In this document: positions 1 to 64,000 of the stretch, in pieces | Layout of the letters: every line of letters starts with the position of its first letter | Numbering within the stretch: the first letter of the stretch is position 1 | The notes under the pieces: model-generated | Databases searched by the model: none | What the model was told of the DNA's origin: nothing | The model's input: only the letters and a program-made list of their open reading frames with translations | Made by a program: the position numbers and the translations under genes | Source of the DNA: Candidatus Woesebacteria bacterium GW2011_GWB1_33_22 | GTDB lineage: Bacteria > Patescibacteriota > Microgenomatia > UBA8517 | Direction: 5' to 3' | DNA: 64,000 bases | Assembly: GCA_000989765.1 (NCBI GenBank) | Contig: LBOW01000002.1 | Span: 6,843-70,842 of the forward strand

Positions 1-344
1 ATTCATCCGAAGATGATGATTTTGTCGAAATATGTTGCAATGAGTGGGAATCAATAGAACAAGATAAATCATATCAAACTTTTGAACTTTGGGATAATTT
101 GAAAAGATATAATAATAAGTCTATAAAATTGCTCTCAATTGGTTTTATTAATGAAATTATTGGTAACTCGATTCTTAAAGATTTAGAGATATTAGTTAAA
201 AATTATAAAAGTTATTTGAGAAAAGATATCAATAATATTAATGGCTTAGAAGAATTTGGATTAAATCAGTTTATACAAGGTAAGGCAGATGCTTATGTTG
301 ACTGTGTGATTATAATTAAAAAATACATAAATAATCTGAATTAA
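1..344 (+). CDS. hypothetical protein, 5'-truncated by window edge (frame continues upstream of position 1 without stop)
   Basis: Open frame from pos 3 with no stop until TAA at 342-344; no recognisable motif; AT-rich codon usage like neighbours. Confidence 0.4.
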   Translation, partial: SSEDDDFVEICCNEWESIEQDKSYQTFELWDNLKRYNNKSIKLLSIGFINEIIGNSILKDLEILVKNYKSYLRKDINNINGLEEFGLNQFIQGKADAYVDCVIIIKKYINNLN

Positions 345-392
345 CTATTTACACTTTTACAATTTAGCTAAAAACAGAGTTCTAAAGAATAA

Positions 393-615
393 AAAATATT
401 GCGCTATTTTAATTGGTGACACACGTAGAAATACGATGTACCAACCACTTGCATATAAAGTCATGGAAAAGTTTTTGAAAGTTGGTTTTAAATTAAAAGA
501 AGATATAATTAAAAAACAATTTAATTGCACTGCTACTGGATTTTGGGTAAAAAAATCTAAGGATTTAAATTTTCTTTTGATTATGCATGAACATCTTTTT
601 GTATTTCAGAAATAA
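393..615 (+). pseudogene. DNA methyltransferase remnant (N6/N4-MTase-like mid-region ...ILIGDTRRN...GFKL...IIKK...HEHLFVFQK*), no start codon, only ~74 codons
   Basis: Frame-0 open stretch after stop at 390-392; C-terminal 'hEyilvFsK'-like motif typical of pfam01555 MTases but protein ends immediately; no FxGxG or DPPY segment in frame. Confidence 0.35.
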
Positions 616-648
616 TTATTTATAAAACTGATAAGAAGTTAGATTAAC

Positions 649-1410
649 ATGTCTCAATATTACAACCCAAACAGACAGCATAATTTATATATTCCTGATT
701 CTAGTTTGCCGTTTAGATTGAGTAGATCAAAGATTGATTTGTTTATTAACTGCCCCAGGTGTTTTTATTTAGATAGAAGACTTGGAGTAGGTCAACCTCC
801 CGGATATCCATTTTCACTTAATTCTGCTGTTGATAAACTTTTGAAAAAAGAATTTGATATTCATAGAAGTAAAGGTACTAGACATCCTTTAATGGAAAGT
901 TATGGAATTGATGCAATCCCGCTGAGTCATGAAAAAATTGATGAGTGGAGAGATTCACTTCGTGGTGGAATTACTTATAAAGTTCCTGATACTAATTTAG
1001 TAATTACAGGTGGGGTTGATGATGTTTGGGTTAAACCAAATGGTGAATTTATTATCGTTGACTATAAAGCAACTTCCAAAGAGGAGGAAGTGACCCTAGA
1101 TGCTGACTGGCAAGATGGATACAAACGCCAAATGGAAATTTATCAGTGGTTATTCCGTATGAATGGGTTTAAAGTTTCTGATATTGGCTATTTTGTTTAC
1201 TGTAATGGTAAAACAGATAGAAAGGCTTTTGATGGAAAATTAGAGTTTGATATTAAAATAATTCCATATAAAGGAAATGATGGTTGGGTAGAGGATACAA
1301 TTAAAAAAGCTATTAGTTGTTTAAATTCGAACAAATTGCCAAAATCAGGGGAAGATTGTGATTTTTGTGAATATAGAGAAGCAGTGGATAAAGCTCTAAA
1401 AAGTATATAA
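649..1410 (+). CDS. PD-(D/E)xK nuclease, Cas4/RecB-like (N-terminal CxxC, D...IVDYK, QxxxY, C-terminal CxxC)
   Basis: Motifs seen in translation: CPRCFY, GGVDD...IVDYK, KRQMEIYQW, CDFCEY (four Cys arranged like the Fe-S cluster of Cas4/AddB-type nucleases). Confidence 0.7.
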   Translation: MSQYYNPNRQHNLYIPDSSLPFRLSRSKIDLFINCPRCFYLDRRLGVGQPPGYPFSLNSAVDKLLKKEFDIHRSKGTRHPLMESYGIDAIPLSHEKIDEWRDSLRGGITYKVPDTNLVITGGVDDVWVKPNGEFIIVDYKATSKEEEVTLDADWQDGYKRQMEIYQWLFRMNGFKVSDIGYFVYCNGKTDRKAFDGKLEFDIKIIPYKGNDGWVEDTIKKAISCLNSNKLPKSGEDCDFCEYREAVDKALKSI

Positions 1411-1442
1411 TTAATTTGTGGACAATAACTTTTTATTTATAG

Positions 1443-2237
1443 ATGAAAGATTTTATAAATAGTCCACCAACAAGAAACACTACAAATTTAAATTATTGGA
1501 GAAGAAATTATTTTGTGTTGGCCGGCTTACATATAACATGCCAAACAATTAAAGAGCTCAATCCTTTAATTAATAAAGCTAAAATCAATTGTTTTGGAAC
1601 CAAACATGTTGAAATTAAATCTGATTGGTTGAGAAATCCCAATAGAAGAAAAAAACATTATCTAGATGTTTTCAACATTGATGAAATTAAATTAAAGAAT
1701 TTCATAGAAAAAGAATGGTATAGTTTTATGGAAAAATATTCTGAATCTATACAAATTCAAGCCTTTGTACTTGACAAAAGATATTATAAAAATAACAGAA
1801 CTATCTTCACTCCACTTCAGATTTTGACACAGGTACTTTTTGACAGAGTAGAATTACACCCTCACAAAAATTGTGTAATTGTATTTGATCAAATGGATAG
1901 TGAAATTAAATCTACCGATCATAATCAAGGGCAGATACTTAAAATTTCGAGTAAAAAAATAGATTTGGGATCGTTTCACAAAAAATTTTCCCACACAAAA
2001 CCTAGGTTTGAAAAATCTAAAAATTCAAATTTTTTACAACTTGCAGATACAGTTGCATATAATGTTTATCGCCAATTTGTAAATTATGGTGATCTGAATG
2101 AGAATCTAGACATTAAAACGGTAGAAAGATATCCATATTTAAATCGCCTTATTAACAATTTCTATAATAAAAACAACAAAATAACGGGATATGGTATTGT
2201 CAGAGTACCAAAAGCAACAAAAAACCCCCTAAAATAG
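1443..2237 (+). CDS. DUF3800 family protein
   Basis: Characteristic ...NFLQLADTVAYNVYRQF... (LQLAD motif) near C-terminus; follows nuclease gene. Confidence 0.7.
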   Translation: MKDFINSPPTRNTTNLNYWRRNYFVLAGLHITCQTIKELNPLINKAKINCFGTKHVEIKSDWLRNPNRRKKHYLDVFNIDEIKLKNFIEKEWYSFMEKYSESIQIQAFVLDKRYYKNNRTIFTPLQILTQVLFDRVELHPHKNCVIVFDQMDSEIKSTDHNQGQILKISSKKIDLGSFHKKFSHTKPRFEKSKNSNFLQLADTVAYNVYRQFVNYGDLNENLDIKTVERYPYLNRLINNFYNKNNKITGYGIVRVPKATKNPLK

Positions 2238-2312
2238 AGGGTCTTTTGAGGTCAGTTCTCGGTTTGAGTACTATCATACGCTGAGAGGATAGCTAGACAT
2301 TTCTGTCAAACT

Positions 2313-3365
2313 ATGAAAAACAGAATTAAGGAAATAGTTAAAAAGTTTAAGACATATATTAAAAAACTTCTTTTTCCTCTTTATTTGTTTCCCATTAAGC
2401 TTCTGACTTATTCAACTTATTATTTTTTGAAATTTGTTTGGAAAATTATTTCTTGGCCATTTAGAAAGTGGTCAAATTTTTTTAAAACTATCCTTTGGAC
2501 TTTTATAACGACATATATTTTACTTTCCCTCTTAGTAATAATTGATTATTTAGGTAGAGAGTATGGAAACTTTGACAAAATACTTTGTGGTGCTGATGTT
2601 AAAGAAAAACTAAAAACTTCAGTAGTTAGAATAATTGGTGGTTATGGAGAGGGTTCAGGATTTTTTATAAGTCCTACTGAAGTTGTTACCAATTTCCATG
2701 TAATAGCAAATGAACCTAGCCCAAAAGTTGTTTTTCCTGACGGTCATTTTGAAACGCCAGTTAAAATTGTAGGGGATAAAAATATGGATATTGCCGTCTT
2801 AACTTTAAAAAATTCATATCCTGATTTTGTGTATGACTTACCTAATGAATTTAGTTTAATAAGTAATGAACCATTACTTTCTGCGGGTTACCCATTAGGT
2901 TCTGAAATTACAGGAGATGTAACAATAGTTAAAGGTAATTTTATAGATTTTAGGAAAAGTAGTCTTAATAATTTAACAGATCAAGAAATTAAAAAAATTA
3001 ATGTTGATCCTACCAAATCTCCTGAAGATGCTGTTTTTGCCTTTTATACATATCTCAAGGCAAGACAAATGGAAAAAGGATATAACTTATTAAGTAGTAA
3101 GTATTTAGAAAAAACAAATTCAACAGAATGGACAAACAGGTTTACTGATATTTTAGATGTAGATGTTATTTCAACCGAGAAGTTTGAAAACACTGATGAT
3201 ACTGTTTTTGTTAAATTTGGAACAACAAATTGGGTAGATGGAGAAGCTGAATACCACTTTTATGAAGGTACTTGGGAAACTGTAATTGAAGAAGGAATAT
3301 ACAAAATGAATAAAAGTAAAATTAAAGAAGTCGATGATCCAGACTACAATTGGTTTTATGAATAA
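2313..3365 (+). CDS. membrane-anchored trypsin-like (S1/DegP-type) peptidase-domain protein, catalytic Ser motif not detectable
   Basis: N-terminal TM helices; GSGFFIS...TNFHVI (His) and DIAVLTL (Asp) present but no GNSGGP/GDSGG serine motif downstream. Confidence 0.55.
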   Translation: MKNRIKEIVKKFKTYIKKLLFPLYLFPIKLLTYSTYYFLKFVWKIISWPFRKWSNFFKTILWTFITTYILLSLLVIIDYLGREYGNFDKILCGADVKEKLKTSVVRIIGGYGEGSGFFISPTEVVTNFHVIANEPSPKVVFPDGHFETPVKIVGDKNMDIAVLTLKNSYPDFVYDLPNEFSLISNEPLLSAGYPLGSEITGDVTIVKGNFIDFRKSSLNNLTDQEIKKINVDPTKSPEDAVFAFYTYLKARQMEKGYNLLSSKYLEKTNSTEWTNRFTDILDVDVISTEKFENTDDTVFVKFGTTNWVDGEAEYHFYEGTWETVIEEGIYKMNKSKIKEVDDPDYNWFYE

Positions 3366-3423
3366 CATGAACTTGTTTATGAGTAATACAAAAAGGCCGT
3401 ATTTTAGGGCCAATTTCAATTTG

Positions 3424-3494
3424 AGCGGGTAGCGGGAATCGGACCCGCGTGTCTTGATTGGCAACCAAGCGTATTACCATTGTACTATACCCGC
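3424..3494 (-). tRNA. tRNA-Gly(GCC)
   Basis: Reverse complement folds as cloverleaf: acceptor GCGGGTA/TACCCGC, anticodon loop TTGCCAA, T-arm GCGGG-TCCGATT-CCCGC. Confidence 0.8.
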
Positions 3495-3585
3495 AGGTTC
3501 AAGCTTGCTTACGCCAAAGGCGCAAGTTTACTTATACCCGCACTTCGTTTCACTCAGTGTAAACATCTCACTCAGTATAAACTTG

Positions 3586-3658
3586 TGCCGAGGTTGTGAG
3601 TTGCACACAAATCTGGCGCTCTTCAGGCGTCCGCCGTGACTACCTTGGCTACCTCGGC
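3586..3658 (-). tRNA. putative tRNA-Phe(GAA), atypical (A-C mismatch in anticodon stem, T-loop TGCAACT)
   Basis: Reverse complement: acceptor GCCGAGG/CCTCGGC, D-stem GCC/GGC, anticodon loop CTGAAGA, T-stem TTGTG/CACAA; 73 nt. Confidence 0.45.
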
Positions 3659-3685
3659 AATTTATAAAGTATATCAAATTTGTTG

Positions 3686-3759
3686 TGGATCCAGCAGGGC
3701 TCGAACCTGCGACCTTACGGATGTAAACCGTACGCTCTAACCAACTGAGCTATGGATCC
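3686..3759 (-). tRNA. tRNA-Val(TAC)
   Basis: Reverse complement GGATCCATAGCTCAGTTGGTTAGAGCGTACGGTTTACATCCGTAAGGTCGCAGGTTCGAGCCCTGCTGGATCCA; anticodon loop TTTACAT. Confidence 0.85.
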
Positions 3760-3775
3760 AAATATAATATTTTAT

Positions 3776-3832
3776 TGTAAACGTACGCTCTACCTGCCGG
3801 CAGGCAGGTCTAACCAACTGAGCTAAATGTCC
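3776..3832 (-). pseudogene. truncated tRNA-Val-like 5' half (acceptor + D-arm + anticodon 5' stem) interrupted in the D-stem by the GC-rich palindromic element
   Basis: Reverse complement GGACATTTAGCTCAGTTGGTTAGA[CCTGCCTGCCGGCAGG]TAGAGCGTACGTTTACA matches the first ~35 nt of adjacent tRNA-Val; no 3' half. Confidence 0.5.
3793..3808. repeat. GC-rich palindromic element copy (16-nt version cctgccggcaggcagg) inside tRNA-Val remnant
   Basis: Same core as the 20-bp palindrome at 13924, 18472, 26403. Confidence 0.8.
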
Positions 3833-3847
3833 ATAATAACCTATAGT

Positions 3848-3928
3848 GCTCGGGACAGGAATTGAACCTGCAAGGATTGCTCCACGGGATCCTTAATCCC
3901 GCGCGTCTACCAATTTCGCCACCCGAGC
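3848..3928 (-). tRNA. tRNA-Leu (anticodon reads AAG), type II with long variable arm
   Basis: Reverse complement GCTCGGGTGGCGAAATTGGTAGACGCGCGGGATTAAGGATCCCGTGGAGCAATCCTTGCAGGTTCAATTCCTGTCCCGAGCA; anticodon stem CGGGA/TCCCG, loop TTAAGGA. Confidence 0.7.
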
Positions 3929-3955
3929 TTAACTTTGCTATTATACTATAATCTG

Positions 3956-4038
3956 TGCAGATGGGAGGAGTTGGACCTCCAAGGATTTTACTCCACAAGC
4001 TTCTGAGGCCTGCGCGTCTACCGTTTCGCCACATCTGC
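3956..4038 (-). tRNA. tRNA-Leu(CAG), type II
   Basis: Reverse complement GCAGATGTGGCGAAACGGTAGACGCGCAGGCCTCAGAAGCTTG...GGAGGTCCAACTCCTCCCATCTGCA; anticodon loop CTCAGAA. Confidence 0.85.
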
Positions 4039-4049
4039 ATTACCTTGGT

Positions 4050-4058
4050 ATTATACCA
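4050..4058 (-). promoter_or_regulatory. extended -10 promoter (TGgTATAAT) for minus-strand tRNA operon
   Basis: Reverse complement of attatacca = TGGTATAAT located ~12 nt upstream of tRNA-Leu(CAG) 5' end. Confidence 0.4.
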
Positions 4059-4099
4059 AACTTGACTCCAAACTTTTTATATGTCATCCTGATATAGTT

Positions 4100-4720
4100 A
4101 TGCAAACAGGTATTGTTGTGGGTGAAGGAAACTCGTTTTCTTTTTGGAAAAATGTATTTTTAATGATTGTATTTTTTACAATAACACCCATAACACTAGG
4201 CATTAGTCTGTTTTCTATTTTTTCACTTCAAGGTAGCCATGAAGTTGAAATTGCAAAACCGAGTACAAATGGGGTACGTGTCTATGCCTCACTTCCCAGT
4301 GAATTTCCTACTGTAAATGGCCTAGCTATTTCTTCAGATGCAAGGCCGAAAATAATTAAAAATTATTTAGAAAAATATAATTCACCACTATTAGGAAATG
4401 AGAATTATATTGTCTCCAGATCTGATGAGGTGGGACTTGATTTTAGACTGATTACAGCTATTGCTCAGCAAGAAAGTAATTTATGTAAAATATTCCCCGA
4501 AGAAACCTACAATTGTTGGGGATGGGGGATCCACAGTAAGGGAACATTAGGTTTTGCATCATATAATGAAGCAATTGACGCTGTGACATATGGACTTAAA
4601 ACGGAATACATTGATAAAGGATTAACTACTCCTGATACTATTTGGAAAAAATATACTCCATCTTCTCCTGATGGAGCTTGGGCAAAAGGTGTAAATCAAT
4701 TCATGTCAGAAATGGAGTAA
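4100..4720 (+). CDS. putative cell-wall hydrolase (lysozyme-like / glucosaminidase-SLT-like) with N-terminal TM helix
   Basis: TM segment then ...ITAIAQQESNLCK...YNCWGWGIHS... resembling muramidase/transglycosylase cores; assignment tentative. Confidence 0.45.
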   Translation: MQTGIVVGEGNSFSFWKNVFLMIVFFTITPITLGISLFSIFSLQGSHEVEIAKPSTNGVRVYASLPSEFPTVNGLAISSDARPKIIKNYLEKYNSPLLGNENYIVSRSDEVGLDFRLITAIAQQESNLCKIFPEETYNCWGWGIHSKGTLGFASYNEAIDAVTYGLKTEYIDKGLTTPDTIWKKYTPSSPDGAWAKGVNQFMSEME

Positions 4721-4739
4721 AAGCGTATAATATAAACCT

Positions 4740-5498
4740 ATGCCATCAGCCTACGATAATTATGACTATCCTTCTTACTGGAAACATAGAAACTATGAAC
4801 ATCAGTCTGAATTTATTGCAATAAAAGGTTTGTTGCAAAAAATTCCTAGAATTAATAAATCAATTGAAATAGGTGCAGGATTTGGTAGGCTTGTACCATC
4901 ATATCTTTTTAGAGTTAAAAGGGCACTTCTTACTGATCCTTCAGCAAAACTTATTTCTTTATCTATGAAAAAGTATTCTAAAAACAATAAGGTATTTTTT
5001 TTGCAATCAAAACTCGAAAATCTAAAAAACAAAAAAAAATCTGGGAGTTTTGACCTAGCTATAATGGTTAGAGTGCTCCACCATATTGAAAACATCGATA
5101 ATGCTTTTAAAATAATTAAAAATCTATTAACAAAGGGTGGTTATTTAATACTTGAATTTCCAAACAAAAGTCATTTAAAGGCTAATATCAGACATTTTTT
5201 AATAGGGGACTTAACATATCCGATTAATATCTTTCCCATAGATTTAAGAAGTAAACGACAGGTGAACAAGAATACATTACCATTTATAAATTATCACCCC
5301 GATCAAATATTAGAGAAATTAAAAGAAAAAGGATTTGAAATTATCGAAATGAGGTCGGTCAGTAATATTAGATCTACTTTTCTTAAAAGGATGTTTCCTA
5401 TTCATACCCTTTTAGATATTGAAAAATACTTACAAATTCCACTTGCAAAGCTTAACTTTGGCCCATCTTTCTTCATCCTTGCAAAAAAAATAGGATAA
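4740..5498 (+). CDS. class I SAM-dependent methyltransferase
   Basis: Motif I IEIGAGFGRL, acidic loop, DLAIMVRVLHHI and LLTKGGYLIL motifs. Confidence 0.8.
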   Translation: MPSAYDNYDYPSYWKHRNYEHQSEFIAIKGLLQKIPRINKSIEIGAGFGRLVPSYLFRVKRALLTDPSAKLISLSMKKYSKNNKVFFLQSKLENLKNKKKSGSFDLAIMVRVLHHIENIDNAFKIIKNLLTKGGYLILEFPNKSHLKANIRHFLIGDLTYPINIFPIDLRSKRQVNKNTLPFINYHPDQILEKLKEKGFEIIEMRSVSNIRSTFLKRMFPIHTLLDIEKYLQIPLAKLNFGPSFFILAKKIG

Positions 5499-5510
5499 TA
5501 TTATAAAAAC

Positions 5511-5539
5511 TTGACATGCCCATAGTCATATGCTATAGT
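5511..5539 (+). promoter_or_regulatory. sigma70-like promoter TTGACA-N17-TATAGT with A/T-rich upstream (UP-like) tract
   Basis: TTGACA at 5511-5516, 17-nt spacer, TATAGT at 5534-5539. Confidence 0.5.
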
Positions 5540-5600
5540 GCCAATTACGTTCTTAGGCTGTACAGGTTTATCTTGCTACGGCGTTAGAATTTCTACAAGT

Positions 5601-5627
5601 CCCCTCACAAGAGGGGGCTTTTTTTGG
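5601..5627 (+). terminator. rho-independent terminator-like hairpin CCCCTC-acaa-GAGGGG followed by T7
   Basis: Perfect 6-bp GC stem plus GCTTTTTTT; lies between promoter at 5511 and tRNA-Leu at 5653. Confidence 0.55.
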
Positions 5628-5652
5628 ACTGATAGGGTATAATCAGCTTTAA

Positions 5653-5733
5653 GCTCCCGTGGCGAAATGGCAGACGCGTACGGTTTAGGACCGTATTCCT
5701 TACGGAGTAGAAGTTCGACTCTTCTCGGGAGCA
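5653..5733 (+). tRNA. tRNA-Leu(TAG), type II
   Basis: GCTCCCGTGGCGAAATGGCAGACGCGTACGGTTTAGGACCGTATTCCTTACGGAGTAGAAGTTCGACTCTTCTCGGGAGCA; anticodon loop TTTAGGA; T-arm AGAAG-TTCGACT-CTTCT. Confidence 0.85.
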
Positions 5734-5882
5734 CTTTTTTTTGTTATATTAAATTTATGGATGTAATTCACACTTTCAAAAAAAGTGATAAAGGCACATT
5801 AGGAGTCTTTCTATTATTTATTCCTATCGTTGTTTTTTTTACTGTACTTGCAATTTTTAAGATATTAAACTAATATTAAATT

Positions 5883-6413
5883 ATGAAACTTAAGCTTTTA
5901 ACTTTTTTTATACTTTCTTCATTGATAATTGTCCCTTCAGTATCTTCACAAACAGCAACACCACTTAGTAGAAAACAAATTGTGACTGAAAAGGTAGCTT
6001 CCAGACAGGCTGAGATAAGATCTAAAATATCTGCAGTAAGAAGAGAGAGAATAAGAAATTATTTTGGCAAAATGGTGGTTAGAATTGAAGCAACCATTGA
6101 AAGACTTCAAATTTTAATTGATAGAATTGAAACAAGAATAGCAAAGATTAAAGAGGGTGACGAAGAGATAAATACTACTGAGGTAGAAATAACAGTTACA
6201 GACGCCAAGGAAACTTTGGAGAAAGCTAAAACTGAACTTGATAACTTAAAAACAAATCTAGAAGATATGCTGGCATCTGACAACCCCAGAGATAATTTTC
6301 AAGACGTGAGAAATTCTTTAAAAACTGTGATTGGTTACATTAGAGAAGCGCACAAATCACTGGCTATTGCAATCGGTAACATAAAAGGACTTAGAGTAGG
6401 AGACTTTAAATAA
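5883..6413 (+). CDS. secreted coiled-coil hypothetical protein
   Basis: Signal-peptide-like N-terminus MKLKLLTFFILSSLIIVPSVSS; heptad-rich charged sequence. Confidence 0.55.
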   Translation: MKLKLLTFFILSSLIIVPSVSSQTATPLSRKQIVTEKVASRQAEIRSKISAVRRERIRNYFGKMVVRIEATIERLQILIDRIETRIAKIKEGDEEINTTEVEITVTDAKETLEKAKTELDNLKTNLEDMLASDNPRDNFQDVRNSLKTVIGYIREAHKSLAIAIGNIKGLRVGDFK

Positions 6414-6649
6414 TGAAGAGTAAAAGTATTATAGTTTTTTTGGCTATTTTGGTTCTAGTGTTAGCGGGTATATCTTACTTGTTTTCAACTAATACACTTA
6501 CAAAACCCGCTAAATTTGAAAGGGAAATTACCAAGATCGAGACAGTTTCAGAATCGGATGAGACTTCAGACATTGAAACGGATTTAAATGAAACAGATTT
6601 GGATAATCTTGATTTTGAGCTCTCAAATATCGAGGCAGAGTTAAACTAA
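6413..6649 (+). CDS. small membrane-anchored acidic hypothetical protein
   Basis: TM helix then D/E-rich tail; ATGA overlap with upstream gene. Confidence 0.45.
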   Translation: MKSKSIIVFLAILVLVLAGISYLFSTNTLTKPAKFEREITKIETVSESDETSDIETDLNETDLDNLDFELSNIEAELN

Positions 6650-7120
6650 ATGTTTAAACAAATCTTTCTCCCCCTTATTGCAGTTGCAGTTTTTATTACT
6701 CTGGTAGGATTACTTGGTCAGGGCAAACTTACTCCCAAAGTTAGTTTAAAAACTATTAAAATAGACAATCTTGAAATTAGTGTAGAGGTGGCTAAATCTG
6801 CAGATGAAAGAGCAAAAGGTCTTTCAGGCAGAGAAAAATTAGATGAAAATAGTGGAATGGTTTTTGTTTTTGATAAAAACTCTAAACCTGTTTTTTGGAT
6901 GAAAGATACGCTTGTTGCTCTTGATATTATTTGGATCAATGACAATAAAATTATTAGAATTGAAAAAAATGTACAACCTGAAATAGGTAAGACTGATTCT
7001 GAACTCAAAAAATATACTGCTCCATCAATAGTTGATTATGTATTGGAAGTTAATGCTGGTTTTGCTGACAAAAACAATATTAAAATTGACCAAATGATAT
7101 CCGGTCTTGAACAACTTTAG
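6650..7120 (+). CDS. DUF192 domain protein
   Basis: GLSGREKLDENSGMVFVF...FWMKDTLVALDIIWIN...VDYVLEVNAGFA pattern of DUF192/COG1430. Confidence 0.8.
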   Translation: MFKQIFLPLIAVAVFITLVGLLGQGKLTPKVSLKTIKIDNLEISVEVAKSADERAKGLSGREKLDENSGMVFVFDKNSKPVFWMKDTLVALDIIWINDNKIIRIEKNVQPEIGKTDSELKKYTAPSIVDYVLEVNAGFADKNNIKIDQMISGLEQL

Positions 7121-8273
7121 AATCCATATTAATTGATCCCGCATGGATTGTATATAAACCCCATTTTTTGTTTATTTGATCAATTGCTGTGGTTAAATTT
7201 TTTCTTTTTTGACTATCCTCAAAAATTTCTAGTTGCAAATTGTTAAGTTTATTAAAACTAAAAGTTGAAATGGCAATGTTTCTAAAATTAGTTTTTATAG
7301 GACTAAATTTAAATAAATTTTTTATTTCAAAATTTATATCACTTGTTTCAAAAATATCTCTTTTTAATTTTCTACTCATATGCCAAAAGTTACCATTTCT
7401 GTCTTGCAATGCCAAATGAACTCCAGACGCCTTTAAATTATAGTTTCTTAACCTAAAACCTGTTTTCTCACACAGTTTTGAAATGATAGATGAAGCTTCA
7501 TTTGCCATATTTGGAGGAGGAGCATATGAATTTCCTATCATTCCTCTTTTTGATCTAAAAGAATCAATTTCAAAACCGTGAACTCTTCTGAACCAATACA
7601 GGCCGACAATGCCCCCAAAAACAAGTCTTAGTTTCCAGACGGGAGCATTATAGAAATCTAAAACTGTTTTAATACCATACATTCTAAGCCTTACAGAATT
7701 ACCTATTTTTATACCTGTTAAATCTGTTAACTTGAGTTTTGAATAAACATCTAAATAATTACTTTTATTAATTTCTGATAAACCGTCAGGTTTAATTAAA
7801 TTGCTAGCTACTTTTGCCAAATATCTGTTAGTTGAAATACCTATTGAAATAGTAATATATTCTCCAACATCTTTTTTAATTTTTTCTTTTATTTCCAATG
7901 AGACCTTGTAAGGTTCAACCTTTAAAGGTAGAGCAAAAACAAATTCATCTATCGATTTTGGAATAACTTTAACTGAATAATTTTTGAGTATTTTAAAAAT
8001 CTTTTTATGTACAAATCTATATTTTGCAGGATCAGGTAAAAGAGTAATTATTTTAGGGTATATTTTTTTAGCATCCATTACTCTCATACCAGTTTTAATT
8101 CCCAGTTTCTTTGCCGTGACGGAAACTGCTAAGATACAACCGAATGGAGTAGTATAAGCGCAAACAACAACTGGTTTATCATGGAGCAAAGGATTTGCCT
8201 GTTGCTCAATCGTTGCAAAACAAGAATTGATATCTAGATGAATTATGTTTGGTAAATTTCCATTAAATTCCAT
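7080..8273 (-). CDS. dinB: Y-family DNA polymerase IV
   Basis: IIHLDINSCFATIEQQANPLLHDKPVVV (ImpB/MucB/SamB N-terminal signature), 397 aa. Confidence 0.85.
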   Translation of the reverse strand: MEFNGNLPNIIHLDINSCFATIEQQANPLLHDKPVVVCAYTTPFGCILAVSVTAKKLGIKTGMRVMDAKKIYPKIITLLPDPAKYRFVHKKIFKILKNYSVKVIPKSIDEFVFALPLKVEPYKVSLEIKEKIKKDVGEYITISIGISTNRYLAKVASNLIKPDGLSEINKSNYLDVYSKLKLTDLTGIKIGNSVRLRMYGIKTVLDFYNAPVWKLRLVFGGIVGLYWFRRVHGFEIDSFRSKRGMIGNSYAPPPNMANEASSIISKLCEKTGFRLRNYNLKASGVHLALQDRNGNFWHMSRKLKRDIFETSDINFEIKNLFKFSPIKTNFRNIAISTFSFNKLNNLQLEIFEDSQKRKNLTTAIDQINKKWGLYTIHAGSINMDSKVVQDRISFGQF

Positions 8274-8473
8274 GTTAAGTTTTTGCTATTGAACTTAAGT
8301 TTTAAAAATAAATCATCTGATAAAACAGAAAAAATATGAACTAAAGTTTTTCCTTCAAAATAATCATGATGAAGTCCTACTTTTGTAATTTTGTAATCTC
8401 TATTTCTCCAAGTCATAGATAGGGGAATGTTGTCTCTTAAGATAACATTTACATGTTCGGATATGTTTCGCAT
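8243..8473 (-). CDS. hypothetical protein (possibly second half of a frameshifted gene with 8517..8789)
   Basis: ORF only; overlaps dinB start by 31 nt; different frame from upstream ORF. Confidence 0.3.
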   Translation of the reverse strand: MRNISEHVNVILRDNIPLSMTWRNRDYKITKVGLHHDYFEGKTLVHIFSVLSDDLFLKLKFNSKNLTWNLMEIYQT

Positions 8474-8516
8474 ACTAAATAAAATATATGCCGAAGAAAA
8501 CCAAAAGTCAAGAAGA

Positions 8517-8789
8517 TTAATTTATTGAAATAATTTGATCAGGAATTTCAGATTTAATGATATTGGCGATTTCTAGTCCTTCATCTTTTGCAATAATATC
8601 TGCCTTTTCTCCATGTAAATGTTTAATAATTAAATTTGCTTTTTCATTAGCGTCAAACTTTTTTGTATCATCTGTCCAATGTGCCCAATAGAAAGGTCTT
8701 ATAATTCCATCAAACTTTAAATTTTTAGCCGTCTCATCAACCCAAACTTTATTTTTAGCTGAATATCCTGGAAGTATAAGAGTTTGCAT
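8517..8789 (-). CDS. hypothetical protein, N-terminal fragment-like (MQTLILPGYSAKNK...)
   Basis: ORF only; hydrolase/flavodoxin-like N-terminus but only 90 aa. Confidence 0.35.
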   Translation of the reverse strand: MQTLILPGYSAKNKVWVDETAKNLKFDGIIRPFYWAHWTDDTKKFDANEKANLIIKHLHGEKADIIAKDEGLEIANIIKSEIPDQIISIN

Positions 8790-8812
8790 AGATATTATTA
8801 TATAATAAATTT

Positions 8813-9775
8813 ATGAAGTTAAAATTATATATAACTCTAGGATCTTTAATCTTAATCTCCCTTGGCTGGTGGGGGAGTGATATATACAAGAATTATTTAA
8901 ATAAAGAACAGATGTTGCCAGCCTGGAACAAACCTAAACCTCTGGAAAAATATACTATAGAAAATCTGTCAAAAACAAACTTTGAACCTTCAAAGATTAC
9001 TGTTGATAAAAACTTATTTAATTTTAATGTTGCTGGCAAGAAAGTTACAGGTCTGATAAATATCCCAGAAAGCGGTGGTCCATTTCCTGTAATTGTTTTA
9101 CTCAGAGGCTATGTTGATCAAAGTATCTATACAACAGGAACAGGAACAAAAAGAGTGGGGGAATTTTTATCACAAAACGGCTATATTACAATTGCTCCTG
9201 ACTTTTTAGGATATGGGGGCTCAGACATTGAGTCATCAAATATCTTCGAGGCTAGATTTCAAACCTACACAACTACGTTAACATTATTAAAATCTATAAA
9301 CAAAGAAAATTTCCCAGATTGGGATCAGAAGAATATCTTTATCTGGGCACACAGCAATGGAGGCCAAATTGCACTAACTATACTTGAAATTACTGGTGAA
9401 AAATACCCTACAGTTCTTTGGGCGCCTGTTACTGAAAACTTTCCCTATTCTGTACTTTTTTACACTAACGAATCAGACGATCACGGCAAATACATTAGAC
9501 GTGAATTATCCAAATTTGAATCAAATTATGATGTAGAAAAATATTCTCTGACCAATTACCTTGATAGGGTTAATGCTCCGATTGAATACCACTATGGTAC
9601 AAACGATGATGCTATACCCTCCGAATGGAGGGATAAATTTGTTAATCAAATGAAGAGTTTAGAAAAAGACTTTACAAACTACAATCACTCCGGCGCTGAT
9701 CATAATCTGAACCCGCTTTGGAGTGATGTAATCAAAAAAACTTTAGATTTTTTTACAGCAAAGCTGCAAGTTTAA
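8813..9775 (+). CDS. secreted alpha/beta-hydrolase (dienelactone hydrolase / S9-like)
   Basis: Signal/TM N-terminus; IVLLRGYVD..., nucleophile elbow AHSNGG, C-terminal D/H residues. Confidence 0.65.
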   Translation: MKLKLYITLGSLILISLGWWGSDIYKNYLNKEQMLPAWNKPKPLEKYTIENLSKTNFEPSKITVDKNLFNFNVAGKKVTGLINIPESGGPFPVIVLLRGYVDQSIYTTGTGTKRVGEFLSQNGYITIAPDFLGYGGSDIESSNIFEARFQTYTTTLTLLKSINKENFPDWDQKNIFIWAHSNGGQIALTILEITGEKYPTVLWAPVTENFPYSVLFYTNESDDHGKYIRRELSKFESNYDVEKYSLTNYLDRVNAPIEYHYGTNDDAIPSEWRDKFVNQMKSLEKDFTNYNHSGADHNLNPLWSDVIKKTLDFFTAKLQV

Positions 9776-9776
9776 C

Positions 9777-10028
9777 TTATCGGTTTTCTTGAGGTTTAGC
9801 CATGTTGACATTCATTGCACGACCTTTCAAGTCTTTTCCGTTAGCTTCTAATGCTTTTTGAGCCATTTCTTCAGTTTCCATTTCAACGAAACCAAATCCT
9901 CTTGACCTGTTGGTCATTCGATCCATTATAACAACGGCGTCGATGACTGTACCAAAAGTTGAGAAAAATGTTCTCAAATCATCACCTGTAGATTCCCACG
10001 AAAGATTTCCTACGAATAATTTTTTCAT
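9777..10028 (-). CDS. RRM-type RNA-binding protein
   Basis: RNP-2 LFVGNL and RNP-1 RGFGFVEM motifs; 83 aa. Confidence 0.9.
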   Translation of the reverse strand: MKKLFVGNLSWESTGDDLRTFFSTFGTVIDAVVIMDRMTNRSRGFGFVEMETEEMAQKALEANGKDLKGRAMNVNMAKPQENR

Positions 10029-10304
10029 ATTTTAATTAATTTCTCACCTTCTCTCCTTGGGGCCTAACCTTGGGGACTAAATATAATCTAACCTTACGGA
10101 CGGCACTAAAAAGTATTATACTATAGATATTATGAAAAAGATACAAGGGGAGAAAAAGATTAATCCTTTGCCTTCTGGAGTCAGATTTTCTATCTTTGAT
10201 AAATCAAAAAACAAAAATAATTTTTTGAAAAGCGATGTCTCTGGACCCCACAATCAAGTAAAGGGTGATTCTCCTCAATTTAGAATAAATCAACACAAAG
10301 GCGC

Positions 10305-11093
10305 ATGAAAAACATAACTTCCAGTTTTCAAAAAAAAGAAGCAGGGAATATTGAAATTATATATACAATTCCAGTTAATTTAATTATTCAAACAAAAACA
10401 ACTGTAGTTTCAGAAATGGCCAAAGATATGACCTTGCCAGGTTTTAGAAAAGGTATGGCTCCACTTTCTAAAGTTGAATCATCAATCTCTATTGACAAAT
10501 TAAATGAACACATATTAAGTCATTTGTTACCAAAAGCATTTGCAGAAAGCGTCAAGGAACATAAATTTAATCCTGCAATTTATCCTAAATTTGAAGCCAT
10601 GAAGATAGGACAGGGTTCAGACTGGGAAATTAAAGCTATAACTTGTGAGTTGCCAAAAGTAGTATTGGGAAATTACAAAAAAAACATAAAATCAAAAACT
10701 ACCGATGAATTAATTAAAGAACTTCCTGAAGTTATTAAGTTAGAAATTCCAAAGTTATTAGTTGATGAAGAAGTCAATGAAAGACTTTCCCAATTACTAG
10801 CAAGAATTGAAAAACTTGGATTACAGTTGGAAGGATATCTTCGATCAGTTGGTAAAACTGTTGAAACATTGCGAGAAGAATATCAAAAGCAATCTAAAGA
10901 TGCAATTTCCTTAGAACTTATATTAAATGAAGTTGCAAACGATGAAAAAGTGGAGGTTTCTGAAACAGAAATTGAAGATTTTGTCAAAACTACAGGGTCA
11001 GAGATTTCCAAAATTAATGACGATCAAAAGAAAATGCTTCAAAGAGTAGTCATGAGAAGAAAAGCATTGGAAAAATTGACAAAGAAGGTGTAA
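10305..11093 (+). CDS. tig: trigger factor, short form lacking PPIase domain
   Basis: N-terminal ribosome-binding signature LPGFRKGMAP (GFRxGxxP), 262 aa. Confidence 0.75.
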   Translation: MKNITSSFQKKEAGNIEIIYTIPVNLIIQTKTTVVSEMAKDMTLPGFRKGMAPLSKVESSISIDKLNEHILSHLLPKAFAESVKEHKFNPAIYPKFEAMKIGQGSDWEIKAITCELPKVVLGNYKKNIKSKTTDELIKELPEVIKLEIPKLLVDEEVNERLSQLLARIEKLGLQLEGYLRSVGKTVETLREEYQKQSKDAISLELILNEVANDEKVEVSETEIEDFVKTTGSEISKINDDQKKMLQRVVMRRKALEKLTKKV

Positions 11094-11102
11094 AATGGGC
11101 GC

Positions 11103-11711
11103 ATGACAAATAATAACACTCAAAAAAGTAAAAAAAATAAATTAGTAGAAACTAAAAACGTATTCGAGACGCTTAAATATGAAGCAAAAGTTACTACTGA
11201 TGAATTTTTTAAACAACTTTTAGGTCAACAACAGGTTTTAAATCAAAAAAGAGCAGGAGAACTTTCTGTTGGACAATCTGTCGAAATAAATGAGGTTTTA
11301 AACGGCAAAGAAGAACAAAGAAAAAAGTATGAGGAGCAGATATTTTTTGAGAGAAGATTGTTTAGTGAAGAAAAACAAGAAACAAATAATAGGATTCAAG
11401 AACTTAGAATGCGACTTCAAGTTATTCAAGCAGAAGCAGTTAAAATGGTTAACTCTACTCAAAAGTTGACTGAGGGGATTAAAATTGCTGTTTTACAAGG
11501 AACTGTTGATGCTTCAGAATATCAAATTAATTTCTTTGAAAATATTATTAAAATGATTGCCAATTTTAGAAAAAAGATTGATAGTGCAGTTACTTGGCTT
11601 CAAGGATCAAACACAAGGGCTCAAAAGAAAAATTTCTGGAGTCAATACAAGAAAAAGGGTGCAAGTTTTCTTCTTTCAGGAGAGTCTTACTCGCAAAGAT
11701 CTGCAGGATAA
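11103..11711 (+). CDS. hypothetical coiled-coil protein
   Basis: ORF with charged heptad-like repeats; no motif recognised. Confidence 0.5.
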   Translation: MTNNNTQKSKKNKLVETKNVFETLKYEAKVTTDEFFKQLLGQQQVLNQKRAGELSVGQSVEINEVLNGKEEQRKKYEEQIFFERRLFSEEKQETNNRIQELRMRLQVIQAEAVKMVNSTQKLTEGIKIAVLQGTVDASEYQINFFENIIKMIANFRKKIDSAVTWLQGSNTRAQKKNFWSQYKKKGASFLLSGESYSQRSAG

Positions 11712-12067
11712 AGTATAGTTAATTAATGAACAATTTAAGTATTGTTCTACCACGATTGTTTTCTGATTTATTGATTAATTTATCAGCATGATTTTTAGGA
11801 GCCGCAATTATAATCCCAGTTCAAGCGTCCAAAACCGGCAGATTTCGGGCCATCATCTTTGTCGCTAATATTGGTCTCTCTTGTATACTGTTTGCAAGTG
11901 CTGTTATACTAAACATATGACAAAAGACTTAAAAAAGCAGGTTGAATTAGTTGATTTGAATCTAAAAGTTATTATAGCTTTCGGAGTATTAATCATTGCT
12001 TCAGTTTTAATATATTTAGCCTTCTTCAAATAAACTCGTTTTTAGTGTAAAATACATATTAGTTTAT

Positions 12068-12141
12068 GGACCCTTAGCTCAATTGGCTAGAGCGTCTCAT
12101 TGACGTTGAGAAGGTTCCGAGTCCGAGTCTCGGGGGGTTCA
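12068..12141 (+). tRNA. tRNA-Val(GAC)
   Basis: GGACCCTTAGCTCAATTGGCTAGAGCGTCTCATTGACGTTGAGAAGGTTCCGAGTCCGAGTCTCGGGGGGTTCA; anticodon loop TTGACGT. Confidence 0.85.
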
Positions 12142-12155
12142 CAAAATATTTAATA

Positions 12156-12226
12156 GGGCCTGTAGTGCAGCGGTAACACGCGCCCATGGCATGGGTGAAG
12201 TGCGGGTCCGACTCCCGCCAGGTCCA
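12156..12226 (+). tRNA. tRNA-Ala(GGC)
   Basis: GGGCCTGTAGTGCAGCGGTAACACGCGCCCATGGCATGGGTGAAGTGCGGGTCCGACTCCCGCCAGGTCCA; G3-U70 wobble pair in acceptor; anticodon loop ATGGCAT. Confidence 0.8.
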
Positions 12227-12245
12227 CCGACCTTCACTAAAGTTT

Positions 12246-12256
12246 CGGCAGGCAGG
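12246..12256. repeat. half-copy of GC-rich palindromic element (cggcaggcagg)
   Basis: Matches right arm of CCTGCCTGCCGGCAGGCAGG; lies in leader between tRNA-Ala and GIY-YIG gene. Confidence 0.5.
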
Positions 12257-12314
12257 CCATTACAAATTGTAGGTCGTCCTCCGTAGCCTCGGCGAAGGAG
12301 GAACTAAACAAAAT

Positions 12315-12551
12315 ATGTACTATGTATATTTACTTAAACTGAATAATCAAAAGATATATGTTGGATTTACTACAAATTTAGAACAAAGATTTAAAGAACA
12401 TATTTCTAGAAAAAGTCCGTACACGAAAAAATATTTACCTATAAAGTTAGTTTCTTACTTTTCCTTCAATAATAAGAAAACAGCATTAAAATTTGAAAAG
12501 TATCTCAAATCTGGATCTGGAATTGCTTTCAGAAATAAACATTTGGTTTAA
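12315..12551 (+). CDS. GIY-YIG nuclease superfamily protein (UPF0213-like)
   Basis: YYVYLLKLNNQKIYVGFTTNLEQRFKEH = GIY-(x10)-YIG/YVG core with Arg and Glu. Confidence 0.85.
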   Translation: MYYVYLLKLNNQKIYVGFTTNLEQRFKEHISRKSPYTKKYLPIKLVSYFSFNNKKTALKFEKYLKSGSGIAFRNKHLV

Positions 12552-12622
12552 ATCTGCTATAATACATACTCCACCGCCAAATGGCATAAGCAGGCGGTAT
12601 TTTTACGGCAAAAGAACGAATC

Positions 12623-14452
12623 ATGAATATCAGAAACGTTGCAATTATTGCCCATGTTGACCATGGAAAAACCACTTTAGTGGATGCTCTTTTGCGCCAA
12701 TCACATACTGAAATGGGTAAAAGTGATGCAGGACAAGAAGCTATTTTGGATTCAAACGAACTTGAACGAGAACGAGGAATTACAATTTTTTCCAAAAATG
12801 CTTCAGTAATGTACAAAGACACTAAAATAAACATCATCGATACTCCAGGACATGCAGACTTTGGTGGAGAAGTTGAACGTGTTCTTTCTATGGCAGACGG
12901 TGCCTTACTTTTAGTTGATGCTAAAGAAGGACCAATGCCACAAACCAGATTCGTCCTTCGCCATGCACTCAAAATGGGTTTAAAAATAATTGTTGTTGTA
13001 AATAAAATTGATAAAAAGGGAGTTCGTTCTGAGTGGGTTCAGGGAAAAACCTTTGACCTTTTTGTTGAACTAGGTGCTGATGAATCAACCGCATTTTTTC
13101 CAACAATTTATGCCAGCGGGAGAGATGGAGTAGCAGGTTATGAACCAGACCTTGTTAAAATGAAAGATATTACACCTATTTTTGAAGAAATTATTAAATA
13201 CATTCCCGCACCCTCAGGAGATCCTGAAAAACCACTTCAAATGCTTGTCAGTAACATTGGTAAAGATAATTACAAGGGAAGAATTGCTATTGGAAAAATA
13301 AAAAATGGGAAAATATTACTAACAGAAGATGTAATTCATATTAATAGAGAGGGAGTACAAAAAAGAGCAAAATTAACTTCAATTTTTACTTTTAAAGGTT
13401 TAACAAAACAAGAAGAAAAAGAAGCCTTTGCTGGTGATATTGTTTCTGTTACTGGAATTTCTGACGTAACAATTGGAGAAACAATTGCTAGTTTAGAAAA
13501 TCCAATAGCTCTTCCTTTAATTTCAATTGAGGAGCCAACAGTTAAAATGGTCTTTTTAGTTAACGACTCCCCATTTGGTGGACATGAAGGAGATTTTAAA
13601 ACAAGTAGTCAAATCCGAGCGCGACTCTATAAAGAACTTGAAACTGACGTTGCTTTAAAAGTTGAAGATAACTCAGACGGGACCTGGACTGTATCAGGTA
13701 GAGGAGAATTACACTTAGCAATTTTGATTGAAAGAATGAGAAGAGAAGGATATGAATTTTCAGTTTCAAGACCTCATGTTATCAATAAAACAATTGACGG
13801 CAAAATTCATACTCCGTATGAAAAAGTATATATTGATGTACCAGAAGAGTTTTCAGGGGTAGTTATTCAACATATGGGAATTAGACACGGCAAGATGGAT
13901 GATATGAGTATTAATGAGAATAGCCTGCCTGCCGGCAGGCAGGTTTCTTTGGAATTTACAGTATCTACAAAAGAACTTATAGGTTTCAGGGGTGAACTTA
14001 TTACAGATACCAAGGGAATGGGAATAATTAATACTGCTTTTTTTGACTATTTACCAGATGATGGCTTTGAAAGGGAAAGGGATAGGGGCTCAATGATAGC
14101 TTACGAAACAGGGGAAACAAGGTTATATGGTTTAGTTAATGTTCAAGATCAAGGTCAACTTTTTGTAAGCCCTGCAGTTAAAGTCTATAAAGGCCAGGTT
14201 GTAGGACAAAATTCAAGAAGTGGCGATATGGTAGTTAATGTTTGTAAAGAAAAACAATTAAGTAATATGAGAAGTAAAGGTGATGGATCAGCAGAACACT
14301 TTAATACACCTAAAGTTATGGGCTTAGATGATGCTTTGGAATATATTGATGACACAGAACTTGTAGAAGTAACTCCAAAATCAATTAGGATCAGAAAAGT
14401 AATCTTAGATGAAGTTGAAGCCCGTCGCAAAAAATCAATGGGGATTAAATAA
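12623..14452 (+). CDS. typA: translational GTPase TypA/BipA (contains in-frame palindromic-element insertion at 13924-13943)
   Basis: AIIAHVDHGKTTLVDALL G1 motif, DTPGHADF, NKIDK; 609 aa. Confidence 0.95.
   Translation: MNIRNVAIIAHVDHGKTTLVDALLRQSHTEMGKSDAGQEAILDSNELERERGITIFSKNASVMYKDTKINIIDTPGHADFGGEVERVLSMADGALLLVDAKEGPMPQTRFVLRHALKMGLKIIVVVNKIDKKGVRSEWVQGKTFDLFVELGADESTAFFPTIYASGRDGVAGYEPDLVKMKDITPIFEEIIKYIPAPSGDPEKPLQMLVSNIGKDNYKGRIAIGKIKNGKILLTEDVIHINREGVQKRAKLTSIFTFKGLTKQEEKEAFAGDIVSVTGISDVTIGETIASLENPIALPLISIEEPTVKMVFLVNDSPFGGHEGDFKTSSQIRARLYKELETDVALKVEDNSDGTWTVSGRGELHLAILIERMRREGYEFSVSRPHVINKTIDGKIHTPYEKVYIDVPEEFSGVVIQHMGIRHGKMDDMSINENSLPAGRQVSLEFTVSTKELIGFRGELITDTKGMGIINTAFFDYLPDDGFERERDRGSMIAYETGETRLYGLVNVQDQGQLFVSPAVKVYKGQVVGQNSRSGDMVVNVCKEKQLSNMRSKGDGSAEHFNTPKVMGLDDALEYIDDTELVEVTPKSIRIRKVILDEVEARRKKSMGIK
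13924..13943. repeat. GC-rich 20-bp perfect palindrome CCTGCCTGCCGGCAGGCAGG, in frame in typA (codes LPAGRQ)
   Basis: Perfect self-complementary 20-mer, ~75% GC in ~33% GC context. Confidence 0.9.
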
Positions 14453-14492
14453 CACCCTAATACGGACACCCTGTTGTTTCAGCCTTCAATAG

Positions 14493-14527
14493 CAAGGACC
14501 AACCCTGTGATTCAACCCTGTGATTCA
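14493..14527. repeat. REP-like palindromic doublet (caaggaccaaccctgtgattc aaccctgtgattca)
   Basis: Same architecture as repeats flanking RAYT gene at 59974-60050 (CAAGGACCAACCTTGTGATTAA + CTTGTGATTAA). Confidence 0.6.
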
Positions 14528-14844
14528 TTTGTATCTTTACAAAAATTCAAATAGTAGATATAATACTTTTATCAATTATTAAACGTTATTATTTGGAACT
14601 TACCAATTCAAAGAGTTTAAAATTTGAGAAAAGAGATCTGTCAACTGACGGAAAAGAAGTGGAACCACGGATAATTACCGTCTTCTTATATAAATTAAGA
14701 GGCGGTTTTTTTATGGAAATATTTAACAAAATAGTAACAACTACACATTCCCATTTAATTGGGAAGTGTGTTAATGGTTACAAAATCACTCTTTAACTTT
14801 TAAGACACCTCTCAATTAGAGAGGTTAGTTAGGAGGTGATTAAT

Positions 14845-15006
14845 TTGAACGAAAGACAAAGAGATGCCATAAGAAGGTTCGGAAGTAATCCTTCTTTAGA
14901 TCCCTTAGCTGAGGAAAGATTCAAAAAAGAATTCTACAATGCCAAGGGGCCTCAAAAAAAAGAGGAAAAACCTAAAGAAGAAGAGTCGAAAGATAAACCT
15001 TCTTAA
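14845..15006 (+). CDS. small Lys/Glu-rich hypothetical protein, TTG start
   Basis: Strong SD AGGAGGTGA 7 nt upstream of TTG; 53 codons; not in ORF track (below size cut-off). Confidence 0.3.
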   Translation: MNERQRDAIRRFGSNPSLDPLAEERFKKEFYNAKGPQKKEEKPKEEESKDKPS

Positions 15007-15014
15007 TATTGTTA

Positions 15015-15038
15015 GCCTAGCGGATGCATACGCTAGGC
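15015..15038. repeat. near-perfect 24-bp palindrome GCCTAGCGgatgcataCGCTAGGC (hairpin without U-tract)
   Basis: 8-bp perfect stem with ATGCAT-containing centre; between small ORF and thrS. Confidence 0.4.
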
Positions 15039-15068
15039 AAAACAAAAAATAATTCGTTATAATAAATT

Positions 15069-16850
15069 ATGTCAAAAGTATTAGAAGAGAAAATAAATAA
15101 ATTATCCAAAGAGAAACAGAATCTTTGGGCCTTAAGGCATACTGCAGAGCATGTCCTTCATACAGCATTGCAAAATCTTTATCCTAAACTTAAAAAAGCG
15201 ATGGGCCCAGCAACTTCTGAAGGTTTTTATCACGATTTTGACTTAGATGAAAAAATAACTGAGGCAGATTTTTCTAAGATTGAAAAAGAGATGCAAAGAT
15301 TAATTGGTTTAGATTTACCTTTAATACAAGAGTTTGTTGATGTTAATAAGGCAAAAGAAATATTTAAAGAAAATCCCTATAAACTTGATTGGATTAATGA
15401 AATAGAAAAACGAAAAGAAAAATTTTCTGTTTACAAAATGGATGATATAGATTTAGATCTTTGTAGTGGGCCTCATGTTGCTTCAACAGGAAAAATTAAA
15501 GCTTTTAAACTTTTATCAGTTGCAGGTGCCTACTGGCATGGTGATGAAAAAAATAAAATGCTAACGAGGATTTACGGTACTTGTTTTTCCACAAAGGAAG
15601 AACTTGATAAATATCTTGAAAATTTAGAGCTTGCCAAAAAATATGACCATAGAAAGTTAGGTCAGGAATTAGGATTATTTACTATTTCAGATCAAGTTGG
15701 GCCGGGCCTTGTTTTGTGGATGCCTAATGGAAATATTGTTAAAGAGCAAATTGAATCTTGGGCTAAAAAAACAGAGGAAGAATGGGGCTATAAAAGAGTA
15801 ACTACTCCAAGTATCACAAAATCGGGTCTTTTTCACACTTCTGGTCATTTACCTTATTACAAGGACGACATGTACCCACCAATGAAGCTTGATGATAGCG
15901 ATGACGAATATTTTTTAAAACCTATGAATTGCCCACATCACCACATGATATATAGCGCCCAACAGCATAGTTATAGAGATTTACCTTTAAGACTTGCAGA
16001 ATATGGAAATTGTTATCGTTACGAATCATCTGGTGAACTATTTGGACTTATGAGGGTTAGAGGATTTGCACAAAATGATGCACATATTTATTGCGCAGAA
16101 GAACAAGCGGTTGAAGAATTTGTAAAAGTTATGAAACTTCATGAATATTATTACAAAACCCTAGGAATCACTGATTATCATTTAGAATTAGCCTTAAGAG
16201 ATCCTAAAAATGACAAAAAATATCACGGAAACAGCGAAATGTGGAAAAAAGCGGAAAAATTGATGCGTGAAGCAGTAAAACAAGTTGATATACCAATGGT
16301 AGAGGAAATTGGAAGCGCCGCATTTTATGGCCCGAAAATCGATTTCATAATTCACTCCAAAATAGGAAGAGAGTTTGCGATATCAACAAATCAAATAGAT
16401 TTATACATGGGGGAAAGGTTTGGACTTAAATATACAAGTCAAGACGGTACTGAAAAAACCCCAATCATAATCCACAGAGCTCCTTTAGGGTCACACGAAA
16501 GGTTTATCGGATTTTTAATTGAGCATTTTGGTGGAGCGTTTCCAACCTGGCTTTCACCAGTGCAGGTTAAAATTTTGCCTATTTCTGAAAAACATTTGGG
16601 CTACGCAAAGTCTATAGCTAATAGTCTACAGTCTACAGCCATTAGAACAGAACTGGACGAGAGAAGCGAGACACTGGGTGCTAAAATTAGAGATGCTCAA
16701 AACGAGAAGGTTCCATATATGATAGTGATAGGTGATAGGGAACAAGAAACAGATAATATTTCTGTCAGAACAAGAGATGGAAAAAACTCCACTATGAAAT
16801 TAGAAGAGTTTACTGCTATAATAAAATCTGAAATTGAAAACTACCAATAA
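15069..16850 (+). CDS. thrS: threonine-tRNA ligase
   Basis: TAEHVLHTAL editing-domain HxxxH, class II core motifs, C-terminal anticodon-binding domain; 593 aa. Confidence 0.95.
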   Translation: MSKVLEEKINKLSKEKQNLWALRHTAEHVLHTALQNLYPKLKKAMGPATSEGFYHDFDLDEKITEADFSKIEKEMQRLIGLDLPLIQEFVDVNKAKEIFKENPYKLDWINEIEKRKEKFSVYKMDDIDLDLCSGPHVASTGKIKAFKLLSVAGAYWHGDEKNKMLTRIYGTCFSTKEELDKYLENLELAKKYDHRKLGQELGLFTISDQVGPGLVLWMPNGNIVKEQIESWAKKTEEEWGYKRVTTPSITKSGLFHTSGHLPYYKDDMYPPMKLDDSDDEYFLKPMNCPHHHMIYSAQQHSYRDLPLRLAEYGNCYRYESSGELFGLMRVRGFAQNDAHIYCAEEQAVEEFVKVMKLHEYYYKTLGITDYHLELALRDPKNDKKYHGNSEMWKKAEKLMREAVKQVDIPMVEEIGSAAFYGPKIDFIIHSKIGREFAISTNQIDLYMGERFGLKYTSQDGTEKTPIIIHRAPLGSHERFIGFLIEHFGGAFPTWLSPVQVKILPISEKHLGYAKSIANSLQSTAIRTELDERSETLGAKIRDAQNEKVPYMIVIGDREQETDNISVRTRDGKNSTMKLEEFTAIIKSEIENYQ

Positions 16851-17394
16851 TTATTGGCGCATAAACGAAAAAATTCCTGCTATTACCTTGCGAGTTTTGG
16901 ATTCTAAGGGTATGCAAATTGGAGTTATTTCAAAAAACGAGGCATTAAAGATTGCTCGCGAAAAAGGTGAAGATTTGATTGAAATAGCACCAAAAGCTAA
17001 TCCGCCAGTTGCAAAAATAATTGAATTTGGAAAGTTTAAATATCAGGAAGAAAAAAAACAGAAGGAAGCAAACAAAAAAGCAAAACCTTCTGACTTAAAA
17101 GAAATTAGGTTTACCCCATTTATTGGAGAAGGGGATTACCAAACAAGACTTAAAAGAATTGATGAATTTTTAAATGATAAGGATAAAGTAAAATTAGTAG
17201 TTTACTTTAAGTTAAAACAACTAGGTTCAAAAACCTTTGGTTATGATATAATGGATCGAATTTTGAAAAATTTGGGAGAAGGAATCAATATCGACATGAA
17301 ACCTAAGTTTTTAGGCAGAAACTTGATAATGATCATTTCTCCCACAAATATATATGGCAAACAAAAAATTAAAGATCAGACAATTAGTAACTAA
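16834..17394 (+). CDS. infC: translation initiation factor IF-3 (true start possibly non-AUG downstream of listed ATG)
   Basis: INEKIPAITLRVLDSKGMQIGVIS..., conserved IF3 N- and C-domain pattern; operon position thrS-infC-rpmI-rplT. Confidence 0.85.
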   Translation: MKTTNNYWRINEKIPAITLRVLDSKGMQIGVISKNEALKIAREKGEDLIEIAPKANPPVAKIIEFGKFKYQEEKKQKEANKKAKPSDLKEIRFTPFIGEGDYQTRLKRIDEFLNDKDKVKLVVYFKLKQLGSKTFGYDIMDRILKNLGEGINIDMKPKFLGRNLIMIISPTNIYGKQKIKDQTISN

Positions 17395-17566
17395 CAGAAT
17401 TAGGGTTACTAAAAACGGCAAGCTTTTAAGACGTCAGGCATTTAAACGGCATCTTAACGCTGGAAAAAGCAAAAAAAGACTTCGAAAGCTTTCAAAAACT
17501 GTTCTTGTAAAGGAAGTTTTTGCTAAAAAATTAAGAAAATATCTTGGAGTTAAACTAAACAAATGA
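17354..17566 (+). CDS. rpmI: 50S ribosomal protein L35
   Basis: Basic 70-aa protein KIRQLVTNRIRVTKNGKLLRRQAFKRHL; gene order. Confidence 0.85.
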   Translation: MANKKLKIRQLVTNRIRVTKNGKLLRRQAFKRHLNAGKSKKRLRKLSKTVLVKEVFAKKLRKYLGVKLNK

Positions 17567-17907
17567 CAAGAGTCAAATCAAAAGCCGCAATTAAACACAG
17601 GAAAGTTTTAAAACTTGCCAAAGGCTATCATTCTGCAAGACGTAGAAGATTTAAGCAAGCAAAAGAAGCTGTAATGCATGCTGGACAGTATGCATATATA
17701 GGAAGAAAATTAAGAAAAAGAGACTTAAGGTCCATTTGGATTGTCAGACTTTCAGCGACTGCAAAGCAATTGGGTACATCTTATTCCAAATTAATTGCAA
17801 ATCTTAAAAAAGAAAAAATAGAACTTGATAGAAAAATATTATCAGATATTGCAGTCAAATACCCAGAAGTCTTCGAAAAGATTGTTAAGCCTTTTATAAA
17901 GAAGTAA
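17563..17907 (+). CDS. rplT: 50S ribosomal protein L20
   Basis: MTRVKSKAAIKHRKVLKLAKGYHSARRR... canonical L20. Confidence 0.95.
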   Translation: MTRVKSKAAIKHRKVLKLAKGYHSARRRRFKQAKEAVMHAGQYAYIGRKLRKRDLRSIWIVRLSATAKQLGTSYSKLIANLKKEKIELDRKILSDIAVKYPEVFEKIVKPFIKK

Positions 17908-17916
17908 AATATCTTT

Positions 17917-18960
17917 ATGGGTGATAACCTCATAAATTTAAAAAACCAAGCTATTGCACAAATATCGGAGGTCAGAGATTTAACTGAACTTGAACAGATA
18001 AGAATTAATCTGTTCGGAAGAAATGGAAAATTTAACGCTATTTCAAAAGAAATTGCTAAAGTCGCAATTGAAGAAAAAAAGCAGTTTGGAATTACTTTAA
18101 ATGAAGTTAAAAATACTTTAGAAGAATTAATTCAAATCAAGAAAAATGATTTAACCAATTCAGCTCGTGTCTGGTTTGACCCGACAATGCCTGCTAAAAA
18201 AAATAAACTAGGTAAAATTCATTTTGTTTCCAGGGCAATTGATGAAATATCATCAGTTTTTGAAAAAATTGGTTTTAGTAGAGTTAGATATTCTGAAGTT
18301 GAATGGGATTATTTTGCCTTTACTGCTTTAAATTTTCCTGTAAATCACCCAGCAAGAGATGATTGGGAAACTTTTTTTGTAGATTTACCTGAATCAAAAA
18401 AATATGGGTCAATGCTTTTAACACCTCACACATCAAGTGGTCAAATAAGGGAAATGTTATCGAGGCAAGCCCTGCCTGCCGGCAGGCAGGCTCCTATTAG
18501 AATGATTAATATAGCTAAGTGTTATAGAAGACAAAGTGATATTAGCCATGTTCCCATGTTTCACCAATTCGAAGGATTAGTAGTTGATAGTAATATTAAT
18601 ATTACAAATTTAAAAGGAACACTTGATTACTTTGCCAAAAGCTTTTTTGGTAAAAACAGAGAAACAAGATTAAGACCTTATCATTTTCAATTTACTGAAC
18701 CGTCATTTGAAGTAGATATCTCCTGTAATGTCTGTGATGGACGAGGTTGTAAATTATGTAAAGAAGGCTGGCTTGAGATAGGTGGCGCAGGAATGGTCCA
18801 TCCTAATGTTTTAAGAAATTGTAAAATTGATCCTAATGTCTATTCAGGTTTCGCTTTTGGTTGGGGAGTTGAAAGAGTTGCCATGATGAAATCTGGGCTT
18901 TCTGTGCCTGATGTAAGACTTTTATATAGTTCAGACTTACGTGTTTTGTCACAATTATAA
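17917..18960 (+). CDS. pheS: phenylalanine-tRNA ligase alpha subunit (contains in-frame palindromic-element insertion at 18472-18491)
   Basis: Class II motifs, ...FQFTEPSFEVD..., GWGVERVAMM; 347 aa. Confidence 0.95.
   Translation: MGDNLINLKNQAIAQISEVRDLTELEQIRINLFGRNGKFNAISKEIAKVAIEEKKQFGITLNEVKNTLEELIQIKKNDLTNSARVWFDPTMPAKKNKLGKIHFVSRAIDEISSVFEKIGFSRVRYSEVEWDYFAFTALNFPVNHPARDDWETFFVDLPESKKYGSMLLTPHTSSGQIREMLSRQALPAGRQAPIRMINIAKCYRRQSDISHVPMFHQFEGLVVDSNINITNLKGTLDYFAKSFFGKNRETRLRPYHFQFTEPSFEVDISCNVCDGRGCKLCKEGWLEIGGAGMVHPNVLRNCKIDPNVYSGFAFGWGVERVAMMKSGLSVPDVRLLYSSDLRVLSQL
18472..18491. repeat. GC-rich 20-bp palindrome CCTGCCTGCCGGCAGGCAGG in frame in pheS (codes LPAGRQ)
   Basis: Identical to copies at 13924 and 26403. 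Confidence 0.9.
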
Positions 18961-18962
18961 TT

Positions 18963-20909
18963 ATGGATATATTAATACCTGACAGCTGGCTAAGAAGGTT
19001 TTTAGATACTAAAGTTAAACCTGATGAAATTGCAAAGTATTTGTCGCTTTGTGGACCTTCAATTGAAAGAATTAAAAAGACAAAAGATGAAGATTATATA
19101 TACTCTGTTGAGATAACTACAAACAGGGTTGACTGTGCATCTGTTTTAGGAATAGCTAGAGAAGCTAGTGCAATCTTACCTAGATTTGGAATCTCAGCTA
19201 AATTAAAAATTAAGAAAGAAGAAATAAAAAATAAATACGACTTTAAAAACAAAGTAAAATATCTTGATGCAATAGTTGATTCAAAACTTTGTCCCAGATT
19301 TACTGCGGTACTAATTAAAAATGTCAAGTTAAAAGATTCTCCAGAGAAAATTAAAAATATGCTTTTAAAAGTTGGTGTTAGACCAATCAATAATCTTGTA
19401 GATGTCAGCAATTACATCATGCATGAGCTTGGTCAACCTGTTCATACTTTTGACTATGACAAGATAGTTGGTTCAAAGATGATACTCAGAGAATCTAGAG
19501 TGAATGAATTAGTAACAACATTGGACGGGAAAAAATTTAAATTAGACGGGGGAGATATTGTTATTGAAGACGGAAGTGGAAAACTTATAGACCTTTGTGG
19601 AATCATGGGGGGGGAGAATTCTGCAATTGATTCTTCTACAAAAAATGTTTTGTTGTTTGTTCAAAACTATAATAAACATGTGATCAGAAAAACTTCAATG
19701 AAATTAGACTTACGAACTGAAGCTGCGGTTCTTTTTGAAAAAGGCTTAGATAGTGAAAATATTAAACCAGCAATTCTTTTGGCAATAGATCTAATAGAAA
19801 AACTTTCGGGAGGAAAGACAGAAAAAGAAGTTTTAGATATTTATCCGAAGTCTTATAAAACAAAAATGATTAAGGTGGATAAACTAAGAATAGATAAAAT
19901 TATCGGCATTGAAATAAGTACTAAAGACATTAGTAAATATTTAAAAACCTTAGGCTTTGAAGTTTACTTGCAAGGTGAAACCCTGCAAGTTACAGTTCCC
20001 TCATGGCGGGCAGATGATATAGATATTCAAGAAGACATCGCGGAAGAAATAGCTAGAATTTATGGTTATCACAATTTGCCGTGTATTTTAATGGGCGGAG
20101 AACTTCCCAAACCCCAATCTACAAACAATTTTAAAGTAGAATTAGATGTAAAACAAATATTAAAGTCTCTTGGCGGATTTGAAATATATAATTTATCTCT
20201 AGTTGAAAAGGGCCAATTGAAACTTAGTAATCCATTAGGACCAGATTCGGGATACTTAAGAGATAACTTGAAAGATTCTCTCATACAAAATATTAAAGAT
20301 AACCCACAGGAAAAAAATTATATACATATATTTGAAATGGCAAATGTATATTTAGCTCGTAAAAATGATTTACCAGAAGAAATATTGACTCTAGCGGGAA
20401 TTATTAAAAACGGTGACTATAGAAAAAGCAAAGGCATTGTACAGACGCTACTAAAAGAACTTTTGATCGACTATACTGAAAAACTTGAAGACGGTAAAGG
20501 CTATTTCCCCAACCAAAGATTAGAAATATATTCAGATAAAGAAAGGATTGGAGAATATGGAAATTTGGAAAATAATTTATTTACTTACGAATTTGACATG
20601 CAAAAATTGATAAACTGTAAAAAAACAAATACAAAATTTAAAGAAGCTTTTAAATACCCACCACAGGTTGAGGATTTAACTTTAGTCATTCCAGAAAAAA
20701 CATACGTCGGAGAAGTTATGAAGTTTATTTCGGATTTCGATATTCGTATTTCGAATTTAGAACTGATTGATATTTATCAAAATAATTACACTTTTAACAT
20801 TGAATATCAAGATGAAAACAAAACTTTAACGGATAAAGAAGTGAAGGAAATTAGAAATAAAATTTTAAGTGAATTAAAATCAAAATTCGGAATAACTATT
20901 AAGGGGTAG
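18963..20909 (+). CDS. pheT: phenylalanine-tRNA ligase beta subunit (short form)
   Basis: B3/B4 and B5 domain pattern, C-terminal anticodon-binding-like domain; immediately follows pheS. Confidence 0.9.
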   Translation: MDILIPDSWLRRFLDTKVKPDEIAKYLSLCGPSIERIKKTKDEDYIYSVEITTNRVDCASVLGIAREASAILPRFGISAKLKIKKEEIKNKYDFKNKVKYLDAIVDSKLCPRFTAVLIKNVKLKDSPEKIKNMLLKVGVRPINNLVDVSNYIMHELGQPVHTFDYDKIVGSKMILRESRVNELVTTLDGKKFKLDGGDIVIEDGSGKLIDLCGIMGGENSAIDSSTKNVLLFVQNYNKHVIRKTSMKLDLRTEAAVLFEKGLDSENIKPAILLAIDLIEKLSGGKTEKEVLDIYPKSYKTKMIKVDKLRIDKIIGIEISTKDISKYLKTLGFEVYLQGETLQVTVPSWRADDIDIQEDIAEEIARIYGYHNLPCILMGGELPKPQSTNNFKVELDVKQILKSLGGFEIYNLSLVEKGQLKLSNPLGPDSGYLRDNLKDSLIQNIKDNPQEKNYIHIFEMANVYLARKNDLPEEILTLAGIIKNGDYRKSKGIVQTLLKELLIDYTEKLEDGKGYFPNQRLEIYSDKERIGEYGNLENNLFTYEFDMQKLINCKKTNTKFKEAFKYPPQVEDLTLVIPEKTYVGEVMKFISDFDIRISNLELIDIYQNNYTFNIEYQDENKTLTDKEVKEIRNKILSELKSKFGITIKG

Positions 20910-23433
20910 GGGTAGGAGACGAATCCCAAGGGACATTGACTCCAATTGTAATTGTATGCTCAGTTTCATGATTATCTTTATCTCTTCCTTTAACCTGAAG
21001 TTTATGTACACCATCGTTTAGACTAATCTCACCTTCATATGGAAGACTGTCGAAAGATCTTACTTTGACTCCATCTGCAAAAATTTCAATCAACAATATT
21101 TCAGAAGTTGAAACGGCTTTTACTTTAATATTAAAAGTATTTGAAACTGTTTCGCGATCTTTAGGATTTTGCCACTCTACACTTAATGGATTGGCCGTAC
21201 CGCAATATTCAGTTGGAGGTCTATATCTATCATCTCCTGCCCCATTGATCCAGTTTAAAATTGCTTCCTGCCATCTGTTTTTACCGTCAGTGGAAACAGG
21301 GTCTTCCTCAACTATTTTATAATATTCTTTCTCGTCATAATTATTACCAGCAACATCAGAGGGAGTTGCTAGTTTTTCTTCATTTTTACAGATTTTTAAC
21401 TTGACATGAATATCATCGCCTGAAGGCACGTTACTTTTGTCAAAAAATTCTGATCTAGAGCTAAAACTGTCATGAGCAAGTTTACCTGAAAAACTATCAA
21501 CCTCTACCGTTTGAATTCCATCAGGGGGTTCAAAACCTGTGGGGTCAAATCCAGATAAGCTTTCAATTATTACACGTCTCCAAATTGGAGATGCACCAGA
21601 TACACCCGAGGCAACATTTAACATTGGTGAATTATCATTGTTTCCAACCCAAACTCCAACTGCTCGTTGCTGTGTTCCCCCAATTGTCCAATTGTCCCTT
21701 TTATCGTTTGTGGTTCCAGTTTTAACTGCCATTTGACGACCTGGAATATTAAGTAGTGAATTTATCCCAAAAACTTCACGTCTTGCCTCATTATCAGAAA
21801 GTATATTTGATATTAAAAACGCTTGTTCAGAAGTTATAACTTGTTTACCTTTTTTTGTTTTTACTTCCTCCAGCAACTTTCCGTTACTATCCTCAACTTT
21901 TAAGATAGCGATAGGGTCTACTCTATATCCTCCATTAAAAAAAGCTGAATAACTTGTAGTTAACTCCAAAAGTCTAACTTCACCACCACCAAGCGTTAAT
22001 GAAAGTCCAACTCTTTTTAAGGTTTCATTTGTAGGAGGGAGCGAATTTAACCCCATATTATACGCAGTTTCCAAGACATCTTTAATTCCAACTAAAGCTA
22101 TTAACTTAACTGCTGGTACGTTTATTGAATTCCCCAAGGCATACCTTAACTGAATTGGACCTCTATATTTTCCATCATAATTCACTGGGTTATAATCAGG
22201 TTGTCCCTCACCACCCGGAAAGGTAGTGGCAACATCCATAATCATTGTTGAAGGAGTGTAACCCTCTTTAAATGCTGTTAAGTATGTAAAAGGTTTAAAA
22301 GACGAACCTGGTTGCCTTAAAGAAAGTGTTACATTAACTTGTCCATCATAATCAGGATCATCAAATCTTTTACTTCCAACCATAGAGAGTATCTCACCAG
22401 TTTGAGGGTCTACTACGACAACACCACCATTTGTTATTCTTTGTTTTTCTACTTTTGAAATTTCATCAGCTACAATTGCTTGTGCTTTTTCTTGTAGTTC
22501 CAAATCCAAAGTTGTGGTAACTTTTAACCCTCCTTGTTCAACTACTTTTTCTCCATATCTATCTTCAAGAATTTTTTGAACATACTGGACAAAGTGAGGT
22601 GCTTTAAATGAAGATCCCTTAGTTTGAAACTTTACATCAGGTAGTTCACCTAAGCTTGCTTGTTCTTGATCCTTAGTTATAAACCCATCCTCTCTCATCC
22701 TACGTAAAACATCAGTTGTTCTATCTATATAGGCCTTGGGTGTAGATGAATAAGGTGAATATCTTGATGGAGATTGAGGAAATCCAGCTAAAATTGCGGA
22801 CTCTAAAAGATTTAAGTCTTTGGAAGATTTTCCAAAATAGATTTCAGATGCCGTTTCAACTCCTCGAGCATTACCTCCATATGGAGCTTCATTCAAGTAC
22901 ATTTGTAAAATCTCATCTTTACTGTATTTCCTTTCAATCTGAACTGATAATATAAACTCTTTAACTTTTCTCCACACTGACCTCTCTGAGGTCAGTAAAA
23001 CATTTTTAACTAACTGCTGGGTTAAAGTTGAACCACCTTGTGCATACCCCCTTGTAAAAACTCTTGATAAACCCCTAATGGTACCTAAAATATCAAATCC
23101 TTGATGTTTGTAAAAATTTTTATCTTCAATAGCAATTGTTGCCTGTTTTAAATAAAGTGGTACATCATTAATCTTAATTGGAGTTCTTCGTTCATTTTCA
23201 AAGATATCATACAATGGTTTTCCGTTTCTATCTAAAATTTTAGTTGAGAATCCTTCACGCCTGACAACTTTATCAGGGGAGGGAAGTGTAAAAGCCATTA
23301 AGGGTAAGGCAATAACTGCAATAACAAAAATAACTACAATCCCAAAAAAACCAAATTTGGCTAACTTTGCAATATTTCTAGACTTTTGAAGCCCAATTAG
23401 TTTTCTTCTTCTCTCCCTCCACATATGAACCAT
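20899..23433 (-). CDS. bifunctional class A penicillin-binding protein (transglycosylase + transpeptidase) with C-terminal extra domain
   Basis: GT51 motifs IAIEDKNFYKHQG, RKVKE; transpeptidase SGSSFKPF, SINVP(SxN), KTGTT; N-terminal TM. Confidence 0.9.
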   Translation of the reverse strand: MVHMWRERRRKLIGLQKSRNIAKLAKFGFFGIVVIFVIAVIALPLMAFTLPSPDKVVRREGFSTKILDRNGKPLYDIFENERRTPIKINDVPLYLKQATIAIEDKNFYKHQGFDILGTIRGLSRVFTRGYAQGGSTLTQQLVKNVLLTSERSVWRKVKEFILSVQIERKYSKDEILQMYLNEAPYGGNARGVETASEIYFGKSSKDLNLLESAILAGFPQSPSRYSPYSSTPKAYIDRTTDVLRRMREDGFITKDQEQASLGELPDVKFQTKGSSFKAPHFVQYVQKILEDRYGEKVVEQGGLKVTTTLDLELQEKAQAIVADEISKVEKQRITNGGVVVVDPQTGEILSMVGSKRFDDPDYDGQVNVTLSLRQPGSSFKPFTYLTAFKEGYTPSTMIMDVATTFPGGEGQPDYNPVNYDGKYRGPIQLRYALGNSINVPAVKLIALVGIKDVLETAYNMGLNSLPPTNETLKRVGLSLTLGGGEVRLLELTTSYSAFFNGGYRVDPIAILKVEDSNGKLLEEVKTKKGKQVITSEQAFLISNILSDNEARREVFGINSLLNIPGRQMAVKTGTTNDKRDNWTIGGTQQRAVGVWVGNNDNSPMLNVASGVSGASPIWRRVIIESLSGFDPTGFEPPDGIQTVEVDSFSGKLAHDSFSSRSEFFDKSNVPSGDDIHVKLKICKNEEKLATPSDVAGNNYDEKEYYKIVEEDPVSTDGKNRWQEAILNWINGAGDDRYRPPTEYCGTANPLSVEWQNPKDRETVSNTFNIKVKAVSTSEILLIEIFADGVKVRSFDSLPYEGEISLNDGVHKLQVKGRDKDNHETEHTITIGVNVPWDSSPTPTP

Positions 23434-23534
23434 ATTAACACAAACTTAATTACTTTTACATAAAGATCAAAGATCTTTGTTACTTTAAACTGATCGTTTA
23501 AAAGATAAAAAGATGCAGTTGACTGATACAAAAT

Positions 23535-23563
23535 TTGACAAAGAGGTATTATTTTAATACTAT
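23535..23563 (+). promoter_or_regulatory. sigma70-like promoter TTGACA-N17-TACTAT
   Basis: TTGACA at 23535-23540; -10-like TACTAT 17 nt downstream; points toward terminator hairpin at 23639. Confidence 0.35.
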
Positions 23564-23628
23564 ATAGATGTGCTTGTAGGGTAATTCCCGTAACTAGCTA
23601 AGAATTCTACGCTAGAAAAGCAAGCACA

Positions 23629-24048
23629 CTAAAGAAGTCCCTCTTTTTTGAGGGCTTTTTTGGTTTTAGTACTAGTTCTCCGTATACTCCAAAAATGGGA
23701 GTTTCCATTTTCTATCTTTCTAATAGTAACCGTTATGTGATTTTTTCCACCATTACAAATACTTGCAATTTCGTAGTATTTTACAGATCGTTCTTTACCT
23801 CGTTTTGATTTTATTCTACCTTCAGTTTCTTTAATAATACATTTTGAATTCCTAACCACTTCATGTGCATATCTAAATAAATTTAATCTAAGTCTTCTGT
23901 CTCTTGAGGATCTTCTATGACCCCTGCTGTCAAATGACAAATGAATCCATCCGTATCTATTAAAAACCACTTTTTGTTTGATATCAGGATTTTTAATTGT
24001 TCTTACTTTTTTATAAATTAAATAAATCTCTTCTTTTAAGTTGGTCAT
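23629..24048 (-). CDS. basic hypothetical protein
   Basis: ORF only, Arg/Lys-rich. Confidence 0.45.
   Translation of the reverse strand: MTNLKEEIYLIYKKVRTIKNPDIKQKVVFNRYGWIHLSFDSRGHRRSSRDRRLRLNLFRYAHEVVRNSKCIIKETEGRIKSKRGKERSVKYYEIASICNGGKNHITVTIRKIENGNSHFWSIRRTSTKTKKALKKEGLL
23639..23662 (+). terminator. terminator-like hairpin CCCTC-tttttt-GAGGG followed by T-run (overlaps 3' end of minus-strand CDS)
   Basis: 5-bp GC stem + CTTTTTTGG. Confidence 0.4.
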
Positions 24049-24102
24049 ACTTAAATAGTACTACAAATAATCAAGAATTTGACAATTACCCAACTCTTTA
24101 AG

Positions 24103-24636
24103 TTAATCTAAGATTGCAAAAGCTCTAATTGGGGATCCATCTCCGTTTTTAATTTTAAGTGGGACACCGTAAAACATGAATTCTTTATCTTTTGGTAATT
24201 CATTCATATTTACTAAATCTGTAATTGTTAATATTCCTGACTGTAATAGTTTTCTTTCTAACTCAAGATCAAGCTCAGCAGTATTTCCAACAATTACAAA
24301 TGAAGGTTTTGCCTTTTTTAGTTTTCCAAATAAACTTAAATCTAATTTACCATCTTTGAAAGCTAAACCTACATTTTTGGAAAATTCATCATCTATTTTA
24401 ACTAGTAAAGTTTTACCAATATATTTCTCGAGTGGGATATTATCGATAGTTGTTCCGTTCTCATCCATATGCGCAAAAGCATCTGCATGAGTTCCTATAT
24501 GTGATGATAATTGTAAATATCTTAATCTCCAACCTTCTTTGTCCAAATTGTGGATTTGTTTAATATGAACTTCTGGATCCCCCGCATAAACATCCATTCC
24601 ATCAAACAGGGGTTGTGATAAATCTACAATTTTCAT
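24103..24636 (-). CDS. cyclase-family protein (kynurenine formamidase-like)
   Basis: HIGTHADAFAH motif (HxGTHxDAPxH). Confidence 0.8.
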   Translation of the reverse strand: MKIVDLSQPLFDGMDVYAGDPEVHIKQIHNLDKEGWRLRYLQLSSHIGTHADAFAHMDENGTTIDNIPLEKYIGKTLLVKIDDEFSKNVGLAFKDGKLDLSLFGKLKKAKPSFVIVGNTAELDLELERKLLQSGILTITDLVNMNELPKDKEFMFYGVPLKIKNGDGSPIRAFAILD

Positions 24637-24687
24637 AATTTATTTTAACATATCCTAGATAAAGCAGTTTTATAGTAATATACTTAT

Positions 24688-25857
24688 ATGAATATGAATC
24701 TTACGATTAATGAAGTATTAACCCGCAGAGTTACAAATATAATTCCAAATAAACAGAAGCTTGAGGAACTACTTAAGTCTAAAAAGAAATTAAATGTATA
24801 TTTAGGAATTGATCCAACAGCCACAAGAATCCACATTGGCCACGCCCTAGCTCTAAGAAAACTTCAAGAGTTTGTTGAGTTAGGTCACAATGTTACATTT
24901 TTAATAGGTGACTTTACAGCCCTTATTGGTGATACATCAGACAAAGATACAGAAAGACCTGTTTTAAGTTATCAAGAAATAAGAGAAAACTTTAAAACTT
25001 ACAAAAAACAAGCAAGTAAGATACTGGATTTTAGTAAAGTAAAAGTTAAATTCAATAGTAGCTGGCTTTCTAAATTAAAATTTGCAGAGATTATTAAACT
25101 TTGTCAAGAATTCTCATTTGCTGATTTTGCTGGAAGAGAACTTATTAAAAAAAGATTGAATGATAAAAAAAGAGTTGGACTTCATGAAGCACTTTACCCA
25201 GTAATGCAAGGTTATGACAGTTATATCCTAGATACAGATATCCAAATTGGTGGTGCTGATCAAACTTTTAATATGCAAGCTGGTCGCGAACTTCAATCAA
25301 AACTAAGAGGCAAAGAGTCTTTTGTTTTGGTTACAGGATACCTAACTGGTACTGATGGTAGAAAAATGAGTAAAAGTTGGGGAAATGCAATTTGGTTATC
25401 AGACTCTGCCGATGAAATGTACGGAAAAGTAATGAGTATTCCTGATGAGCTTATAATTGAATACTTTGAAAATGTCACAAATACAAGTGAGGCAAAAATT
25501 AAGGATATTGCAAAAGCATTAAAAAGTGGAGTAAACCCAATTGAACTTAAGAAAGAATTAGCTTTTGCAATTACTAGACAATTACATTCCATAAGAGTTG
25601 CAACTAAAGCTAAGAATACTTTTGAAAAATCTTTTAAAACAAAGAATCCAGAATATTTACTTGGAATTAAAATGATGAAATCTTTAATTGAAACAATTGC
25701 GCCGTTCACCAGTTTAAAATCATTATCCGATGCCAAAAGATTAATTCAACAAGGTGCAATAAAAATTAATGGAGATGTTGTCACAGATTTAAATTACAAA
25801 ATAAAAAAAGGTGATAAGATAAAAATCGGTAAAAAAATATTTGGTAAATTAGTATGA
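24688..25857 (+). CDS. tyrS: tyrosine-tRNA ligase
   Basis: HIGH motif (RIHIGHALAL), KMSKS, C-terminal S4-like domain; TGA stop. Confidence 0.95.
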   Translation: MNMNLTINEVLTRRVTNIIPNKQKLEELLKSKKKLNVYLGIDPTATRIHIGHALALRKLQEFVELGHNVTFLIGDFTALIGDTSDKDTERPVLSYQEIRENFKTYKKQASKILDFSKVKVKFNSSWLSKLKFAEIIKLCQEFSFADFAGRELIKKRLNDKKRVGLHEALYPVMQGYDSYILDTDIQIGGADQTFNMQAGRELQSKLRGKESFVLVTGYLTGTDGRKMSKSWGNAIWLSDSADEMYGKVMSIPDELIIEYFENVTNTSEAKIKDIAKALKSGVNPIELKKELAFAITRQLHSIRVATKAKNTFEKSFKTKNPEYLLGIKMMKSLIETIAPFTSLKSLSDAKRLIQQGAIKINGDVVTDLNYKIKKGDKIKIGKKIFGKLV

Positions 25858-25955
25858 TTACTAGAAAACAAAGAAAAATATTTACAGTTTTAGCAATACT
25901 TGCGGGTATTGCATTACTAGCAGGATCAATACTGCCATTTATTGCATATCTCTAG
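25854..25955 (+). CDS. small hydrophobic peptide (33 aa), start overlaps tyrS stop (ATGA)
   Basis: MITRKQRKIFTVLAILAGIALLAGSILPFIAYL; single TM; not in ORF track. Confidence 0.3.
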   Translation: MITRKQRKIFTVLAILAGIALLAGSILPFIAYL

Positions 25956-25989
25956 CTACTAGATTCTAGTTACTAGATACTAGAAGAAC

Positions 25990-27930
25990 ATGAACACAAA
26001 TAAGCTTCAATTAACTGACCCTGTGAATATTATCCCATTCGTTGGTCCAAGTTTTGAAAAAAAATTAAAAAAATTAGAAATTATTACAGTTTCTGATCTA
26101 TTACATCACATTCCAAACAGATACTTGGATTTTTCTAAATTTACAAAAATAAAAAATATTAAAATTGATGAAGTTGTTTCAATATTTGGAACAATGACTT
26201 TTATCAAAAATCAACCAACAAAGTCCGGAAAATTAATGCAACTAGGAACTTTAGAAGATGAAACAGGAACTATTAATATGGTTTGGTTTAACCAGTTTTA
26301 CCTGGCAAAGATGCTATTTCCAGGAACTAAACTAATTATTTCAGGAAAAGCTTCTTGGTTTAACCGAAAGTTAGCTTTTTTTTCACCTCAGTATGAAAAA
26401 ATCCTGCCTGCCGGCAGGCAGGGGATTAATACAGTTCATACAGGTAAAATTATCGGGGTTTACTCTCAGACCTCAGGAATTACCAATAAATGGCTTAAGG
26501 CAAGAATTAAATATGCACTGGATCGAATTAAGATTGAAGAGTTTTTAAATAATAAATTAGGTTTATTAAATTTTGAAGATGCAATCAAAAAAATTCATTT
26601 TCCTAAAACTTTTAAAGAAGCCGAAAAGGCAAAGGAACGGCTTGCTTTTAACGAATTTTACAATTTATTAATAACGGCAAAAGAGCGAAAAAGAAAATTA
26701 CTAAAAAAAAGAGGTGTGGCTCTAATTGTTGACCAATTAACTGTTAACAATTTTATTGATTCTTTGCCGTTTAAACTTACCGATTCGCAAAATAAAGTTA
26801 CAAAAGAAATACTTTCTGATTTAGAGAAAAATATTTCAATGAATAGACTTCTGCAAGGTGATGTAGGAAGTGGAAAAACTGTTGTGGCTACAGTAGGGGC
26901 TTTTGCAACATTTTTAAATGGCTACCAAACTATATTTTTAGCTCCAACTCAAATACTTGCAAACCAGCATTACCAAACATTAAATAGTCTTTTTAAAAAT
27001 TATAAAATTAGAATATCTCTAATTACTGGAAGTAGTATTAAAAAAGATGAAGGAATATCTGACATAATAATCGGAACGCATGCCTTACTTAATAGAAAGT
27101 TTGAAAAGATCGGTTTATTAATAATTGATGAACAACATAAATTTGGTGTTAAACAAATTAATTTTTTACAAAAGAAAAATCCTCATACATTGACAATGAC
27201 AGCAACTCCAATCCCTAGAACCATAGCACAAACTTTATTTTCGGACATGGATCTTTCAATTCTTGATGAAATACCAGAAAATAGGCCAAAAATTAAAACC
27301 TGGCTAGTTCCTAATGAGAAACGAAGTAAGGCCTATGACTGGATCTCTTCACAAATCACTAGTCACAAATCACAGTGCTTTATTATTTGTCCCTTAGTTG
27401 AAGAATCGGAATCAGAAACGCTAAAATCTGTCAAATCGGTCAAAAAAGAATTTGGTAATTTAAAGTTAAAATTTAAAAAATTAAAGTTAGGACTTCTGCA
27501 TGGAAAACTTAAAGAAAAAGATAAAAACAAAGTATTAGACGATTTTAAAAACCGAAAGATTGATATTTTAGTTTCAACACCAGTAGTTGAAGTTGGGATT
27601 GATGTGTCAAACGCAACGATTATGTTAATTGAGGCAGCTGACAGGTTTGGTCTAGCTCAACTTCATCAATTAAGAGGCCGTGTTGGACGCGGTAAATCCG
27701 AATCCTACTGCCTTTTATTTACTGAAAACGAATCGGAAAAGGCGACCCAAAGACTTACAGCATTAACGAAATTTTCTTCTGGTTTTGAACTTGCAGAGTT
27801 AGATCTTAAACTCCGTGGGGCAGGTGAAGTCTTAGGAACAAAACAGTCAGGTTTTGGTAACCTAAAAATTGCCGATTGGTCCGACACTAAACTAATCAAG
27901 CTTGCATCAGAAGCAGTGAACAATGTATAA
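25990..27930 (+). CDS. recG: ATP-dependent DNA helicase RecG (contains in-frame palindromic-element insertion at 26403-26422)
   Basis: Wedge domain, Walker A GDVGSGKT, DEQH box, helicase C motifs QLHQLRGRVGRG. Confidence 0.9.
   Translation: MNTNKLQLTDPVNIIPFVGPSFEKKLKKLEIITVSDLLHHIPNRYLDFSKFTKIKNIKIDEVVSIFGTMTFIKNQPTKSGKLMQLGTLEDETGTINMVWFNQFYLAKMLFPGTKLIISGKASWFNRKLAFFSPQYEKILPAGRQGINTVHTGKIIGVYSQTSGITNKWLKARIKYALDRIKIEEFLNNKLGLLNFEDAIKKIHFPKTFKEAEKAKERLAFNEFYNLLITAKERKRKLLKKRGVALIVDQLTVNNFIDSLPFKLTDSQNKVTKEILSDLEKNISMNRLLQGDVGSGKTVVATVGAFATFLNGYQTIFLAPTQILANQHYQTLNSLFKNYKIRISLITGSSIKKDEGISDIIIGTHALLNRKFEKIGLLIIDEQHKFGVKQINFLQKKNPHTLTMTATPIPRTIAQTLFSDMDLSILDEIPENRPKIKTWLVPNEKRSKAYDWISSQITSHKSQCFIICPLVEESESETLKSVKSVKKEFGNLKLKFKKLKLGLLHGKLKEKDKNKVLDDFKNRKIDILVSTPVVEVGIDVSNATIMLIEAADRFGLAQLHQLRGRVGRGKSESYCLLFTENESEKATQRLTALTKFSSGFELAELDLKLRGAGEVLGTKQSGFGNLKIADWSDTKLIKLASEAVNNV
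26403..26422. repeat. GC-rich 20-bp palindrome CCTGCCTGCCGGCAGGCAGG in frame in recG (codes LPAGRQ)
   Basis: Identical to copies at 13924 and 18472. Confidence 0.9.
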
Positions 27931-27938
27931 TTACTTTA

Positions 27939-28094
27939 ATGGCCCCATTACCAAAGAAAAAACACAGTCACGGTCGAACAGCTCAAAGAAGAAGCACATT
28001 TAAAGCTTCTATTTCTGCTATTTCTAAATGTGCTAGTTGTGGAAAATTGAAAGAACCTCACAAAGCTTGTCCTCACTGTGGAGCATATAAGTAA
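27939..28094 (+). CDS. rpmF: 50S ribosomal protein L32
   Basis: MAPLPKKKHSHGRTAQRRSTFKAS...CASCGKLKEPHKACPHCGAYK (zinc-ribbon CxxC...CxxC); 51 aa; not in ORF track. Confidence 0.8.
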   Translation: MAPLPKKKHSHGRTAQRRSTFKASISAISKCASCGKLKEPHKACPHCGAYK

Positions 28095-28451
28095 ATGAAG
28101 ACAGCAACTGACCCAAGACACTTAAGACGAAGAACGGCTGTAAAAATATTATTTGCCCAGAGTTTTACGCCTCAGAAAAACAGACCAGAACTTGTTAAAA
28201 ACATTTTAAAACAAGTAAAAAAAATAAATAAAATAATTGAAGAATCTGCTCCTACTTGGCCAATTGATAAAATTAATAAAATTGATTTAGCTATATTACA
28301 TTTAGCCATTTACGAACTTAAAAATGAAGATACACCACCAAAAGTAATTATTGATGAGGCGGTCGAGTTGGCCAAAGAATTTGGATCAGAATCGTCAGGC
28401 CCATTTGTTAATGGTGTATTAGGGACAGTATATGATGAAATTTTTAAATAA
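28095..28451 (+). CDS. nusB: transcription antitermination factor NusB-like
   Basis: RRRTAVKILFAQSF (RRxARxxAxQxLF) N-terminus; ATG overlaps rpmF stop. Confidence 0.75.
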   Translation: MKTATDPRHLRRRTAVKILFAQSFTPQKNRPELVKNILKQVKKINKIIEESAPTWPIDKINKIDLAILHLAIYELKNEDTPPKVIIDEAVELAKEFGSESSGPFVNGVLGTVYDEIFK

Positions 28452-29082
28452 CAATTTATTACAGCAAGCCTTAACTCATAAATCATGGGTTAACGAAAAC
28501 CCAGTAAATAACGGCACAAATGAACGATTAGAGTTTTTAGGAGATGCAATTTTAGAATTTATTGTATCTAAAGAAATTTATGATAGATTTCCCAAAGAAG
28601 AAGAGGGATATTTAACAGCACTTCGTGCAAACCTAGTTAATACTAAAAATTTATCAAGGGTTGCCTTAAATTTAAAAATTGGGGAAATGATTTTACTTTC
28701 AAAAGGTGAAGAAGATGGAGGAGGAAGAAATAATCCTTCACTTCTTGCTGACACGGTTGAAGCAATAATTGGGGCTCTTTTTATAGATCAAGGTATTAAT
28801 GTTGCTGAAAAGTTTGTTAAAGATAATATCTTAATAGATATAGAAGAAAAAACAAAAACTACTCTTAAAGATCCAAAAAGTTTACTTCAAGAAAAAATTC
28901 AGGCCCAAGGTCTTCCTGCACCTAAATATCAAGTTGCAGAAGAAGATGGACCAGATCACAATAAAATATTTACGATTGAAGTTATAATTGACGGTAAAGA
29001 AAAAACTAAAGGAATAGGAAAAAGTAAATCAGAAGCAGAACAAGATGCAGCTATGAACGCTCTTAGAAACATGGTAAAATAG
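28432..29082 (+). CDS. rnc: ribonuclease III
   Basis: ERLEFLGDAILEF signature, C-terminal dsRBD. Confidence 0.95.
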   Translation: MMKFLNNNLLQQALTHKSWVNENPVNNGTNERLEFLGDAILEFIVSKEIYDRFPKEEEGYLTALRANLVNTKNLSRVALNLKIGEMILLSKGEEDGGGRNNPSLLADTVEAIIGALFIDQGINVAEKFVKDNILIDIEEKTKTTLKDPKSLLQEKIQAQGLPAPKYQVAEEDGPDHNKIFTIEVIIDGKEKTKGIGKSKSEAEQDAAMNALRNMVK

Positions 29083-29088
29083 GAAATT

Positions 29089-29313
29089 ATGTCAGTATCA
29101 ATAAAACTTTCAAGGGTTGGGGCCAAAAATAATTGTTTTTATAGAATTGTGGCTGGAACCACAAGATCCAAAGTGGATGGTAAAAACTTGGGTGTAATCG
29201 GAACTTACGATCCAAAAAAGAAAAAGTTAGAGTTAGATAAAAAAATGCTTGAGGATTGGATCAGTAAGGGCGCTATATTAACTGAAGGTGTGAGAAAAAT
29301 TATCAAAAAATGA
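29089..29313 (+). CDS. rpsP: 30S ribosomal protein S16
   Basis: MSVSIKLSRVGAKNNCFYRIVAGTTRSKVDGKNLGVIGTYDP. Confidence 0.9.
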   Translation: MSVSIKLSRVGAKNNCFYRIVAGTTRSKVDGKNLGVIGTYDPKKKKLELDKKMLEDWISKGAILTEGVRKIIKK

Positions 29314-29552
29314 AAGAGCTTCTTGAATTTATTATTAAAAACATTTTGGGGAAAACGGCTAAATTTGAAATCGATGAAGTTGATGATGGCAGTATGGTTA
29401 CTTTAACTGTTAAGACAAAAGATGAAGATGGGGGAATGATTATAGGAAAACAAGGAAAAATTATTAAAGCAATTAGAAACATTCTTAGAATTAAAGCCGT
29501 TCTCGAAAAGAAAAAGGTAATTCTTTTAGTTAATCCCCAAATCCAGCCCTAA
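29310..29552 (+). CDS. KH-domain RNA-binding protein (YlqC-like)
   Basis: GGMIIGKQGKIIKAIR GxxG KH motif; conserved position after rpsP. Confidence 0.85.
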   Translation: MKELLEFIIKNILGKTAKFEIDEVDDGSMVTLTVKTKDEDGGMIIGKQGKIIKAIRNILRIKAVLEKKKVILLVNPQIQP

Positions 29553-29559
29553 TATCAGA

Positions 29560-30393
29560 ATGTTTGATAATTATATCGCTTCAAAAAAAGATTTACTGGC
29601 AGTTGAAAAAGCTTTAGAAATTCTTTGGAATCCAAAATTAGATTATATATTTAAATACAAAGAAAGAATTGAAAATATTCCTGTAACTAGTTTTGATTCA
29701 AAATATATTTATCTTTGGACAAGAAAAAATAATAAATATAACCTATCTAAGTTTACACACAATATTAAAAAAATCGATGATTCTTTACAAAAAGGATGGA
29801 GATCTGGAATTTATATTCAAGAAATTAAAAATATTCTAAAAAAAGAAACAGGGAAGGTTATAAATGGACCTTGTGGGGGATTATTAACACCGTTTACAGA
29901 AATACATAAAAAAATTAGTAAAACATCGAGTGATCCATATTTTACGAAAGAAAGTTATTACGCAACGATTTTACACGAGTTCGGTCATATTTATTGGGAT
30001 AGTTTTAAGCTTTGGTGGCCTTCAGATAAAAAAGAGAATCTTAATTTTCTAAAAACTGCGAAAGGCTATTACATGAAAGATAATATATCAACCAAAACTA
30101 ATATTATTTTCCCAAATCCAAGATTTGTCTCTGAAATATTTGCATTTTGTACAGAATACTCAGCCAGTGAAATTTTTTGGCCAGAACATATTAAATACTT
30201 TGATAAGTTTGCAATTCTTCGAATAGAAAAAATGATTTTGGAAGAAAAAAACAAAGATCTTGGTGTGCAGGATTCATCTCTTGAAGCCAATATCAATCCG
30301 CATGATTATGCTCTAGTTGCAGGAAAAACACTACATACCCAATCTCTAAAAGACTGGGTGAGTATTCTTATTAAACCTCTAAAACTCGCTTAA
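29560..30393 (+). CDS. hypothetical HExxH-motif protein (putative zinc metallopeptidase-like)
   Basis: ILHEFGHIYWD; convergent with the RiPP-like locus. Confidence 0.45.
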   Translation: MFDNYIASKKDLLAVEKALEILWNPKLDYIFKYKERIENIPVTSFDSKYIYLWTRKNNKYNLSKFTHNIKKIDDSLQKGWRSGIYIQEIKNILKKETGKVINGPCGGLLTPFTEIHKKISKTSSDPYFTKESYYATILHEFGHIYWDSFKLWWPSDKKENLNFLKTAKGYYMKDNISTKTNIIFPNPRFVSEIFAFCTEYSASEIFWPEHIKYFDKFAILRIEKMILEEKNKDLGVQDSSLEANINPHDYALVAGKTLHTQSLKDWVSILIKPLKLA

Positions 30394-30629
30394 CCAGGAT
30401 AGCAAGATGGTCTTGGAAACGGTCTTGGTGGCTCAGGTGCTTTTCCATTTGGATAACAAGGCAGTGTATCCGGACCACACGGTCCCAGTGCTGGTCGACA
30501 ATTGTTGGGATAACAATCAGTATTTGGTCTGCAAGCCGCATTCGGTGGGCAATCATTTGGCGGACAACCAGCTAATTTTATAGGTGTAACCAAAACAATT
30601 TCTGGTTCTAAGTTAAGTTCAGCTTTCAT
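30390..30629 (-). CDS. Cys/Pro-rich small peptide, candidate RiPP precursor (leader MKAELNLEPEIVLVTPIKLAG + core with 8x C-x-P)
   Basis: Core CPPNDCPPNAACRPNTDCYPNNCRPALGPCGPDTLPCYPNGKAPEPPRPFPRPSCYPG; start overlaps stop of radical-SAM/SPASM gene. Confidence 0.5.
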   Translation of the reverse strand: MKAELNLEPEIVLVTPIKLAGCPPNDCPPNAACRPNTDCYPNNCRPALGPCGPDTLPCYPNGKAPEPPRPFPRPSCYPG

Positions 30630-31530
30630 TTATTTCTTCACCCCCTTCCATTATATTAATATAAATTGGTTTATGTTCAAGATCTAATTTCCAGTATCCT
30701 TTTCCCCATTTACCTTCATATGGGTTATAAGCACATTTTGGATATGGAGCTTCAATAATATTGCCAACAACTTGATCTCTTGAAAAAACACAGGGTAGGA
30801 TGTCTCCATTATCTGTTATTGCAATTTTTCCAGATAAACAACTATTGTTATGTAAATTTTTTGATAGTGTTTCTTTATTTATGTAAAAATTTGGTGAAGT
30901 CATAATTCCGTTTATTAGTAATGATTTATTACTTGGTAGTAAATTGAGATTATCTCCTCGACCATTCTGCCTTAATACATCAAGTCTTCTGTGAGAAAAC
31001 CCCATTTCATCTACTAATTTTTGAGTTTCCTCAGCACTTTCCTCGTTTTGTTTCATTAATATAGTTTCGACCCTAGTTGGAACTCCTACTTCTTTAAGCA
31101 TTTCCAAAGCCTCCATGGTCTTTTTATGACTTCCTTTTGTCCTTGTAATTTTGTCATGAACTTCAGGATCAGTAGAATACAAAGAAACTGCGACATTAAT
31201 TTCTAAGTTTTTTATACGATTAATTCTGTCTTGTGTAAGTAGTGTTGCGTTTGTAAATATTTCGATAAATTTAAATCCCAATTCTTTTGCATATTCAGCA
31301 AGGTCTAAAACAGTTTCTCCTTTTTCTCCTCTATATAAAAAAGGTTCACCTCCTATAAATTGACATGTTTCACAACCCAAATCATGAACATTTTTTTCTT
31401 GAGCTTTCCATTGGTCAAAAGTTAGTTTAATTTTGTCTACCTGATCTGACTTTTCTTGAAATGTTGGAGGCATAAAATCCCCATAACAATGTAAGCATCT
31501 TTCATTACAATCTTTTGAAACTATTTCAAA
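30619..31530 (-). CDS. radical SAM / SPASM-domain peptide-modifying enzyme (rSAM part; CxxxCxxC lies upstream of first ATG at 31473, contiguous in frame with RRE ORF across a TGA)
   Basis: In-frame codons 31474-31530 encode FEIVSKDCNERCLHCYGDF (CxxxCxxC); GGEPFLY; C-terminal SPASM-like CLSGKIAITDNGDILPCVF. Confidence 0.75.
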   Translation of the reverse strand, partial: FEIVSKDCNERCLHCYGDFMPPTFQEKSDQVDKIKLTFDQWKAQEKNVHDLGCETCQFIGGEPFLYRGEKGETVLDLAEYAKELGFKFIEIFTNATLLTQDRINRIKNLEINVAVSLYSTDPEVHDKITRTKGSHKKTMEALEMLKEVGVPTRVETILMKQNEESAEETQKLVDEMGFSHRRLDVLRQNGRGDNLNLLPSNKSLLINGIMTSPNFYINKETLSKNLHNNSCLSGKIAITDNGDILPCVFSRDQVVGNIIEAPYPKCAYNPYEGKWGKGYWKLDLEHKPIYINIMEGGEEINES

Positions 31531-31821
31531 TCAAGCAAATTGCAAACTAGGTTTATATTCCAATTCACTAAGTATTTGTTTTTCAAGATGATTTTTATCG
31601 GTACATAATCCCATTGACACCAATTTCTTCCAGAAATTAGTGTTTTTCGATCGTCCAGTTAAAACATCCTGAGCATTTTTGTCTAATGAATAAACATTTC
31701 CAGAATTAATATCATATAATGCACATCTTGAGAAGCCTTCAACCAAGAACACCCCTGATTTTAAAGAATATTCTACAAAAGACAGAAGTTCTTTTATATC
31801 TTGTTTATATTCGGAAGACAT
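31531..31821 (-). CDS. RRE (PqqD-like RiPP recognition element) domain, same frame as downstream rSAM, terminated by in-frame TGA at 31531-31533
   Basis: FLVEGFSRCALYDINSGNVYSLDKNAQDVLTG...FWKKLVSMGL pattern typical of PqqD-like domains. Confidence 0.55.
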   Translation of the reverse strand: MSSEYKQDIKELLSFVEYSLKSGVFLVEGFSRCALYDINSGNVYSLDKNAQDVLTGRSKNTNFWKKLVSMGLCTDKNHLEKQILSELEYKPSLQFA

Positions 31822-31891
31822 TTTTAGCTATTATACAACTTGTTGTCAATTTTATGTTAACAACAGATGCTAATAAGTAACACCAACCTCG

Positions 31892-32566
31892 TCAGTTAAA
31901 CGGATCTTCTTTTTGGTTTACTCCTTCTGAAGGTTTTGGTTCAATGAACTGTGGTAAATCATATTTTGATATTTCTGCCAGTATTTTTTCTTCTTCGGTT
32001 GTTAATCCGTCAACAGAAGATGTAACAGAAGGAATTTGTTTAGGAAGCTCGGTTGAATAAACACTTAATGAAACTGCAGTTTTAGATGAATCTCCAACTA
32101 AACTTATTTTTGCTTTAGTAATGTTTGCAATAGGCAAGGTCGTTGTAAACGATTCTAGAAAACTGTAGATATCAAATATTTTACCGTCTAGGTCAAAGGA
32201 AATTAGATTTGATTCTATTAAATTATCTTCCGAAACCGCATTACCTGATCTCAAATTTGAAACCAAGACATTAAACTTGAAGGCCTTAACTTTAACTTGG
32301 TTCATTGCGTAAAGTGCCGATGCTCGGTTTGGGAGAGCAACATCAACAAATGTAATATTTTCCGATATTTTAGTATCAACAGTTCTAAGTGTTGAAATTT
32401 TATTGTTTAAACCTGACTCAACTTTTTTTGCATCACTTATTTTGCTCCTAATATCATTAATTTGTTTAACACCAAAAATAGTAGTAAATAGTAGCAAACA
32501 AAAAATTACTACAAATATAGCAACCGGCTTTATTATATAATTTATTTGATTATTTAATTCTTTCAT
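31892..32566 (-). CDS. pilO: type IV pilus assembly protein PilO-like (start taken at internal MKELNN to avoid overlap)
   Basis: Single TM + coiled-coil + C-terminal periplasmic domain; follows pilM-pilN. Confidence 0.55.
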   Translation of the reverse strand: MKELNNQINYIIKPVAIFVVIFCLLLFTTIFGVKQINDIRSKISDAKKVESGLNNKISTLRTVDTKISENITFVDVALPNRASALYAMNQVKVKAFKFNVLVSNLRSGNAVSEDNLIESNLISFDLDGKIFDIYSFLESFTTTLPIANITKAKISLVGDSSKTAVSLSVYSTELPKQIPSVTSSVDGLTTEEEKILAEISKYDLPQFIEPKPSEGVNQKEDPFN

Positions 32567-32570
32567 TTTT

Positions 32571-33110
32571 TTAATTGCTAAATAATATCTCACTTGTATA
32601 CCCAAATGATGGATTAAAACCAAGCGAAGATAAAACAACCTTTTTAAAACCTGCAACTTCGACAAGTTTACTAAACATAAAGGCTAAACTGTTTGATGTC
32701 TTTGAAAATGCCGAGATTTCCATCTTGTTATGGTCTATATTTATTTCAGTTATTCCAACATCAGACGAACTTAAAAATGCGCTTGTTAAATTTTTAACTT
32801 GGCTTAAGTTTTCATAAATTGATTTACTTTTCTTAAGTTTTGAGATTTTTGATAATTTGTCCTTAGCTAAAATTAATTTCTGTTCACTTTTTTCTAAAGA
32901 AGTAACTATAGTTTTTAAGTCTGCAACAGCCGAAGTAGATTTTTTAAGTTCAAGAGAAAAATAAAAATAAGCTCCAACCGCACCGAGAAGAGAAATTACT
33001 AAAATGACTGAGAGAATTAGATTAACTTTTACAAAAAAAGCTTTGACTGCTTTGACTTTTGTTGGCACTATTAAATCACTTGGAATTAAATTTATTTTTT
33101 TGTTAATCAT
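32571..33110 (-). CDS. pilN: type IV pilus assembly protein PilN-like
   Basis: INLIP N-terminus, single TM, coiled coil. Confidence 0.65.
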   Translation of the reverse strand: MINKKINLIPSDLIVPTKVKAVKAFFVKVNLILSVILVISLLGAVGAYFYFSLELKKSTSAVADLKTIVTSLEKSEQKLILAKDKLSKISKLKKSKSIYENLSQVKNLTSAFLSSSDVGITEINIDHNKMEISAFSKTSNSLAFMFSKLVEVAGFKKVVLSSLGFNPSFGYTSEILFSN

Positions 33111-34107
33111 ACATTGCTAAACCTACCGCTGTTCCATAAATTGAAGAGTATTGCGACAAACTTTTTGCGGTCTCAGGCTCTAGATTTATCTTTGCAAAAG
33201 GATTGCCTAAAATTGTCTCAATGCCTAAAACTTCAGTCAAATAAGATATTAGGTTGGGCATTAGTGATGCCCCCCCTGAAATAACAACAGATGAGGGTGC
33301 TTCACCTTTTTCTTCACTTTGATAATAATGGATAGCTTTTTTTATTTCATCAACTACCATTCTAAAAATTGGTTCAAGAGCCAATTTGACTTTTCCTTCT
33401 AATTGTTCAGTGGATAAACCATAGGTTTTTTTATATTCCTCAGCTTGAGATTGGTTAACACCCAATGACTGAGCAACAGCCCTTGTGAATGCCTCGCCAG
33501 CAACAGGAATTGACCTTGTAAATACTACTTTGGAGTCTCTGGTTATGGCCATATCAGTACTTGTTGCACCAAGGTCTAAAAGTATTGATGTTCCTTTTTC
33601 GGGGGACATACTACGAGCCAATGCTGTAAGTTCTGTTTCGGCTGAAGATGGATTAAAACCTGCAAGTCTAATCACCTTAACATATTTTTCAACCACAATT
33701 TTTGGGGCTGCAACCAAAAGTACTGATGTTTGAGCTTCAGCCTCTCGTCGATCAAGTACTATGTGTTGTACAACCGCCTCATTAATTGGAATTGGTATAT
33801 ATTGCTCAGCTTCCCATTTAACAGCAGCAACAATTTCTTCATCAGTTAGAAGAGGAAACTTAATAATTCTTGTAAAGGCTAATTGCTCGGGGAGAGAGAT
33901 GTTAACCTCCTTTTCAGTAATACCTATTTGTTTTAGTGTTTTTTTAAGAATTTCAGCTAGAGCTACAAATTCTTTTTCATCAATCATTTTATCAGGGCTT
34001 GCTCCAGAGTAACCCACCGCACCTGAAGATTTAAGATTCCATTTTGAGGACTCTTTTGTAAGTTCAATAACTTTTATACTTTTTGATCCAATATCTATTC
34101 CAACCAT
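33103..34107 (-). CDS. pilM: type IV pilus assembly protein PilM (actin-like ATPase)
   Basis: MVGIDIGSKSIKVIEL... actin/FtsA-like fold signature; 334 aa. Confidence 0.9.
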   Translation of the reverse strand: MVGIDIGSKSIKVIELTKESSKWNLKSSGAVGYSGASPDKMIDEKEFVALAEILKKTLKQIGITEKEVNISLPEQLAFTRIIKFPLLTDEEIVAAVKWEAEQYIPIPINEAVVQHIVLDRREAEAQTSVLLVAAPKIVVEKYVKVIRLAGFNPSSAETELTALARSMSPEKGTSILLDLGATSTDMAITRDSKVVFTRSIPVAGEAFTRAVAQSLGVNQSQAEEYKKTYGLSTEQLEGKVKLALEPIFRMVVDEIKKAIHYYQSEEKGEAPSSVVISGGASLMPNLISYLTEVLGIETILGNPFAKINLEPETAKSLSQYSSIYGTAVGLAMYD

Positions 34108-34123
34108 GAGCAGTTTATTTAAT

Positions 34124-34969
34124 TTATTTTACAACACCACTTGCACTAAAGATACTATTTTCAAAAATCGGGGGAGCTACCTTATAAGTCTCATAGACTT
34201 CTATTTTTCTGTTAGCTCCTCCAAATGATCCAGAAGAAATAACTTTATTCCCTTGAGATGGAAGCAGTCCAAACCCTGTTACATCAATTCCAATTTTGTG
34301 GGCAACTGTAGTATTGTATAATATTCTAACATTGGCATATTTAAGATCTGAATTTGCCCCAAGGCTTGCCAAATTAACGTTAGTTTCAAATTCAAAATCT
34401 TCATTTTCAATTGTGCAATTTGAGTTGACAGAATCAAAACCATTTGATTCGGCTCTTGCAGAATTGGGGTCAAATACTGCTCTAGCAATTTGCAGGTTAG
34501 AAATATCACCATAATAAACAGTAAGCTCTATTGCAGGTGCAAATCCATCAACAGGAGTATCAGAATCTCCCCAACAGAAAGTAACCTGATTGCCATCAAA
34601 TTGTGAATCACCAACAACGCCTTGATGAGGAGCAAACCAAAATACGGCAATTTCCCCGGATTTTAAACTAACAGGATAAACGACACTTGTTTCTCCTTGT
34701 CCAAAACTTGAAACATTTGCTTCAAAATTTGCTCCACCTATTTCTGAAGGACCAGTAGAACCTAATATCAAGGCCCTCTCGATACCTGCCTCTGCCGCTG
34801 AAAAAGCACGTAAGGAATCTTCCTCTTTTGAAGAAAGTGAAAGATCAGTAACTGAACGAGACATGATATATAAAACGATAATCAAAACGACAGAAAGTGA
34901 AAGAAGAACTATTAAAACAGCTTGACCTGCTTGCCGGTAGGCAGGGCCCTCATTATTTCTTGACTTCAT
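34124..34969 (-). CDS. PilX-like pilus-associated protein (N-terminal TM + AFSAAEAGIERAL motif), carries variant palindromic element near 5' end
   Basis: PilX_N-like ...SLRAFSAAEAGIERAL...; element encodes PAYRQAGQ at residues 9-16. Confidence 0.55.
   Translation of the reverse strand: MKSRNNEGPAYRQAGQAVLIVLLSLSVVLIIVLYIMSRSVTDLSLSSKEEDSLRAFSAAEAGIERALILGSTGPSEIGGANFEANVSSFGQGETSVVYPVSLKSGEIAVFWFAPHQGVVGDSQFDGNQVTFCWGDSDTPVDGFAPAIELTVYYGDISNLQIARAVFDPNSARAESNGFDSVNSNCTIENEDFEFETNVNLASLGANSDLKYANVRILYNTTVAHKIGIDVTGFGLLPSQGNKVISSGSFGGANRKIEVYETYKVAPPIFENSIFSASGVVK
34926..34945. repeat. variant copy of GC-rich palindrome (CCTGCTTGCCGGTAGGCAGG; two C->T changes giving G.U-compatible positions)
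   Basis: 18/20 identity to CCTGCCTGCCGGCAGGCAGG; in frame in minus-strand CDS. Confidence 0.8.
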
Positions 34970-35009
34970 GCTATTTTAAATATAACATATTGTTAAGAAA
35001 GATAAAACT

Positions 35010-35177
35010 ATGCTACCTAAACCAGGAGAACCTAAAATCGTACAAATGGACCCAAAACAAAGAGAAAAAGTTTTAGAAGAATTAAAAAGAATTCAAGATT
35101 TACAAAGAGAAATTAGCAAAAAGAGATTGAGAGAGGAAAGGGAAAGTACACCATCAACAGAAAGAAGCGAGAGATAA
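35010..35177 (+). CDS. small charged hypothetical protein (55 aa)
   Basis: MLPKPGEPKIVQMDPKQREKVLEELKRIQDLQREISKKRLREERESTPSTERSER; not in ORF track. Confidence 0.3.
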   Translation: MLPKPGEPKIVQMDPKQREKVLEELKRIQDLQREISKKRLREERESTPSTERSER

Positions 35178-35230
35178 TTCTACATCAAATTTAATAAAAT
35201 CATAAAAATAGTATATAATACTAAACAGAT

Positions 35231-35530
35231 ATGATTAAGATTCCAAGTAAATTGCAAGGTATTTTATGGTCAGTGCCTCTCAATAAAATTGATCTTAAAG
35301 TTCATAAATCATATTTAACTCATCAAATACTTATGTTTGGTAGTTTTGATGATATTAAATGGCTTTTTAATGTGTATCCAAATAATGATATTAAAAGTAT
35401 CTTCATAGATAAACCTCAGAAAATATACACACCAGAGGGTTTTAATTTTGTTAAAAACTTCGTTCTCAATTTAAAAGACCAAAACATACCACCCAAAAAT
35501 TATGTCAATGTTATACACTCAAAATCTTAA
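35231..35530 (+). CDS. hypothetical protein, possible cognate partner (antitoxin-like) of downstream nucleotidyltransferase
   Basis: Overlaps downstream gene by 29 nt, suggesting co-translation; no motif. Confidence 0.35.
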   Translation: MIKIPSKLQGILWSVPLNKIDLKVHKSYLTHQILMFGSFDDIKWLFNVYPNNDIKSIFIDKPQKIYTPEGFNFVKNFVLNLKDQNIPPKNYVNVIHSKS

Positions 35531-36152
35531 TAAAAATCAGTTAATAATTTATGAAAAACTAAAGGCGTTTAATAGTGATTTTGTATTGGCTGGTGGTACA
35601 TCATTAATGCTTCAAATTAACCATCGCAAAAGTTACGATTTTGATTGTTTTTCAGAGAAACCTCTAAATAAATCTTTGCTTCGAAAAGTAAAAAAGGTGT
35701 TTGGTAATAGCATTCATATATTGATAGATAACAATAGTTTGTTGCTTTTTACAACACCACAGGGGGTTAAAGTAGATTTAGTTTATTATCCATATAAACC
35801 TTTACACCAAATAATAAAAAATGCACCTATTTCCTTGTTTGGTTTTAGGGATATAGCTTCAAACAAAGCTTATACTATTGGTAGGAGAGCTACTTGGAGA
35901 GATTATGTTGATTTATTTTGTTTATTAAAAAATAATACCGTTAAAATAGAAAATATTATTAAAGATGCTAAAAAAAGATTTGGGGGGGAATTTAGTGAAA
36001 AGTTATTTTTGGAACAACTAGTCTACTTTAATGACCTTGACATAGTCCCAATTGAGTTTATTAACCAAAGCTATGAACCATCAGAGATCAAACAGACACT
36101 TGAAATGATTACTCAACAATACACAAAAACTTCTTTATTTGCTATACTTTAA
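35502..36152 (+). CDS. nucleotidyltransferase, AbiEii/DUF1814-like
   Basis: FVLAGGTSLMLQINHRKSYDFDCF (GGT/S-AL...R.S.D.D) minimal NTase fold signature. Confidence 0.55.
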   Translation: MSMLYTQNLNKNQLIIYEKLKAFNSDFVLAGGTSLMLQINHRKSYDFDCFSEKPLNKSLLRKVKKVFGNSIHILIDNNSLLLFTTPQGVKVDLVYYPYKPLHQIIKNAPISLFGFRDIASNKAYTIGRRATWRDYVDLFCLLKNNTVKIENIIKDAKKRFGGEFSEKLFLEQLVYFNDLDIVPIEFINQSYEPSEIKQTLEMITQQYTKTSLFAIL

Positions 36153-36154
36153 GT

Positions 36155-36802
36155 ATGGCACGGGCTACTAAAATATTACTTTTCTTTTTATTTTCAATTT
36201 CAGTCTCAACCACAGCCTATTTGGCCTTTAGATATTATAAAGAAACCAGGATTCCACAAGAAAATCTTGAACTTAATTTAACTGGAACCATCAAAAAAGG
36301 TAAAGATATATCACCTCAAAAAGATTATTGTCCAAACGAACTCTACATTGTAACTAAAGATAAAACATACCAATTAAGAACCCCCGACAAAAGAAATGAA
36401 AAAGCCTCAATAGTTTATGCAAAATACCGTGATCTTGAAGTTTCTCTGAAAGCCAAATTTAATGATATTTTACCAAACAACGATCCAAGAAAGAAAAATT
36501 GTGCCTCCGATCAATTTATTTTAGTTGAAAAAATTAACAGTAACAATAAAACAACATCAGTTTTTAATTCATACTCCGGCAAAATTTCTTGCCTACCTTT
36601 ACTTAATGGAGAACAAGTAAATTCTTCAGACTGTGCCTTAGGATTAGCTACAAATGATGGAAAATATTATATTTTGGAAGATATTGCTGATGATTTTATA
36701 ACTCAAGGCAAGGAAATTAATTTAACAGGGGATTTATCAAATGAAAAAACAATTTCAAATTATAAAATTGACGGAGTCATAAGCGTGATTGAAGTGAAGT
36801 AA
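36155..36802 (+). CDS. secreted hypothetical protein
   Basis: N-terminal signal/TM MARATKILLFFLFSISVSTTAYLAF. Confidence 0.5.
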   Translation: MARATKILLFFLFSISVSTTAYLAFRYYKETRIPQENLELNLTGTIKKGKDISPQKDYCPNELYIVTKDKTYQLRTPDKRNEKASIVYAKYRDLEVSLKAKFNDILPNNDPRKKNCASDQFILVEKINSNNKTTSVFNSYSGKISCLPLLNGEQVNSSDCALGLATNDGKYYILEDIADDFITQGKEINLTGDLSNEKTISNYKIDGVISVIEVK

Positions 36803-36806
36803 AACA

Positions 36807-36975
36807 TGATATAATTTGAATATGACAAAAGTTCAAAAAATATACAAAAAATATTTATCAAATAAAAAAAAGAATTCTGCATTAGATTTTTTTAAATCTT
36901 TCATGCCTGAAATGATTTACAGAACAATGAAACTTGAGGGAGAACCGTCAACAAGACGAAGAATTTTATCTCTAT
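36807..36975 (+). repeat. direct repeat copy A (~135-165 bp) carrying extended -10 TGATATAAT and a 53-codon ORF
   Basis: Near-identical to 37664-37800 except a 24-bp segment absent from copy B. Confidence 0.7.
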
Positions 36976-36983
36976 TTACATAA
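36822..36983 (+). CDS. small ORF within repeat copy A (53 aa), immediately upstream of fic
   Basis: MTKVQKIYKKYLSNKKKNSALDFFKSFMPEMIYRTMKLEGEPSTRRRILSLFT; truncated to 28 aa in copy B. Confidence 0.3.
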   Translation: MTKVQKIYKKYLSNKKKNSALDFFKSFMPEMIYRTMKLEGEPSTRRRILSLFT

Positions 36984-36986
36984 ATA

Positions 36987-37625
36987 ATGGCAAAATACGG
37001 GTCAACATCTTTCAAAGATACAAACTTTGGAATTTTACCCCGAGAGAAATTAGTGAAACTAGAAGAAAAAGGGGTTAAAAAGGGACTAGATTATATATCT
37101 TCACTTAATCAAAACGTAATTAAAACAACAGATATTGATATTCCACTGATTCTTAAACTTCACAAAATTTCATATGCTTGGATTTTCCCAAAGTGGGCAG
37201 GTAAATTTAGAACTATCGATGTGGCATATTCAGGCAAAGAAGCAATTGAATATTTTAAAGTAAGAGAAGCGATTACTAATTTATGTTTAGATCTAAAAGT
37301 AAGAATGAACCACCTTTCTTCAAAAAATAACAGTAAATACATAACAAATGTTATTGAACTTGTATCATGGTTTCAACACAGATTCGTTCAAATACATCCA
37401 TTTAATGACTATAACGGTAGAACAGCAAGAATGTTAACTTCATTTTTACTATTAAAATTTGATTTACCTGCAATTGAAATAAAAGCAGATAACAAAAGTG
37501 ATAGAAAAAAGTATATACGAGCCATGCAGGAGGCAGATGAGGGGAATTATTCGAATTTGGAAAAACTTATTGCATCTGCATTAGAAGAAGGTTTACAAAA
37601 ATTTGACTTAAAGCTAAAAACTTGA
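36987..37625 (+). CDS. Fic/Doc family protein
   Basis: Fic motif HPFNDYNGRTARM (HPFx[DE]GNGR). Confidence 0.9.
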   Translation: MAKYGSTSFKDTNFGILPREKLVKLEEKGVKKGLDYISSLNQNVIKTTDIDIPLILKLHKISYAWIFPKWAGKFRTIDVAYSGKEAIEYFKVREAITNLCLDLKVRMNHLSSKNNSKYITNVIELVSWFQHRFVQIHPFNDYNGRTARMLTSFLLLKFDLPAIEIKADNKSDRKKYIRAMQEADEGNYSNLEKLIASALEEGLQKFDLKLKT

Positions 37626-37630
37626 AATAA

Positions 37631-37656
37631 ACCTCCCCACAAAGGAGGTTTTTTCT
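37631..37656 (+). terminator. rho-independent terminator ACCTCC-ccacaaa-GGAGGT + T6
   Basis: 6-bp GC-rich stem followed by TTTTTTCTT directly after fic stop. Confidence 0.65.
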
Positions 37657-37663
37657 TAAACTG

Positions 37664-37800
37664 TGATATAATTTAAATATGACAAAAGTTCAAAAAATAT
37701 ACAAAAAATATTTATCAAACAAAAAAAAGAATTCTGCATTAGATTTACAGAACAATGAAACTTGAGAGGGAACAAATAACAAGAAGGCAAGTTTTATCGA
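37664..37800 (+). repeat. direct repeat copy B (promoter TGATATAAT + truncated small ORF) upstream of NYN gene
   Basis: See copy A. Confidence 0.7.
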
Positions 37801-37817
37801 TATTTTAAACAAACTGA

Positions 37818-38348
37818 ATGAAAAAAGGAGCAACACCCCATAAAAACTCCATAACATACGCCTTTATAGACGCCTCAAATATAATTTACGGAACTCGCGA
37901 CGAGGGTTGGAAAGTAGATTTTAAAAAACTCTATAAATACCTTTCTGAAAGATATAATTGTAAAAAAATTTATTATTTTGCAGGATTAGACTCAAAGAAC
38001 ATAAAACAAATTAATTTCTATAAACTCCTATCAAAAATTGGTTATGAATTAATACTAAAACCTGTAAAAATCTATTTACAGCCTGACGGATCAAAAGTAA
38101 GAAAAGCAAACTGCGATGTTGATTTAACTTTTTATGCCATGAGGGACAAAGAACTTTTTAATAAATGTATATTTCTAACAGGAGACGGTGATTTTCTCAT
38201 ACTCTTAAACTATTTTATTGAACTAAATAAAGAAGTTGTAGTTATTGCAAACAGTAGAAGAACCGCTAAGGAAATTAAAACAATTAAGAAGGTTCAATTT
38301 AATAATCTAAGTGTACTAAAAGAAACTATAAAATTTGCAAAAAAATAA
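37818..38348 (+). CDS. NYN-domain (LabA/YacP-like) putative RNase
   Basis: FIDASNIIYG..., CDVDLTFYAM, LTGDGDF acidic motifs of NYN fold. Confidence 0.8.
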   Translation: MKKGATPHKNSITYAFIDASNIIYGTRDEGWKVDFKKLYKYLSERYNCKKIYYFAGLDSKNIKQINFYKLLSKIGYELILKPVKIYLQPDGSKVRKANCDVDLTFYAMRDKELFNKCIFLTGDGDFLILLNYFIELNKEVVVIANSRRTAKEIKTIKKVQFNNLSVLKETIKFAKK

Positions 38349-38502
38349 GGTGGGGATTACGAACATCACCACCTCATGTTTTATAAATATGATTATATAC
38401 CAATTAAAAAGGAAGTCAAGCAAAAAAACATTAAATTTGACAAAATCTATGAATTGTAATATTATAGGCTATTAGCTTAATATATGTTAAAATACAAACT
38501 AC

Positions 38503-40017
38503 ATGAAAGAAAGAATAGATTTATTACACATAATAAGCAAGCCAATGTCAGAAAGATTTCCAGGATATAAAGCAATGACAGAATTACATGAACATCGTGT
38601 TAGCCCTGTAGTCAAAATCGCGCATGCATTGACCGTTGTTAGCTTGGCCGTAAACGCCGCTTGCCAAAAAATAGGTATCGTAACTCCTGAAATTGATGAT
38701 CAATCTCAACCCAAAACCCAAGAGGTGTTTCAACCTACAGATATTCCATCCACACCAGAGGTAATTACTAATCCAAGTGGTGTAAAATTTCTATCTGAAA
38801 CTGAGGTATTGCAAATACCAGTAGCTAGATTGACATCAGGTGAATATGTGCTTTTGGACACATTTTATGAAGAAATATTCAAAAAAGACTCTGGACTCTT
38901 GGCACAATTTGAAGATCCATCCACTATAAAATTTTCTGCAATGGGAATACAAGTATTTGATACAGTTGAAAATAGAATTGTTGTTTACCCATTTTTTTCT
39001 GCACTATCTGAAAAAGAAAATAAGGGACTTACTGCAATGGTTTTGGTTCCAGAACCGGGAGTAGTAAAAGCACCTATTTTAAATCGCATTGTAACGGGTG
39101 ATGGAATTGTGGGGTTAGGCATAACACAAGATATAAACACTGGAGAAGATTTGGCAGAACCAATATTGATATTTAGTACTGGATTAACAGAAACTCAAGT
39201 ATCCCAGATGTCAACAGAGCAACTTTTGGCCTCACAGTTAATTTTTATACCAGGCGGAGTTAATATCCAGTACGAACGGATGTTTGGTAAAGTTAATGCT
39301 ATCACTATTCAAGTGTCAGGTGAGTCAAATTCTGAAGTTCTCTCCCTCCCAAAAAACCTAGGTGGGGATGAAAGGTATGCTGCTGAAATTGAAAAACTTG
39401 GGCCAGACCGCGTCCAAGTGATTGAAAACCAAGTCCTTGTAGATTGGGAAGGCACCGGCAATTTTGAACTTTCTTTTGAAAAAGTTGGGGAAAATTGGGA
39501 AATTGTAAAATTCTGGGCTTCCACTCCTGAAGGATGGGATAAAGTAACAGTCGAAGATATCATAGGCAAAGGCCCTAACGGGAATGCTTTTCTTTATAGG
39601 TCCCAGTATAAAGACTGGGATGTTCGTGCCAAAACAACAGGACGGGTAAGAATTGAAAAAAGAAGGGACTTGGTAACGGGGGAAAAGTTACAGGGCTATA
39701 TGGTTATAGTTGAAGCAGTATCAAGACAAGAGCCAGGAACTTCTAAATTTACTTTTGAATATGTTGCCCACGCAGATAACGGTGATGGCCTAGACATGAT
39801 GCAAGGCATGGGTGGGCAAATGAAAAGTGTGTTTGATTATGCAATTATTTATACGCCAGACCGTCATGTCACTGTCACTTTGCCTGCTAAAAAAATAACA
39901 AGTGCTTGGGAGGCTTACCCATGGCTAGAATCAACTATACCAAACAATCTTTTATTTGTTGATAATCCCTATGCTGATAACTATTTACTAATTCCTTATG
40001 GATTTGGCTCTTGGTAA
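38503..40017 (+). CDS. large hypothetical protein, probably exported
   Basis: ORF only; hydrophobic segment near N-terminus. Confidence 0.5.
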   Translation: MKERIDLLHIISKPMSERFPGYKAMTELHEHRVSPVVKIAHALTVVSLAVNAACQKIGIVTPEIDDQSQPKTQEVFQPTDIPSTPEVITNPSGVKFLSETEVLQIPVARLTSGEYVLLDTFYEEIFKKDSGLLAQFEDPSTIKFSAMGIQVFDTVENRIVVYPFFSALSEKENKGLTAMVLVPEPGVVKAPILNRIVTGDGIVGLGITQDINTGEDLAEPILIFSTGLTETQVSQMSTEQLLASQLIFIPGGVNIQYERMFGKVNAITIQVSGESNSEVLSLPKNLGGDERYAAEIEKLGPDRVQVIENQVLVDWEGTGNFELSFEKVGENWEIVKFWASTPEGWDKVTVEDIIGKGPNGNAFLYRSQYKDWDVRAKTTGRVRIEKRRDLVTGEKLQGYMVIVEAVSRQEPGTSKFTFEYVAHADNGDGLDMMQGMGGQMKSVFDYAIIYTPDRHVTVTLPAKKITSAWEAYPWLESTIPNNLLFVDNPYADNYLLIPYGFGSW

Positions 40018-40066
40018 TTAAATTGTGGATCTAGAAAGTATACTTTCAAAAGTGTAATATTGTTTC

Positions 40067-41734
40067 ATGAAGAGAGTTGTATTTATTGGTTTATTAATAA
40101 TTTTCTATGTTTTTTTGTATAAATCAGTTTCAGCAGAAAGCGGGTGCGGAGGAACTGAGTTTTGCCAATCCACAAAAATAGTTGGTGACTACGAATGTAA
40201 AATTATTCAAGGTGCTTGCCAAAGGCAACAAGCTGGAACCACAACAATTGACTGCACAGTAACAGAAGATGAATGTTATGGATACGATCGAACAGTAACT
40301 GATTGCACAGGCGGTTGTTATCCGATCACTCAAAACAAGAAAGTCAGTTGTTGTTCGGGGGCGGGGGGAGGGGGGTTTGAATGTGATAATCCTGAACTTG
40401 AATGGGTATGCCTGAGAGCAGGGGAATGCCCCGAACTTTTTGAAGGGCCCACTTGCGCACCTGGTAAAAAATGGTGTGCAACGCTTACCTGTCCAGCTTG
40501 TACTGCTGTTGCACCAGCAAATATATTGATTGTCAATCCTTCCAATAGTTCAGCAATCATTTCATGGACAAGTGGAACGGGGGGATTAGACCCAATCGAC
40601 GAACGTCTTTATGTTTGCAGTAATTCAGATTACACAAATTGTGTAGTTAATGGCACCACTGAAACATCACCCAAGACTGTTACTGGCCTGGCTACAGGTT
40701 CTTTTTATTATGTCAAGGTTGTAAATTATAAAGACACAGCCTGTAGTGCAGAAACAACTTCTAAATTTCTTTCATCCTGCGATTTAACTCCTATATCGGC
40801 AACTTTAAATCCTACCGAAACTCAAGTTTTCTCGTCTGACCTCAAGGCTTCAACCGAAAATCCAACCGTTACTTTTGCCTCAACTGATACAGAAGTAGCA
40901 ACGGTTTCTCCAACCACAGGCGCTACCCAAACTACAGCTACAGCAATTTCAGTTGGAGATACCAATATAAATGTAGACGTAACTGTTGGAGGAACATCGT
41001 ATTGTACTGACACATCACCCTTAACTGTTTTGGCTAGCGGGCCTTGGTGGCAAGTAATCGATGGTGATGTGCTGACAAACGGCAGTATTGGTTCTGATGT
41101 CCCAAGCTCCAATTACTTTGATCTTGATGGAGCAGGGGGGTTTCCTGGAGTTCCTATTTATGGAACTTCTTTTAATCTATCCTCTACACCTGATTTAATT
41201 TCAACTAAAATGTGGAATGCAAACTCTATAACATCTTTTTCAAGAAGATTTGATTATAATTATTTTGAAGATTTAGTTCAAAGCGATATTTTTGGAACTA
41301 CAGATCTTGATGGTTATGAGTGGATTAAGAATATTGGCCCAACAACATTAGAAGCAACTAATTATTCAAATAGAAAAGTAATTTTATTTGTTGATGGAAA
41401 TTTGACAATAAATGGCAATATAACCCTTGATGATGGGGAAGGTTTCTTTGGAGTATTTGTTTCAGGAGATATCATAATAAGTCCAACTGTTACTAGCCTA
41501 GAAGGTCTTTATCTAACTGACACAGGTTTTGAAACAGGATCACTGGGACCAGATTTGGATGCGCCACTTTTGGTTAGGGGATCTGTTGCTTCATATGGTG
41601 GAATGTCGTTACAAAGAGACCTTGCTGATGATAGTTCACCCGCTGAAATCTTTGAATTTGCACCTGATCAGCTTTTGTTGTTTCCAGAAAGCTTAGGTTA
41701 CAGTAGAACAAGGTGGACTGAGGTGGCTCCTTAA
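40067..41734 (+). CDS. Cys-rich secreted/surface protein with FN3-like and Big_2-like beta-sandwich domains
   Basis: Signal peptide; Cys-rich N-terminal module; ...ISWTSGTGG...YYVKV... (FN3-like); T/S-rich Ig-like repeats. Confidence 0.5.
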   Translation: MKRVVFIGLLIIFYVFLYKSVSAESGCGGTEFCQSTKIVGDYECKIIQGACQRQQAGTTTIDCTVTEDECYGYDRTVTDCTGGCYPITQNKKVSCCSGAGGGGFECDNPELEWVCLRAGECPELFEGPTCAPGKKWCATLTCPACTAVAPANILIVNPSNSSAIISWTSGTGGLDPIDERLYVCSNSDYTNCVVNGTTETSPKTVTGLATGSFYYVKVVNYKDTACSAETTSKFLSSCDLTPISATLNPTETQVFSSDLKASTENPTVTFASTDTEVATVSPTTGATQTTATAISVGDTNINVDVTVGGTSYCTDTSPLTVLASGPWWQVIDGDVLTNGSIGSDVPSSNYFDLDGAGGFPGVPIYGTSFNLSSTPDLISTKMWNANSITSFSRRFDYNYFEDLVQSDIFGTTDLDGYEWIKNIGPTTLEATNYSNRKVILFVDGNLTINGNITLDDGEGFFGVFVSGDIIISPTVTSLEGLYLTDTGFETGSLGPDLDAPLLVRGSVASYGGMSLQRDLADDSSPAEIFEFAPDQLLLFPESLGYSRTRWTEVAP

Positions 41735-41737
41735 ATT

Positions 41738-43060
41738 TTAATCATCTGTTTTTGGCTTGTAAATTTCTTTTCCAACAAACGAGTGTTTAATTTCATTAAT
41801 AATTGAAAATATTGGGGGAATACTATGAAATATAATGGCAGGAATACTTGCTATACCTATTAGAATTGTTTGCAATATTTTCGAGTTCACAAATCTTTGA
41901 TATACCAAAGCGTATTGAAGCGGTCCGTAAATCAAAACCGAAAAGTAAGCACAAAATATTAGAAAATAATTACTACTAATTATGAATGATAACAATGCAA
42001 CTAAAATTAAAGGGCCAGATACAATCCAAGCAATAGCGGATATAAGACCCTGGATTGTCAAGATAAACGGAACAAACATGTCATTAACAGCTAATTTTTC
42101 TCTATTTTTTAATACAAATTTAAAATAACTAAAGTATTTCATTGGTCCCCAAAACCACACATATTTTTGGTTCCATAACCCAAGAACCGATGCTGGCGCG
42201 TCAGCAAATTCTAGAACTGGAATTGGGTATATATTTATTCCCTTTGACCTTAAAAGGTATCCCAAAAACAAGTCCTCAGTTAATGAACTTGTTGGGAAAC
42301 CGCCAATTTCACGTAAAACATTTATTTTTATAATAAGTCCATGACCAACAACATGAGCATTTACAAATTTTTGTAAGAATTTTGGATAATAAGTAGATTG
42401 TCTAAGGAGGCGAGGAATCTCATGTGCCAATGTCCATCTAGTTTGTAGAATAGCTGAGGCTCTTAAAAATAATGATTTCGCCAAATTTTTATTTCGGTCA
42501 ATCTCCTGATAATTTTTCAAGAAAATTGCGGATTGTTGAAAAGCTTTTCCGTTTGGATTTCTTTCCAATTCTTCGTGAAAAAAAATAAAAGTTTTTGGAT
42601 GAGGTCTTGAATCTGCATTATAAACAGCTATAAATGCATTTCTGTTCTTAATTTTAGATAAGGCAAAATTTAACTGATGTGCCATTCCTCCTGTTTTGGA
42701 TGGGTAATTTATATATGTCACTATCTGTTCAAGCTTGTTTTTTAATATGAAGTTTCTTACAATTGAAAATGTAGAACTTCTGAAGATTGGTTTTTTAAAT
42801 TCCTTTTGTGTAGTAATTACTACAATTTGAAATTTATTTCTACCAAAATGTTTTACAAAATATTTTAAAGTTGGAATAATTCTTTTTTGCTCTCGCAGGA
42901 CTGGAATTAAAATATAAACAAAATTATGTTTGTGTGGTTGTATAGGTTTGATATCAATCTCAAAAGATTTTAGCCAAGAAAAAGACTTAAATAAAGAAGG
43001 TAGAGTTGTTAATCCTCTGATTAGAACTATCAATACTACCACCCAAAGAAATATATCCAC
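41738..43060 (-). CDS. family 2 glycosyltransferase with C-terminal multi-TM region
   Basis: GT2-like N-terminal half (YILIPVLREQ...VVITTQ...NADSRP...), 5-6 predicted TM helices C-terminally. Confidence 0.55.
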   Translation of the reverse strand: MDIFLWVVVLIVLIRGLTTLPSLFKSFSWLKSFEIDIKPIQPHKHNFVYILIPVLREQKRIIPTLKYFVKHFGRNKFQIVVITTQKEFKKPIFRSSTFSIVRNFILKNKLEQIVTYINYPSKTGGMAHQLNFALSKIKNRNAFIAVYNADSRPHPKTFIFFHEELERNPNGKAFQQSAIFLKNYQEIDRNKNLAKSLFLRASAILQTRWTLAHEIPRLLRQSTYYPKFLQKFVNAHVVGHGLIIKINVLREIGGFPTSSLTEDLFLGYLLRSKGINIYPIPVLEFADAPASVLGLWNQKYVWFWGPMKYFSYFKFVLKNREKLAVNDMFVPFILTIQGLISAIAWIVSGPLILVALLSFIISSNYFLIFCAYFSVLIYGPLQYALVYQRFVNSKILQTILIGIASIPAIIFHSIPPIFSIINEIKHSFVGKEIYKPKTDD

Positions 43061-43069
43061 TGATATAGT

Positions 43070-43891
43070 ATGATATACTATTTATTAAATTTCAATAGTA
43101 TGGGAACTGAAAATCTATATAGGCCGTTCTTTACAGGAATTAATAAATTTGAAATGGAACTTATACCGCTTCCAAATCGTGTCGGTTTACCTAATTATGT
43201 AGCAATAGAAGGCAACTCTGGTGCGGGAAAGACTTCAACATCTTTACTTGTTCATAAAGAAACACAACTACCGCATATTGGAGAATATGGAAATTATATA
43301 GATTTTGAGAAAAATGAAAGTTTTCCTCAATTTCCACCTAATAATGTTCAAGATATTATTCAATCAAACACTCTATGGTCAAAAATTGAATTTAGAAGAA
43401 GAGTACATCAGCTTAATTTACAGGATAAGTTTCCAAATAGTTTGCAAATTGTTGAGAGATCTTCAATATCTCTTTTTGCCTTTGAATATGCAAAAATGAA
43501 GCTAGGACTTCCGTATGAATTTACACATCTTTCAGGTTTATATTCTATGTTGTACGAAACAACAATATTAAAAGAGCCCTGTGGCTATGTTTTTCTCAGA
43601 GTTAGCCCTGAAACGGTCAGGGCAAGAATAAATATCGAAAACGCTAATAAATCGTTAAAATTTTTGTGTAATAGAAAAAGTGTTTTAGCAATAAATGAAT
43701 TTATAAGTTTTTTTTTGAATACATACATTGATAACGAAAGTTTTATAATATTAGATTCAGTAAAATTTAATCAAGTTGGTCTTTCAAAACAAATAATTGA
43801 GTTTATAGATAAACTAAAAAGCCGAAATAGGCAATCAAATGGAATAAGTCGATTCAATCATGATGTGCTTGCTGGAAAGATAATCTTTTAG
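43070..43891 (+). CDS. deoxynucleoside kinase-like P-loop kinase
   Basis: P-loop IEGNSGAGKTS and ERS motif (VERSSISLFAFEYA) characteristic of dNK family. Confidence 0.6.
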   Translation: MIYYLLNFNSMGTENLYRPFFTGINKFEMELIPLPNRVGLPNYVAIEGNSGAGKTSTSLLVHKETQLPHIGEYGNYIDFEKNESFPQFPPNNVQDIIQSNTLWSKIEFRRRVHQLNLQDKFPNSLQIVERSSISLFAFEYAKMKLGLPYEFTHLSGLYSMLYETTILKEPCGYVFLRVSPETVRARINIENANKSLKFLCNRKSVLAINEFISFFLNTYIDNESFIILDSVKFNQVGLSKQIIEFIDKLKSRNRQSNGISRFNHDVLAGKIIF

Positions 43892-45681
43892 TATTGCCAT
43901 TCCCATTTCGAAGTGGATCTTTTAATAAGATAATTACATATTTTAATAACTTCACTCTCACCAGTAACGTTAAATGCAATTCCACCTAGTTTTTTAAATA
44001 ATTCACAATTTCTTTTAGAATCATCTATTAGAATACAGTTCGAGGTTACAGCATTCATTTCAAAAATTCTATCTAAAAAATACTTACCTTCATTTGAAGT
44101 TTTGAAGGTTTTGATGTTATAGGAATTATCTATATAATCGAAAGCATTCTTTAATAGTTTATTATTTTTAAGTGTGAATCTGTCAAAAGAATCCATATTA
44201 TCTGTCGCTAATATTACTTTATAGTATTTTTTTAATTTTCCAGCTTTTATTAAAATTTTTTCTGAAATGTCTATTTTAGAGCAATCATTTCTAAATGTTT
44301 TATATAATTTTTTAAACGGTATATTTAGGTTTTTAGCAAGCATTTGATTAATGTCTTCACTTGTATATTTCCCAATCATCCAGTCAATAATTATTTGTTT
44401 ATTTTCTTTAAAAAGAAATTCTTCTATTTGAGTTTGGAATTTATGTAACTCATGATCTTTACTAGATAAGGAATTCCAAAATTTATTGTATGAGAGTACA
44501 CCGTTAAAATCAAAAAAAACTATATTTTTATTCTTTTTCTTAAAAGAAGTGGGAACATTCTGATCGAGGAAGTTCTTATCAAAATGTTTCAACGCCATAT
44601 TTAGATTTGGTTTTAGTTTTAATAAAATATTACTCTTAAAATTTTTAGACTCCTCAAACAGTTCAAGATAAAAATGTCTTAAGGTGGGTTTATTAATCTC
44701 TAATTTTTCTAGTTGTTCTAAATTAAGTCTATTTGTAAACGTTTTAGCCCTACCTGCTACTCCTGCTATTTCTAGTCCTATCATTGTTCTTACACATTTT
44801 TCACAAACACCACAGTTTACTTTACCACCATAATTAAGCCAGCAAACCCTAAGGTTTTCTAACGCAATATTGGATCTGGAAATGTTTATTAAGATTTTCT
44901 CGATCCTTTTCCTTTCACTGCCATAATGAATTATCTTTATATTCTCAGTTGAGAAAAGTGAATCTAGTTGTGGGTGTGAACCGTCTGGAAATAAATGCTC
45001 ATTGTCTGTTGTGCTTGGAATAAACAATTGGCTTATATATCCTTGAAACAAGTTAGCAATACAGCTAAAAACAGGTGCGAGTAAAAAATCCCAGATGACA
45101 ACCTTTTCAGTGAATTCTCGCAAGTTGGTTTTTACATATATTGTCTCGTACGAAAGAGCTTTAGCTACATTATCTATATATATTTTGGTTTGGTTTATTA
45201 ATTCTTTATCGCGAAAATGAATATCCAAACCAAAAACATACAAAAGAGAATCTATTCTACTTTCATTTTTCATTTTTCTATTCTGTAAAATAGTATCAAA
45301 AGAATCAACACCCCCCGTAAACAAAGAGACAATTCTTTTCCCACACGGTTTAACATCAGTAATTAGCTTGAAATTCTTTATACCAACTTTACTAAGTTTC
45401 AATTTTGGAAACCAGTTTATATAAATGTCTTGTATTTTATTGATCTCTTCAAATAGTCTTTTTGATATTGATAAACCGTTCAAATCAACATCTTCTTCAG
45501 CAATCATGGCTGGTAGCAAAGCAAAACAAAGAAAAGAAGTACCAGATTTTAGGTTTTTCTTAAAAACCTGTTTCTTATTTAATTCGAACCAAACACTTCT
45601 TAATTTGCCCTTATAATCAAACTCCCAAGTAAGTTTTACTATACCTCTCTTTTCAGAAACCTGGATATTTGATATTTTCAT
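43888..45681 (-). CDS. PP-loop ATP pyrophosphatase (QueC-like; SGGxDS + C-terminal CxxC zinc motif) fused to HAD-like hydrolase domain
   Basis: SLFTGGVDSF PP-loop; CGVCEKCVRTMIGLE zinc-ribbon like QueC; C-terminal FFDFNGVL ... LIDDSKRN (HAD motifs I and IV-like). Confidence 0.5.
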   Translation of the reverse strand: MKISNIQVSEKRGIVKLTWEFDYKGKLRSVWFELNKKQVFKKNLKSGTSFLCFALLPAMIAEEDVDLNGLSISKRLFEEINKIQDIYINWFPKLKLSKVGIKNFKLITDVKPCGKRIVSLFTGGVDSFDTILQNRKMKNESRIDSLLYVFGLDIHFRDKELINQTKIYIDNVAKALSYETIYVKTNLREFTEKVVIWDFLLAPVFSCIANLFQGYISQLFIPSTTDNEHLFPDGSHPQLDSLFSTENIKIIHYGSERKRIEKILINISRSNIALENLRVCWLNYGGKVNCGVCEKCVRTMIGLEIAGVAGRAKTFTNRLNLEQLEKLEINKPTLRHFYLELFEESKNFKSNILLKLKPNLNMALKHFDKNFLDQNVPTSFKKKNKNIVFFDFNGVLSYNKFWNSLSSKDHELHKFQTQIEEFLFKENKQIIIDWMIGKYTSEDINQMLAKNLNIPFKKLYKTFRNDCSKIDISEKILIKAGKLKKYYKVILATDNMDSFDRFTLKNNKLLKNAFDYIDNSYNIKTFKTSNEGKYFLDRIFEMNAVTSNCILIDDSKRNCELFKKLGGIAFNVTGESEVIKICNYLIKRSTSKWEWQY

Positions 45682-46862
45682 AAATTTTTGTTCTTACTTT
45701 CTAAGGCTAAGGAAATTTGTTTTCTATTGTTAATAATATATTTCACTTTGTTTAAAATTGAAAATAACACAATTTTATTATAATTAACACTATACTTCTT
45801 AAGGTTTTTAAAATAAATACTAAGAATAGCATTGTTCTTCATTGTGTAATAGTTGTCATAATTTATAGCTAGAACTGGTATATTTGACGATAAAGCAAAA
45901 ACTAATCCATGATATCTCGAAGAAATAACCATCTGCATTTTTGACGAGATTACCTTTATTATTTCAGCAAATGTCAACTTAGTCTCTTTCTCTATTTGTT
46001 TTAATGTTTGGTACTTAATAAATTGAACATTGTTTTTAACTCCCTTCATTATGTTATTCATAAAATTAACATCAAAGCCATCTTTGTTGTCGAAAAAATG
46101 AGGTATTAGAGTAAATGAAATCCCAGGATCAAGTTCCCCAATTTTATAAAACATATTATTAAAAAATTTATAATTGGTGAATTTACTCCATTGATGAACA
46201 GAAACTCCAATTTTAAAAAAACTGTTGTTAGTCGACAAAATTCTATCAATTATCTTGTTATTACTAACATTGAATGATTGAGCATCATCTATCGACATTG
46301 ATATTTTAGATTCACTAACTCCCAATTTAGCTAATTCTTTTTGAGAATCTATATCACGCACCCCGATTGATTTTGCATTTTTGAGACAAAGTTTTAACAA
46401 AAACTTATGAAAATGATTTGTTAATGGCCCAATTGTTTGACTGGTTAAAATAACACTTTTATTAAATATGGTTGCCAAAGAAATCATCAAATAACGATAA
46501 TAGATATGTCCCGCCCAAAAACTATTTAAATTGCCCCCACCTGAAATATGAAGAAGATCGGACGATACTAATTCACTAACTGTTTTTTGAAATCTAAGTG
46601 GAAATATATTTATTTTCAAAAAACGAAGCAAATAAATACAAATGATAAGATAAAATAAAGTAAATACATTTTTTATATAAATATCTAAAACTTCATTAAA
46701 ACCTAATGTATTATGGCTAATAGATCTGGATGAAGCACTAACTTCTATGTTCCTAGACTTATACTTTCTTAAATTATTGAGAAACATCGCCTCATCACCA
46801 ATGTGGTATGACTTGTTATTATCTTCTCCAATATCTGCCAATACGAAAACTTTCTTAATCAT
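45678..46862 (-). CDS. polysaccharide pyruvyl transferase family protein (WcaK/CsaB-like)
   Basis: HISGGGNL ... SSRYHGLVFAL ... IPVLAINYD pattern of pfam04230. Confidence 0.65.
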   Translation of the reverse strand: MIKKVFVLADIGEDNNKSYHIGDEAMFLNNLRKYKSRNIEVSASSRSISHNTLGFNEVLDIYIKNVFTLFYLIICIYLLRFLKINIFPLRFQKTVSELVSSDLLHISGGGNLNSFWAGHIYYRYLMISLATIFNKSVILTSQTIGPLTNHFHKFLLKLCLKNAKSIGVRDIDSQKELAKLGVSESKISMSIDDAQSFNVSNNKIIDRILSTNNSFFKIGVSVHQWSKFTNYKFFNNMFYKIGELDPGISFTLIPHFFDNKDGFDVNFMNNIMKGVKNNVQFIKYQTLKQIEKETKLTFAEIIKVISSKMQMVISSRYHGLVFALSSNIPVLAINYDNYYTMKNNAILSIYFKNLKKYSVNYNKIVLFSILNKVKYIINNRKQISLALESKNKNL

Positions 46863-46911
46863 ATTTACAATCTTATCATTTTTTTAACTTTTCTCTCCTT
46901 GAATTGGTTAC

Positions 46912-47403
46912 TTAATAATTTCTAGCAATTATTTCAGTTTCTGAAGTTACGCTACCTTTTTCAACTGATGTTGAAACAGTATCCTCAGCAGCTATACTAA
47001 TTCTCACAGATATTGGAGAGTTTATGTCTGTTTGAATACAACTTAAGGAACAATTTGTGACAACAATATCGGATGATGTCAATCTGCCAGAACCAGATGC
47101 AATATAATCATCGACACACGAGATAGTGCTATCCACACCTTCTAGGGCGGTGTAATAGATAATGGAAGCAGTCGAACTAACGCAATCAATACTTTGGGCA
47201 TTTCTTATTTGTCTTTCCATTACACCCATTGCATAATTAACATTTTCTCGAACCCTGACTAACGAATCGCTTTTTTTAGCACCCCTAATTGTTAAAAATA
47301 TCGATCTAGTAGTTAAAATTCCAATTACGGCAAAAATTGAAATAACAACAAGTATCTCAATTAAACTAAAACCACGCCTAACGGCGGGCGGGCCTTTTCT
47401 CAT
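46912..47403 (-). CDS. type IV pilin-like protein (prepilin-type N-terminal methylation motif GFSLIEIL)
   Basis: RRGFSLIEILVVISIFAVIGIL. Confidence 0.7.
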   Translation of the reverse strand: MRKGPPAVRRGFSLIEILVVISIFAVIGILTTRSIFLTIRGAKKSDSLVRVRENVNYAMGVMERQIRNAQSIDCVSSTASIIYYTALEGVDSTISCVDDYIASGSGRLTSSDIVVTNCSLSCIQTDINSPISVRISIAAEDTVSTSVEKGSVTSETEIIARNY

Positions 47404-47828
47404 TGTTCCCTCCTGTCTGTAAAATCAGTTGATGTTGAAACCTGATGAATTCCTTTTGAATCAGTCCAAGATGTTGTTACTACAACACTAACTATATTTC
47501 CAGAATTCGTAAATACCATTTGTCTAGTAAAAATACTATTAGGAATTATTTCAAGTTCAGCACATAATCCTTGGTTAGTAAAATTTAATTGATCTAAACA
47601 GTATGTATCAGTTGAGTTTGTTAAAAATAAATTAATATCACTTTCTTTTTGGGATCTTAGCCATTCGACTGCTTCTTGAGTATATTTTGAAGATAAAGTC
47701 TTGTTTTTTGAAAACAGCGAATTTGAAATTGAAATCGTAGAAAGAATAACTACAGCAACAACAATTAAAGTAATAATAAAAAGGGCCAGAAGTACTTCAA
47801 ACATTGATTGGCCTGAATCAGTTTTCAT
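47400..47828 (-). CDS. minor pilin-like protein (PilV/PilW-like)
   Basis: GQSMFEVLLALFIITLIVVAVVIL with Glu at +5. Confidence 0.6.
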   Translation of the reverse strand: MKTDSGQSMFEVLLALFIITLIVVAVVILSTISISNSLFSKNKTLSSKYTQEAVEWLRSQKESDINLFLTNSTDTYCLDQLNFTNQGLCAELEIIPNSIFTRQMVFTNSGNIVSVVVTTSWTDSKGIHQVSTSTDFTDRREQ

Positions 47829-48286
47829 TCTATATCTCCTCCAATGCCAATTGTGACTTGCCCCGTTGTCCCAGCTAAATCATGGGTTAATGTCAAAGTA
47901 AGTGAAGAAATTAGATCAGTCCCTTGTCCTAATACTTTAAATTTAATAAAACTTGGTAAACTTGAAATTGTTATATTTTTGGATGATAAATCAACAGTCT
48001 TAATGATAATGTCACTAGGTTCACAACTGGCTATTAATTCATAAACATAAGAATCAGAAAGATTAAATAAATAACCTGAAAGAGTTACGCAACCTTCTGG
48101 TTTTTGACCAGTCAAGGCAAATTGTTGGGCTGATCTTAAATCAGCCTTAACTGCTTTTAAAACTCCTGTTAGTGTTTGACGTCTGGAGAACTCTCTAAAA
48201 CTAACAAACCCAATTGTAAAAACAATTATTATAATTGTTATAGCTATTAAAAGTTCAATTAATGTATATGCCGAATTTCGCTTCAT
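47825..48286 (-). CDS. type IV pilin-like protein (Ala at -1 instead of Gly: SAYTLIELL)
   Basis: MKRNSAYTLIELLIAITIIIIVF. Confidence 0.65.
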   Translation of the reverse strand: MKRNSAYTLIELLIAITIIIIVFTIGFVSFREFSRRQTLTGVLKAVKADLRSAQQFALTGQKPEGCVTLSGYLFNLSDSYVYELIASCEPSDIIIKTVDLSSKNITISSLPSFIKFKVLGQGTDLISSLTLTLTHDLAGTTGQVTIGIGGDIE

Positions 48287-48729
48287 GGATTAGTAACTTT
48301 ATAATTACACGCTAAACTACCACAAGATGAACCGCAATTTATTGTTGTACCACCTTGTTCAAGAGAAGCACATAAATTATATTCACTCCCTGAAACTTGA
48401 TAAACATAATTTTTTCCAGCAACAGGATCGGCAGGGATTAATGAAATATATGTATTTGCAACCGCGCATGATGTCGGAGTACCACTTCCAATTAAAGAAT
48501 TACCAAAGGTAATTGAACCAGGATATGTATTACAATCTGCTTTGTAAAGCTCAAGGCCTGACCGTATAAGTTCCAAATCAGATTTTCTTCTAGCATCTCT
48601 TGCCGATTCTCTGGCACCTGACAAACCAAAAATTGAAATGGCTATTAAAATGCCTATTATTGAAATAACTACTAATAATTCAATTAAAGTAAAAGCCTTG
48701 TATATTTTTTTCATTGTAATGTTGGACAA
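48283..48729 (-). CDS. type IV pilin paralogue (likely start at internal MKKIYKAFTLIELL)
   Basis: KAFTLIELLVVISIIGILIAI + shared SARESARDARRKSDL motif. Confidence 0.8.
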   Translation of the reverse strand: MSNITMKKIYKAFTLIELLVVISIIGILIAISIFGLSGARESARDARRKSDLELIRSGLELYKADCNTYPGSITFGNSLIGSGTPTSCAVANTYISLIPADPVAGKNYVYQVSGSEYNLCASLEQGGTTINCGSSCGSLACNYKVTNP

Positions 48730-49151
48730 ACTCCGGCACTACTACTTGGACTTGTTGTTGTTTTTCCATTTTTGCCGTTACTACAAACCACCCAATAAGT
48801 TGTTGTTGATTCATTTTCTAAAGTTGCCCAAAGAACATACCCTAAACCATTGGCGTCAGTAATGTAGTAATAAACAAGAGTTGGGTCTTTAGGATCTAGG
48901 GAACAATTAGTTAAACTTAAATCAGTACATAATGTTGAAATACTTACCGCAATTTGATGTATCGGATATAGACCCTCATTTTTACTTGCATATTCTTCAA
49001 CAGAAGTTTGATATTGTTTCATATCCGATTTTCTGTTCACATCACGTGCTTGTCTTTGAGCTCCAGTAAAAGAAACTAAAGCTAATGCAGACAATATGCC
49101 AATAAGAGAAATGACAATTAACATTTCGATTAATGTAAAGGCTTTTCTCAT
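48711..49151 (-). CDS. type IV pilin paralogue
   Basis: MRKAFTLIEMLIVISLIGIL + AQRQARDVNRKSDM motif. Confidence 0.8.
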   Translation of the reverse strand: MRKAFTLIEMLIVISLIGILSALALVSFTGAQRQARDVNRKSDMKQYQTSVEEYASKNEGLYPIHQIAVSISTLCTDLSLTNCSLDPKDPTLVYYYITDANGLGYVLWATLENESTTTYWVVCSNGKNGKTTTSPSSSAGVCPTLQ

Positions 49152-49582
49152 GGTTTTACTTCATATTTATATCCACTAGCACAACCTGCTTCAACAATAC
49201 CTTTATCATCACTAGGATTTTCAAGACAAGCATAAAGAGTATATAAATCAGTATCAACAGCATCTCTTGCATATACATAATCTTGTGTGGGGGATAAAGG
49301 ATCAGCAGGTAAGATGTTCATGTAAGTAACACTCCCGTCTGTCCAGGGAGAACCCCAGACAGGCAAATCTCCCACTAATGGATAAATACTATTATCATTA
49401 TAATAAAGCCTTAAGGCAGTTTGAATATTTCGCAGATCCGATTTTCTTTCTGCATCCCTTGCTCTTTCTCTTGCTGAATTTAAATTTGCCAAAACTAGTG
49501 TTGCTAAAATTCCAATTAATGAAATCACAACTAATAGTTCAACAAGTGTAAATGCCTTTTGTGTTTTCATCGTACTTATCAC
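49148..49582 (-). CDS. type IV pilin paralogue
   Basis: QKAFTLVELLVVISLIGILA + SARERARDAERKSDL motif. Confidence 0.8.
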   Translation of the reverse strand: MISTMKTQKAFTLVELLVVISLIGILATLVLANLNSARERARDAERKSDLRNIQTALRLYYNDNSIYPLVGDLPVWGSPWTDGSVTYMNILPADPLSPTQDYVYARDAVDTDLYTLYACLENPSDDKGIVEAGCASGYKYEVKP

Positions 49583-49596
49583 TTTATATCATATCA

Positions 49597-50058
49597 CTAT
49601 TCACTAGCGTTCGTGTTTGCACTAGTAACTGAAAAGTTGCAATTACCTGTCCCTCCACAACCACTGTTAGTAATTGTTAAATCCAAATTTCTGTCTTGGC
49701 TATTTTCAAGTTTTGCAAAAAGTTGATATTTTTGGTTTAGAGAACCTGCTACTACTTGATATACATAATTAAAATTTGAAGAAGGATCCTTTGGCAAAAT
49801 TTTGAAATAAATGGTTCCTTTGCTATCAGAAAACTCATCTGTTCCAGAAATTAAGTCAATTTCATCTACGTTTGGATATTTATGGTAATCTGAATAAAAA
49901 AGTTCTAAAGCATGGGAAATTTGTTTTAAGTCAGATTTCCTCTGGGCATCTCTTCCTCTCATTTGGGCAGTTCTAAAACTGCCTACTGCAAGAGATGCTA
50001 AAACTCCAATAATTGCCATCACAACCAAAAGTTCAACTAAGGTGAATGCTTTTTTCAT
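49597..50058 (-). CDS. type IV pilin paralogue (start trimmed to MKKAFTLVELL)
   Basis: KKAFTLVELLVVMAIIGVLA + AQMRGRDAQRKSDL motif. Confidence 0.8.
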   Translation of the reverse strand: MKKAFTLVELLVVMAIIGVLASLAVGSFRTAQMRGRDAQRKSDLKQISHALELFYSDYHKYPNVDEIDLISGTDEFSDSKGTIYFKILPKDPSSNFNYVYQVVAGSLNQKYQLFAKLENSQDRNLDLTITNSGCGGTGNCNFSVTSANTNASE

Positions 50059-50059
50059 A

Positions 50060-50554
50060 TTAACTGCCCCACCTTCCATAATTACATATAAAGTCGCCAC
50101 AATGCAAGTTTTTCTGTATTATTGTTAGGCTGTATTCATCTTCATTTTTACCTTCGAGAGAAACATATATTTCATATTTATCTCCATCTGAAATATATAA
50201 GTATTTTCGTCCTTTTCTATAACTAGGGTCATTATTAATTACATTAATATTTTCAAATTTAGAAACACCCCAATCACAGGCTACAGCATTTAATGCATGG
50301 CTAGTTTCATTATCAACAACTGGATTTTCAATAAAACATCCAATAATTCTCCCGTCAATGGTTGATTTAGGAAATTCTTTATATTTTTGCAAAAAAGTAT
50401 CAACTTCTTTTTGCATAGCGGACATATCATTTTTACGAGTAGTATCTCTACCTTTACGAAGTGAAGTTTTAATATTAATTCCTGTTACTAAAATTAAAAA
50501 CGTAAATATTATTAATAGATATTTAATCTCTGTTTTATTAAAAAGATGTAACAT
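50060..50554 (-). CDS. degenerate pilin-like paralogue lacking canonical G-F-T-L-I-E prepilin motif
   Basis: Retains family motif LRKGRDTTRKNDM...TFLQKY but N-terminus is IKYLLIIFTFLILVTGI without cleavage/methylation signature. Confidence 0.45.
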   Translation of the reverse strand: MLHLFNKTEIKYLLIIFTFLILVTGINIKTSLRKGRDTTRKNDMSAMQKEVDTFLQKYKEFPKSTIDGRIIGCFIENPVVDNETSHALNAVACDWGVSKFENINVINNDPSYRKGRKYLYISDGDKYEIYVSLEGKNEDEYSLTIIQKNLHCGDFICNYGRWGS

Positions 50555-50562
50555 AAATTCTT

Positions 50563-51195
50563 TTAGTTCTGCCAAGCAGTGCATTCATTTTCAGGGTTTA
50601 CACATTGATTATAACAGGCGATGTTTTGAAAATTAGGATCACACTCAGGTCCAGGTCTACTTGGGTCCCAATTTATAGGCAGGCAAACACCTGAGAAACA
50701 GCCATAAAAATTATCCTCCGGGGGCGGAGTACCTCCTCCACCTGTGGGCGCAGAAGTTGGCTGTCCTGAAACATCAACTGGTGCATTGGGACTGCCATAA
50801 ACATAACTATAAGAGCTATTTGGACCAATAGCAGTTTGATAATCAACATCTGTTGTGTTATCTAACTTTGAATATATTTTGTACCACTTAGGGCAAGTTG
50901 AATCTTCATGATCATACATATATGAAGCCTTGGTAATTGGATCACAAGGTATTTTATCAATATAAGGCATCAGCCCTGTACCTGGCGAGCAAACAACCAA
51001 ACTGGGCAGGGGATAACAATCATTATCTTTTTCATATTCTTCAACAGCAATTCCTATTCTTTTAATCTCAGCTTTTCTCTTTGCATCATTAGCTTTAAAG
51101 ACTTGTGTTCTTAAAAAAACTGTTATTGCAGTAACTAATAAAGCTATTATGGCAACAACAACCATTAGTTCAACTAAGGTCATTCCTTTTTTCAT
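50563..51195 (-). CDS. type IV pilin paralogue with Cys-rich C-terminal extension (start trimmed to MKKGMTLVELM)
   Basis: KKGMTLVELMVVVAIIALLVTAI; C-terminal ~90 aa with 8 Cys and GGGGTPPP linker. Confidence 0.7.
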   Translation of the reverse strand: MKKGMTLVELMVVVAIIALLVTAITVFLRTQVFKANDAKRKAEIKRIGIAVEEYEKDNDCYPLPSLVVCSPGTGLMPYIDKIPCDPITKASYMYDHEDSTCPKWYKIYSKLDNTTDVDYQTAIGPNSSYSYVYGSPNAPVDVSGQPTSAPTGGGGTPPPEDNFYGCFSGVCLPINWDPSRPGPECDPNFQNIACYNQCVNPENECTAWQN

Positions 51196-51902
51196 GTTAG
51201 TAATATGATCCAAAAGGCAATAATTAAAAACGGACCAAATGCAATTTTTGTTTTTAACTTCGCCTGTCTTAATAATAACAAGAAGACGGATACTATTCCA
51301 CCTATTATAAAGGCGGTCATTAGCCATATTAGGCTTTGGTCGACTGTAAGCCAGAGGCCTAAAGCTATAGCCAACTTGACGTCGCCCAAGCCCATGCCAC
51401 GACCTTTGGTAATAAGGTGAATAAAAAGGAGAACAAGAGCAGAGAGAAAGCCGGCGAACAGACTAGGGTATAGGGTATAGGTGATAGGGGATAGTAAACC
51501 CAAAAACAAAACTAACCAACTCAACTCGTCGGGGATGATTTGATGTTCAACATCAATAATTAAAATGCTAAATGTTAATAAAAATAAAAGAATTAAAACA
51601 AAGTTAGGATACAAAAAAACAAAACCAATGGCCGTAGCAAGTTCGATTAGTGGGTAACGGATTGAGATTTTTTTACTACAGCAACGGCTTTTACCTCTAT
51701 AGCGCAAAAAAGAAACTAGCGGTATATTGTCATACCAAGCAAGTTTCTCTTTGCACAAATCGCAGAAAGACCTTCCACTGATAAAACCCAAACCTCTAGG
51801 GATTCTGTAAGTTATAAGGCTTACAAAAGACCCAATCACCAATCCTAACAATGTAAGCAGGGTAAGTTCAACCATGCCTACATTATTCAGGAATACAAAC
51901 AT
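51192..51902 (-). CDS. pilD: prepilin peptidase (A24 family)
   Basis: N-terminal zinc-binding CDLCKEKL...RYRGKSRCC (CxxC...CxxC), multiple TM helices, GLGDVKL catalytic Asp region. Confidence 0.85.
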   Translation of the reverse strand: MFVFLNNVGMVELTLLTLLGLVIGSFVSLITYRIPRGLGFISGRSFCDLCKEKLAWYDNIPLVSFLRYRGKSRCCSKKISIRYPLIELATAIGFVFLYPNFVLILLFLLTFSILIIDVEHQIIPDELSWLVLFLGLLSPITYTLYPSLFAGFLSALVLLFIHLITKGRGMGLGDVKLAIALGLWLTVDQSLIWLMTAFIIGGIVSVFLLLLRQAKLKTKIAFGPFLIIAFWIILLT

Positions 51903-52485
51903 AACAAGCGTTAGTTACCCAGTTAGCAGTAGCAACATCACATGCAGCTGTTACAGTTCTTGTACCATCAGCAGCACTAAGGGTATAAACCTTGCCATCT
52001 GCAATAGCTTTTTCTCTTGTCGCTTTAGCTAAAGGTATAAAACATGCATATACTGACGAGGATGAACCTGCACCCTTACCAATCATAATCTGTTGATCTA
52101 GATTAGTTGAATTTTGGATAAAATCTCTATTTCTAAATTCAGATTTTAATTCGTTAGTTGAAAGTAAAAGACCGTCGGCAGAACATGCAGCGCCACAAAT
52201 ACCAACATCAACGTTTGATGATGTAATAAATCCATAGGACTCATCAATACTGGTTGCAGTACCAGATGTTACCCATGGAAATTCACTTCTTGCAGTAAAG
52301 TATCTATCAATTGCACTAATAAGCTGACCTCCGTCTGCTTTAAACCTTGTATCTCTTGCACGATTAGATTGTTCAATTGGGTTAATAGCAGCAATAACAA
52401 TTAAAGCAATTGCTCCTAAAAGTCCTATAACTATCAAAAGTTCTACAAGTGTGAAAGCTTTTTTAAATTTATTAATATTAATCAC
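51883..52485 (-). CDS. type IV pilin (candidate major pilin, between pilC and pilD)
   Basis: KKAFTLVELLIVIGLLGAIALIVIA; C-terminal Cys pairs. Confidence 0.75.
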   Translation of the reverse strand: MININKFKKAFTLVELLIVIGLLGAIALIVIAAINPIEQSNRARDTRFKADGGQLISAIDRYFTARSEFPWVTSGTATSIDESYGFITSSNVDVGICGAACSADGLLLSTNELKSEFRNRDFIQNSTNLDQQIMIGKGAGSSSSVYACFIPLAKATREKAIADGKVYTLSAADGTRTVTAACDVATANWVTNACYVCIPE

Positions 52486-52520
52486 CTCGATTCTTTTTAA
52501 CTATATTCATTATTGTATTT

Positions 52521-53726
52521 TTAAAACTGACTTGTCAAGTTATATATTGGCAAAATTATTGCAATTACCAAAAAACCAACCCCAAGACCCAAAATTACCA
52601 TAACAATTGGTTCTACTGCTGTTGTTAAAGTTTTTACTTTTTGATCTGACTCAACTTCAAAGACATGACTAACTTTACCCAAGACTTCCTCCATTTTTCC
52701 AGTTTCTTCACCAACAGCTACCATCTGAGATAGAATAAACGGAAATGCGTCAGGATGTTTTGCAAAAGCAAAAGAAACAGGAAAACCCTTTTCGACCTGT
52801 TTAGAAACATCTTTTAAAGCATTGCCAATAACAGAATTTCCAACAACTTCAGAGGTAATATTTAATCCTTCTAAAATTGAAACACCAGCACCAGCCATTA
52901 AAGAAAGAGTACTCGTTAGTTCTGTTAAAATAACTTCCCTCTGTAAACTACCAATAATTGGAAGTTTAAAAAGAAGTTCGTCAGTTTTAAGTCTTCCTTC
53001 TTTTGTTTTTCTATAAGCCTGAAATCCATAAATAGCACCTCCAACAACAAGCAGTGTAATTGGCCAAAATTTAATCACAGCATCAGACATTCCAATAAGA
53101 ATTCTCGTGGGAAGTGGTAATTCCGCATTAAATTCATCATAAAGTGATGTTAATCGAGGGATTACAAAAATCATCATGATAAAAGCAACAATTACCATAC
53201 CAATAATAATAATTGCAGGATAAATTAATGCTCCCTTAACCTTACCTTTAAATTCTTGTTGTTTTTCTAATGAATCAGCCAGACGAATTAAAACGGTATC
53301 CAAAACTCCTCCAACTTCACCAGATTTAACTAAAGCAATGTAGGTAGGGGAGAAAACTTGCGGATGTTTGGAAAATGCTTTTGACATTGATTCTCCACCT
53401 TCAACATCAGCTAGAACTTGGGAAACAACTTTACCCATTGAACCTTTTGATTGAGACCGAAGTATTAAAAGAGACTCTGTAATAGGTAAACCTGCACCTA
53501 CCATTGTTGCAAATTGTCTGGTAAAAGTAGCAACGTCAGCAGGTGTAATTCTATTTTTGAACTTTTTAATAAAATCGATTGGGCTTTCGTAAGCCTGTTT
53601 TATAGACAGAACCAAAAGACTCTTGCTTCTGACTAATTTTGCCGCGCCTGATTCACTTACTGCTTCAACTTCACCTTTAATTAACTTTCCACTTTTATCT
53701 TTGGCTTTATAATTATATCTTTTCAT
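52521..53726 (-). CDS. pilC: type IV pilus inner-membrane platform protein PilC (GspF family)
   Basis: Two GspF repeats, 401 aa, 3 TM segments. Confidence 0.9.
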   Translation of the reverse strand: MKRYNYKAKDKSGKLIKGEVEAVSESGAAKLVRSKSLLVLSIKQAYESPIDFIKKFKNRITPADVATFTRQFATMVGAGLPITESLLILRSQSKGSMGKVVSQVLADVEGGESMSKAFSKHPQVFSPTYIALVKSGEVGGVLDTVLIRLADSLEKQQEFKGKVKGALIYPAIIIIGMVIVAFIMMIFVIPRLTSLYDEFNAELPLPTRILIGMSDAVIKFWPITLLVVGGAIYGFQAYRKTKEGRLKTDELLFKLPIIGSLQREVILTELTSTLSLMAGAGVSILEGLNITSEVVGNSVIGNALKDVSKQVEKGFPVSFAFAKHPDAFPFILSQMVAVGEETGKMEEVLGKVSHVFEVESDQKVKTLTTAVEPIVMVILGLGVGFLVIAIILPIYNLTSQF

Positions 53727-54787
53727 ACAGAGCCTCTAATAAGTCTATTTAACTCTTCAGGTCTAACAGACCAACTTTGTGCAGTTTCGAGAGTGATTTT
53801 TCCATTTTTAACTAAATTTGCTAGAGAATGCTCCAGTGTGGACATACCCACTTCAAGAGAGGTCTGGATAATCGAATCTATCTGATGAGTTTTTCCTTCT
53901 CGAATCGCGGTTTTAATAGCAGTTGTACCAAGCATTACTTCATGGGCAACTACACGTCCAGTTGGTACAGCAGCAATCAGTCTTTGAGAAAATACTGCTT
54001 CTAAGGTCGAGGATAATTGCAATCTGACCTGTTGTTGTTGATCTTCTGGAAAAACGTCAACAATACGATCAACTGTTTGAGAAGCAGAGTTTGTGTGAAG
54101 GGTAGCAAGCACTAAATGACCAGTTTCAGCTATCGTCATCGCTGAAGCAATTGTTTCATAGTCTCTCATTTCTCCAACTAAAACGACATCAGGGTCTTCG
54201 CGGAGAACGGAACGAAGGGCAACCTGCCATGAATGAGTATCCGATCTCATCTCACGTTGGGAAATAATTGATTTTATGGGTTTAAACATAAACTCAACAG
54301 GATCTTCAATGGTCACAATATGACAGGCTCTTATTTTATTTATCTCATTAATAATTGCAGCCAGTGTTGTTGATTTACCGTGCCCTGTAGGACCAGTAAC
54401 TAAAACCAATCCTTGCCTTAAATTGGCAAAACTATGAGCAATTTTAGGCAAATTTAAACTATCTATATCTGGAATTTCCAAGGGAATTTTCCTAAATGCA
54501 GCAGCCAAAGATCCTTTTTGGGTATAACTATTTACTCTAAATCTGGCCTTGTCAGAAAATGATAGTGAAAAATCAATTTCTTTATTTACTGTTAATCTTT
54601 CAAATTGTTCAGCGCTTAGTACTTGTTTTAAACCTTCTGAAACTAAATCCTCAGTAAGTATTCCAGAATTAGGAACTGCCAAAAGCTCGCCATCAACTCT
54701 TAATGTAGGGGGGTTGCCAACAAGCAAATGAAGATCAGATGCTTTAGCATCAACAGCTTGTTGGAGCAGGTTTTTTACATCAATCAT
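53723..54787 (-). CDS. pilT: twitching-motility retraction ATPase PilT
   Basis: Walker A GPTGHGKST, Asp box, His box, AIRNLIRE-like C-terminal motif (TAIREGKTHQI). Confidence 0.9.
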   Translation of the reverse strand: MIDVKNLLQQAVDAKASDLHLLVGNPPTLRVDGELLAVPNSGILTEDLVSEGLKQVLSAEQFERLTVNKEIDFSLSFSDKARFRVNSYTQKGSLAAAFRKIPLEIPDIDSLNLPKIAHSFANLRQGLVLVTGPTGHGKSTTLAAIINEINKIRACHIVTIEDPVEFMFKPIKSIISQREMRSDTHSWQVALRSVLREDPDVVLVGEMRDYETIASAMTIAETGHLVLATLHTNSASQTVDRIVDVFPEDQQQQVRLQLSSTLEAVFSQRLIAAVPTGRVVAHEVMLGTTAIKTAIREGKTHQIDSIIQTSLEVGMSTLEHSLANLVKNGKITLETAQSWSVRPEELNRLIRGSV

Positions 54788-54791
54788 ATGA

Positions 54792-56513
54792 TTACTCTTG
54801 AGCTACCCTTAATACTTCTTCAATACTTGTTATACCTTCAATAACTTTCAAATATCCGTCCTGTTTTAATGTTATCATACCTTCTTCTTTTGCTCTCTTC
54901 TCAATTTCTGAGGCAGGAGATCTTTCTAATATTAGCTTAGCAATTGCATCAGTTACTGGCAAGACCTCAAATACTCCGACTCTGCCATAATAACCAGAAT
55001 TGCCACAAGCTTCACAACCCTTACCCCTATAAAGTTTTACATCTTTTGCAGATGGCCAGAGTGGGCCCAAGACAGTTTTAATATCTTCAATAATTTTAGG
55101 ATCAGGGGTATAACTTTCCTTACAATCATCATGAATTTTACGAGTCACTCGTTGGGCCATAATCGCTGTCATAGACGAAGCCAGAAGATATGGTTCTGCA
55201 CCCATATCTAAAAGGCGGGGGAGAGCGCCAGAAGAATCATTTGTATGTAAAGTTGAAAACACCAAATGTCCAGTTAGAGAAGCTTGAACTGCCAAATCTG
55301 CAGTTTCTTGGTCTCTAATCTCTCCAACTAAAATGACATTGGGGTCTTGTCTTAAAAAAGATTTAAGTCCAGAGGCAAAAGTTAAGCCTACAGCAGGATT
55401 TATTTGAACCTGATTGACCCCAACCATTTTATATTCGATAGGGTCTTCAAGCGTAACAATATTTACTTTCGGTGTATTAATACGAGCAATAATTGAATAA
55501 AGAGTTGTAGTTTTTCCAGAACCAGTTGGTCCACAAATCAAAATAATTCCATGAGGCCTTAAAATTGCATCTTGCAAGTTTTTAATTGCTTTTCCACGAA
55601 GCCCTAGTTCTGGAAGGTCGGGGACACCTCCTGTTTTTTTAAGAAGTCGCATAACAATCTTTTCTCCCCAAGATGTGGGAAGAGAGCTTACACGAAGATC
55701 AGTATCCTGATCATTAGCTTTAAAGTTAAATCTGCCATCTTGAGGAATTCTTTTCTCATCAATTTTCATACCCGCCAAAATTTTTACTCTTGAGATCAAT
55801 GATTCATGAAGTTCTTTTGGAATTGTTAATTTTTCCTGTAAAATACCATCAATTCTGTACCTTACTCTAGTTGATTTTTCTTGAGGTTCTATGTGAATAT
55901 CAGAAGAACGACTTTTAACGGCAAATTCTAGGATGTGACTTACAATCTCTGAAATTTTTTCTTCTCTGATAAAACCAATTTTAAAATTTTCGCTGGCACT
56001 TGTTTTTTTCTCAGGTGCAACATCTTTTAAAGCCTCTGTTACTTCTTGTGAGAGAGAAGTGGCATAACGAATAGTTATCGCTTCCATGATTTTTTCTTCT
56101 TCGGAAGCCATAGGTTTAACTCTAAATCCAGTTTTACGTTCAACAAACTCAATTGCAGTCAAATCAAGTGGGTCAGCCATGGCAAGGGTCAAACTTTTAC
56201 TTTGCCTATCAGCGTTAACAGGAAAAACTTTAAATTTAGAAGCAACCTCTTGAGGTAAAACAGACATAGCTTCAGGAGATGATGGTGAATTTAAAATATC
56301 AAGGTAGGGAATATTATAAAGAACAGCTTTAGCTTTAACTAAAACTTCATTTCCTACCAAATTTTGTTTTTTAATTATTTCTTCCTGAGTAGAACCATAC
56401 TGAACTTCAGCCATTTTAACCTGTTCAGCACGTTTAGAGTCCATTGCCCCCATTGAAACTAAAATATCAGCTAAGTTGTTTCCGACAGGCACTACGTTGG
56501 CAGTATTAGGCAT
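54792..56513 (-). CDS. pilB: type IV pilus assembly ATPase PilB (GspE family)
   Basis: N-terminal GSPII domain, Walker A GPTGSGKTT, tetracysteine CxxC...CxxC (CKESYT...CEACGNSGY). Confidence 0.9.
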   Translation of the reverse strand: MPNTANVVPVGNNLADILVSMGAMDSKRAEQVKMAEVQYGSTQEEIIKKQNLVGNEVLVKAKAVLYNIPYLDILNSPSSPEAMSVLPQEVASKFKVFPVNADRQSKSLTLAMADPLDLTAIEFVERKTGFRVKPMASEEEKIMEAITIRYATSLSQEVTEALKDVAPEKKTSASENFKIGFIREEKISEIVSHILEFAVKSRSSDIHIEPQEKSTRVRYRIDGILQEKLTIPKELHESLISRVKILAGMKIDEKRIPQDGRFNFKANDQDTDLRVSSLPTSWGEKIVMRLLKKTGGVPDLPELGLRGKAIKNLQDAILRPHGIILICGPTGSGKTTTLYSIIARINTPKVNIVTLEDPIEYKMVGVNQVQINPAVGLTFASGLKSFLRQDPNVILVGEIRDQETADLAVQASLTGHLVFSTLHTNDSSGALPRLLDMGAEPYLLASSMTAIMAQRVTRKIHDDCKESYTPDPKIIEDIKTVLGPLWPSAKDVKLYRGKGCEACGNSGYYGRVGVFEVLPVTDAIAKLILERSPASEIEKRAKEEGMITLKQDGYLKVIEGITSIEEVLRVAQE

Positions 56514-56543
56514 TAATTCATGATATCATAGTTAGATAATAAT

Positions 56544-59055
<2,512 letters not shown>

Positions 59056-59301
59056 TTTAAGGTTTAGTATCACCTTCAAGAAGTTTTTGTAAACGTTCAA
59101 TATGTTCTTCCATTTGACCTATTAGTTCAAATTCTTCAATTTTTTCTCTAATTATTTGTTCTAAACTTCGATGGGTCGTTTTTTGAATACTTAAAATTCC
59201 CTCGATTATTATGTCATCCGCCCCTCTTTTTTAAGGTCTTTTTCATTCATTAAATATTATTTTAATATCATTTTTTCATATTGCTAATTTTGTAACGAAA
59301 T

Positions 59302-59323
59302 AACAAGGTTGGTCCTTGTGATT
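59302..59323. repeat. REP-like palindrome (aacaaggttggtccttgtgatt), inverted orientation relative to downstream copies
   Basis: Reverse complement aatcacaaggaccaaccttgtt matches units at 59974-60050. Confidence 0.65.
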
Positions 59324-59340
59324 TTATGATATCATGAAAT

Positions 59341-59976
59341 ATGCCCGCCAGAAATATATTAAAACAATACCTTTCTGACTCAATTTATCATATTTATAAT
59401 CGAGGAGTAGAAAAACGAATTATCTTTATAGATAATCAAGACTATAAAGTTTTCCTATCTTACATAGAAGAGTATTTAACACCATTACAACAAGGATCAA
59501 CCTTGTTGTATCGAGAACTGACTGGAAAATATTATGGAGAAATAATTCTTTTAGCCTTTTGTTTAATGCCAAATCACTTCCATTTACTTATTAAGCAAAA
59601 GGATAAAGATTCAATCAAAAGGTTTTCAAAATCATTATTTACAAGATATAGCATGTACTTTAATAAAAAATATAAAAGGGTTGGACCACTTTTCCAAAGT
59701 ATTTACAAAGCTACAAATGTAATAGATAAAGAACATTTATTATATATTTCAAAATATATTCATTTAAATCCGTCAGAAAAAGCAAATAAATTAATTGATG
59801 CTTATTCTTCATATTCAGACTATTTGGGAATCACCAATACACAATGGTTAAATAAATTTATTGTATTAACAGAATTTAATAAAAGCTCATATATGAAGTA
59901 CCACAAAATAAAAACATACAAGCAATTCGTTGAGGAGTATAAGGAAGACCTTCCACAATACACGCTGGGCGAATAA
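59341..59976 (+). mobile_element. REP-associated tyrosine transposase (RAYT) / IS200-like Y1 transposase
   Basis: IYHIYNRGVEK..., HUH motif MPNHFHLLI, catalytic Tyr region FTRYSMYFNKKY / YIHLNP; flanked by REP-like palindromes. Confidence 0.8.
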
Positions 59977-60050
59977 TCACAAGAACCACAAGGACCAACC
60001 TTGTGATTAACTTGTGATTAAAGAACCACAAGGACCAACCTTGTGATTAA
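59974..60050. repeat. two tandem REP-like palindromic units (AGAACCACAAGGACCAACCTTGTGATTAA) downstream of RAYT
   Basis: Unit contains nested inverted repeats CACAAGG-ACCAA-CCTTGTG; second partial unit CTTGTGATTAA between copies. Confidence 0.75.
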
Positions 60051-60105
60051 TAAACAATTTGTAGAAGAATATAAAGCAGACATGCCCCAATATGAACCAG
60101 ATATG

Positions 60106-60132
60106 TGAGGGTTCAACCCTCACATTTTTTCC
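60106..60132 (+). terminator. rho-independent terminator TGTGAGGG-ttcaa-CCCTCACA + T6
   Basis: 8-bp perfect stem followed by TTTTTT. Confidence 0.7.
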
Positions 60133-60170
60133 ATATTGCAAATTGAAAGCTACAGATTTAATATCTTCAT

Positions 60171-60710
60171 ATGACACATTTACTGCATGACATCTCTTTA
60201 GGTGAAACGGGGGAAACTGTTAATACATTCGTTGAGATTCCAAAGGGCTCAATGCATAAAATTGAATATAGACATGAGACCAACTTATTTGCATTAGATA
60301 GAGTAGAACCTGATATTTTTGCAAAACCTGTAAATTATGGCTTTATTTCTCAAACTTGGGATGAAGATAATGATCCACTCGATTCATTAATAATTACTTC
60401 TGAACCATTACCAACTGGGGTTTTAGTTGTTGCAAGAGTGATTGGGGTATTAAATTTTGTAGATGGTGGGGAAAATGACCACAAAATAATTTGTATTCCA
60501 GATGATGATAGAAACGATGGAGATACTGTAAATGAGATTACAGATTTACCAGAAGTCTTAAAAGAAAAACTTAAACATCATTTTATGCATTACAAGGACT
60601 TAAAAAAGCCAGGTTCAACTGAAGTTCAAGGTTGGGGAAGTAAAGAAGATGCCTGGAAAATAATTGAGGAAAGTAACAACCGTTATCTTGAAAAGTTCAA
60701 GGCAAATTAA
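60171..60710 (+). CDS. ppa: inorganic pyrophosphatase (family I)
   Basis: ...EIPKGS..KIEY...LDSLI...DGGENDHKII... conserved PPase acidic residues. Confidence 0.9.
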   Translation: MTHLLHDISLGETGETVNTFVEIPKGSMHKIEYRHETNLFALDRVEPDIFAKPVNYGFISQTWDEDNDPLDSLIITSEPLPTGVLVVARVIGVLNFVDGGENDHKIICIPDDDRNDGDTVNEITDLPEVLKEKLKHHFMHYKDLKKPGSTEVQGWGSKEDAWKIIEESNNRYLEKFKAN

Positions 60711-61318
60711 AACAAACTCGCTTGTTCTTCTGTTTCATTTTTAATTACTGGATAGCTAAAATCTACTTCAATTTCCCGAGCCGTATTCCAATAATCTTTG
60801 AAGCGAAGTTTTTTGTTTTTTAATCCATAATCATATATTTCTTTTGTAAGCCTTACGTCTTCTTCACAGTAGAACTTAAGTTTCTTTAGTGATTCTTCAT
60901 CCCTTTTCTGCCAGTAGGCAATTGCATTTGCTGGATCATCCGCTTTATGGTCTCCCAATGTTTCTTTAACAATTGCATTTAAAGATACTCTTCTGCCATT
61001 CACTTCCCTTACATGTTCCAAAATATCAAGATGAGAGATCTTAGTTAACTCTAAAGGTAAGTAGGGCTTTAATGCTGGAACATCAAAATGTTTAGAATTA
61101 AAACCAATAATTCTTGATGCATTCTTAAAATAACCCCAAGAATTGGCAAGTTCGCTTTCAAAGAAAGAAATCATTTCACCTTTAGTTTCAACAAAATTAG
61201 AATCCAAAGTTCTGACATACATCGAAAGAACTGATACCCCAAGATCTGCAGGGTCTGACCCTGTTATCTCATCAAAGAATTTCTGTGTTTCTAAATCAAA
61301 AATTACCTCTTGGTACAT
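60707..61318 (-). CDS. DEDD-family 3'-5' exonuclease
   Basis: Exo I motif VIFDLETQ; later H/D residues; 203 aa. Confidence 0.6.
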   Translation of the reverse strand: MYQEVIFDLETQKFFDEITGSDPADLGVSVLSMYVRTLDSNFVETKGEMISFFESELANSWGYFKNASRIIGFNSKHFDVPALKPYLPLELTKISHLDILEHVREVNGRRVSLNAIVKETLGDHKADDPANAIAYWQKRDEESLKKLKFYCEEDVRLTKEIYDYGLKNKKLRFKDYWNTAREIEVDFSYPVIKNETEEQASLF

Positions 61319-61348
61319 AGGTAACTAAACATTATACTATCAATTGTT

Positions 61349-62470
61349 ATGGACTCAATTAGTTATCATAAAAAATATAAAGGGAAAATTGGAACTGAAT
61401 TAAAATCTCCAATAAATAATAGATCTGACTTATCTCTTGCATACACTCCAGGTGTCGCAGAGGTTAGTAAACTTTTGGCCCTTGATCCTAAAATGGCAAG
61501 CACTTTAAGCTTAAAATCAAATACTATCGCGGTACTTTCAGACGGTTCTGCAGTTTTGGGACTTGGAAATATTGGTGCCTATGGAGCAATTCCTGTAATG
61601 GAAGGTAAGGCTGCACTCTTTAAAAAGTTTGCCGGAGTAGATGCATTTCCAATTTGTGTAAATACCCAAGACAATGAAGAAATAATTAAATTAGCCAAAA
61701 ATATCGCTCCTGTATTTGGTGGCATAAACTTAGAAGATATTGAAGCTCCAAGGTGTTTTGAGATAGAAAGAAGACTAATTAAAGAACTTGATATCCCAGT
61801 TATGCATGATGATCAGCATGGAACAGCAGTAGTTGTTCTGACAGCTTTATTAAATTCACTCAAGGTTGTAGATAAAGACAAATCTGTAAAAATTGTTATT
61901 AACGGCGCAGGTGCAGCAGGGACTGCAGTTTGTGATTTACTACTAGAATATGGATTTAAAAATATAGTTATTTGTGATTCCCAGGGAGCAATTAGTAAAC
62001 ATAGAAAAGATTTAAATACTGAGAAAAAAAGACTTGTTAAAATTACTAATATAAATAATGAGGTAGGGGACATCCATCAAATAATTAAAAATAAAGATGT
62101 TTTTATTGGAGTTTCTAAGGGCAATTTAATTGATAAAAACGACATTAAAAACATGAGCAAAGATGCCGTCGTTTTTGCCATGGCAAATCCAACTCCTGAA
62201 ATTATGCCAGATGAAGCAAAATTAGGTGGAGCAAAAGTTATTGCAACAGGAAGGTCAGACTTTAACAATCAAATAAATAATTGTTTAGTCTTTCCTGGAA
62301 TTTTTAGAGGGGCGTTAGATCATAAAGTAAAAAGAATAACTAACAAAATGTTAATTCAAGCTGCTATAAATCTTTCTAAATTAGTTAAAAAACCAACAGT
62401 TGAAAAAATTATTCCCAGCCCATTTGAAAAAGGAGTTGTAAAAGCAGTCTCTTCAGCAATAAAAATGTGA
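61349..62470 (+). CDS. NAD(P)-dependent malic enzyme (short form)
   Basis: LSLAYTPGVAEV, GTAVVVLTALLNSLK, Rossmann GAGAAG. Confidence 0.9.
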   Translation: MDSISYHKKYKGKIGTELKSPINNRSDLSLAYTPGVAEVSKLLALDPKMASTLSLKSNTIAVLSDGSAVLGLGNIGAYGAIPVMEGKAALFKKFAGVDAFPICVNTQDNEEIIKLAKNIAPVFGGINLEDIEAPRCFEIERRLIKELDIPVMHDDQHGTAVVVLTALLNSLKVVDKDKSVKIVINGAGAAGTAVCDLLLEYGFKNIVICDSQGAISKHRKDLNTEKKRLVKITNINNEVGDIHQIIKNKDVFIGVSKGNLIDKNDIKNMSKDAVVFAMANPTPEIMPDEAKLGGAKVIATGRSDFNNQINNCLVFPGIFRGALDHKVKRITNKMLIQAAINLSKLVKKPTVEKIIPSPFEKGVVKAVSSAIKM

Positions 62471-62500
62471 GGAATTATAATTGTAACAAATTTTTGCCAG

Positions 62501-62758
62501 TTGTGGATAGTAGATCTTTTTTATTATGTTCTATTTGTGGAATTTGAACATCCAAGGCTCCGTGCACAACGAGAACAAAGAGAACAGCAGTTAGCAAACA
62601 TACAGGTTGCAAATAATTGGTCACGGGAAGAGATGTTTAACCACTTTCACCAACAGGGCGAGGAAAAAGCAAAAAAGGGATCCCCAAGTAGCCTTGACAA
62701 ACCAGAAATTCAAACAGCTGCCGATTATATTGTGTGGTACTTGTCAGGCCAAAAGTAA
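62501..62758 (+). CDS. small hypothetical protein upstream of gyrA
   Basis: ORF only. Confidence 0.3.
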   Translation: MWIVDLFYYVLFVEFEHPRLRAQREQREQQLANIQVANNWSREEMFNHFHQQGEEKAKKGSPSSLDKPEIQTAADYIVWYLSGQK

Positions 62759-62767
62759 AGAGCTACA

Positions 62768-64000
62768 ATGTTTGAGCTTATGGATATTGGTAAAATTTTA
62801 AACGCAGAAATAACTGCAGAACTTTCTAAATCTTACGTTGATTATGCCATGAGTGTTATTGTTGCCCGTGCCCTTCCTGATGTTAAAGATGGTTTAAAAC
62901 CAGTTCATAGAAGGATTTTATATGCCATGGCCCAAATGGGACTAAAACACTCTGGAAGCTTTACCAAATCCGCCAAAGTCGTTGGAGAAGTTTTAGGAAA
63001 ATACCATCCACACGGAGACACCGCAGTCTATGACACCATGGTTCGTTTGGCTCAAGATTTTTCAATGAGATATCCTCTTGTCAAAGGTCAGGGTAATTTT
63101 GGATCAGTTGATGGTGACTCAGCTGCAGCAATGAGGTATACTGAGGTAAAATTGTCATCCATTAGTGAATATTTGCTCATGGATATTGAGAAAGATACTG
63201 TTGATTATATTGATAATTTTGACGCAACCTTAAAAGAACCTGTCTTCATGCCCGCCCTTCTCCCAAATTTACTTCTGATGGGTTCTGAGGGTATTGCTGT
63301 AGGAATGGCAACTAAGATTCCGCCTCATAATTTAACTGAAGTAATTGATGCAATTACCCTAATGGTTAAAAGGGGTAAAGTAATAATAGAAGATGAAAAA
63401 ATCCACACTTTGGAAAATGAATTTGTAATTAAAAAGATTAATTTAATAGCGGAAGGAAGTGAAAAAAGTTTTACGCAAGAAGAGGTAGATCCAAAGAGCA
63501 TATCATTTGAAACTGATACAACAATCGATGAAATTTGCGAAATTCTGCCAGGTCCTGATTTTCCTACAGGTGGTGCAATATATGATGCAAATTCTTTAAA
63601 AGAAGTTTATGCAACAGGTAGGGGAAGAATTGTGGTTCGTGGTATTGCAGAAATCTCTGAAAATAAAAGTGGTAAAACTCAAATAATTATTTCTGAAATT
63701 CCATATCAAGTTAATAAAGCGGAAATGGTTGCCAAAATTGCGGAGCTTGTTAAAGACAAGAAATTAGTTGGGATTTCTGATCTTCGCGATGAATCAGACA
63801 AGGACGGTATGAGAGTTGTAATTGAACTTAAAAGAGATGCCAAGCCAAAGTCAGTCTTAAATAATATTTATAAACACACCAGACTTCAAACTACGTTCCC
63901 AGCTAACTTTGTAGCCCTAGTTGATGGCACACCTCATACATTAAATTTAAAGCAGATTTTGACTGAATATATAAAACACAGACAGAAAGTGGTGGTTAGA
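62768..64000 (+). CDS. gyrA: DNA gyrase subunit A, 3'-truncated by window edge
   Basis: MFELMDIGK...[29 protein letters not shown]... active-site region; open to end of window; not in ORF track (no stop). Confidence 0.95.

Follow-up and report, generated by a model that had tools for sequence, protein, structure and literature searches.

The window analysed here is a 64-kb stretch of DNA from a Woesebacteria (CPR) genome, and it carries three exact and two two-mismatch copies of a 20-base GC-rich perfect palindrome, CCTGCCTGCCGGCAGGCAGG, hereafter called PAL. The features referred to below are the following.

3789..3808, unstranded: two-mismatch PAL in the D-loop of an orphan 5' tRNA-Val fragment
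12247..12256, plus strand: GGCAGGCAGG, previously called a half copy; aligns with the leader hairpin of the GIY-YIG cassette
12315..12551, plus strand: gene for a 78-aa free-standing GIY-YIG nuclease (PF01541, E = 9.5e-15), just after tRNA-Ala
13924..13943, unstranded: exact PAL in typA, read LPAGRQ
18471..18490, unstranded: exact PAL in pheS, 7-residue insert ALPAGRQ
26403..26422, unstranded: exact PAL in recG, read LPAGRQ
34926..34945, unstranded: two-mismatch PAL at codons 9-15 of a 281-aa minus-strand ORF, read PAYRQAG
59341..59976, plus strand: gene for an IS200-like Y1 (RAYT-like) transposase (PF01797, E = 3.6e-9), a rival candidate mobiliser

The three exact copies had been reported in a preliminary description of this DNA and were confirmed, with the pheS copy shifted by one base from the 18472-18491 given there. 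The two-mismatch copy at 34926-34945 was also recovered; its host ORF, which is pilin-like and adjoins pilM, gave no Pfam match. The copy near tRNA-Val does lie in a partial 5' tRNA-Val, and was recorded as a two-mismatch 20-mer (first described as 16 nt, 3793-3808). This orphan fragment (approximately 3760-3845, minus strand) is located directly upstream of the real tRNA-Val(tac) at 3685-3759 and is 20 nt longer than it at the point where PAL is found.

The GC content of PAL is 80%, somewhat above the earlier figure of about 75%, in a window of 28-38% GC, where no other long GC-rich perfect palindrome was present. PAL was not matched once in 100 dinucleotide-preserving shuffles of the window. 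It is free of stop codons in every frame on both strands, as had been stated; the three readings are PACRQAG, LPAGRQ, and CLPAGR, and all three exact copies use LPAGRQ. Alignment of the 100-nt flanks of the five window copies showed that conservation ends at the 20-mer, and a longer extended element was rejected. An Rfam search of the window yielded tRNAs only.

Empty sites, unit size and reading frame

As judged from sequence comparisons, PAL is a derived, recently active insertion in conserved genes and not an ancestral loop. The alignment with orthologues that the preliminary description had proposed bore out an insertion, as the nearest orthologues of TypA, PheS, and RecG lack PAL. PheS contains exactly 7 extra residues when compared to PDB 4p71, and about 110 of its 120 closest homologues are without the PAL segment. 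TypA relatives at 90-92% identity (P0132, P0133, and P0134) do not carry it, and most RecG relatives have YEKI-DENHE-TVHTG in place of the YEKI-LPAGRQGIN-TVHTG of the window. Degenerate descendants of the PAL peptide (LSAGRQ, LPAGGQ, and SLPNGVQA) were present among the homologues. That the LPAGRQ segments are ancestral loops, or that the 20-mer comes from an adapter or from misassembly, draws on a single observation, namely that loops vary in length among distant homologues. Both versions are already contradicted by the present data, and we give them practically no weight: besides the insert-free nearest homologues and the degenerate descendants, nucleotide identity is 20/20 across unrelated genes, the gene sequence is contiguous on both flanks of PAL, and PAL was seen in independent studies and in cultured isolates.

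Presence/absence polymorphism, a second proposed check, was found between sister genomes and not within strain clusters. The sister genome GWA1_33_30 has none of five compared PAL sites in common with the window, and its dinB contains two PAL copies where the window dinB has none. The 90% clusters of TypA, PheS, and RecG revealed no strain-level empty alleles: all window RecG strain variants examined (approximately 99-100% identical) keep the copy, there were no insert-free TypA or PheS variants in their clusters, and filled/empty polymorphism within one population was not seen. The filled RecG allele, including its compensating deletion, is common to lineages that are interleaved with empty ones, a pattern better explained at this site by recombinational transfer of the allele than by a new insertion.

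In two hairpin repeat families on one viral contig, the members with PAL differ from those without it by an inserted unit of exactly 20 bp, with no target duplication. A scan for duplications of k = 1-8 gave apparent excesses at k = 1 (44 vs. 26) and k = 7 (4 vs. 0.04). Target-site duplication is ruled out by the exact 20-bp difference between filled and empty sites; the excess at k = 1 arises because C|C / G|G steps are preferred, and the cases at k = 7 are pre-existing heptamer tandem repeats. A longer parent element was also sought, as pairs of CCTGCCTGCC and GGCAGGCAGG 10-4000 nt apart in 1.65 Mb of PAL loci, and nothing coherent emerged.

Because the unit is exactly 20 bp it shifts the frame, and the in-frame insertion claimed earlier is not intrinsic to PAL. 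Every in-gene copy is accompanied by a frame-restoring second-site indel of +1, -5, or -8, giving net changes of +21, +21, +15, +15, and +12 nt. The net gain is 15 nt in typA (20 minus 5) and 12 nt in recG (20 minus 8); in pheS it is 21 nt, with PAL splitting the CC of a Pro codon and one extra base added. At dinB site 2 of GWA1_33_30 the compensation is a separate 5-nt deletion; the 17 nt that separate it from PAL are in the shifted frame. The ORFs stay open through PAL only by virtue of such indels, and the extra peptide is predicted. An extra loop of about 7 residues, as described before, is correct for PheS; TypA gains 5 residues and RecG 4.

At the PheS site PAL is 98% identical among five lineages with nearly saturated flanks (46% identity at third positions). 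On these sequences, selection on the DNA would fit at least as well as recurrent insertion. We therefore considered whether PAL is a host-useful hairpin (RNA-stabilising or processing signal, terminator, or protein-binding site) that is kept by selection, with in-gene copies as by-products. The conservation of PheS PAL far beyond its flanking synonymous sites agrees with such a role, as do a stable fold (-8 kcal/mol as DNA) and the occurrence of PAL in 5' leaders of GIY-YIG ORFs, a position taken by GC-rich hairpins in other cassettes. We find it very improbable all the same, since the position of PAL relative to genes is inconsistent, flanking T-runs are not a feature, sister genomes lack common sites, and PAL disrupts essential ORFs in a way that requires compensation.

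Distribution and target preference

Among one-genome-per-species GTDB contigs the identical 20-mer was found in at least 120 stretches, which belong to more than ten phyla; the expectation by chance is about 0.5 (596e9 / 4^20). The groups matched comprise Patescibacteria, Omnitrophota, Bacteroidota (including 7 cultured isolates), Planctomycetota, Verrucomicrobia, Elusimicrobia, Nitrospirota, Thermodesulfobacteriota, Bdellovibrionales, and others. Cultured carriers include Winogradskyella echinorum KCTC 22026, Flagellimonas yonaguniensis, Aquiflexum lacus, and Longitalea luteola. The GC content of PAL loci ranges from 0.30 to 0.72, and copies outside the window are mostly intergenic. The 20-mer is also present in 35 viral contig stretches; blastn with a 30-nt query against cultured phages and plasmids returned no full exact copy. 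The scale of this distribution, across more than ten phyla and into phage contigs, had escaped the preliminary description. PAL turns over fast within lineages and is common to phyla and phage contigs, and so it must spread horizontally. A literature search for the 20-mer, for parts of it, and for the peptide LPAGRQ retrieved no relevant paper, and PAL looks like a very small, horizontally spreading selfish DNA that is apparently undescribed.

Insertion sites fell at C|C or G|G steps in 27% of cases and at A|T steps in 26%. Hairpin loops with arms of at least 6 accounted for 10.4% of PAL sites vs. 3.7% of control positions, about 7% of sites were in tRNA-like DNA, and at least 6 copies were nested in PAL-like copies. 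Enriched flanking 4-mers were CGGA, TACG, CCGA, CTGC, GAGG, and TAGA, each at no more than 8 of 171 sites; the best flanking 2-mer, GA, occurred at 41/171. Removal of PAL in silico followed by ARAGORN restored an intact tRNA in two cases only (L145 and L030), so most tRNA-like hosts are orphan fragments.

Another explanation dispenses with a dedicated enzyme: PAL would be captured as filler or as a template-switch copy at hairpin breaks or stalled forks, and would spread between relatives by homologous recombination, possibly biased by an uptake or recombination signal. The variable junction repairs in genes (+1, -5, and -8) resemble imprecise repair, and the filled RecG allele is patchy among relatives. 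The empty PheS site (TGCCT / CCTCC) resembles a PAL arm, and at one locus (L148) the flank is inverted around PAL, as expected from fold-back priming. Yeast GC42 is known to be exchanged between species by recombination (PMC4478555). Non-coding insertions, however, are base-exact, which does not resemble filler capture; a specific source or recognition is needed to account for one identical 20-mer across more than ten phyla and phages, and transfer between phyla is impossible by recombination. For these reasons we regard capture at breaks as unlikely.

Candidate mobilising enzymes

The window GIY-YIG gene belongs to cassettes with a leader hairpin, which in homologous cassettes takes the form CGGCGGAC-AAA-GTCCGCC / GGCAGGC-AAG-GCCTGC. 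The half-copy of PAL noted earlier in this leader is present as a sequence; since it aligns with the conserved cassette hairpin it is probably not a PAL remnant. A layout of an orphan 5' tRNA fragment with PAL, a GIY-YIG ORF, and an intact tRNA was found at four loci (L037, L152, L106, and L118). A fifth locus, L077, has the identical layout, and its cassette was not ascertained through that PAL copy. PAL is not a fixed part of these cassettes: in all 80 metagenomic homologues of the window GIY-YIG gene, the 200 nt upstream contain no PAL. An orphan-tRNA cassette, L074, is likewise without it. Together, these two results mean that the link between PAL and GIY-YIG genes could simply reflect a common preference for tRNA DNA combined with neutral orphan fragments. 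A scan of viral contigs for GIY-YIG relatives detected distant phage nucleases only. From adjacency, we infer that the small free-standing GIY-YIG family is the leading candidate mobiliser or break-maker.

The Y1 gene of the window provides a competing candidate. Under this hypothesis PAL is a REP-type element moved by a Y1 (HUH) RAYT/IS200-like transposase through single-strand 'peel and paste', a process that also yields precise, duplication-free insertion and uses hairpins. The absence of a target duplication, the hairpin nature of PAL, its preference for hairpin DNA, and the RAYT-like protein encoded in the window itself all agree with it. The Y1 gene is flanked, however, by its own REP hairpins, CACAAGGACCAACCTTGTG (at approximately 59304, 59987, and 60027), which differ from PAL. 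Among approximately 170 PAL loci, RAYT-like ORFs were found at one only (L007), more than 0.8 kb from PAL and not flanked by it. The RAYT was accordingly rejected as the cognate PAL enzyme. Neither a fixed target motif of 4-5 nt nor a GTAG/CGTC tag was seen beside PAL, and REP families are as a rule restricted to a lineage rather than identical across phyla. Overall, movement by a Y1 enzyme appears improbable.

We consider it likely that PAL is a minimal non-autonomous mobile DNA, an exact 20-bp unit with hairpin and tRNA targets that is frame-compensated in genes, spreads horizontally, and is probably moved by a nuclease. Copying or movement would involve precisely the 20 bp and leave no target-site duplication, and PAL would favour hairpin-prone DNA such as stem-loops, tRNA-like sequence, and other PAL copies. 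Insertion would probably take place at breaks made in trans by a structure-specific nuclease, with the small GIY-YIG family as the candidate. The targets of GIY-YIG cassettes appear to be tRNA genes, and PAL recurs in the orphan tRNA fragments of these cassettes. Within genes, survival of a copy would depend on an indel of 3k+1 bases close by that brings back the frame; those survivors that were examined use the Cys-free frame, LPAGRQ, at positions where homologues also vary in length. Only tentatively do we suggest a further-reaching scenario, in which PAL, at 20 bp and with neither coding capacity nor target duplication, would be the smallest transposable unit yet described, moved in trans by a widespread structure-specific nuclease that acts on folded DNA, most likely a tRNA-gene-targeting mini GIY-YIG, carried between phyla by phages or other vectors, and repeatedly remodelling essential proteins and tRNA genes by frameshift plus compensation.

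That one unchanged 20-mer occurs in more than ten phyla as well as in phages implies either a vector of very broad host range or a conserved enzyme whose DNA specificity is fixed, and either one would be new. As 7 cultured Bacteroidota isolates carry PAL, insertion could be tested experimentally, and PAL may serve as a tractable model where its closest analogue, the mitochondrial GC cluster, is without an established mechanism. An insert that shifts the frame, once offset by a compensating indel, would also offer essential proteins a route to new loops. In addition, PAL in tRNA-like DNA and in marker genes (pheS, typA, and recG) could disturb gene calling and alignments in CPR and Bacteroidota genomes.

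Comparison with known systems

By analogy, the closest counterparts of PAL appear to be yeast mitochondrial GC clusters, REPs, and RPEs. Two other classes are more distant. MITEs have target-site duplications, whereas filled and empty PAL sites differ by exactly the 20-mer; no longer parent IS with matching termini was detected in the 1.65 Mb of PAL loci. Single-strand transposition of the IS200/IS605 type resembles PAL in its precise, duplication-free insertion and in its dependence on DNA hairpins. Such elements need a left end that differs from the right one and, immediately 5' of the element, a fixed target of 4-5 nt, and PAL has neither: the best flanking 2-mer is GA, and no 4-mer exceeds the 8 of 171 sites given above.

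RPEs share with PAL the presence of palindromic repeats inside essential ORFs, where the frame remains open as an extra peptide. RPEs are about 150 bp long, are confined to Rickettsia, and encode a conserved peptide (PMC10969869). PAL is exactly 20 bp against the 100-150 bp of RPEs, shifts the frame, requires second-site compensation, is unrelated in sequence, and occurs in a Woesebacteria host and in more than ten other phyla. The earlier view that PAL and RPEs are unrelated thus holds for size, host, and sequence; the likeness drawn to the in-frame behaviour of RPEs extends to ORFs that stay open, which for PAL depends on compensating indels.

REPs and REPINs are dispersed GC-rich hairpins of 20-40 bp that are thought to move single-stranded without target duplication; REPs are extragenic, imperfect, tagged by GTAG/CGTC, lineage-specific, and flank their own RAYT gene (PMC3733652). 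PAL falls within this size and composition (20 bp, 80% GC). It differs in being a perfect palindrome that is untagged and pan-phylum, that is sometimes intragenic (typA, pheS, recG, dinB, and the pilin-like ORF), and that was never seen flanking a Y1 gene in the approximately 170 loci.

GC clusters also insert into protein genes, as in the case of var1. Like PAL, they are short GC-rich palindromes in AT-rich genomes, are sporadic between close relatives, have nested or merged copies, and are transferred between species. GC clusters such as GC42, from yeast and other fungal or algal organelles, are approximately 30-50 nt long with a putative AG target duplication, and their mobilising enzyme is not established, although endonucleases are suspected (PMC4478555). 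PAL has neither an organellar host nor a flanking AG duplication; it is bacterial and phage-borne, 20 bp long, duplication-free, and represented by one identical sequence across phyla.

Palindrome copies in conserved genes

PAL, a 20-base GC-rich perfect palindrome, is present in the window as follows:

13924, exact copy (CCTGCCTGCCGGCAGGCAGG), typA
18471, exact copy, pheS
26403, exact copy, recG
3789, copy with two mismatches, inside tRNA fragment 3760-3845
34926, copy with two mismatches, pilin-like ORF

The three exact copies named in the preliminary description were borne out, with the pheS start corrected from 18472, and 100 dinucleotide-preserving shuffles of the window gave no match. 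PAL is indeed GC-rich in low-GC DNA (28-38% in the window), at 80% rather than about 75%. No other long GC-rich perfect palindrome occurs within the window, and no conservation extends beyond the 20-mer in the flanks of its copies there. Single-stranded PAL DNA forms an 8-bp stem closed by a CCGG loop (-8 kcal/mol). The host belongs to Candidatus Woesebacteria, within the candidate phyla radiation (CPR/Patescibacteria).

Orthologue alignments of TypA, PheS and RecG revealed relatives without PAL, confirming that it is an insert in conserved genes. PheS carries exactly seven extra residues (ALPAGRQ) compared to PDB 4p71; of the 120 homologues nearest to it, about 110 lack them and read NK-P-PIRM. 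TypA reads SINENS-LPAGRQ-VSLEF in the window vs. YKNEEGI-VSLEF in relatives of 90-92% identity, and RecG reads YEKI-LPAGRQGIN-TVHTG vs. YEKI-DENHE-TVHTG in most relatives. An ancestral LPAGRQ loop was ruled out, as near homologues of all three proteins mostly lack the segment. The sister genome GWA1_33_30 is syntenic with the window (TypA 92% identical); its typA, pheS and RecG (P0254) are empty, and its dinB holds two PAL copies where the window has none. None of the five sites compared is common to both genomes, and turnover is therefore recent.

Contrary to the initial proposal that PAL inserts in frame, the 20 bases alone shift the frame. Every in-gene copy is accompanied by a compensating change, the in-frame state being secondary, via compensating indels. 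The net changes were:

PheS, +21 nt
dinB site 1 (GWA1_33_30), +21 nt
dinB site 2 (GWA1_33_30), +15 nt
TypA, +15 nt
RecG, +12 nt

An extra loop of about seven residues, as first suggested, thus holds for PheS but not for TypA or RecG. The clearest case of frame compensation is dinB site 2, where a clean 20-nt insert is followed 17 nt downstream by a separate 5-nt deletion (GAGGA); the frame is shifted between the two, giving D-LPAGRQ-AALNQKM in the sister genome vs. DSFRSKRGM in the window. Frame rescue is possible because no PAL frame contains a stop codon. All copies examined in typA, pheS, recG and dinB read LPAGRQ, and the pilin-like copy uses the PACRQAG frame with its Cys codon mutated to Tyr.

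In PheS, PAL occupies the same position in five lineages and is 98% identical among them, and its right flank is 73% identical (46% at third codon positions). Same-site copies in TypA and RecG occur in lineages interleaved with empty ones, and the filled RecG alleles have the same compensated structure in common. Recurrent targeting, recombination that transfers alleles, or selection on the DNA could each account for such patterns.

Unit of insertion and landing sites

The viral contig L141 contains two hairpin repeat families, each with empty and PAL-filled members:

Family 1, empty: ...CGGTTTTTG / CAAGGGTGGG (3 copies); filled: ...CGGTTTTTG-PAL-CGAGGGTGGG
Family 2, empty: GCCCCGTAG / GGGCGACAC (3 copies); filled: CCCGTAG-PAL-GGGCGGCAC (2 copies)

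Comparison of the two kinds of member shows that PAL inserts as a unit of exactly 20 bp and duplicates no target sequence. An apparent excess of one-base duplications was traced instead to preferred target steps, with PAL going in between the two bases of C|C or G|G at 27% of sites and of A|T at 26%. Apparent 7-nt duplications are likewise false, because PAL sits inside tandem repeats of about 7-8 nt (e.g. AATTACG, TCTAAAA, GAGTGAT), seen in Bacteroidota and some CPR loci (L002, L005, L050, L058, L065, L082, L101, L115).

Loops of pre-existing hairpins are enriched among PAL sites (arms ≥6, 10.4% vs. 3.7% of controls; arms ≥8, 2.5% vs. 0.3%), and at least six copies are nested in another PAL-like copy (L018, L042, L021, L028, L143, L125/L147). 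In L148 (430-490, compared with L141 1194-1240) one flank of a repeat-family member is inverted across PAL, so that some 38 nt form a near-perfect palindrome, the outcome to be expected if a break were followed by fold-back priming at PAL; L079 and L113 have similar extended palindromes. In the same hairpin family a different GC-rich perfect palindrome, TCCGCCGCGGCGGA, takes the loop position at four places in L141 (1146-1193, 2990-3037, 8899-8946, 10502-10549). L039 has yet another GC-rich palindrome, in a tRNA D-loop, and PAL may belong to a set of such elements.

About 7% of PAL sites lie in tRNA-like DNA, in the D-loop, the anticodon stem-loop junction or the variable loop. When PAL is taken out, L145 and L030 alone regain an intact tRNA; the other tRNA-like hosts are orphan fragments. 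Two phage contigs carry PAL in the variable loop of tRNA-Met(CAT) (L145 2240-2330; L122 8576-8650). The L145 tRNA is intact apart from PAL, which would add a long extra arm, and it may still be functional.

Candidate mobilising enzymes

An IS200-like Y1 (RAYT-like) transposase might move PAL, and one is encoded in the window (59341-59976). However, this gene has its own, different REP hairpins on both sides, none of about 170 PAL loci has a PAL-flanked Y1 gene, and no fixed tag flanks PAL. In this region (59300-60130) the REP hairpins, CACAAGGACCAACCTTGTG, are inverted; the Y1 ORF itself contains an in-frame relative of them (59486-59510, read as LQQGSTLLY), and the 3'-end remnant of a second Y1 copy, with a different hairpin after it, lies at 60060-60125. 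Elsewhere in the window, clustered AbiEii-like nucleotidyltransferase, Fic/DOC and NYN-domain ORFs (35502-38348) look like a toxin-antitoxin or defence islet, and another nuclease, a PD-(D/E)XK-family ORF (PF12705), lies at 649-1407.

The other candidate is a small GIY-YIG nuclease, whose ORF lies between an orphan 5' tRNA fragment and the intact same tRNA at:

L037 2108-2480
L152 495-860
L106 3678-4060
L118 5830-6190, minus strand
L077 2700-3090, minus strand
L074 2300-2560, minus strand

PAL interrupts the fragment in L037, L152, L106 and L118. In L077 a 19/20 PAL replaces 19 nt of it; the locus was picked up through another PAL copy 2.6 kb away, so this cassette was not ascertained through that copy. 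A different GC-rich palindrome occupies the same tRNA D-loop position in L039 (871-915), and window 3760-3845 has the layout with PAL and without the ORF. Several phyla and a single phage contig carry such cassettes, with the intact tRNA beginning 0-5 nt past the stop codon; it seems that insertion of the ORF duplicated 25-45 nt of the 5' end of the tRNA.

The window's own GIY-YIG protein (78 aa; PF01541, E = 9.5e-15; cassette 12229-12551) directly follows tRNA-Ala, and 41 of its 80 metagenomic homologues (L165-L244) have a tRNA gene, in most cases tRNA-Ser, just upstream on the same strand. Their common GC-rich leader (GCTCGC-CGAA-GCGAGC, GGCGGAC-AAA-GTCCGCC, then GAAGGAG) has no Rfam match, and the unit looks like a tRNA-targeting mobile cassette. 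PAL lies within 200 nt upstream of none of the 80 homologues, and the L074 layout is PAL-free, which speaks against a fixed association. The nuclease is accordingly ranked as the best candidate break-maker, and the mobilising mechanism is one that we infer. In a Saccharibacteria MAG, a GIY-YIG ORF interrupts a 23S rRNA gene (L093 4700-5260, minus strand), a homing-endonuclease-type insertion; it has no adjoining PAL.

Distribution and relation to known elements

Among genomes sampled at one per species (596 Gb), there are at least 120 exact matches, against about 0.5 expected by chance by our own arithmetic under uniform composition. Among the matches listed, hosts include many Patescibacteria lineages, Omnitrophota, Bacteroidota, Planctomycetota, Verrucomicrobia, Elusimicrobia, Ignavibacteria, Nitrospirota, Thermodesulfobacteriota, Bdellovibrionales and others, with locus GC from 0.30 to 0.72. 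Cultured Bacteroidota with PAL include Winogradskyella, Flagellimonas, Longitalea, Flavivirga, Aquiflexum, Agriterribacter and Aestuariivivens. Copies outside CPR genes are mostly intergenic. IMG/VR contributed 35 PAL stretches (six copies on one 29.5-kb contig), and essentially none was found in cultured phages and plasmids. The viral contig L154 ends in at least 10 tandem repeats of a 21-nt PAL-like unit, CCATGCCTACCGGCAGGCAGG (3925-4142), with two more variants at ~3501 and ~3771.

PAL is a real, recently active mobile palindrome, apparently undescribed so far; no paper in the literature searched prints the 20-mer, any of its sub-strings or the LPAGRQ peptide. Mitochondrial GC clusters are most like it in how they work (PMC4478555), and REPs share some of its traits (PMC3733652). 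The early likening to RPEs survives for some common traits but fails on a defining RPE feature (PMC10969869). From each of these three systems PAL is set apart by a defining feature, be it size, host, tag, target duplication or flanked transposase.

Follow-up and report, generated by a model that had tools for sequence, protein, structure and literature searches.

The 64-kb stretch of DNA analysed here (the window) carries, among pilus, ribosomal and RecG genes, a disrupted radical-SAM maturase gene and a small Cys/Pro-rich peptide gene on the minus strand, together with a convergent gene for an HExxH protein on the plus strand. The two minus-strand ORFs, the CNERCLHC and GGEPFL motifs and the radical-SAM core lie where an earlier note on this DNA had placed them. 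The features are as follows.

29560..30393, plus strand: HExxH protein gene, 277 aa, convergent with the peptide gene and overlapping it by 4 nt
29974-29988, plus strand: HEFGH motif of the HExxH protein, in which E192, C197 and E199 are also invariant
30390..30629, minus strand: precursor peptide gene, 79 aa (ORF and homologues)
from Cys22 (30566), minus strand: precursor core of eight C-x-P units, ending in CYPG (ORF sequence)
30582-30608, minus strand: conserved motif EPEIVLVTP in the precursor leader
30619..31821, minus strand: maturase gene, disrupted, with N-terminal RRE-like domain, radical-SAM core and SPASM remnant (translation and homologue comparison)
30633..30644, minus strand: GGAAGGGGGTGA, a Shine-Dalgarno-like stretch for the peptide gene
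30750..30751, minus strand: site of an in-frame deletion of 162 nt, or 54 codons (window aligned with assembly L001 by blastn)
30790..30840, minus strand: retained first half of the SPASM motif, C-x10-G-x4-C (Pfam SPASM match, profile positions 4-38 of 67, E=0.17)
31336-31353, minus strand: GGEPFL (sequence)
31486..31509, minus strand: CNERCLHC, the CX3CX2C motif for the radical-SAM [4Fe-4S] cluster (sequence and PF04055)
31531..31533, minus strand: in-frame TGA at invariant Trp97 (TGG to TGA), eight codons upstream of CX3CX2C
31534..31821, minus strand: N-terminal domain, ~96 aa, putatively leader-binding (RRE-like; AF2 topology and NCBIfam alignments)

The end of the maturase gene (stop codon 30619-30621) overlaps the start of the peptide gene (ATG 30627-30629), an arrangement already recognized in the earlier note. 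The Shine-Dalgarno-like stretch is embedded in the codons for the maturase C-terminus (GGEEINES), which suggests that the peptide is translationally coupled to the enzyme; this C-terminus is kept as GGE(E/N)(I/N)NES in the orthologues P0002, P0023 and P0060. Comparison with CP011214 showed the maturase, peptide and HExxH genes transposed as a single block. No second maturase copy was found within the window, and a promoter/terminator scan returned counts no better than chance level.

The 79-aa peptide combines a leader, MKAELNLEPEIVLVTPIKLAG, with a core in which all eight Cys stand in a C-x-P context, as had been claimed; shuffling of the core gives an expectation of 2.4 such sites, and none of 2000 shuffles reached eight. 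Six homologue clusters (65-81% identity) all preserve the eight Cys and the Pro at +2 of each, the gene has a dN/dS of 0.13 (vs CP011214), and the exact peptide sequence is present on at least 24 public contigs. Judged by the low dN/dS together with the invariant Cys and Pro positions, the 79-aa ORF is a real, conserved gene under purifying selection. C-x-P also accounts for 5 of the 12 Cys of a pilin-like ORF elsewhere in the window (50563-51327).

Relatives of the maturase are encoded at 77 genome loci spanning Patescibacteria, Chloroflexota, Negativicutes, Clostridia, gut Lachnospiraceae and others, and at 62 of these 77 loci a small ORF with three or more C-x-P units lies next to the maturase gene, so that the co-occurrence the earlier note had proposed to look for in related genomes is found. 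More than 10 phyla retain this adjacency, with the peptide upstream of the enzyme in Clostridia and downstream in Patescibacteria, and the leader motif recurs outside the window as IELVT, ECLT, EKLT or LTKVT. At E<=1e-30, a family profile matches 783 clusters formed at 50% identity. Adjacency, a conserved leader and overlapping stop and start codons are a standard signature of a RiPP precursor-maturase pair; all three are found here, along with purifying selection on the peptide. These observations support, at family level, the earlier proposal of an rSAM/SPASM-type RiPP cassette with the Cys/Pro-rich ORF as conserved partner, and point to a widespread and apparently undescribed cassette family with a real copy in the window. 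That the small ORF instead encodes an unconnected Cys/Pro-rich protein, such as a metal-binding or cell-surface one, and merely sits beside a radical-SAM gene is very improbable: the pilin-like ORF, as a second C-x-P-rich protein in the window, speaks for it, but the adjacency across phyla on either side of the enzyme, the conserved leader motif and the overlapping stop and start speak against it.

The C-x-P context extends well beyond this locus. Thirty precursors drawn from many phyla contain 225 Cys, of which 220 are followed by Pro at +2, and no other position is conserved. Arg is the commonest residue at +3 (43/225), +4 is mostly C, Q, G or N with no conserved Arg, and +3/+4 are often filled by R, A, T, S, G or I; many units are followed by D, E or N. 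A fixed acceptor at +3 or +4 (D/E/N, as in PapB, QhpD and NxxcB) was considered and rejected as a general rule, since these positions are too variable for an Asp, Glu or Asn acceptor to hold throughout. Units may abut one another or terminate the peptide (...CSPCNPWGCRP at the end of the L014 precursor; CAPCKPDK in L013), and the C-x-P unit thus appears to be self-contained.

Beside the peptide lies the HExxH gene, a third conserved cassette gene that the earlier note had missed. Its product occurs at 16 loci, and at 12 others the equivalent slot is filled by a second HExxH family; a conserved HExxH gene is an addition seen in patescibacterial cassettes. Homology between the two families was considered and rejected (hhalign probability 0.2%). 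Neither by fold nor by sequence does the protein match any peptidase significantly, and we regard it as a putative metallopeptidase that may act as leader peptidase.

The maturase belongs to the Radical SAM superfamily (PF04055, 84.9 bits vs a cutoff of 29.5, E=9e-24). Among 20 homologues, Pfam Radical_SAM was detected in all 20 and SPASM in 19. Measured against the SPASM pattern C-x9-15-G-x4-C ... C-x2-C-x5-C-x3-C ... C, which holds two auxiliary [4Fe-4S] clusters, the homologues conserve only seven Cys, with no eighth upstream, as would be expected if auxiliary cluster I had an open coordination site. The top structural matches of the maturase are the RiPP maturases SkfB, SuiB, TigE and CteB. 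The N-terminal domain, described in the earlier note as a PqqD-like RRE, is here called RRE-like; the RRE fold is a winged helix with three strands ahead of three helices. PF05402 matches neither the window maturase nor any of the 20 homologues, and a profile of the domain gave zero matches against the PDB. In its favour, the AF2 model of orthologue P0002 (pLDDT ~70) places strands at 24-28, 33-37 and 42-46, followed by helices at 48-54 and 61-69, and NCBIfam alignments to the N-terminal parts of the CcpM, StsB and SCIFF maturase models reach the domain. On this predicted topology and these model alignments, its RRE-like identity is putative.

The window copy of this enzyme is not intact. The N-terminal ORF, read earlier as running in frame into the radical-SAM core, is separated from it by a TGA stop at codon 97, a position occupied by Trp in all 20 aligned homologues. 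The CX3CX2C motif lies downstream of this stop, and no ATG, GTG or TTG occurs in frame between the two, which rules out a split enzyme made of a stand-alone RRE and a separate rSAM protein. TGA terminates 12 of the 56 long ORFs in the window, so that the standard genetic code applies; an alternative code (TGA as Trp or Gly) is ruled out by these ORFs and by uninterrupted long genes such as recG. The base following the maturase TGA is T, and the identical TGA is present in the independent assemblies L001 and L080.

The second lesion is the 54-codon deletion, which removes the segment KSLSQ...EYLT with the four invariant Cys of CxxCx5Cx3C, ligands of both auxiliary clusters. What remains of the SPASM domain is its first half and its last Cys (PF13186, 12.7 bits vs a cutoff of 21.5), and the SPASM-like Cys cluster reported earlier at the C-terminus is therefore mostly missing. 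The window maturase has 400 aa vs 450-480 aa in homologues; the stop and the deleted segment are the only places where it departs from the invariant columns of the family. Across 13 kb the window and L001 are 99.9% identical (blastn), with all three differences inside the maturase gene and both indels keeping the frame. An exact-match look-up found the deletion allele, as assembled, in no other public record. Allele L080, which resembles the ancestral form in the population, retains all 80 other invariant residues apart from the stop, which suggests that the nonsense codon is very recent or partly read through. The peptide and HExxH genes are still intact beside the damaged maturase. These comparisons show a nonsense codon that is, in the assembled sequences, population-wide and a 162-nt deletion that is strain-specific, and they indicate that the maturase gene is inactivated. 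Given the nonsense codon and the loss of four auxiliary-cluster Cys, the cassette in the window is most likely a recently decayed, non-producing copy and its maturase a probable pseudogene.

The defects could instead be artefactual or tolerated and the product still made, if UGA were read as Trp and the deletion were an assembly error, or if a single Twitch-like auxiliary cluster sufficed. The preserved invariant residues of L080, the in-frame nature of both indels, the intact peptide and HExxH genes with the peptide under purifying selection, the restriction of the deletion allele to one assembly, and the fact that some assemblies break inside the maturase gene (L081) would all fit such a reading. 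We nevertheless consider it quite unlikely: three sequences assembled separately share the TGA, which is a regular stop in this genome, has T as its next base and precedes CX3CX2C with no alternative in-frame start, while the deletion takes out four invariant ligands of both auxiliary clusters and has no repeat at its junction to explain an assembly collapse. Recent decay of the window cassette is thus the reading kept below.

To place the family among curated systems, six maturases (Woesebacteria, Pelosinus, Clostridium, Patescibacteria, Blautia, Selenomonas and Peptococcaceae lineages) and nine precursors were scanned against NCBIfam. Nothing scored above cutoff, and the precursors were without any match; neither the maturase subfamily nor the precursors are covered by an NCBIfam or Pfam family, and a full-text search of open-access papers returned no published description of the cassette family. 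The earlier view of an undescribed locus holds to this extent, with the qualification that the window copy is not intact for expression.

The best partial NCBIfam matches are sactipeptide maturases (StsB 76-110 bits, AlbA 57-91 bits). Sactipeptide systems (AlbA/subtilosin, StsB and GggB/streptosactin, SkfB), whose products carry Cys-S to C-alpha bonds, share with the present family an N-terminal domain (leader-binding there, putatively so here), a radical-SAM core, SPASM and an adjacent Cys-rich precursor, and SkfB is among the best fold matches. However, scores lie 6-10 times below the cutoffs of 625 (StsB) and 850 (AlbA), as in AlbA 56.8 vs 850, StsB 75.9 vs 625 and GggB 42 vs 650, and sactipeptide precursors link a few N-terminal donor Cys to distant C-terminal acceptors in hairpins, unlike the many autonomous C-x-P units seen here. 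Ranthipeptides (SCIFF/CteB; PapB/freyrasin with repeated C-x3-D; NxxcB; QhpD/QhpC) likewise have repeated short Cys units, a single rSAM/SPASM enzyme and a local cross-link per unit, the last attributed to the C-x-P family by analogy, and CteB is a full-length structural match to the maturase. Membership is not indicated: PapB NF047865 gave 44-73 bits vs 340 and TIGR03974 gave 71 vs 425 (L038), no D/E stands at a fixed offset, and the precursors match neither SCIFF nor any other NCBIfam model.

Two further families show partial likeness. The CXXX-repeat peptide/rSAM system (TIGRFAMs TIGR04114-04116) resembles the present cassette in pairing a SPASM maturase with a small peptide having Cys at a short fixed period; unlike it, the C-x-P family has a specific +2 Pro and variable unit spacing, the CXXX maturase model is not among the top-scoring families of the scanned maturases, and its precursor model matches none of these peptides. 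The C-terminal SPASM and extension (...CRP...YNPYTGEW) are most similar, among curated models, to the Grasp-with-SPASM maturase TIGR04193 (cutoff 175; the Pelosinus member reaches 118 bits, the Woesebacteria orthologue 86 bits), but only the C-terminal third aligns, below cutoff, and the C-x-P family loci hold no ATP-grasp gene.

C-x-P is the first half of the recognition motif C/S-x-P/A-x-R of anaerobic sulfatase-maturating enzymes (anSME/AtsB), SPASM radical-SAM enzymes that act on a Cys followed by x-Pro, and the earlier note had drawn this analogy. Under anSME-like chemistry each C-x-P Cys would be oxidised at C-beta to formylglycine or another Cys-only product, with no cross-links. Any modification here has to be accommodated within three residues, which a Cys-only change would be; the structural matches include anSMEcpe (4k38), and Arg is the commonest +3 residue. 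The analogy fares poorly beyond this. Against TIGR03942 (cutoff 349) the maturases reach 42-53 bits, with 42.4 at the low end, a level matched or exceeded by dozens of other rSAM families; position +4 lacks a conserved Arg, and inspection of the neighbouring genes revealed no sulfatase gene near the cassette. Whereas anSMEs lack a leader or RRE domain, act on a single site on folded sulfatases and use an eighth Cys to ligate auxiliary cluster I fully, the present family has an N-terminal domain and conserves seven Cys. We therefore judge Cys-only oxidation unlikely. By analogy, Cys-derived thioether cross-linking, one per C-x-P unit, would be the most likely chemistry.

Taken together, we think it probable, though with considerable room for doubt, that the locus is a three-gene RiPP cassette of a large family forming one thioether per C-x-P unit, here recently decayed. 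Its parts would be a maturase that joins a leader-binding (RRE-like) domain to a radical-SAM core and a 7-Cys SPASM domain; a coupled precursor whose leader bears a short beta-strand motif and whose core is a string of C-x-P units; and, in Patescibacteria, the convergent HExxH protein, probably serving in leader removal. In the proposed mechanism, the N-terminal domain would dock the precursor leader, a substrate Cys thiol would bind the open site of auxiliary cluster I, the 5'-deoxyadenosyl radical would abstract a hydrogen from the C-x-P unit containing that Cys or from a position adjacent to it, and a C-S (thioether) bond would be made, one per unit. The invariant +2 Pro may itself be the acceptor, or may fix the turn that presents it. 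More speculatively, C-x-P may be converted into a new three-residue ring (a thioether between Cys S and a Pro carbon, or another Cys/Pro-centred modification), defining a new RiPP class from CPR bacteria to human-gut Lachnospiraceae, in which Patescibacteria would have enlisted two unrelated HExxH peptidase families, independently of each other, to cleave off the leader; this fuller picture is possible but doubtful.

For the organism, the window cassette has most likely been caught in the course of decay, and CP011214, an intact orthologue, offers a better basis for expression. For the family, if the family-level reading is true, these cassettes would represent a RiPP class whose core follows an unusually strict and minimal rule (Cys-x-Pro for 220 of 225 Cys) and for which we found neither a curated family nor, in open-access papers, any published chemistry. 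A unit of only three residues hints at a cross-link that is both compact and repeatable and would appeal to peptide engineers, and the class would extend over hundreds of sequence clusters in more than 10 phyla, from small-genome candidate-phyla-radiation bacteria to common gut Firmicutes.

The maturase gene of the window is read as a 400-codon frame (30619–31821), and translation placed its lone break at a TGA at codon 97. The cassette is organized as follows.

31531–31821, minus strand: N-terminal ORF, 96 aa, in the same frame as the downstream 284-aa ORF
30619–31473, minus strand: downstream ORF, 284 aa, in frame with the 96-aa ORF
Codons 105–112 of the maturase frame, minus strand: CNERCLHC
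Codons 157–162 of the maturase frame, minus strand: GGEPFL
30390–30629, minus strand: peptide ORF, 79 aa, starting 11 nt ahead of the stop of the 284-aa ORF
29560–30393, convergent with the peptide gene and overlapping its stop by 4 nt: HExxH protein, 277 aa (HEFGH)

The overlap of maturase stop and peptide start agrees with the earlier note. Its reading of an RRE and a radical-SAM core in one frame stands as to the frame, but the TGA interrupts it and PqqD gave no Pfam match in the window maturase. Radical_SAM matched at E = 9e-24, whereas Pfam SPASM reached just E = 0.17 with half of the model covered.

All eight Cys of the 79-aa peptide lie in C-x-P units, as previously read, against 2.4 expected from core shuffling; none of 2000 core shuffles reached eight. 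Homologues form six clusters (79–92 aa, 65–81% identity) that conserve all eight Cys, each +2 Pro (two residues after Cys), the leader motif EP(E/K)I.LVT and a C-terminal CYPG, with a variable middle residue in each C-x-P. Compared with the complete Woesebacteria genome CP011214, the peptide shows a dN/dS of 0.13 at a dS of 0.22, and the maturase and HExxH gene show dN/dS of 0.14 and 0.22, respectively. In this small sample, the peptide dS is much below that of the maturase (1.06) and the HExxH gene (0.44). At least 24 public contigs carry the identical peptide sequence. Judged from sequence, the conserved 79-aa ORF is a real gene. A sigma-70-like site (TGAACA-18-TATAAT; 30650–30679, minus strand) sits within the maturase gene, at its 3′ end and shortly ahead of the peptide's Shine–Dalgarno sequence; the peptide might have its own transcription from this predicted site, although the count of such sites in the region is at chance level.

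A scan with one genome per species recovered 77 loci with maturase relatives (26–100% identity). Some derive from Microgenomates lineages, WWE3, Paceibacteria and Saccharibacteria; the others come from Chloroflexota, Negativicutes (Pelosinus), other Bacillota, Clostridium, Lachnospiraceae (Blautia, Roseburia), Selenomonas, Synergistales, Treponema, Lentisphaeria and Bacteriovoracaceae. The co-occurrence proposed earlier was borne out: a small adjacent ORF with at least three C-x-P is present at 62 of the 77 loci, most of the remaining loci being on truncated contigs or belonging to the remotest homologues. As a background figure, just one further ORF in the whole 64-kb window reaches three C-x-P. 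The precursor lies downstream of the maturase in Patescibacteria and Negativicutes, and upstream in Clostridia and gut taxa. Searched with a family profile, 1.84 billion cluster representatives yielded 783 proteins at E ≤ 1e-30. Example precursors are as follows.

Pelosinus: (CWPRQQ)n after a poly-Asp leader
Bacillota MAG: 20 units (CRPRCNP...)
Woesebacteria CP066693: CxPD/E units
Blautia: MYAFECLT...CSPFSGACYPEVEGVCGPDCSPEGGCSPDC

At four Pelosinus loci (L025, L027, L028 and L045, ~5270–5600), a poly-Asp/Tyr leader (MYYDDDDD...) precedes 8–10 tandem CWPRQQ(Q) units, and the Negativicutes cassette neighbors tig-clpP-clpX. In a number of Clostridia and gut loci, a second, smaller radical-SAM gene follows directly; others carry a conserved 202-aa ORF upstream and a two-component regulator (loci with either arrangement: L069, 5206–6195; L050, 5445–6398; L054 and L057, 2634–3342 and 5266–6967).

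Maturase homologues are 450–480 aa long and contain a complete SPASM motif in which seven Cys are invariant (C337, C353, C392, C395, C401, C404 and C426, numbered on the orthologue P0002). At the position of the TGA, all 20 aligned homologues have Trp (LQFAWFEIVSKDCNERCLHCY). Of 56 long ORFs in the window, 12 end in TGA, so the genetic code here is the standard one. From the TGA to the SAM-cluster motif of the window maturase, the frame has no ATG, GTG or TTG codon. Across 13 kb, the window and the metagenome scaffold L001 share 99.9% identity; the only differences are a 162-nt segment, a 6-nt in-frame indel and one Met/Leu substitution. All three map to the 1.2-kb maturase gene (window 30619–31821; L001 5653–7011), with a chance of ~0.001 by simple proportion, (1.2/13)^3. 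The 162 nt, lost in frame from the window at 30750/30751, encode KSLSQ...VCKDCEYRYCCTDCRP...EYLT, including four invariant cluster ligands; most of the SPASM-like Cys cluster of the earlier note is thus missing from the window. The TGA is common to the window, L001 and a third assembly, L080, which otherwise keeps each of the 80 other invariant residues. No other record carries the deleted allele. In some assemblies, such as L081, an assembly break falls within the maturase gene. Read most simply, a nonsense mutation became fixed in this Woesebacteria population, after which constraint relaxed and one strain suffered the deletion. The window copy of the cassette is probably non-functional.

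Window-type HExxH homologues adjoin the precursor in 16 loci; among these, the gene has crossed to the opposite side of the maturase in L010 and lies on the same strand in L021. H139, E140, H143, E192, C197 and E199 are invariant. A second family (~250 aa, invariant HExxH...HAxIE) takes this slot in 12 other patescibacterial loci (L009, L012, L017, L019, L029, L036, L038, L039, L041, L042, L044 and L076). By hhalign the two families show no homology, suggesting that one function was taken over by non-orthologous genes. Between window 28095–30393 and CP011214 (L002, 4149–8484), maturase, peptide and HExxH genes swapped places with a KH-rpsP-rnc-nusB-rpmF block, relocating as a single unit. From motif and linkage, we infer that the HExxH protein is a putative leader peptidase.

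The cassette lies directly downstream of pilX/M/N/O-like genes (31892–34969). Six tandem ORFs of ~145–165 aa with overlapping stop/start codons occupy 47400–50100 (minus strand), five with an N-terminal methylation (type IV pilin/pseudopilin) motif. A pilin-like ORF (50563–51327, minus strand), with a prepilin motif from residue 45 onward, contains 12 Cys, 5 of them in C-x-P (binomial p = 0.002; ~0.03 after correction for 17 ORFs tested). Beside pilus genes, 35231–37625 (plus strand) holds a DUF6922/AbiEii pair and a Fic-domain gene, labeled by Pfam via identical L001 genes; these are probable toxin-antitoxin or abortive-infection modules.

The earlier note had taken the locus as apparently undescribed, and no NCBIfam equivalog reached cutoff for any maturase tested, and the precursors scanned had zero NCBIfam matches. 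StsB, AlbA, AhbD/NirJ, TIGR04053 and TIGR04193 matched the maturases partially, 2–10 times under cutoff. Full-text searching, which covered open-access papers, turned up no account of a C-x-P rSAM peptide family. The AF2 model of P0002 (pLDDT 70) matches the RiPP maturases SkfB, SuiB, TigE and CteB across nearly its full length, and anSME, MoaA and viperin over the core. Its N-terminal domain has a predicted topology of three strands and then two helices, Firmicute members carry an insertion at the expected place of the third helix, and alignments to CcpM, StsB and SCIFF maturase models begin within residues 12–37. Because this domain was hit neither by the PqqD HMM nor by a profile search of the PDB, its RRE identity is likely rather than demonstrated.

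Among 225 Cys in 30 precursors, 220 are followed by +2 Pro, and all other positions are unconserved. Units may adjoin directly (CSPCNP, CAPCKP) or form the C-terminus (…GCRP); therefore, the recognition or modification unit lies within three residues or is directed N-terminally. By analogy with CteB and AlbA-type enzymes, the lack of an eighth Cys would leave an open site on auxiliary cluster I that may bind the substrate thiol, so that the reaction would be C–S bond formation. Universal acceptor candidates would lie only inside the C-x-P unit, at the alpha carbon of x or a Pro carbon. The main chemical rival is oxidation of Cys only, as in anSME; the C-x-P family fails those anSME tests that could be run. 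The analysis establishes a family of radical-SAM/SPASM enzymes that have seven SPASM Cys and are strictly associated with leader-bearing C-x-P peptides. The C-x-P cassette is classed with the rSAM/SPASM-modified Cys-rich RiPPs.

Follow-up and report, generated by a model that had tools for sequence, protein, structure and literature searches.

An in-frame TGA at an invariant tryptophan codon of a peptide maturase gene in groundwater Woesebacteria: probably a recent nonsense mutation

Does an in-frame TGA just ahead of the cluster-binding cysteines of a radical SAM (rSAM) enzyme point to an unusual way of decoding, or to a gene that has recently been lost? The question is raised by a locus in a 64-kb stretch of the genome of Candidatus Woesebacteria bacterium GW2011_GWB1_33_22 (hereafter the window, whose positions are used below unless another contig is named). 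On the minus strand, positions 31821-30619 form a single frame of 401 codons, uninterrupted apart from one internal stop. The 5' fragment of this frame, a 96-codon ORF (31531..31821, minus strand), comprises an RRE-like N-terminal domain and the onset of rSAM beta-strand 1, and it closes at a premature TGA (31533-31531, minus strand) followed by a T (+4U). The next 19 codons (FEIVSKDCNERCLHCYGDF, 31530-31474, minus strand) hold the CxxxCxxC cluster motif of the rSAM domain (CNERCLHC, 31509-31486, minus strand) and contain no in-frame ATG, GTG or TTG. The sole rare table-11 start in this gap is an ATA at 31527-31525, 6 nt after the TGA, and nothing Shine-Dalgarno-like was found upstream of it. 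The 3' fragment, a 284-aa ORF (KKP45216.1; 30619..31473, minus strand), begins at an internal Met, the first ATG (31473-31471), and encodes the remaining rSAM barrel and the C-terminal tail, without cluster-binding cysteines of its own; the motif lies outside every ORF having a canonical start. A sequence-only reading of the window had placed the end of the 96-aa ORF at this TGA, the Fe-S cysteines in 19 start-less codons and the first ATG after the motif, and the minus-strand frame bears out all three placements. If Trp were inserted at the TGA, one peptide crossing the site would be PSLQFAWFEIVSK.

The 96-aa ORF, the gap and the 284-aa ORF are one gene, encoding a peptide maturase of apparent RRE-rSAM-SPASM architecture that has 454 codons when intact. 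The joined product matched Pfam Radical_SAM (PF04055) over residues 101-269 (E 9e-24, 84.9 bits against a cut-off of 29.5) and has the CxxxCxxC motif in a partial TIM barrel by which the radical SAM superfamily is recognized. NCBIfam matches on the joined product began at residues 89 (StsB), 91 (AlbA) and 37 (CcpM), and all of the scores fell far under the curated cut-offs, namely 77 bits against 625 for StsB (NF045574), 56 against 850 for AlbA (NF012164), 45 against 500 for CcpM (TIGR04068) and 44 against 340 for PapB (NF047865). Judged by these scores, the maturase belongs to no curated family. The 96-aa ORF had no Pfam or NCBIfam match of its own. Among 5.8 billion protein clusters searched, 533 relatives were found, and full-length relatives align through the stop position with E-values down to 5e-227. 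The best of them (450-482 aa) cover the whole query and include the SPASM domain; they are fused RRE-rSAM-SPASM proteins of about 460-480 aa, and their hosts are Woesebacteria, Roizmanbacteria, Amesbacteria and other Patescibacteria. In the annotation, KKP45217.1 and KKP45216.1 should be marked as fragments of one disrupted gene. Furthermore, Pfam SPASM (PF13186) was absent on the joined window product, in which 54 codons carrying the cysteine cluster are missing, and present on alleles L048 and L001, which are otherwise identical to the window copy. On sequence grounds, the mark of a SPASM domain, a C-terminal CxxCxxxxxCxxxC with flanking Cys binding auxiliary Fe-S clusters, belongs to the gene family but not to the window sequence as assembled.

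The domain order is also supported at the fold level. An RRE, which binds the leader peptide, has a PqqD-like winged helix-turn-helix fold in which a sheet of three beta-strands precedes three helices. The AlphaFold model of an intact orthologue, P0002 (mean pLDDT 86, pTM 0.86), was used as the structural guide and has three parts: an N-terminal beta-sheet with helices (residues 9-69; strands 9-46 and helices 48-69, pLDDT ~95), the barrel and a C-terminal domain. Its best fold matches in the PDB were SuiB, SkfB, anSME, CteB and TigE, and the RRE-bearing enzymes SuiB, CteB and TigE aligned with it full length (~467-483 columns). It is these three parts and the full-length alignments that support the RRE-rSAM-SPASM reading. 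The maturase thus resembles SuiB (5V1Q), CteB (5WGG), SkfB (6EFN), TigE (8VPO) and StsB/AlbA/CcpM in combining a leader-recognition-like domain, a CxxxCxxC rSAM barrel and SPASM, and its locus resembles those of SuiB/CteB/SkfB/TigE-type maturases in having a small Cys-rich peptide gene directly downstream. It differs from SuiB, CteB, SkfB and TigE in sequence (13-17% identity), and the window copy differs further in being interrupted by a stop and lacking the SPASM cysteines. A literature search for a maturase-peptide RiPP family in Patescibacteria found nothing specific.

The downstream gene, a presumed precursor peptide, is a 79-aa Cys/Pro-rich ORF (30390..30629, minus strand) whose ATG precedes the maturase stop by 11 nt. 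It has an EPxIxLVT leader and C-x-P-[D/N] repeats, is conserved behind the rSAM gene in the majority of orthologous loci, and matched no curated family in Pfam or NCBIfam. It is intact and identical on 26 contigs. A promoter and terminator scan at the locus gave counts like those of shuffles. The intact relatives make up a widespread, uncurated maturase-peptide pair in Microgenomates, which may merit study.

The exact place of the stop bears on whether the two ORFs could be a natural pair. In the P0002 model, Trp97, the residue at the stop position, falls within the first strand of the radical-SAM barrel (beta-strand 1, residues 95-101) and not in a linker, eight codons ahead of the first cluster cysteine. 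The sequence-only reading had described the TGA as dividing the RRE from the rSAM core, which is roughly right, except that the codon sits inside the first strand of that core. Given that Trp97 is within barrel beta-1, a cut at this residue cannot give two natural domains. Discrete RRE and rSAM pairs do occur naturally, as PqqD/PqqE, and the two ORFs resemble such a separate pair; with the ATA 6 nt after the TGA as a rare start, or with re-initiation, a split two-protein system could be imagined, and the PqqD/PqqE precedent speaks for it. However, PqqE is translated from a start of its own and its beta-1 is whole, whereas here the break falls inside beta-1, no canonical start precedes the cysteines, and a start at the ATA, which lacks a Shine-Dalgarno-like sequence, would shorten the strand. 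The relatives are all fused, and the arrangement is confined to one clonal lineage whose sister has TGG. We regard a split system as very improbable.

At the stop, the ancestral codon was TGG. The column holds nothing but Trp in alignments A1 and A3 (15 and 49 sequences, the former with 14 aligned relatives). In genomes, each of the 30 orthologous loci in which the motif could be placed likewise codes for Trp, as far out as Streptomyces, with the consensus ...F[AVI]W[FL]E... at the site. These loci were read as DNA from the genomes of other species, so gene calling could not hide split genes. Such a comparison had been proposed in the sequence-only reading, which asked for a sense codon or a conserved TGA and allowed that orthologues might be two separate genes; a sense codon, Trp, was found in 30 of 30 loci, a conserved TGA in none, and the orthologues turned out to be fused. 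Two sister-species contigs from the Hainich aquifer in Germany (L004 and L005), which are ~83% identical overall, have TGG at the site. Their 32-nt context (CAATTTGCTTGGTTTGAAATAGTTTCAAAAGA) is the same as that of the window save TGG for TGA, so the lesion is a single G-to-A transition of TGG. A metagenome pattern scan with the third base left free recovered no TGG allele of the window lineage, only the 83%-identical sister species. Exact look-ups of four reconstructed read-through products gave no match, and homologue searches combined with exact look-ups found no uninterrupted protein of the window lineage among about 15 billion proteins.

The TGA is real, and it is fixed population-wide in near-clonal groundwater Woesebacteria (GW2011_GWB1_33_22 and its siblings). 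An identical 96-aa ORF occurs on 32 contigs (60 index blocks) from NCBI, JGI, ENA and Logan, and the TGA was read directly in the DNA of seven contigs (L001 and L048-L053) from different assemblers; a sequencing error is excluded by these observations. An error of sequencing or assembly, the true base being G (TGG), would call for a one-base change, and a possible local assembly defect does lie 780 bp downstream in the window. Nevertheless, the same TGA recurs in NCBI MAGs, in ENA re-assemblies, one of whose contigs has a k141 name, and in a Logan run assembly, all independent products of different pipelines, and a context-specific error is contradicted by the same 32-nt context having been assembled as TGG in the sister species. 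The chance that the stop is such an error seems to us negligible. Between assemblies, 0 differences were found in about 11.7 kb of flanks. As the population is nearly clonal, the intactness of the remaining gene says nothing about present selection.

A change in the meaning of UGA was considered as well, either as selenocysteine or through genome-wide reassignment (code 4 or 25). Some other CPR lineages reassign UGA, and CPR membership and the low GC of the genome (33%) would be in keeping with such a change. Against it, TGA terminates 15 of the 60 long ORFs in the window, among them tyrS, from which the sequence-only reading had rightly judged code 4 or 25 unlikely, and a pilin gene chain with ATGA overlaps. 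When the 64 kb were scanned for long open segments of the same frame parted by TGA, only the maturase proved to be a split gene; a TGA-parted pair at 62468 is a malic-enzyme gene with a normal end. Reassignment under table 4 or 25 was ruled out by this stop usage together with the window-wide scan. Selenocysteine was rejected on other grounds: the homologues have Trp at the site, not Cys or Sec, there is no SECIS-like or stable hairpin at the TGA (31545-31455, 91 nt, -13.3 kcal/mol, z +0.56 against shuffles), and neither a tRNA-Sec nor a suppressor tRNA is among the eight tRNAs of the window. The same eight include no tRNA-Trp gene. Taken either as selenocysteine or as reassignment, a new meaning of UGA has next to no probability here.

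To place the mutation in time, the window lineage (W) was compared with its intact sisters S1 (L002/P0001) and S2 (L005), with O1, the co-resident Woesebacteria CP011214, in which W97 is intact, as the outgroup. Identity to O1 was 76.2% for W, 76.0% for S1 and 76.2% for S2, and lineage-specific changes numbered 9, 8 and 7, respectively. The dN/dS ratio was 0.08-0.10 between W and the sisters and 0.15 between the intact sisters. Since there is no excess in substitution rate and dN/dS is not raised, the stop is recent, and for nearly all of its history the gene had evolved under ordinary constraint. A long-standing pseudogene was ruled out by the relative-rate test and dN/dS.

The locus is most probably a very young pseudogene, or a severe hypomorph, that arose by a recent nonsense mutation at Trp97 in one clonal lineage. 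The invariant TGG became TGA by a single G-to-A transition; ribosomes would stop there and leave a 96-residue N-terminal fragment, and any product begun at the internal ATG would be without the [4Fe-4S]/SAM cysteines. With termination at the TGA and an internal-ATG product of this kind, the maturase would be lost or present at trace level; we infer that termination is efficient and that function has been lost. The pseudogene would be too young to have gathered further trustworthy decay. As in pseudogenes in general, a disabling lesion (the TGA) sits at a conserved site (W97) and is missing from the orthologues. The case is like ordinary nonsense-mutation pseudogenes in its one transition, its conserved codon, its restriction to a single lineage with intact relatives, its lack of recoding signals and the presence of deletion alleles within the same population; it differs in being very young, without excess substitutions and with further lesions that are not secure. 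Of the three options that the sequence-only reading had kept side by side, recent inactivating mutation is the one that stands, error being contradicted by the multiple assemblies and recoding having gained no positive support. Nonsense mutations that hit a conserved Trp are nothing out of the ordinary, and the outcome is mainly a negative result, in that a striking in-frame stop is best seen as a plain recent nonsense mutation and not as new recoding.

The strongest reservation comes from the nature of the lost residue. Of the three stop codons UGA leaks most, and in E. coli and B. subtilis tRNA-Trp misreads it; the stop here replaces Trp, the sole residue that natural UGA misreading restores. 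Low-level misreading almost certainly occurs physically, and as misreading by tRNA-Trp would restore the exact wild-type protein, a small amount of active enzyme is plausible on physical grounds. Leaky or programmed read-through might accordingly be useful, with near-cognate tRNA-Trp decoding the UGA often enough to give the wild-type 454-aa maturase from a low-expression allele, and the otherwise intact commonest allele, the intact peptide gene and the lack of rate acceleration would fit this. The likeness to natural tRNA-Trp read-through of UGA (phage Q-beta A1, and low-level cases in B. subtilis and E. coli) is that Trp insertion gives a meaningful product, here the wild-type one. In known cases of programmed read-through, however, the stop is conserved and usually in a favourable context, whereas the present stop occurs in no orthologue, is followed by U, has no downstream structure and is confined to a single clonal lineage. 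The window shows an in-frame TGA in no other gene, intactness is uninformative in a clonal population, and the window copy, if correctly assembled, is also without the SPASM cysteines. In bacteria +4U lowers read-through and +4C is leaky (PMC5289835), and tRNA-Trp variants that read UGA have a UCA anticodon or a 4-bp anticodon stem (PMC13092985). Useful read-through is thus unlikely in our view, and a little less likely still is that UGA at Trp97 is tolerated or maintained through tRNA-Trp reading, which would make this a naturally occurring RiPP-enzyme allele of low dosage. If that were true, a low-dosage allele in a CPR genome of 33% GC could show ambiguous decoding before UGA-to-Trp capture.

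Returning to the recent nonsense mutation, four deletion alleles of this population (del162, del6 and the frameshifts del89 and del115) count for gene death, while the otherwise intact commonest allele and the intact precursor peptide gene count against it. The alleles were described relative to L048, a full allele with 338 codons after the internal Met, the sequences being otherwise 100% identical. The commonest allele has this 338-aa downstream part on at least 13 contigs and, TGA aside, is intact with every family-invariant residue. The window carries del162 (junction 30751/30750, minus strand; L048 3572-3733), which escaped the sequence-only reading: an in-frame loss, relative to otherwise 100% identical contigs, of the 54 codons that carry the SPASM CxxCxxxxxCxxxC cysteines. 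Two other alleles are frameshifted, namely del89 in GWA1_33_33 (L051; L048 3645-3733) and del115 in GWA2_33_20 (L052) and the Logan run contig L053 (L048 3590-3704, with CAAAT microhomology). The fourth, del6 in L001/P0004/P0128 (31221..31226, minus strand), is in-frame and lacks Arg-Ile codons that are present in the window and most relatives.

How far these deletions can be trusted depends on a stretch shared with O1. In a nucleotide-identity profile, W is ~95% identical to O1 from L048 ~3615 to ~4480 (window ~30750-30000), with perfect identity over L048 3705-3832 and only ~71-75% directly upstream. The first mismatch past this identical 128-bp stretch is position 30651 (minus strand; L048 3833), a polymorphic site with Met in the window and Leu in L001 and O1. 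At the edge of the shared stretch lie the deletion boundaries L048 3704/3705 and 3733/3734, the Met/Leu site at 3833, the end of contig L053 (L048 3734) and the truncated proteins P0124 and P0125. Because the three larger deletions all lie at the edge of the O1-shared stretch, where assemblies break, some or all of them may be artefacts. The del115 junction was reproduced by an independent Logan run assembly, so this deletion is probably genuine. The del162 of the window may be genuine or a mis-assembly; since the full-length sequence was recovered in other assemblies of this population, we favour a local artefact of assembly. The weight of del162 as further, independent evidence that the gene is dead was downgraded, as its boundaries coincide with the recombination tract described below. 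A diversity-generating retroelement behind the variable 162-bp segment was rejected, since the window holds no second copy and the segment is conserved SPASM core. For work with MAGs, the locus is a caution: the O1-shared stretch coincides with contig breaks and with three differing 'deletions' in three sibling assemblies, and the second lesion of the window is for this reason not to be taken at face value.

From its identity profile, the stretch that W shares with O1 is a recombination tract, which spans the peptide gene together with the SPASM end of the maturase on one side and the 3' portion of a gene with an HEFGH motif on the other. The HEFGH gene is a 277-aa ORF (29560..30393, plus strand) that had no Pfam match; it adjoins the rSAM-peptide pair in both species and could conceivably encode a leader peptidase. 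Part of the maturase-peptide cluster was thus exchanged recently between two co-resident CPR species.

Directly 3′ of the gene for the RRE-rSAM-SPASM peptide maturase, and overlapping its end, lies a Cys/Pro-rich ORF of 79 aa on the minus strand (30390-30629). Equivalent peptides were also found downstream of the rSAM gene at the orthologous loci L002 and L005-L032. Across these loci the peptides have in common a leader of the EPxIxLVT type, and their core consists of repeated C-x-P-[D/N] motifs, including CPPND, CRPNT, CSPD and CGPD among others. None of these Cys/Pro-rich peptides had a Pfam or NCBIfam match. The 79-aa ORF looks like the substrate belonging to an uncurated RiPP family that is widespread in Microgenomates and related CPR. 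Adjoining the rSAM-peptide pair is a 277-aa ORF on the plus strand (29560-30393), which has no Pfam match and carries an HEFGH (HExxH) motif. It occupies this place both in the window lineage and in CP011214, the genome of a co-resident Woesebacteria species with 31% GC, despite the differing surrounding gene order; in CP011214, a block of S16, KH, rnc, nusB and L32 genes is situated on the other side. This ORF may encode a candidate leader peptidase of the cluster.

Comparison of nucleotide identity with CP011214 (L003/L006) delineated a stretch at about 30000-30750 of the window, corresponding to 3615-4480 of L048, the contig with the full maturase allele. It takes in the 3′ end of the maturase gene, the gene for the 79-aa peptide and the 3′ portion of the 277-aa ORF. 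Its identity to CP011214 is approximately 95%, including 128 bp without any mismatch, and just upstream the identity drops to about 71-75%. The peptide core, moreover, is strongly divergent between the window lineage and its true sister species. This stretch is a recombination tract between the window lineage and the CP011214 species.

Sibling assemblies also show deletions in the maturase gene. Assembly comparison placed deletion sites in this gene at the window junction 30750/30751 and in L051 (GWA1_33_33), L052 (GWA2_33_20) and L053 (a contig from a Logan run). Three sibling MAGs from one study have three different deletions (162, 89 and 115 bp), all inside the same 162-bp segment, and contigs of several other assemblies stop in or beside the gene (for example, at the ends of L049 and L050). 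The limits of the deletions match the edge of the sequence that the window lineage shares with the other species (CP011214), which suggests mis-assembly for at least some of the three.

A variant of the 96-aa N-terminal fragment that ends at the premature TGA was present on an ENA contig of 1847 bp (P0130), with Phe95 replaced by Leu (…LQLA vs …LQFA). The site is two codons upstream of the TGA, and all members of the 49-sequence family alignment A3 have Phe there. The replacement adds another nonsynonymous polymorphism to a locus that is otherwise clonal. Among relatives of the maturase, P0027 has a C-terminus that passes into a Cys/Pro-rich extension resembling the peptides (…CNPNCLPACNPNTLPKICGPT…PPKPPGP), P0064 has a scrambled stretch within the SPASM region, and its locus L011 has additional stops downstream of the CxxxCxxC motif. 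These irregularities may represent fusions or frameshifts in other lineages.

PilM-, PilN- and PilO-like genes (31892-34107) adjoin the maturase gene. Seven tandem minus-strand genes of 142-167 aa each (46912-50100), mostly linked by 4-nt ATGA overlaps, form a type IV pilin-like gene array, given the prepilin N-methylation motif in six and T2SS-G-like domains in three of them. According to Pfam marks on identical L001 genes, an overlapping plus-strand pair of 99 and 216 aa (35231-36152) is DUF6922- and AbiEii-like, with a Fic-domain gene beyond it; the pair resembles a toxin-antitoxin or abortive-infection module.

Follow-up and report, generated by a model that had tools for sequence, protein, structure and literature searches.

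A RAYT-like Y1 HUH gene in a Woesebacteria genome with its own hairpin at the promoter, in frame and at the stop codon

Known REP/RAYT systems come mostly from Proteobacteria and Cyanobacteria, while genomes of the candidate phyla radiation (CPR) measure about 1 Mb. Rickettsia palindromic elements, reportedly described by Ogata and colleagues in 2000, are said to be selfish palindromic DNA lying in frame in protein-coding genes. The structure 4ER8 is that of the E. coli REP-associated transposase (RAYT) with a REP hairpin bound. RAYT genes have been described as a family present in single copy, at a stable locus and with paralogue-specific palindromes; the Y---NP signature was used to define class 2 TnpA-Y1; and the tnpA-REP genes of Quentin subclass 2.4 (Bertels group 4; Cyanobacteria and Bacteroidetes) were found to carry an in-frame REP in a peripheral loop (PMC6006769). 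Subclass 2.1 (Bertels group 1, overlapping with TIRYT) was reported without REP-like sequences nearby, its criteria being the motifs NH[YF]H, FQ, Y[IV]HLNP and SS and a C-terminal HTH-like domain (PMC6006769). Our literature search found no paper covering CPR bacteria among the searchable papers. Here we analysed a window of 64 kb (the whole stretch, 64,000 nt, of Candidatus Woesebacteria bacterium GW2011_GWB1_33_22) containing a locus that is an unusual variant of REP/RAYT systems, with the same hairpin at the promoter, in frame within the gene and at the stop codon. Its features, in positions of the window, are as follows.

59270-59289, no strand assigned: left copy of an imperfect direct repeat of about 20 nt, ATTTTTTCATATTGCTAATT, that brackets the whole cassette
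59300-59322, minus strand: upstream cognate hairpin ATAACAAGG TTGGT CCTTGTGAT, occupying the -35 and spacer region of the gene's promoter
59302-59320, minus strand: copy of the 19-mer CACAAGGACCAACCTTGTG with 1 mismatch
59330-59335, plus strand: -10-like hexamer TATCAT, 5 nt before the ATG, read by eye from the sequence
59341-59976, plus strand: RAYT-like Y1 HUH gene, an ORF of 211 aa
59486-59510, plus strand: internal cognate hairpin TACAACAAGG ATCAA CCTTGTTGTA, in frame, with a 10-bp stem
59489-59507: copy of the 19-mer inside the ORF
59575-59583, plus strand: HUH motif His79-Phe80-His81
59755-59757, plus strand: putative catalytic Tyr139 in YIHLNP (KYIHLNP), the Y---NP signature of class 2 TnpA-Y1
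59974-59983: partial copy of the 5' arm, just upstream of the 3' array
59981-60050, plus strand: 3' hairpin array, with hairpins at 59984-60008 and 60024-60048, identical and in direct orientation
59987-60005 and 60027-60045: copies of the 19-mer 3' of the ORF
60052-60108, plus strand: relic gene 3' end, KQFVEEYKADMPQYEPDM and stop, in the same frame as the gene
60103-60131, plus strand: relic hairpin ATGTGAGGG TTC AACCCTCACAT plus T-run, of the family type and closest to the L014 type
60124-60144, no strand assigned: right copy of the bracketing repeat, ATTTTTTCCATATTGCAAATT, overlapping sequence read as the ppa promoter

The gene product is a Y1 HUH enzyme of RAYT-like type. An earlier, sequence-only reading of this DNA had pointed to a HUH motif (HFH) and a catalytic Tyr and had proposed a Pfam check; both motifs were present, at residues 79-81 and 139, and Y1_Tnp (PF01797) matched residues 67-141 at 37.2 bits (cutoff 23, E=3.6e-9). 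In an alignment of 26 homologues, H79, H81 and the Y---NP residues with Y139 were invariant. A PDB sequence search with the family profile returned ISDra2 alone and weakly (E ~0.35), so a structure search was needed for placing the protein. With the AF2 model (pLDDT 82; Tyr139 within helix 130-146), the best Foldseek match in the PDB was 4er8_A (probability 1.00, E=5.9e-6, sequence identity 12%), and the TnpA structures of IS200, IS608 and ISDra2 were also near the top (probability 0.95-1.00). The match to RAYT models expected by the same reading was borne out by Pfam and by the 4ER8 fold but not by the NCBIfam equivalog for REP-associated transposases (NF047646), which scored 38.8 bits, below its cutoff of 80. 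Pfam found no HTH/DnaA-C-like C-terminal domain in the 211 aa. Hypothetical protein A2130_00715 of Candidatus Woesebacteria bacterium GWC2_33_12 has the same sequence (100% identity). The protein probably belongs to a clade specific to CPR bacteria and is a domesticated relative of the IS200 transposase. The source genome carries at least three divergent paralogues of this family, whose mutual identity is only 57-62%. Paralogues of A2130_00715 include A2130_03160 and A2130_03380, and the 549-kb contig Ga0265292_1000015 carries two paralogues.

The 19-mer CACAAGGACCAACCTTGTG was scanned across the window with up to 3 mismatches allowed, and 5 copies were found against 0.01 expected. The inverted palindrome previously noticed before the gene is the minus-strand copy, and the loop of its hairpin is inverted relative to the downstream copies. 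The copy inside the ORF had not been listed before; its hairpin codes LQQGSTLLY (residues 49-57), a loop between helix 32-46 and strand 68-75, which ends just before the HUH motif. The two tandem units seen after the gene proved to be exact 30-nt repeats (59981-60010 and 60021-60050), and within the array the 3' arm and its tail, CTTGTGATTAA, are also duplicated in tandem (60000-60010 and 60011-60021); tandem partial duplications are common around hairpins of this family. Since the two 3' units are direct and not inverted, there is no REPIN, and the REPIN/RAYT architecture originally proposed had to be given up: no inverted doublets and no GT[AG]G foot were found. The upstream, first-unit and relic hairpins score as terminator-like, and an Rfam scan of 58800-60400 gave nothing above gathering thresholds. 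The left bracketing repeat overlaps, on the minus strand, a promoter-like site (59287-59259) of a small upstream ORF, and the close relative L009 has the same direct-repeat bracket around its cassette.

Our comparison set comprised 57 non-redundant related genes from metagenomes, or 58 with the window's gene. A strong internal hairpin was present in 24 genes of the set, and about 80% of these carried the same hairpin at two further sites, one about 35 nt ahead of the ATG, the other at the stop codon. For these 24 genes, mean identity to the internal 19-mer was 0.87 upstream and 0.85 downstream, whereas pairs of mismatched genes gave 0.62; a level of 80% or higher was reached upstream in 79% and downstream in 74% of the genes, compared with 1.5% and 2.5% in mismatched-gene controls. 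Flanking palindromes of the gene's own type were found in 19-20 of the 24. Upstream, the 19-mer keeps a fixed place and begins 31-43 nt ahead of the ATG. In the window's genome, each of the three paralogues (3/3) carries a hairpin of its own type at the upstream, internal and 3' sites. The clade hairpin consists of a 9-11 bp stem and a 3-5 nt loop with the consensus ATTGCAAGGT-NNN-ACCTTGCAAT, in a separate version for each gene lineage. Its three fixed sites are before the -10 box, in an in-frame surface loop ahead of the HUH strand, and at or just after the stop codon; two genes (L076 and L078) carry an additional copy, also in frame, directly behind the Tyr motif. The similarity of hairpins followed the similarity of proteins (Spearman 0.74, with 0 of 2000 permutations as high). 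Among 41 distinct copies, 92% of the stem cells were paired compared with 75% after shuffling, compensatory changes occurred in 8 of 10 stem pairs, and the observed values were met by 0 of 500 shuffles, although in a DNA palindrome such changes can also come from template switching without selection. No GT[AG]G foot was present in the sequence flanking 57 hairpin copies. Loop orientation varied between sites without a rule, which is odd for strand-specific recognition of all three sites on one strand, and transposition need not be what maintains the triad. Among distant relatives, short AT-rich 6-bp stems turn up often as background noise.

The E. coli RAYT (TnpA-REP; Quentin subclass 2.2, Bertels group 2; 4ER8) shares with our protein the Y1 HUH fold and Y---NP, and as in the E. 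coli REPtron the gene lies between cognate palindromes of its own, one side inverted. A single-copy gene, a stable locus and divergent paralogues each with its own palindrome are further RAYT-like traits. Unlike the E. coli system, the present one has no GT[AG]G foot, no REPIN/BIME doublets and very few dispersed copies, and it has an in-frame cognate hairpin inside the gene and an upstream hairpin fused to the promoter. A cognate palindrome within the transposase gene with the frame kept is also a trait of subclass 2.4. The motifs are NHFH, FQ and YIHLNP here, whereas subclass 2.4 has WQ and YIxNNP; moreover, the main hairpin lies before the HUH motif at a site fixed across the clade, rather than between HuH and Y, and the palindromes are short, lack the GTAG 'double foot' and occur in a CPR host. 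By the motif table alone, the clade resembles subclass 2.1, with the second motif set (NH[YF]H, FQ, Y[IV]HLNP) and a tail SS (AYSSYSDY), and the length of about 210-240 aa agrees as well. The differences from subclass 2.1 are that hairpins are dominant here and that Pfam detects no HTH/DnaA-C-like domain. Considering that the clade motifs match a subclass reported without REPs, the description of this subclass may need revising.

The upstream hairpin of the clade stands directly before the -10 box, often extended. A -10-like hexamer was found in 19 of 20 triad genes and ended 5-6 nt before the ATG in 15; for the window's gene, a scripted pick differed from the hexamer read by eye and gave TATGAT, ending 10 nt before the ATG. 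Only 1 of the 20 genes had a Shine-Dalgarno-like motif, and the window's gene had none. This absence, together with a -10-like hexamer 5 nt from the ATG, suggests that the mRNA of the gene is leaderless. The hairpin copy overlapping the promoter probably provides autoregulation, judging from its placement. Pairing of the 5' and 3' copies at the RNA level was considered and is unlikely: lying 5' of the -10 box, the upstream copy is probably not transcribed, and the copies keep no constant orientation to one another.

Outside the locus, solo copies were few. Those in the window are as follows.

14465-14527, plus strand: decayed solo site after typA, with half-hairpin GACACCCTGTTGT at 14465-14477 and degenerate hairpin AGCAAGGACCAACCCTGTGATT at 14491-14512
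14491-14509: copy of the 19-mer with 3 mismatches
19968-19990, plus strand: solo hairpin TTGCAAGGTGAAACCCTGCAAGT of the type of paralogue P0060, in frame in an ORF next to pheS that matches PheT

The window thus holds 1 decayed solo of its own type and 1 solo of a paralogue's type. The site after typA, once taken for a REP doublet at 14493-14527, is instead one decayed hairpin whose 3' arm is duplicated in tandem over 13 nt (CAACCCTGTGATT twice, 14500-14512 and 14513-14525). The solo in pheT codes LQGETLQ and is identical at 23/23 positions to the upstream hairpin of a paralogue (L002, 2101-2123). Orthologues show no length change at that position, so simple insertion was rejected; this one example hints at conversion rather than insertion. 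Another candidate, 61247-61265 in an RNase_H_2/exonuclease-like gene (4 mismatches to the L002 type), was rejected because the peptide there is conserved in orthologues. In the flanks of 19 other loci, each flank set covering up to about 12.7 kb, 3 exact solos were found, and exact solo copies lie kilobases away in L031 and L076. With so few solo copies, the term 'repetitive' barely applies. A scan for CAAGGACCAACCYTGTKATT of a genome-contig collection that does not include this Woesebacteria genome gave one match, in a Bacillota MAG, which we attribute to chance. A second, separate palindrome family (LPAGRQ) lies in frame in typA and pheS. No association of it with a Y1 gene was found when CCTGCCTGCCGGCAGGCAGG was sought in the neighbourhood of family genes and peptides of the PAGRQ type were sought in 283 family proteins. 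The in-frame palindromes of pheT, typA and pheS resemble Rickettsia palindromic elements in being tolerated in housekeeping genes of a reduced genome. The elements of the present system differ in their size of 20-25 nt versus 100-150 nt, in the unchanged length of pheT and in the linkage to a Y1 gene.

The position of the gene is conserved. Orthologues with 67-75% identity all lie directly after gyrB and, where sequence is available, before ppa. Flanking genes were common to 41 of 58 gene pairs at 70% identity or more and to about 2% of pairs below 60%, and all pairs at 90% or more (6/6) had the same flanking genes. No near-identical copies at non-syntenic places were seen among the genes compared. 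Because orthologues occupy the same gyrB-ppa locus, the gene looks vertically inherited in the manner of a RAYT, unlike a hopping IS. Purifying selection is seen among population variants, in which 16 nt differences lead to 5 aa changes and 12 lead to 3. At least 24 independent contigs, drawn from several assemblies, carried the window's locus unchanged, and the variants of this locus are mosaics. L088 is identical to the window over 445/445 positions from the left flank to mid-gene, after which identity drops to 94% over the gene's 3' part and to 77% over the right flank; at the 3' hairpin there is a 129-nt indel, L088 having a single hairpin and no relic. L089 is identical to the window on the right side, and its left side is unrelated beyond a point a few nt from the 5' foot of the upstream hairpin. 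In L053 and L054, a family gene is truncated at the 5' end with the breakpoint at the 3' edge of the internal-hairpin position. These mosaics, breaking at or near hairpins, suggest that the hairpins act as recombination breakpoints, although L088 and L089, as short metagenome-assembly contigs, could in principle be chimeric. The sequence-only reading had called the REP system active or recently active. That holds in another sense, namely the 129-nt indel and the flank switches within a few nt of hairpins in near-identical strains and the paralogue's hairpin written into pheT; dispersed copies, on the other side, are sparse.

Downstream of the array, the second copy of the gene's 3' end reported earlier is genuine and in frame. 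In its first 14 codons, 9 of 11 differences from the gene's own tail fall at third positions (P=0.0014). The relic tail KQFVEEYKADMPQYEPDM matches the tails of the orthologues L011, L009 and L010 at 36-37/45 nt and the window's own tail at 31/45, which places its origin within the same orthologue clade. The strong terminator formerly placed after it was recovered as a hairpin (60103-60125) with a T-run, a generic hairpin motif also matching at 60106; this hairpin (GAGGGTTCAACCCTC) is of the family type and belongs to the relic, and its position is that of the 3' hairpin of L009. The tail and hairpin (60052-60108 and 60103-60125) are probably what a displaced allele left behind, its fossil 3' end and hairpin, and the hairpin probably now serves as terminator. 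The alternative of a local tandem duplication of the gene's own 3' end and hairpin, with later decay and no allele replacement, has in its favour that the copy is in frame, adjoins the gene and lies where partial tandem duplications are frequent. We regard it as rather unlikely, given that the relic tail is nearer to the orthologues than to the window's own tail, that the third-position bias looks as if both copies had evolved as coding sequence, that the relic hairpin is of another type, closest to L014, and that L088, with a 98% identical protein, has no relic and a diverged right flank. A regex scan for further relic C-terminal fragments in L001-L087 and the window found none; since the window's own relic was also missed, the pattern was too strict. 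The scan did pick out the 5'-truncated genes L053 and L054.

As a whole, we hold with moderate confidence that the gene encodes a RAYT-type Y1 HUH ssDNA nuclease/transferase in a REPtron-like cassette with a hairpin triad, at a locus that has undergone allele replacement, as far as comparison of sequences can tell. By analogy with E. coli TnpA-REP and IS608 TnpA, the enzyme would recognise its cognate hairpins in single-stranded DNA. Cleavage and rejoining, or hairpin-templated conversion, would keep the three copies alike, and the same activity would occasionally write copies elsewhere and make the hairpins recombination breakpoints. Such copies could land in frame in housekeeping genes because there is little intergenic space. 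The gene itself would be passed on vertically between gyrB and ppa. The resident allele of the window's lineage would have been displaced by an incomer that carried the CACAAGG-ACCAA-CCTTGTG set of hairpins, leaving the last 18 codons and the 3' hairpin of the resident as the fossil that probably now acts as a terminator.

A different explanation is that the locus is an autonomous IS200-like element, in which the hairpin-tnpA-hairpin unit moves whole by peel-and-paste and the relic and mosaics are traces of transposition into the same site. The compact unit of about 0.75 kb with subterminal hairpins on either side of a Y1 gene is like IS200 (subclass 1.1), as is an upstream hairpin able to block read-through, and the sharp left boundary of L089 near the hairpin foot with a different left context, the fossil of an earlier copy at the right end and several paralogues in one small genome would all fit. 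Nevertheless, we consider it unlikely. The locus is kept in orthologues down to 67% identity and in every pair of 90% or more, the paralogues within the genome have diverged and no multiple identical copies were seen, the protein has the Y---NP of class 2 and not the Y---Q of IS200 and is longer (211 aa vs about 150), tnpB is absent, and an internal cognate hairpin would make self-destructive excision likely. The hairpins may also be ordinary cis-regulatory elements (a promoter-blocking cruciform, an attenuator and a terminator), with the Y1 protein acting elsewhere and their likeness due to a shared factor or to local gene conversion. The rarity of solo copies, the upstream copy abutting the -10 box in 19 of 20 genes and the 3' copies at the stop codon, together with terminator-like scores, speak for this; it would leave unexplained the match of the in-frame copy to the flanking copies in every lineage, the exact 23-mer of a paralogue inside pheT, the exact solos kilobases off in L031 and L076, and the mosaics and truncations breaking at hairpins. 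As the nearest solved structure, moreover, shows a RAYT in complex with a hairpin of this very kind, we judge purely cis-regulatory hairpins to be quite improbable. As for the possibility that the palindromes are assembly artefacts or, the genome being AT-rich, matches due to chance or low complexity, short AT-rich 6-bp stems are indeed common, but the excess of 19-mer matches over expectation, the identical locus in independent contigs and the same architecture at about 20 independent related loci make this scarcely credible.

Taking the RAYT-type cassette as the preferred reading, one may go further and suppose a REP/RAYT system fitted to genomes that leave hardly any room between genes, through a master triad, length-neutral overwriting and portable recombination joints; this extension is speculative and, we think, doubtful. 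The master hairpins would be the promoter-fused copy, giving autoregulation, the in-frame copy and the stop-codon copy. Spread would occur not by insertion but by template-directed, length-neutral overwriting at sites already having a short core, and copies could thus live in frame within essential genes such as pheT. The hairpins would be recombination joints at which gene-plus-hairpin cassettes swap at a fixed locus. The locus touches the wider questions of how REPs spread and how RAYTs benefit their hosts, and it represents a minimal REP/RAYT-like system in a small genome with at least three divergent paralogues. The natural haplotypes suggest hairpins as recombination breakpoints, and the three-site architecture, co-varying with the protein, provides predicted cognate pairs of protein and hairpin for biochemistry.

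The window protein, encoded between gyrB and ppa, had been read from sequence as an IS200-like Y1 transposase. The Pfam check agreed (Y1_Tnp, 37.2 bits against a cutoff of 23), and the HUH motif (residues 79-81, in PNHFHLL) and the putative catalytic Tyr139 (in KYIHLNP) were confirmed. With the NCBIfam model "REP-associated tyrosine transposase" the protein scored 38.8 bits and did not reach the cutoff of 80, so it does not count as an equivalog of RAYTs that have been characterised. Its AlphaFold model, based on a 26-sequence alignment, had a pLDDT of 82; the top PDB match was 4er8_A, the E. coli REP-associated tyrosine transposase with a bound REP hairpin (E=5.9e-6), and the TnpA structures of IS200, IS608 and ISDra2 were also among the top matches. 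Candidatus Woesebacteria bacterium GWC2_33_12 (CPR/Patescibacteria) has a protein of identical sequence (100%), hypothetical protein A2130_00715, and two paralogues from the same genome, P0060 and P0100, are 62% and 57% identical to the window protein. The protein belongs to a large family: clustered at 50%, the family gave 216 matching representatives with E<=1e-30 and 5607 with E<=1e-10.

Reading the sequence from 58900 to 60500 showed that every feature listed in the sequence-only reading was present. The hairpin 19-mer CACAAGGACCAACCTTGTG, searched with <=3 mismatches, occurred five times in the window (0.01 expected from shuffles), including an overlooked copy inside the ORF.

Features of the hairpin system and other repeats (window positions unless a related locus is named)
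59341-59976, plus strand: RAYT-like ORF, 211 aa, PNHFHLL and KYIHLNP read in the sequence
59302-59320, minus strand: upstream hairpin 19-mer, <=3 mismatches to CACAAGGACCAACCTTGTG
59489-59507: internal hairpin 19-mer, inside the ORF
59987-60005 and 60027-60045: 3' hairpin 19-mers, matching in the CACAAGGACCAACCTTGTG search
14491-14509: degenerate hairpin 19-mer, <=3 mismatches to CACAAGGACCAACCTTGTG
59974-59983, 60000-60021 and 14500-14525: tandem duplications of a hairpin arm
59270-59289 and 60124-60144: bracketing direct repeat
Locus L009, about 5926-5948 and 6674-6695: bracketing direct repeat
Locus L076, 5362-6126: four-hairpin family gene
Locus L078, 792-1559: four-hairpin family gene
3789-3808, 13924-13943, 18471-18490, 26403-26422 and 34926-34945: second palindrome, CCTGCCTGCCGGCAGGCAGG

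The tandem units 3' of the gene proved to be two exact 30-nt direct repeats, 40 nt apart; the duplicated gene end is a tail copy, KQFVEEYKADMPQYEPDM plus stop, at 60052-60108 in the same frame as the gene; and the terminator is a 10-bp hairpin followed by a T-run (60103-60131). The supposed solo REP doublet at 14493-14527 is not two REPs, being a single decayed hairpin whose 3' arm is duplicated in tandem over 13 nt, and the proposed REPIN architecture did not hold, with neither inverted doublets nor the GT[AG]G foot among the hairpin copies examined. The internal hairpin encodes residues 49-57 (LQQGSTLLY), which in the model fall in a loop of low confidence, after helix 32-46 and before strand 68-75.

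Both paralogues share this triad layout, each with its own hairpin. In P0060, CTTGCAAGGTGAAACCCTGCAAG stands ahead of the ATG, TTGCAGGGTGAAACCCTGCAA in the ORF where the window protein has its internal copy, and CTTGCAGGGTTTCACCCTGCAAG in the last codons, while AAGG(G)TGTAACCTTTAAAG is present three times in P0100. A metagenome scan gave 80 related loci (44-75% identity), reduced to 58 non-redundant genes, 57 from these loci and the window's own. A strong hairpin (stem >=8 bp) lay just ahead of the HUH strand in 24 of the 58. In these 24 genes, the internal 19-mer recurred with a mean identity of 0.87 upstream and 0.85 at the stop codon, compared with 0.62 for mismatched genes and flanks; an identity of >=80% was reached upstream in 79% and downstream in 74% of genes (controls, 1.5% and 2.5%). 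The upstream copy starts 31-43 nt 5' of the ATG, and the downstream copy anywhere from 31 nt 5' to 20 nt 3' of the ORF end. At least nine hairpin types were distinguished, with the consensus ATTGCAAGGT-NNN-ACCTTGCAAT. Among 41 distinct copies, 92% of stem cells were paired (75% when shuffled) and both-sided changes occurred in 8 of 10 stem pairs; none of 500 shuffles reached the observed pairing or covariation. Moreover, hairpin similarity tracked protein similarity (Spearman 0.74, reached by 0 of 2000 permutations). The triad was mostly absent from relatives at about 50% identity or lower. Genes of the L076/L078 branch (44% identity) each hold four copies of the branch's own hairpin type, GACAGGTATCATACCTGTC. 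Two of these copies are in frame (TGIIPV): the first precedes the HUH motif, and the second comes directly after the Tyr motif.

The loop orientation followed no rule and varied from site to site within the triad. Next to the hairpins, one arm was repeatedly found duplicated in tandem (11-14 nt where measured), in the window and also in L008, L011, L013, L019, L040 and L078; slippage could have made these duplications, or cleavage and rejoining could have left them as footprints. A -10-like hexamer, for example TGTATACT or TTGTATAAT, directly followed the upstream hairpin in 19 of 20 triad genes; 15 of these 19 hexamers have their end 5-6 nt from the ATG, and a Shine-Dalgarno-like motif was found in only 1 of the 20. 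The hexamer chosen by script for the window gene was TATGAT, with its end 10 nt from the ATG; by eye, TATCAT (59330-59335), with its end 5 nt from the ATG, is equally good. From this layout we infer a probably leaderless mRNA, transcribed from an often extended -10 promoter with the hairpin in the -35/spacer region, an arrangement that would be well suited to autoregulation.

The position of the gene was stable. In each of the closest orthologues (L008-L012, L015, L016 and L024; 67-75% identity) the gene directly follows gyrB, and it precedes ppa wherever the contig reaches that far. Over all loci, flanking genes were shared by 41 of 58 pairs at >=70% identity, 19 of 178 at 60-70% and about 2% below 60%. 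Of the paralogue loci elsewhere, one adjoins ATP synthase genes and the other a polyprenyl synthase gene. Such stable loci match the pattern of domesticated RAYTs (PMC5581495), and the window gene looks vertically inherited in that manner and not in that of an IS. In several cases, divergent family paralogues also shared one contig at distances of <=45 kb, which is dense for genomes this small: L057 (two genes on opposite strands), Ga0265292_1000015 (L036, L040) and Ga0209210_1000178 (L026, L039).

Within this locus, the second gene end is a relic. Its tail matched the orthologue tails of L011, L009 and L010 at 36-37 of 45 nt and the window's own tail at 31 of 45, and 9 of 11 differences between relic and current tail in the first 14 codons fell at third positions (P=0.0014), so both copies evolved as coding sequence. 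The "terminator" hairpin after the relic fits the family pattern (L014 type closest) and occupies the position of the L009 3' hairpin, directly before TTTCCAT-TTGCAAATT and the apparent ppa promoter. Where the protein is identical, the gyrB-ppa context was the same in 24 of 24 contigs read, and the gap before ppa was 194 nt in all five contigs shown. L088 (98% protein identity) has one 3' hairpin and lacks the second unit and the relic, a 129-nt difference; it matched the window at 445 of 445 positions from the left flank to mid-gene, and beyond that, identity falls to 94% over the gene's 3' part and to 77% over the right flank. L089 (99%) is the same as the window from mid-gene rightwards, relic included, and unrelated on the left; the upstream hairpin has its 5' foot no more than a few nt from this switch. 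In L053 (5940-6480), and likewise L054, the family gene has lost its first ~60 codons, with the breakpoint where the internal hairpin would have its 3' edge, and keeps the 3' hairpin in frame (TIAGSDPAI-stop). Taken together, the relic, the L088/L089 variants and these truncations indicate that gene and hairpins behave as a cassette, probably passed from strain to strain and joined at the hairpins. The window lineage would have received such a cassette in place of a resident allele, of which a stretch of 54 coding nt, its stop codon and one hairpin would be left.

The entire cassette is bracketed in the window and L009, two related genomes, by an imperfect ~20-nt direct repeat, ATTTTTTC(C)ATATTGC(A/T)AATT, which coincides with promoter-like TTGCAA elements on opposite strands for a small upstream ORF and ppa. 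This repeat could be a target or promoter duplication from the cassette's first entry into the locus. The small ORF, between gyrB and the cassette (window 59060-59250, minus strand; L009 ~5716-5907), is intact in L009 (63 aa; weak, sub-threshold RHH_1 match, 13.6 bits) and appears frameshifted near GAGGGGCGG in the window.

In the window and in the flanks of 19 other loci (up to about 12.7 kb each), dispersed hairpin copies were few. After typA lie the decayed own-type copy (14491-14527) and a half-hairpin of L009 type (14465-14477); exact solo copies were found in L031 (one) and in L076 (two, 3-5 kb from the gene). A perfect P0060-type copy at 19968-19990, identical at 23 of 23 positions to that upstream of P0060, stem A-C mismatch included, lies in frame in pheT and encodes LQGETLQ. 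Insertion was rejected, as PheT orthologues have equal length there. One orthologue has AGT AAG GGT GAA ACT ATA CAT at these codons, of which the core GGTGAAAC alone agrees with the hairpin. Equal length and common core imply that the hairpin overwrote existing codons at a micro-homology site, which hints at spread by conversion. The sole match to the 20-nt hairpin pattern in the genome collection was L001 4911-4930, in Bacillota MAG JAAYRO010000096.1; by a hand estimate, a few matches of this kind would arise there by chance.

Other repeats also occur in the window. The GC-rich, perfect palindrome CCTGCCTGCCGGCAGGCAGG has five copies in 64 kb of this AT-rich genome, four in frame (typA, pheS, ORF 25990-27930 and ORF 34124-34969, minus strand), encoding LPAGRQ or PAYRQAG; its TypA site is a loop ~5 residues longer than that of E. 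coli BipA. An association of this palindrome with any Y1 gene was looked for, near family genes and as PAGRQ-type peptides in 283 family proteins, and none was found. Six copies of a 41-65 nt repeat (families D1, D2), spaced 0.4-1.3 kb apart on the minus strand at 48231-52471, look like 5' ends conserved among small pilin-like genes that lie in a row, with pilB downstream (54792-56513). Two adjacent gene starts (D4, D5; 36800-36977 and 37657-37805) share 64-90 nt stretches that are 80-94% identical, upstream region included, which looks like a recent tandem gene duplication.

The window system is most like a RAYT with its REPtron (the gene with its own flanking REPs), sharing the superfamily, gene-flanking palindromes and vertical inheritance, but it falls below the NCBIfam equivalog cutoff and has neither the GTAG foot nor the REPIN. 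Its motifs NHFH, FQ, YIHLNP and SS match those that Quentin et al. give as the second set for their subclass 2.1, which was reported without REP-like sequences (PMC6006769), whereas the window gene has hairpins. In-frame REPs within the transposase gene have been described for subclass 2.4 only (PMC6006769), but at another position and with different motifs. Our literature search found no paper on such an in-gene hairpin system in CPR bacteria. The main value of the system lies in testable pairs of protein and hairpin, and there are hints that REP-like hairpins may spread by conversion and serve as recombination joints.
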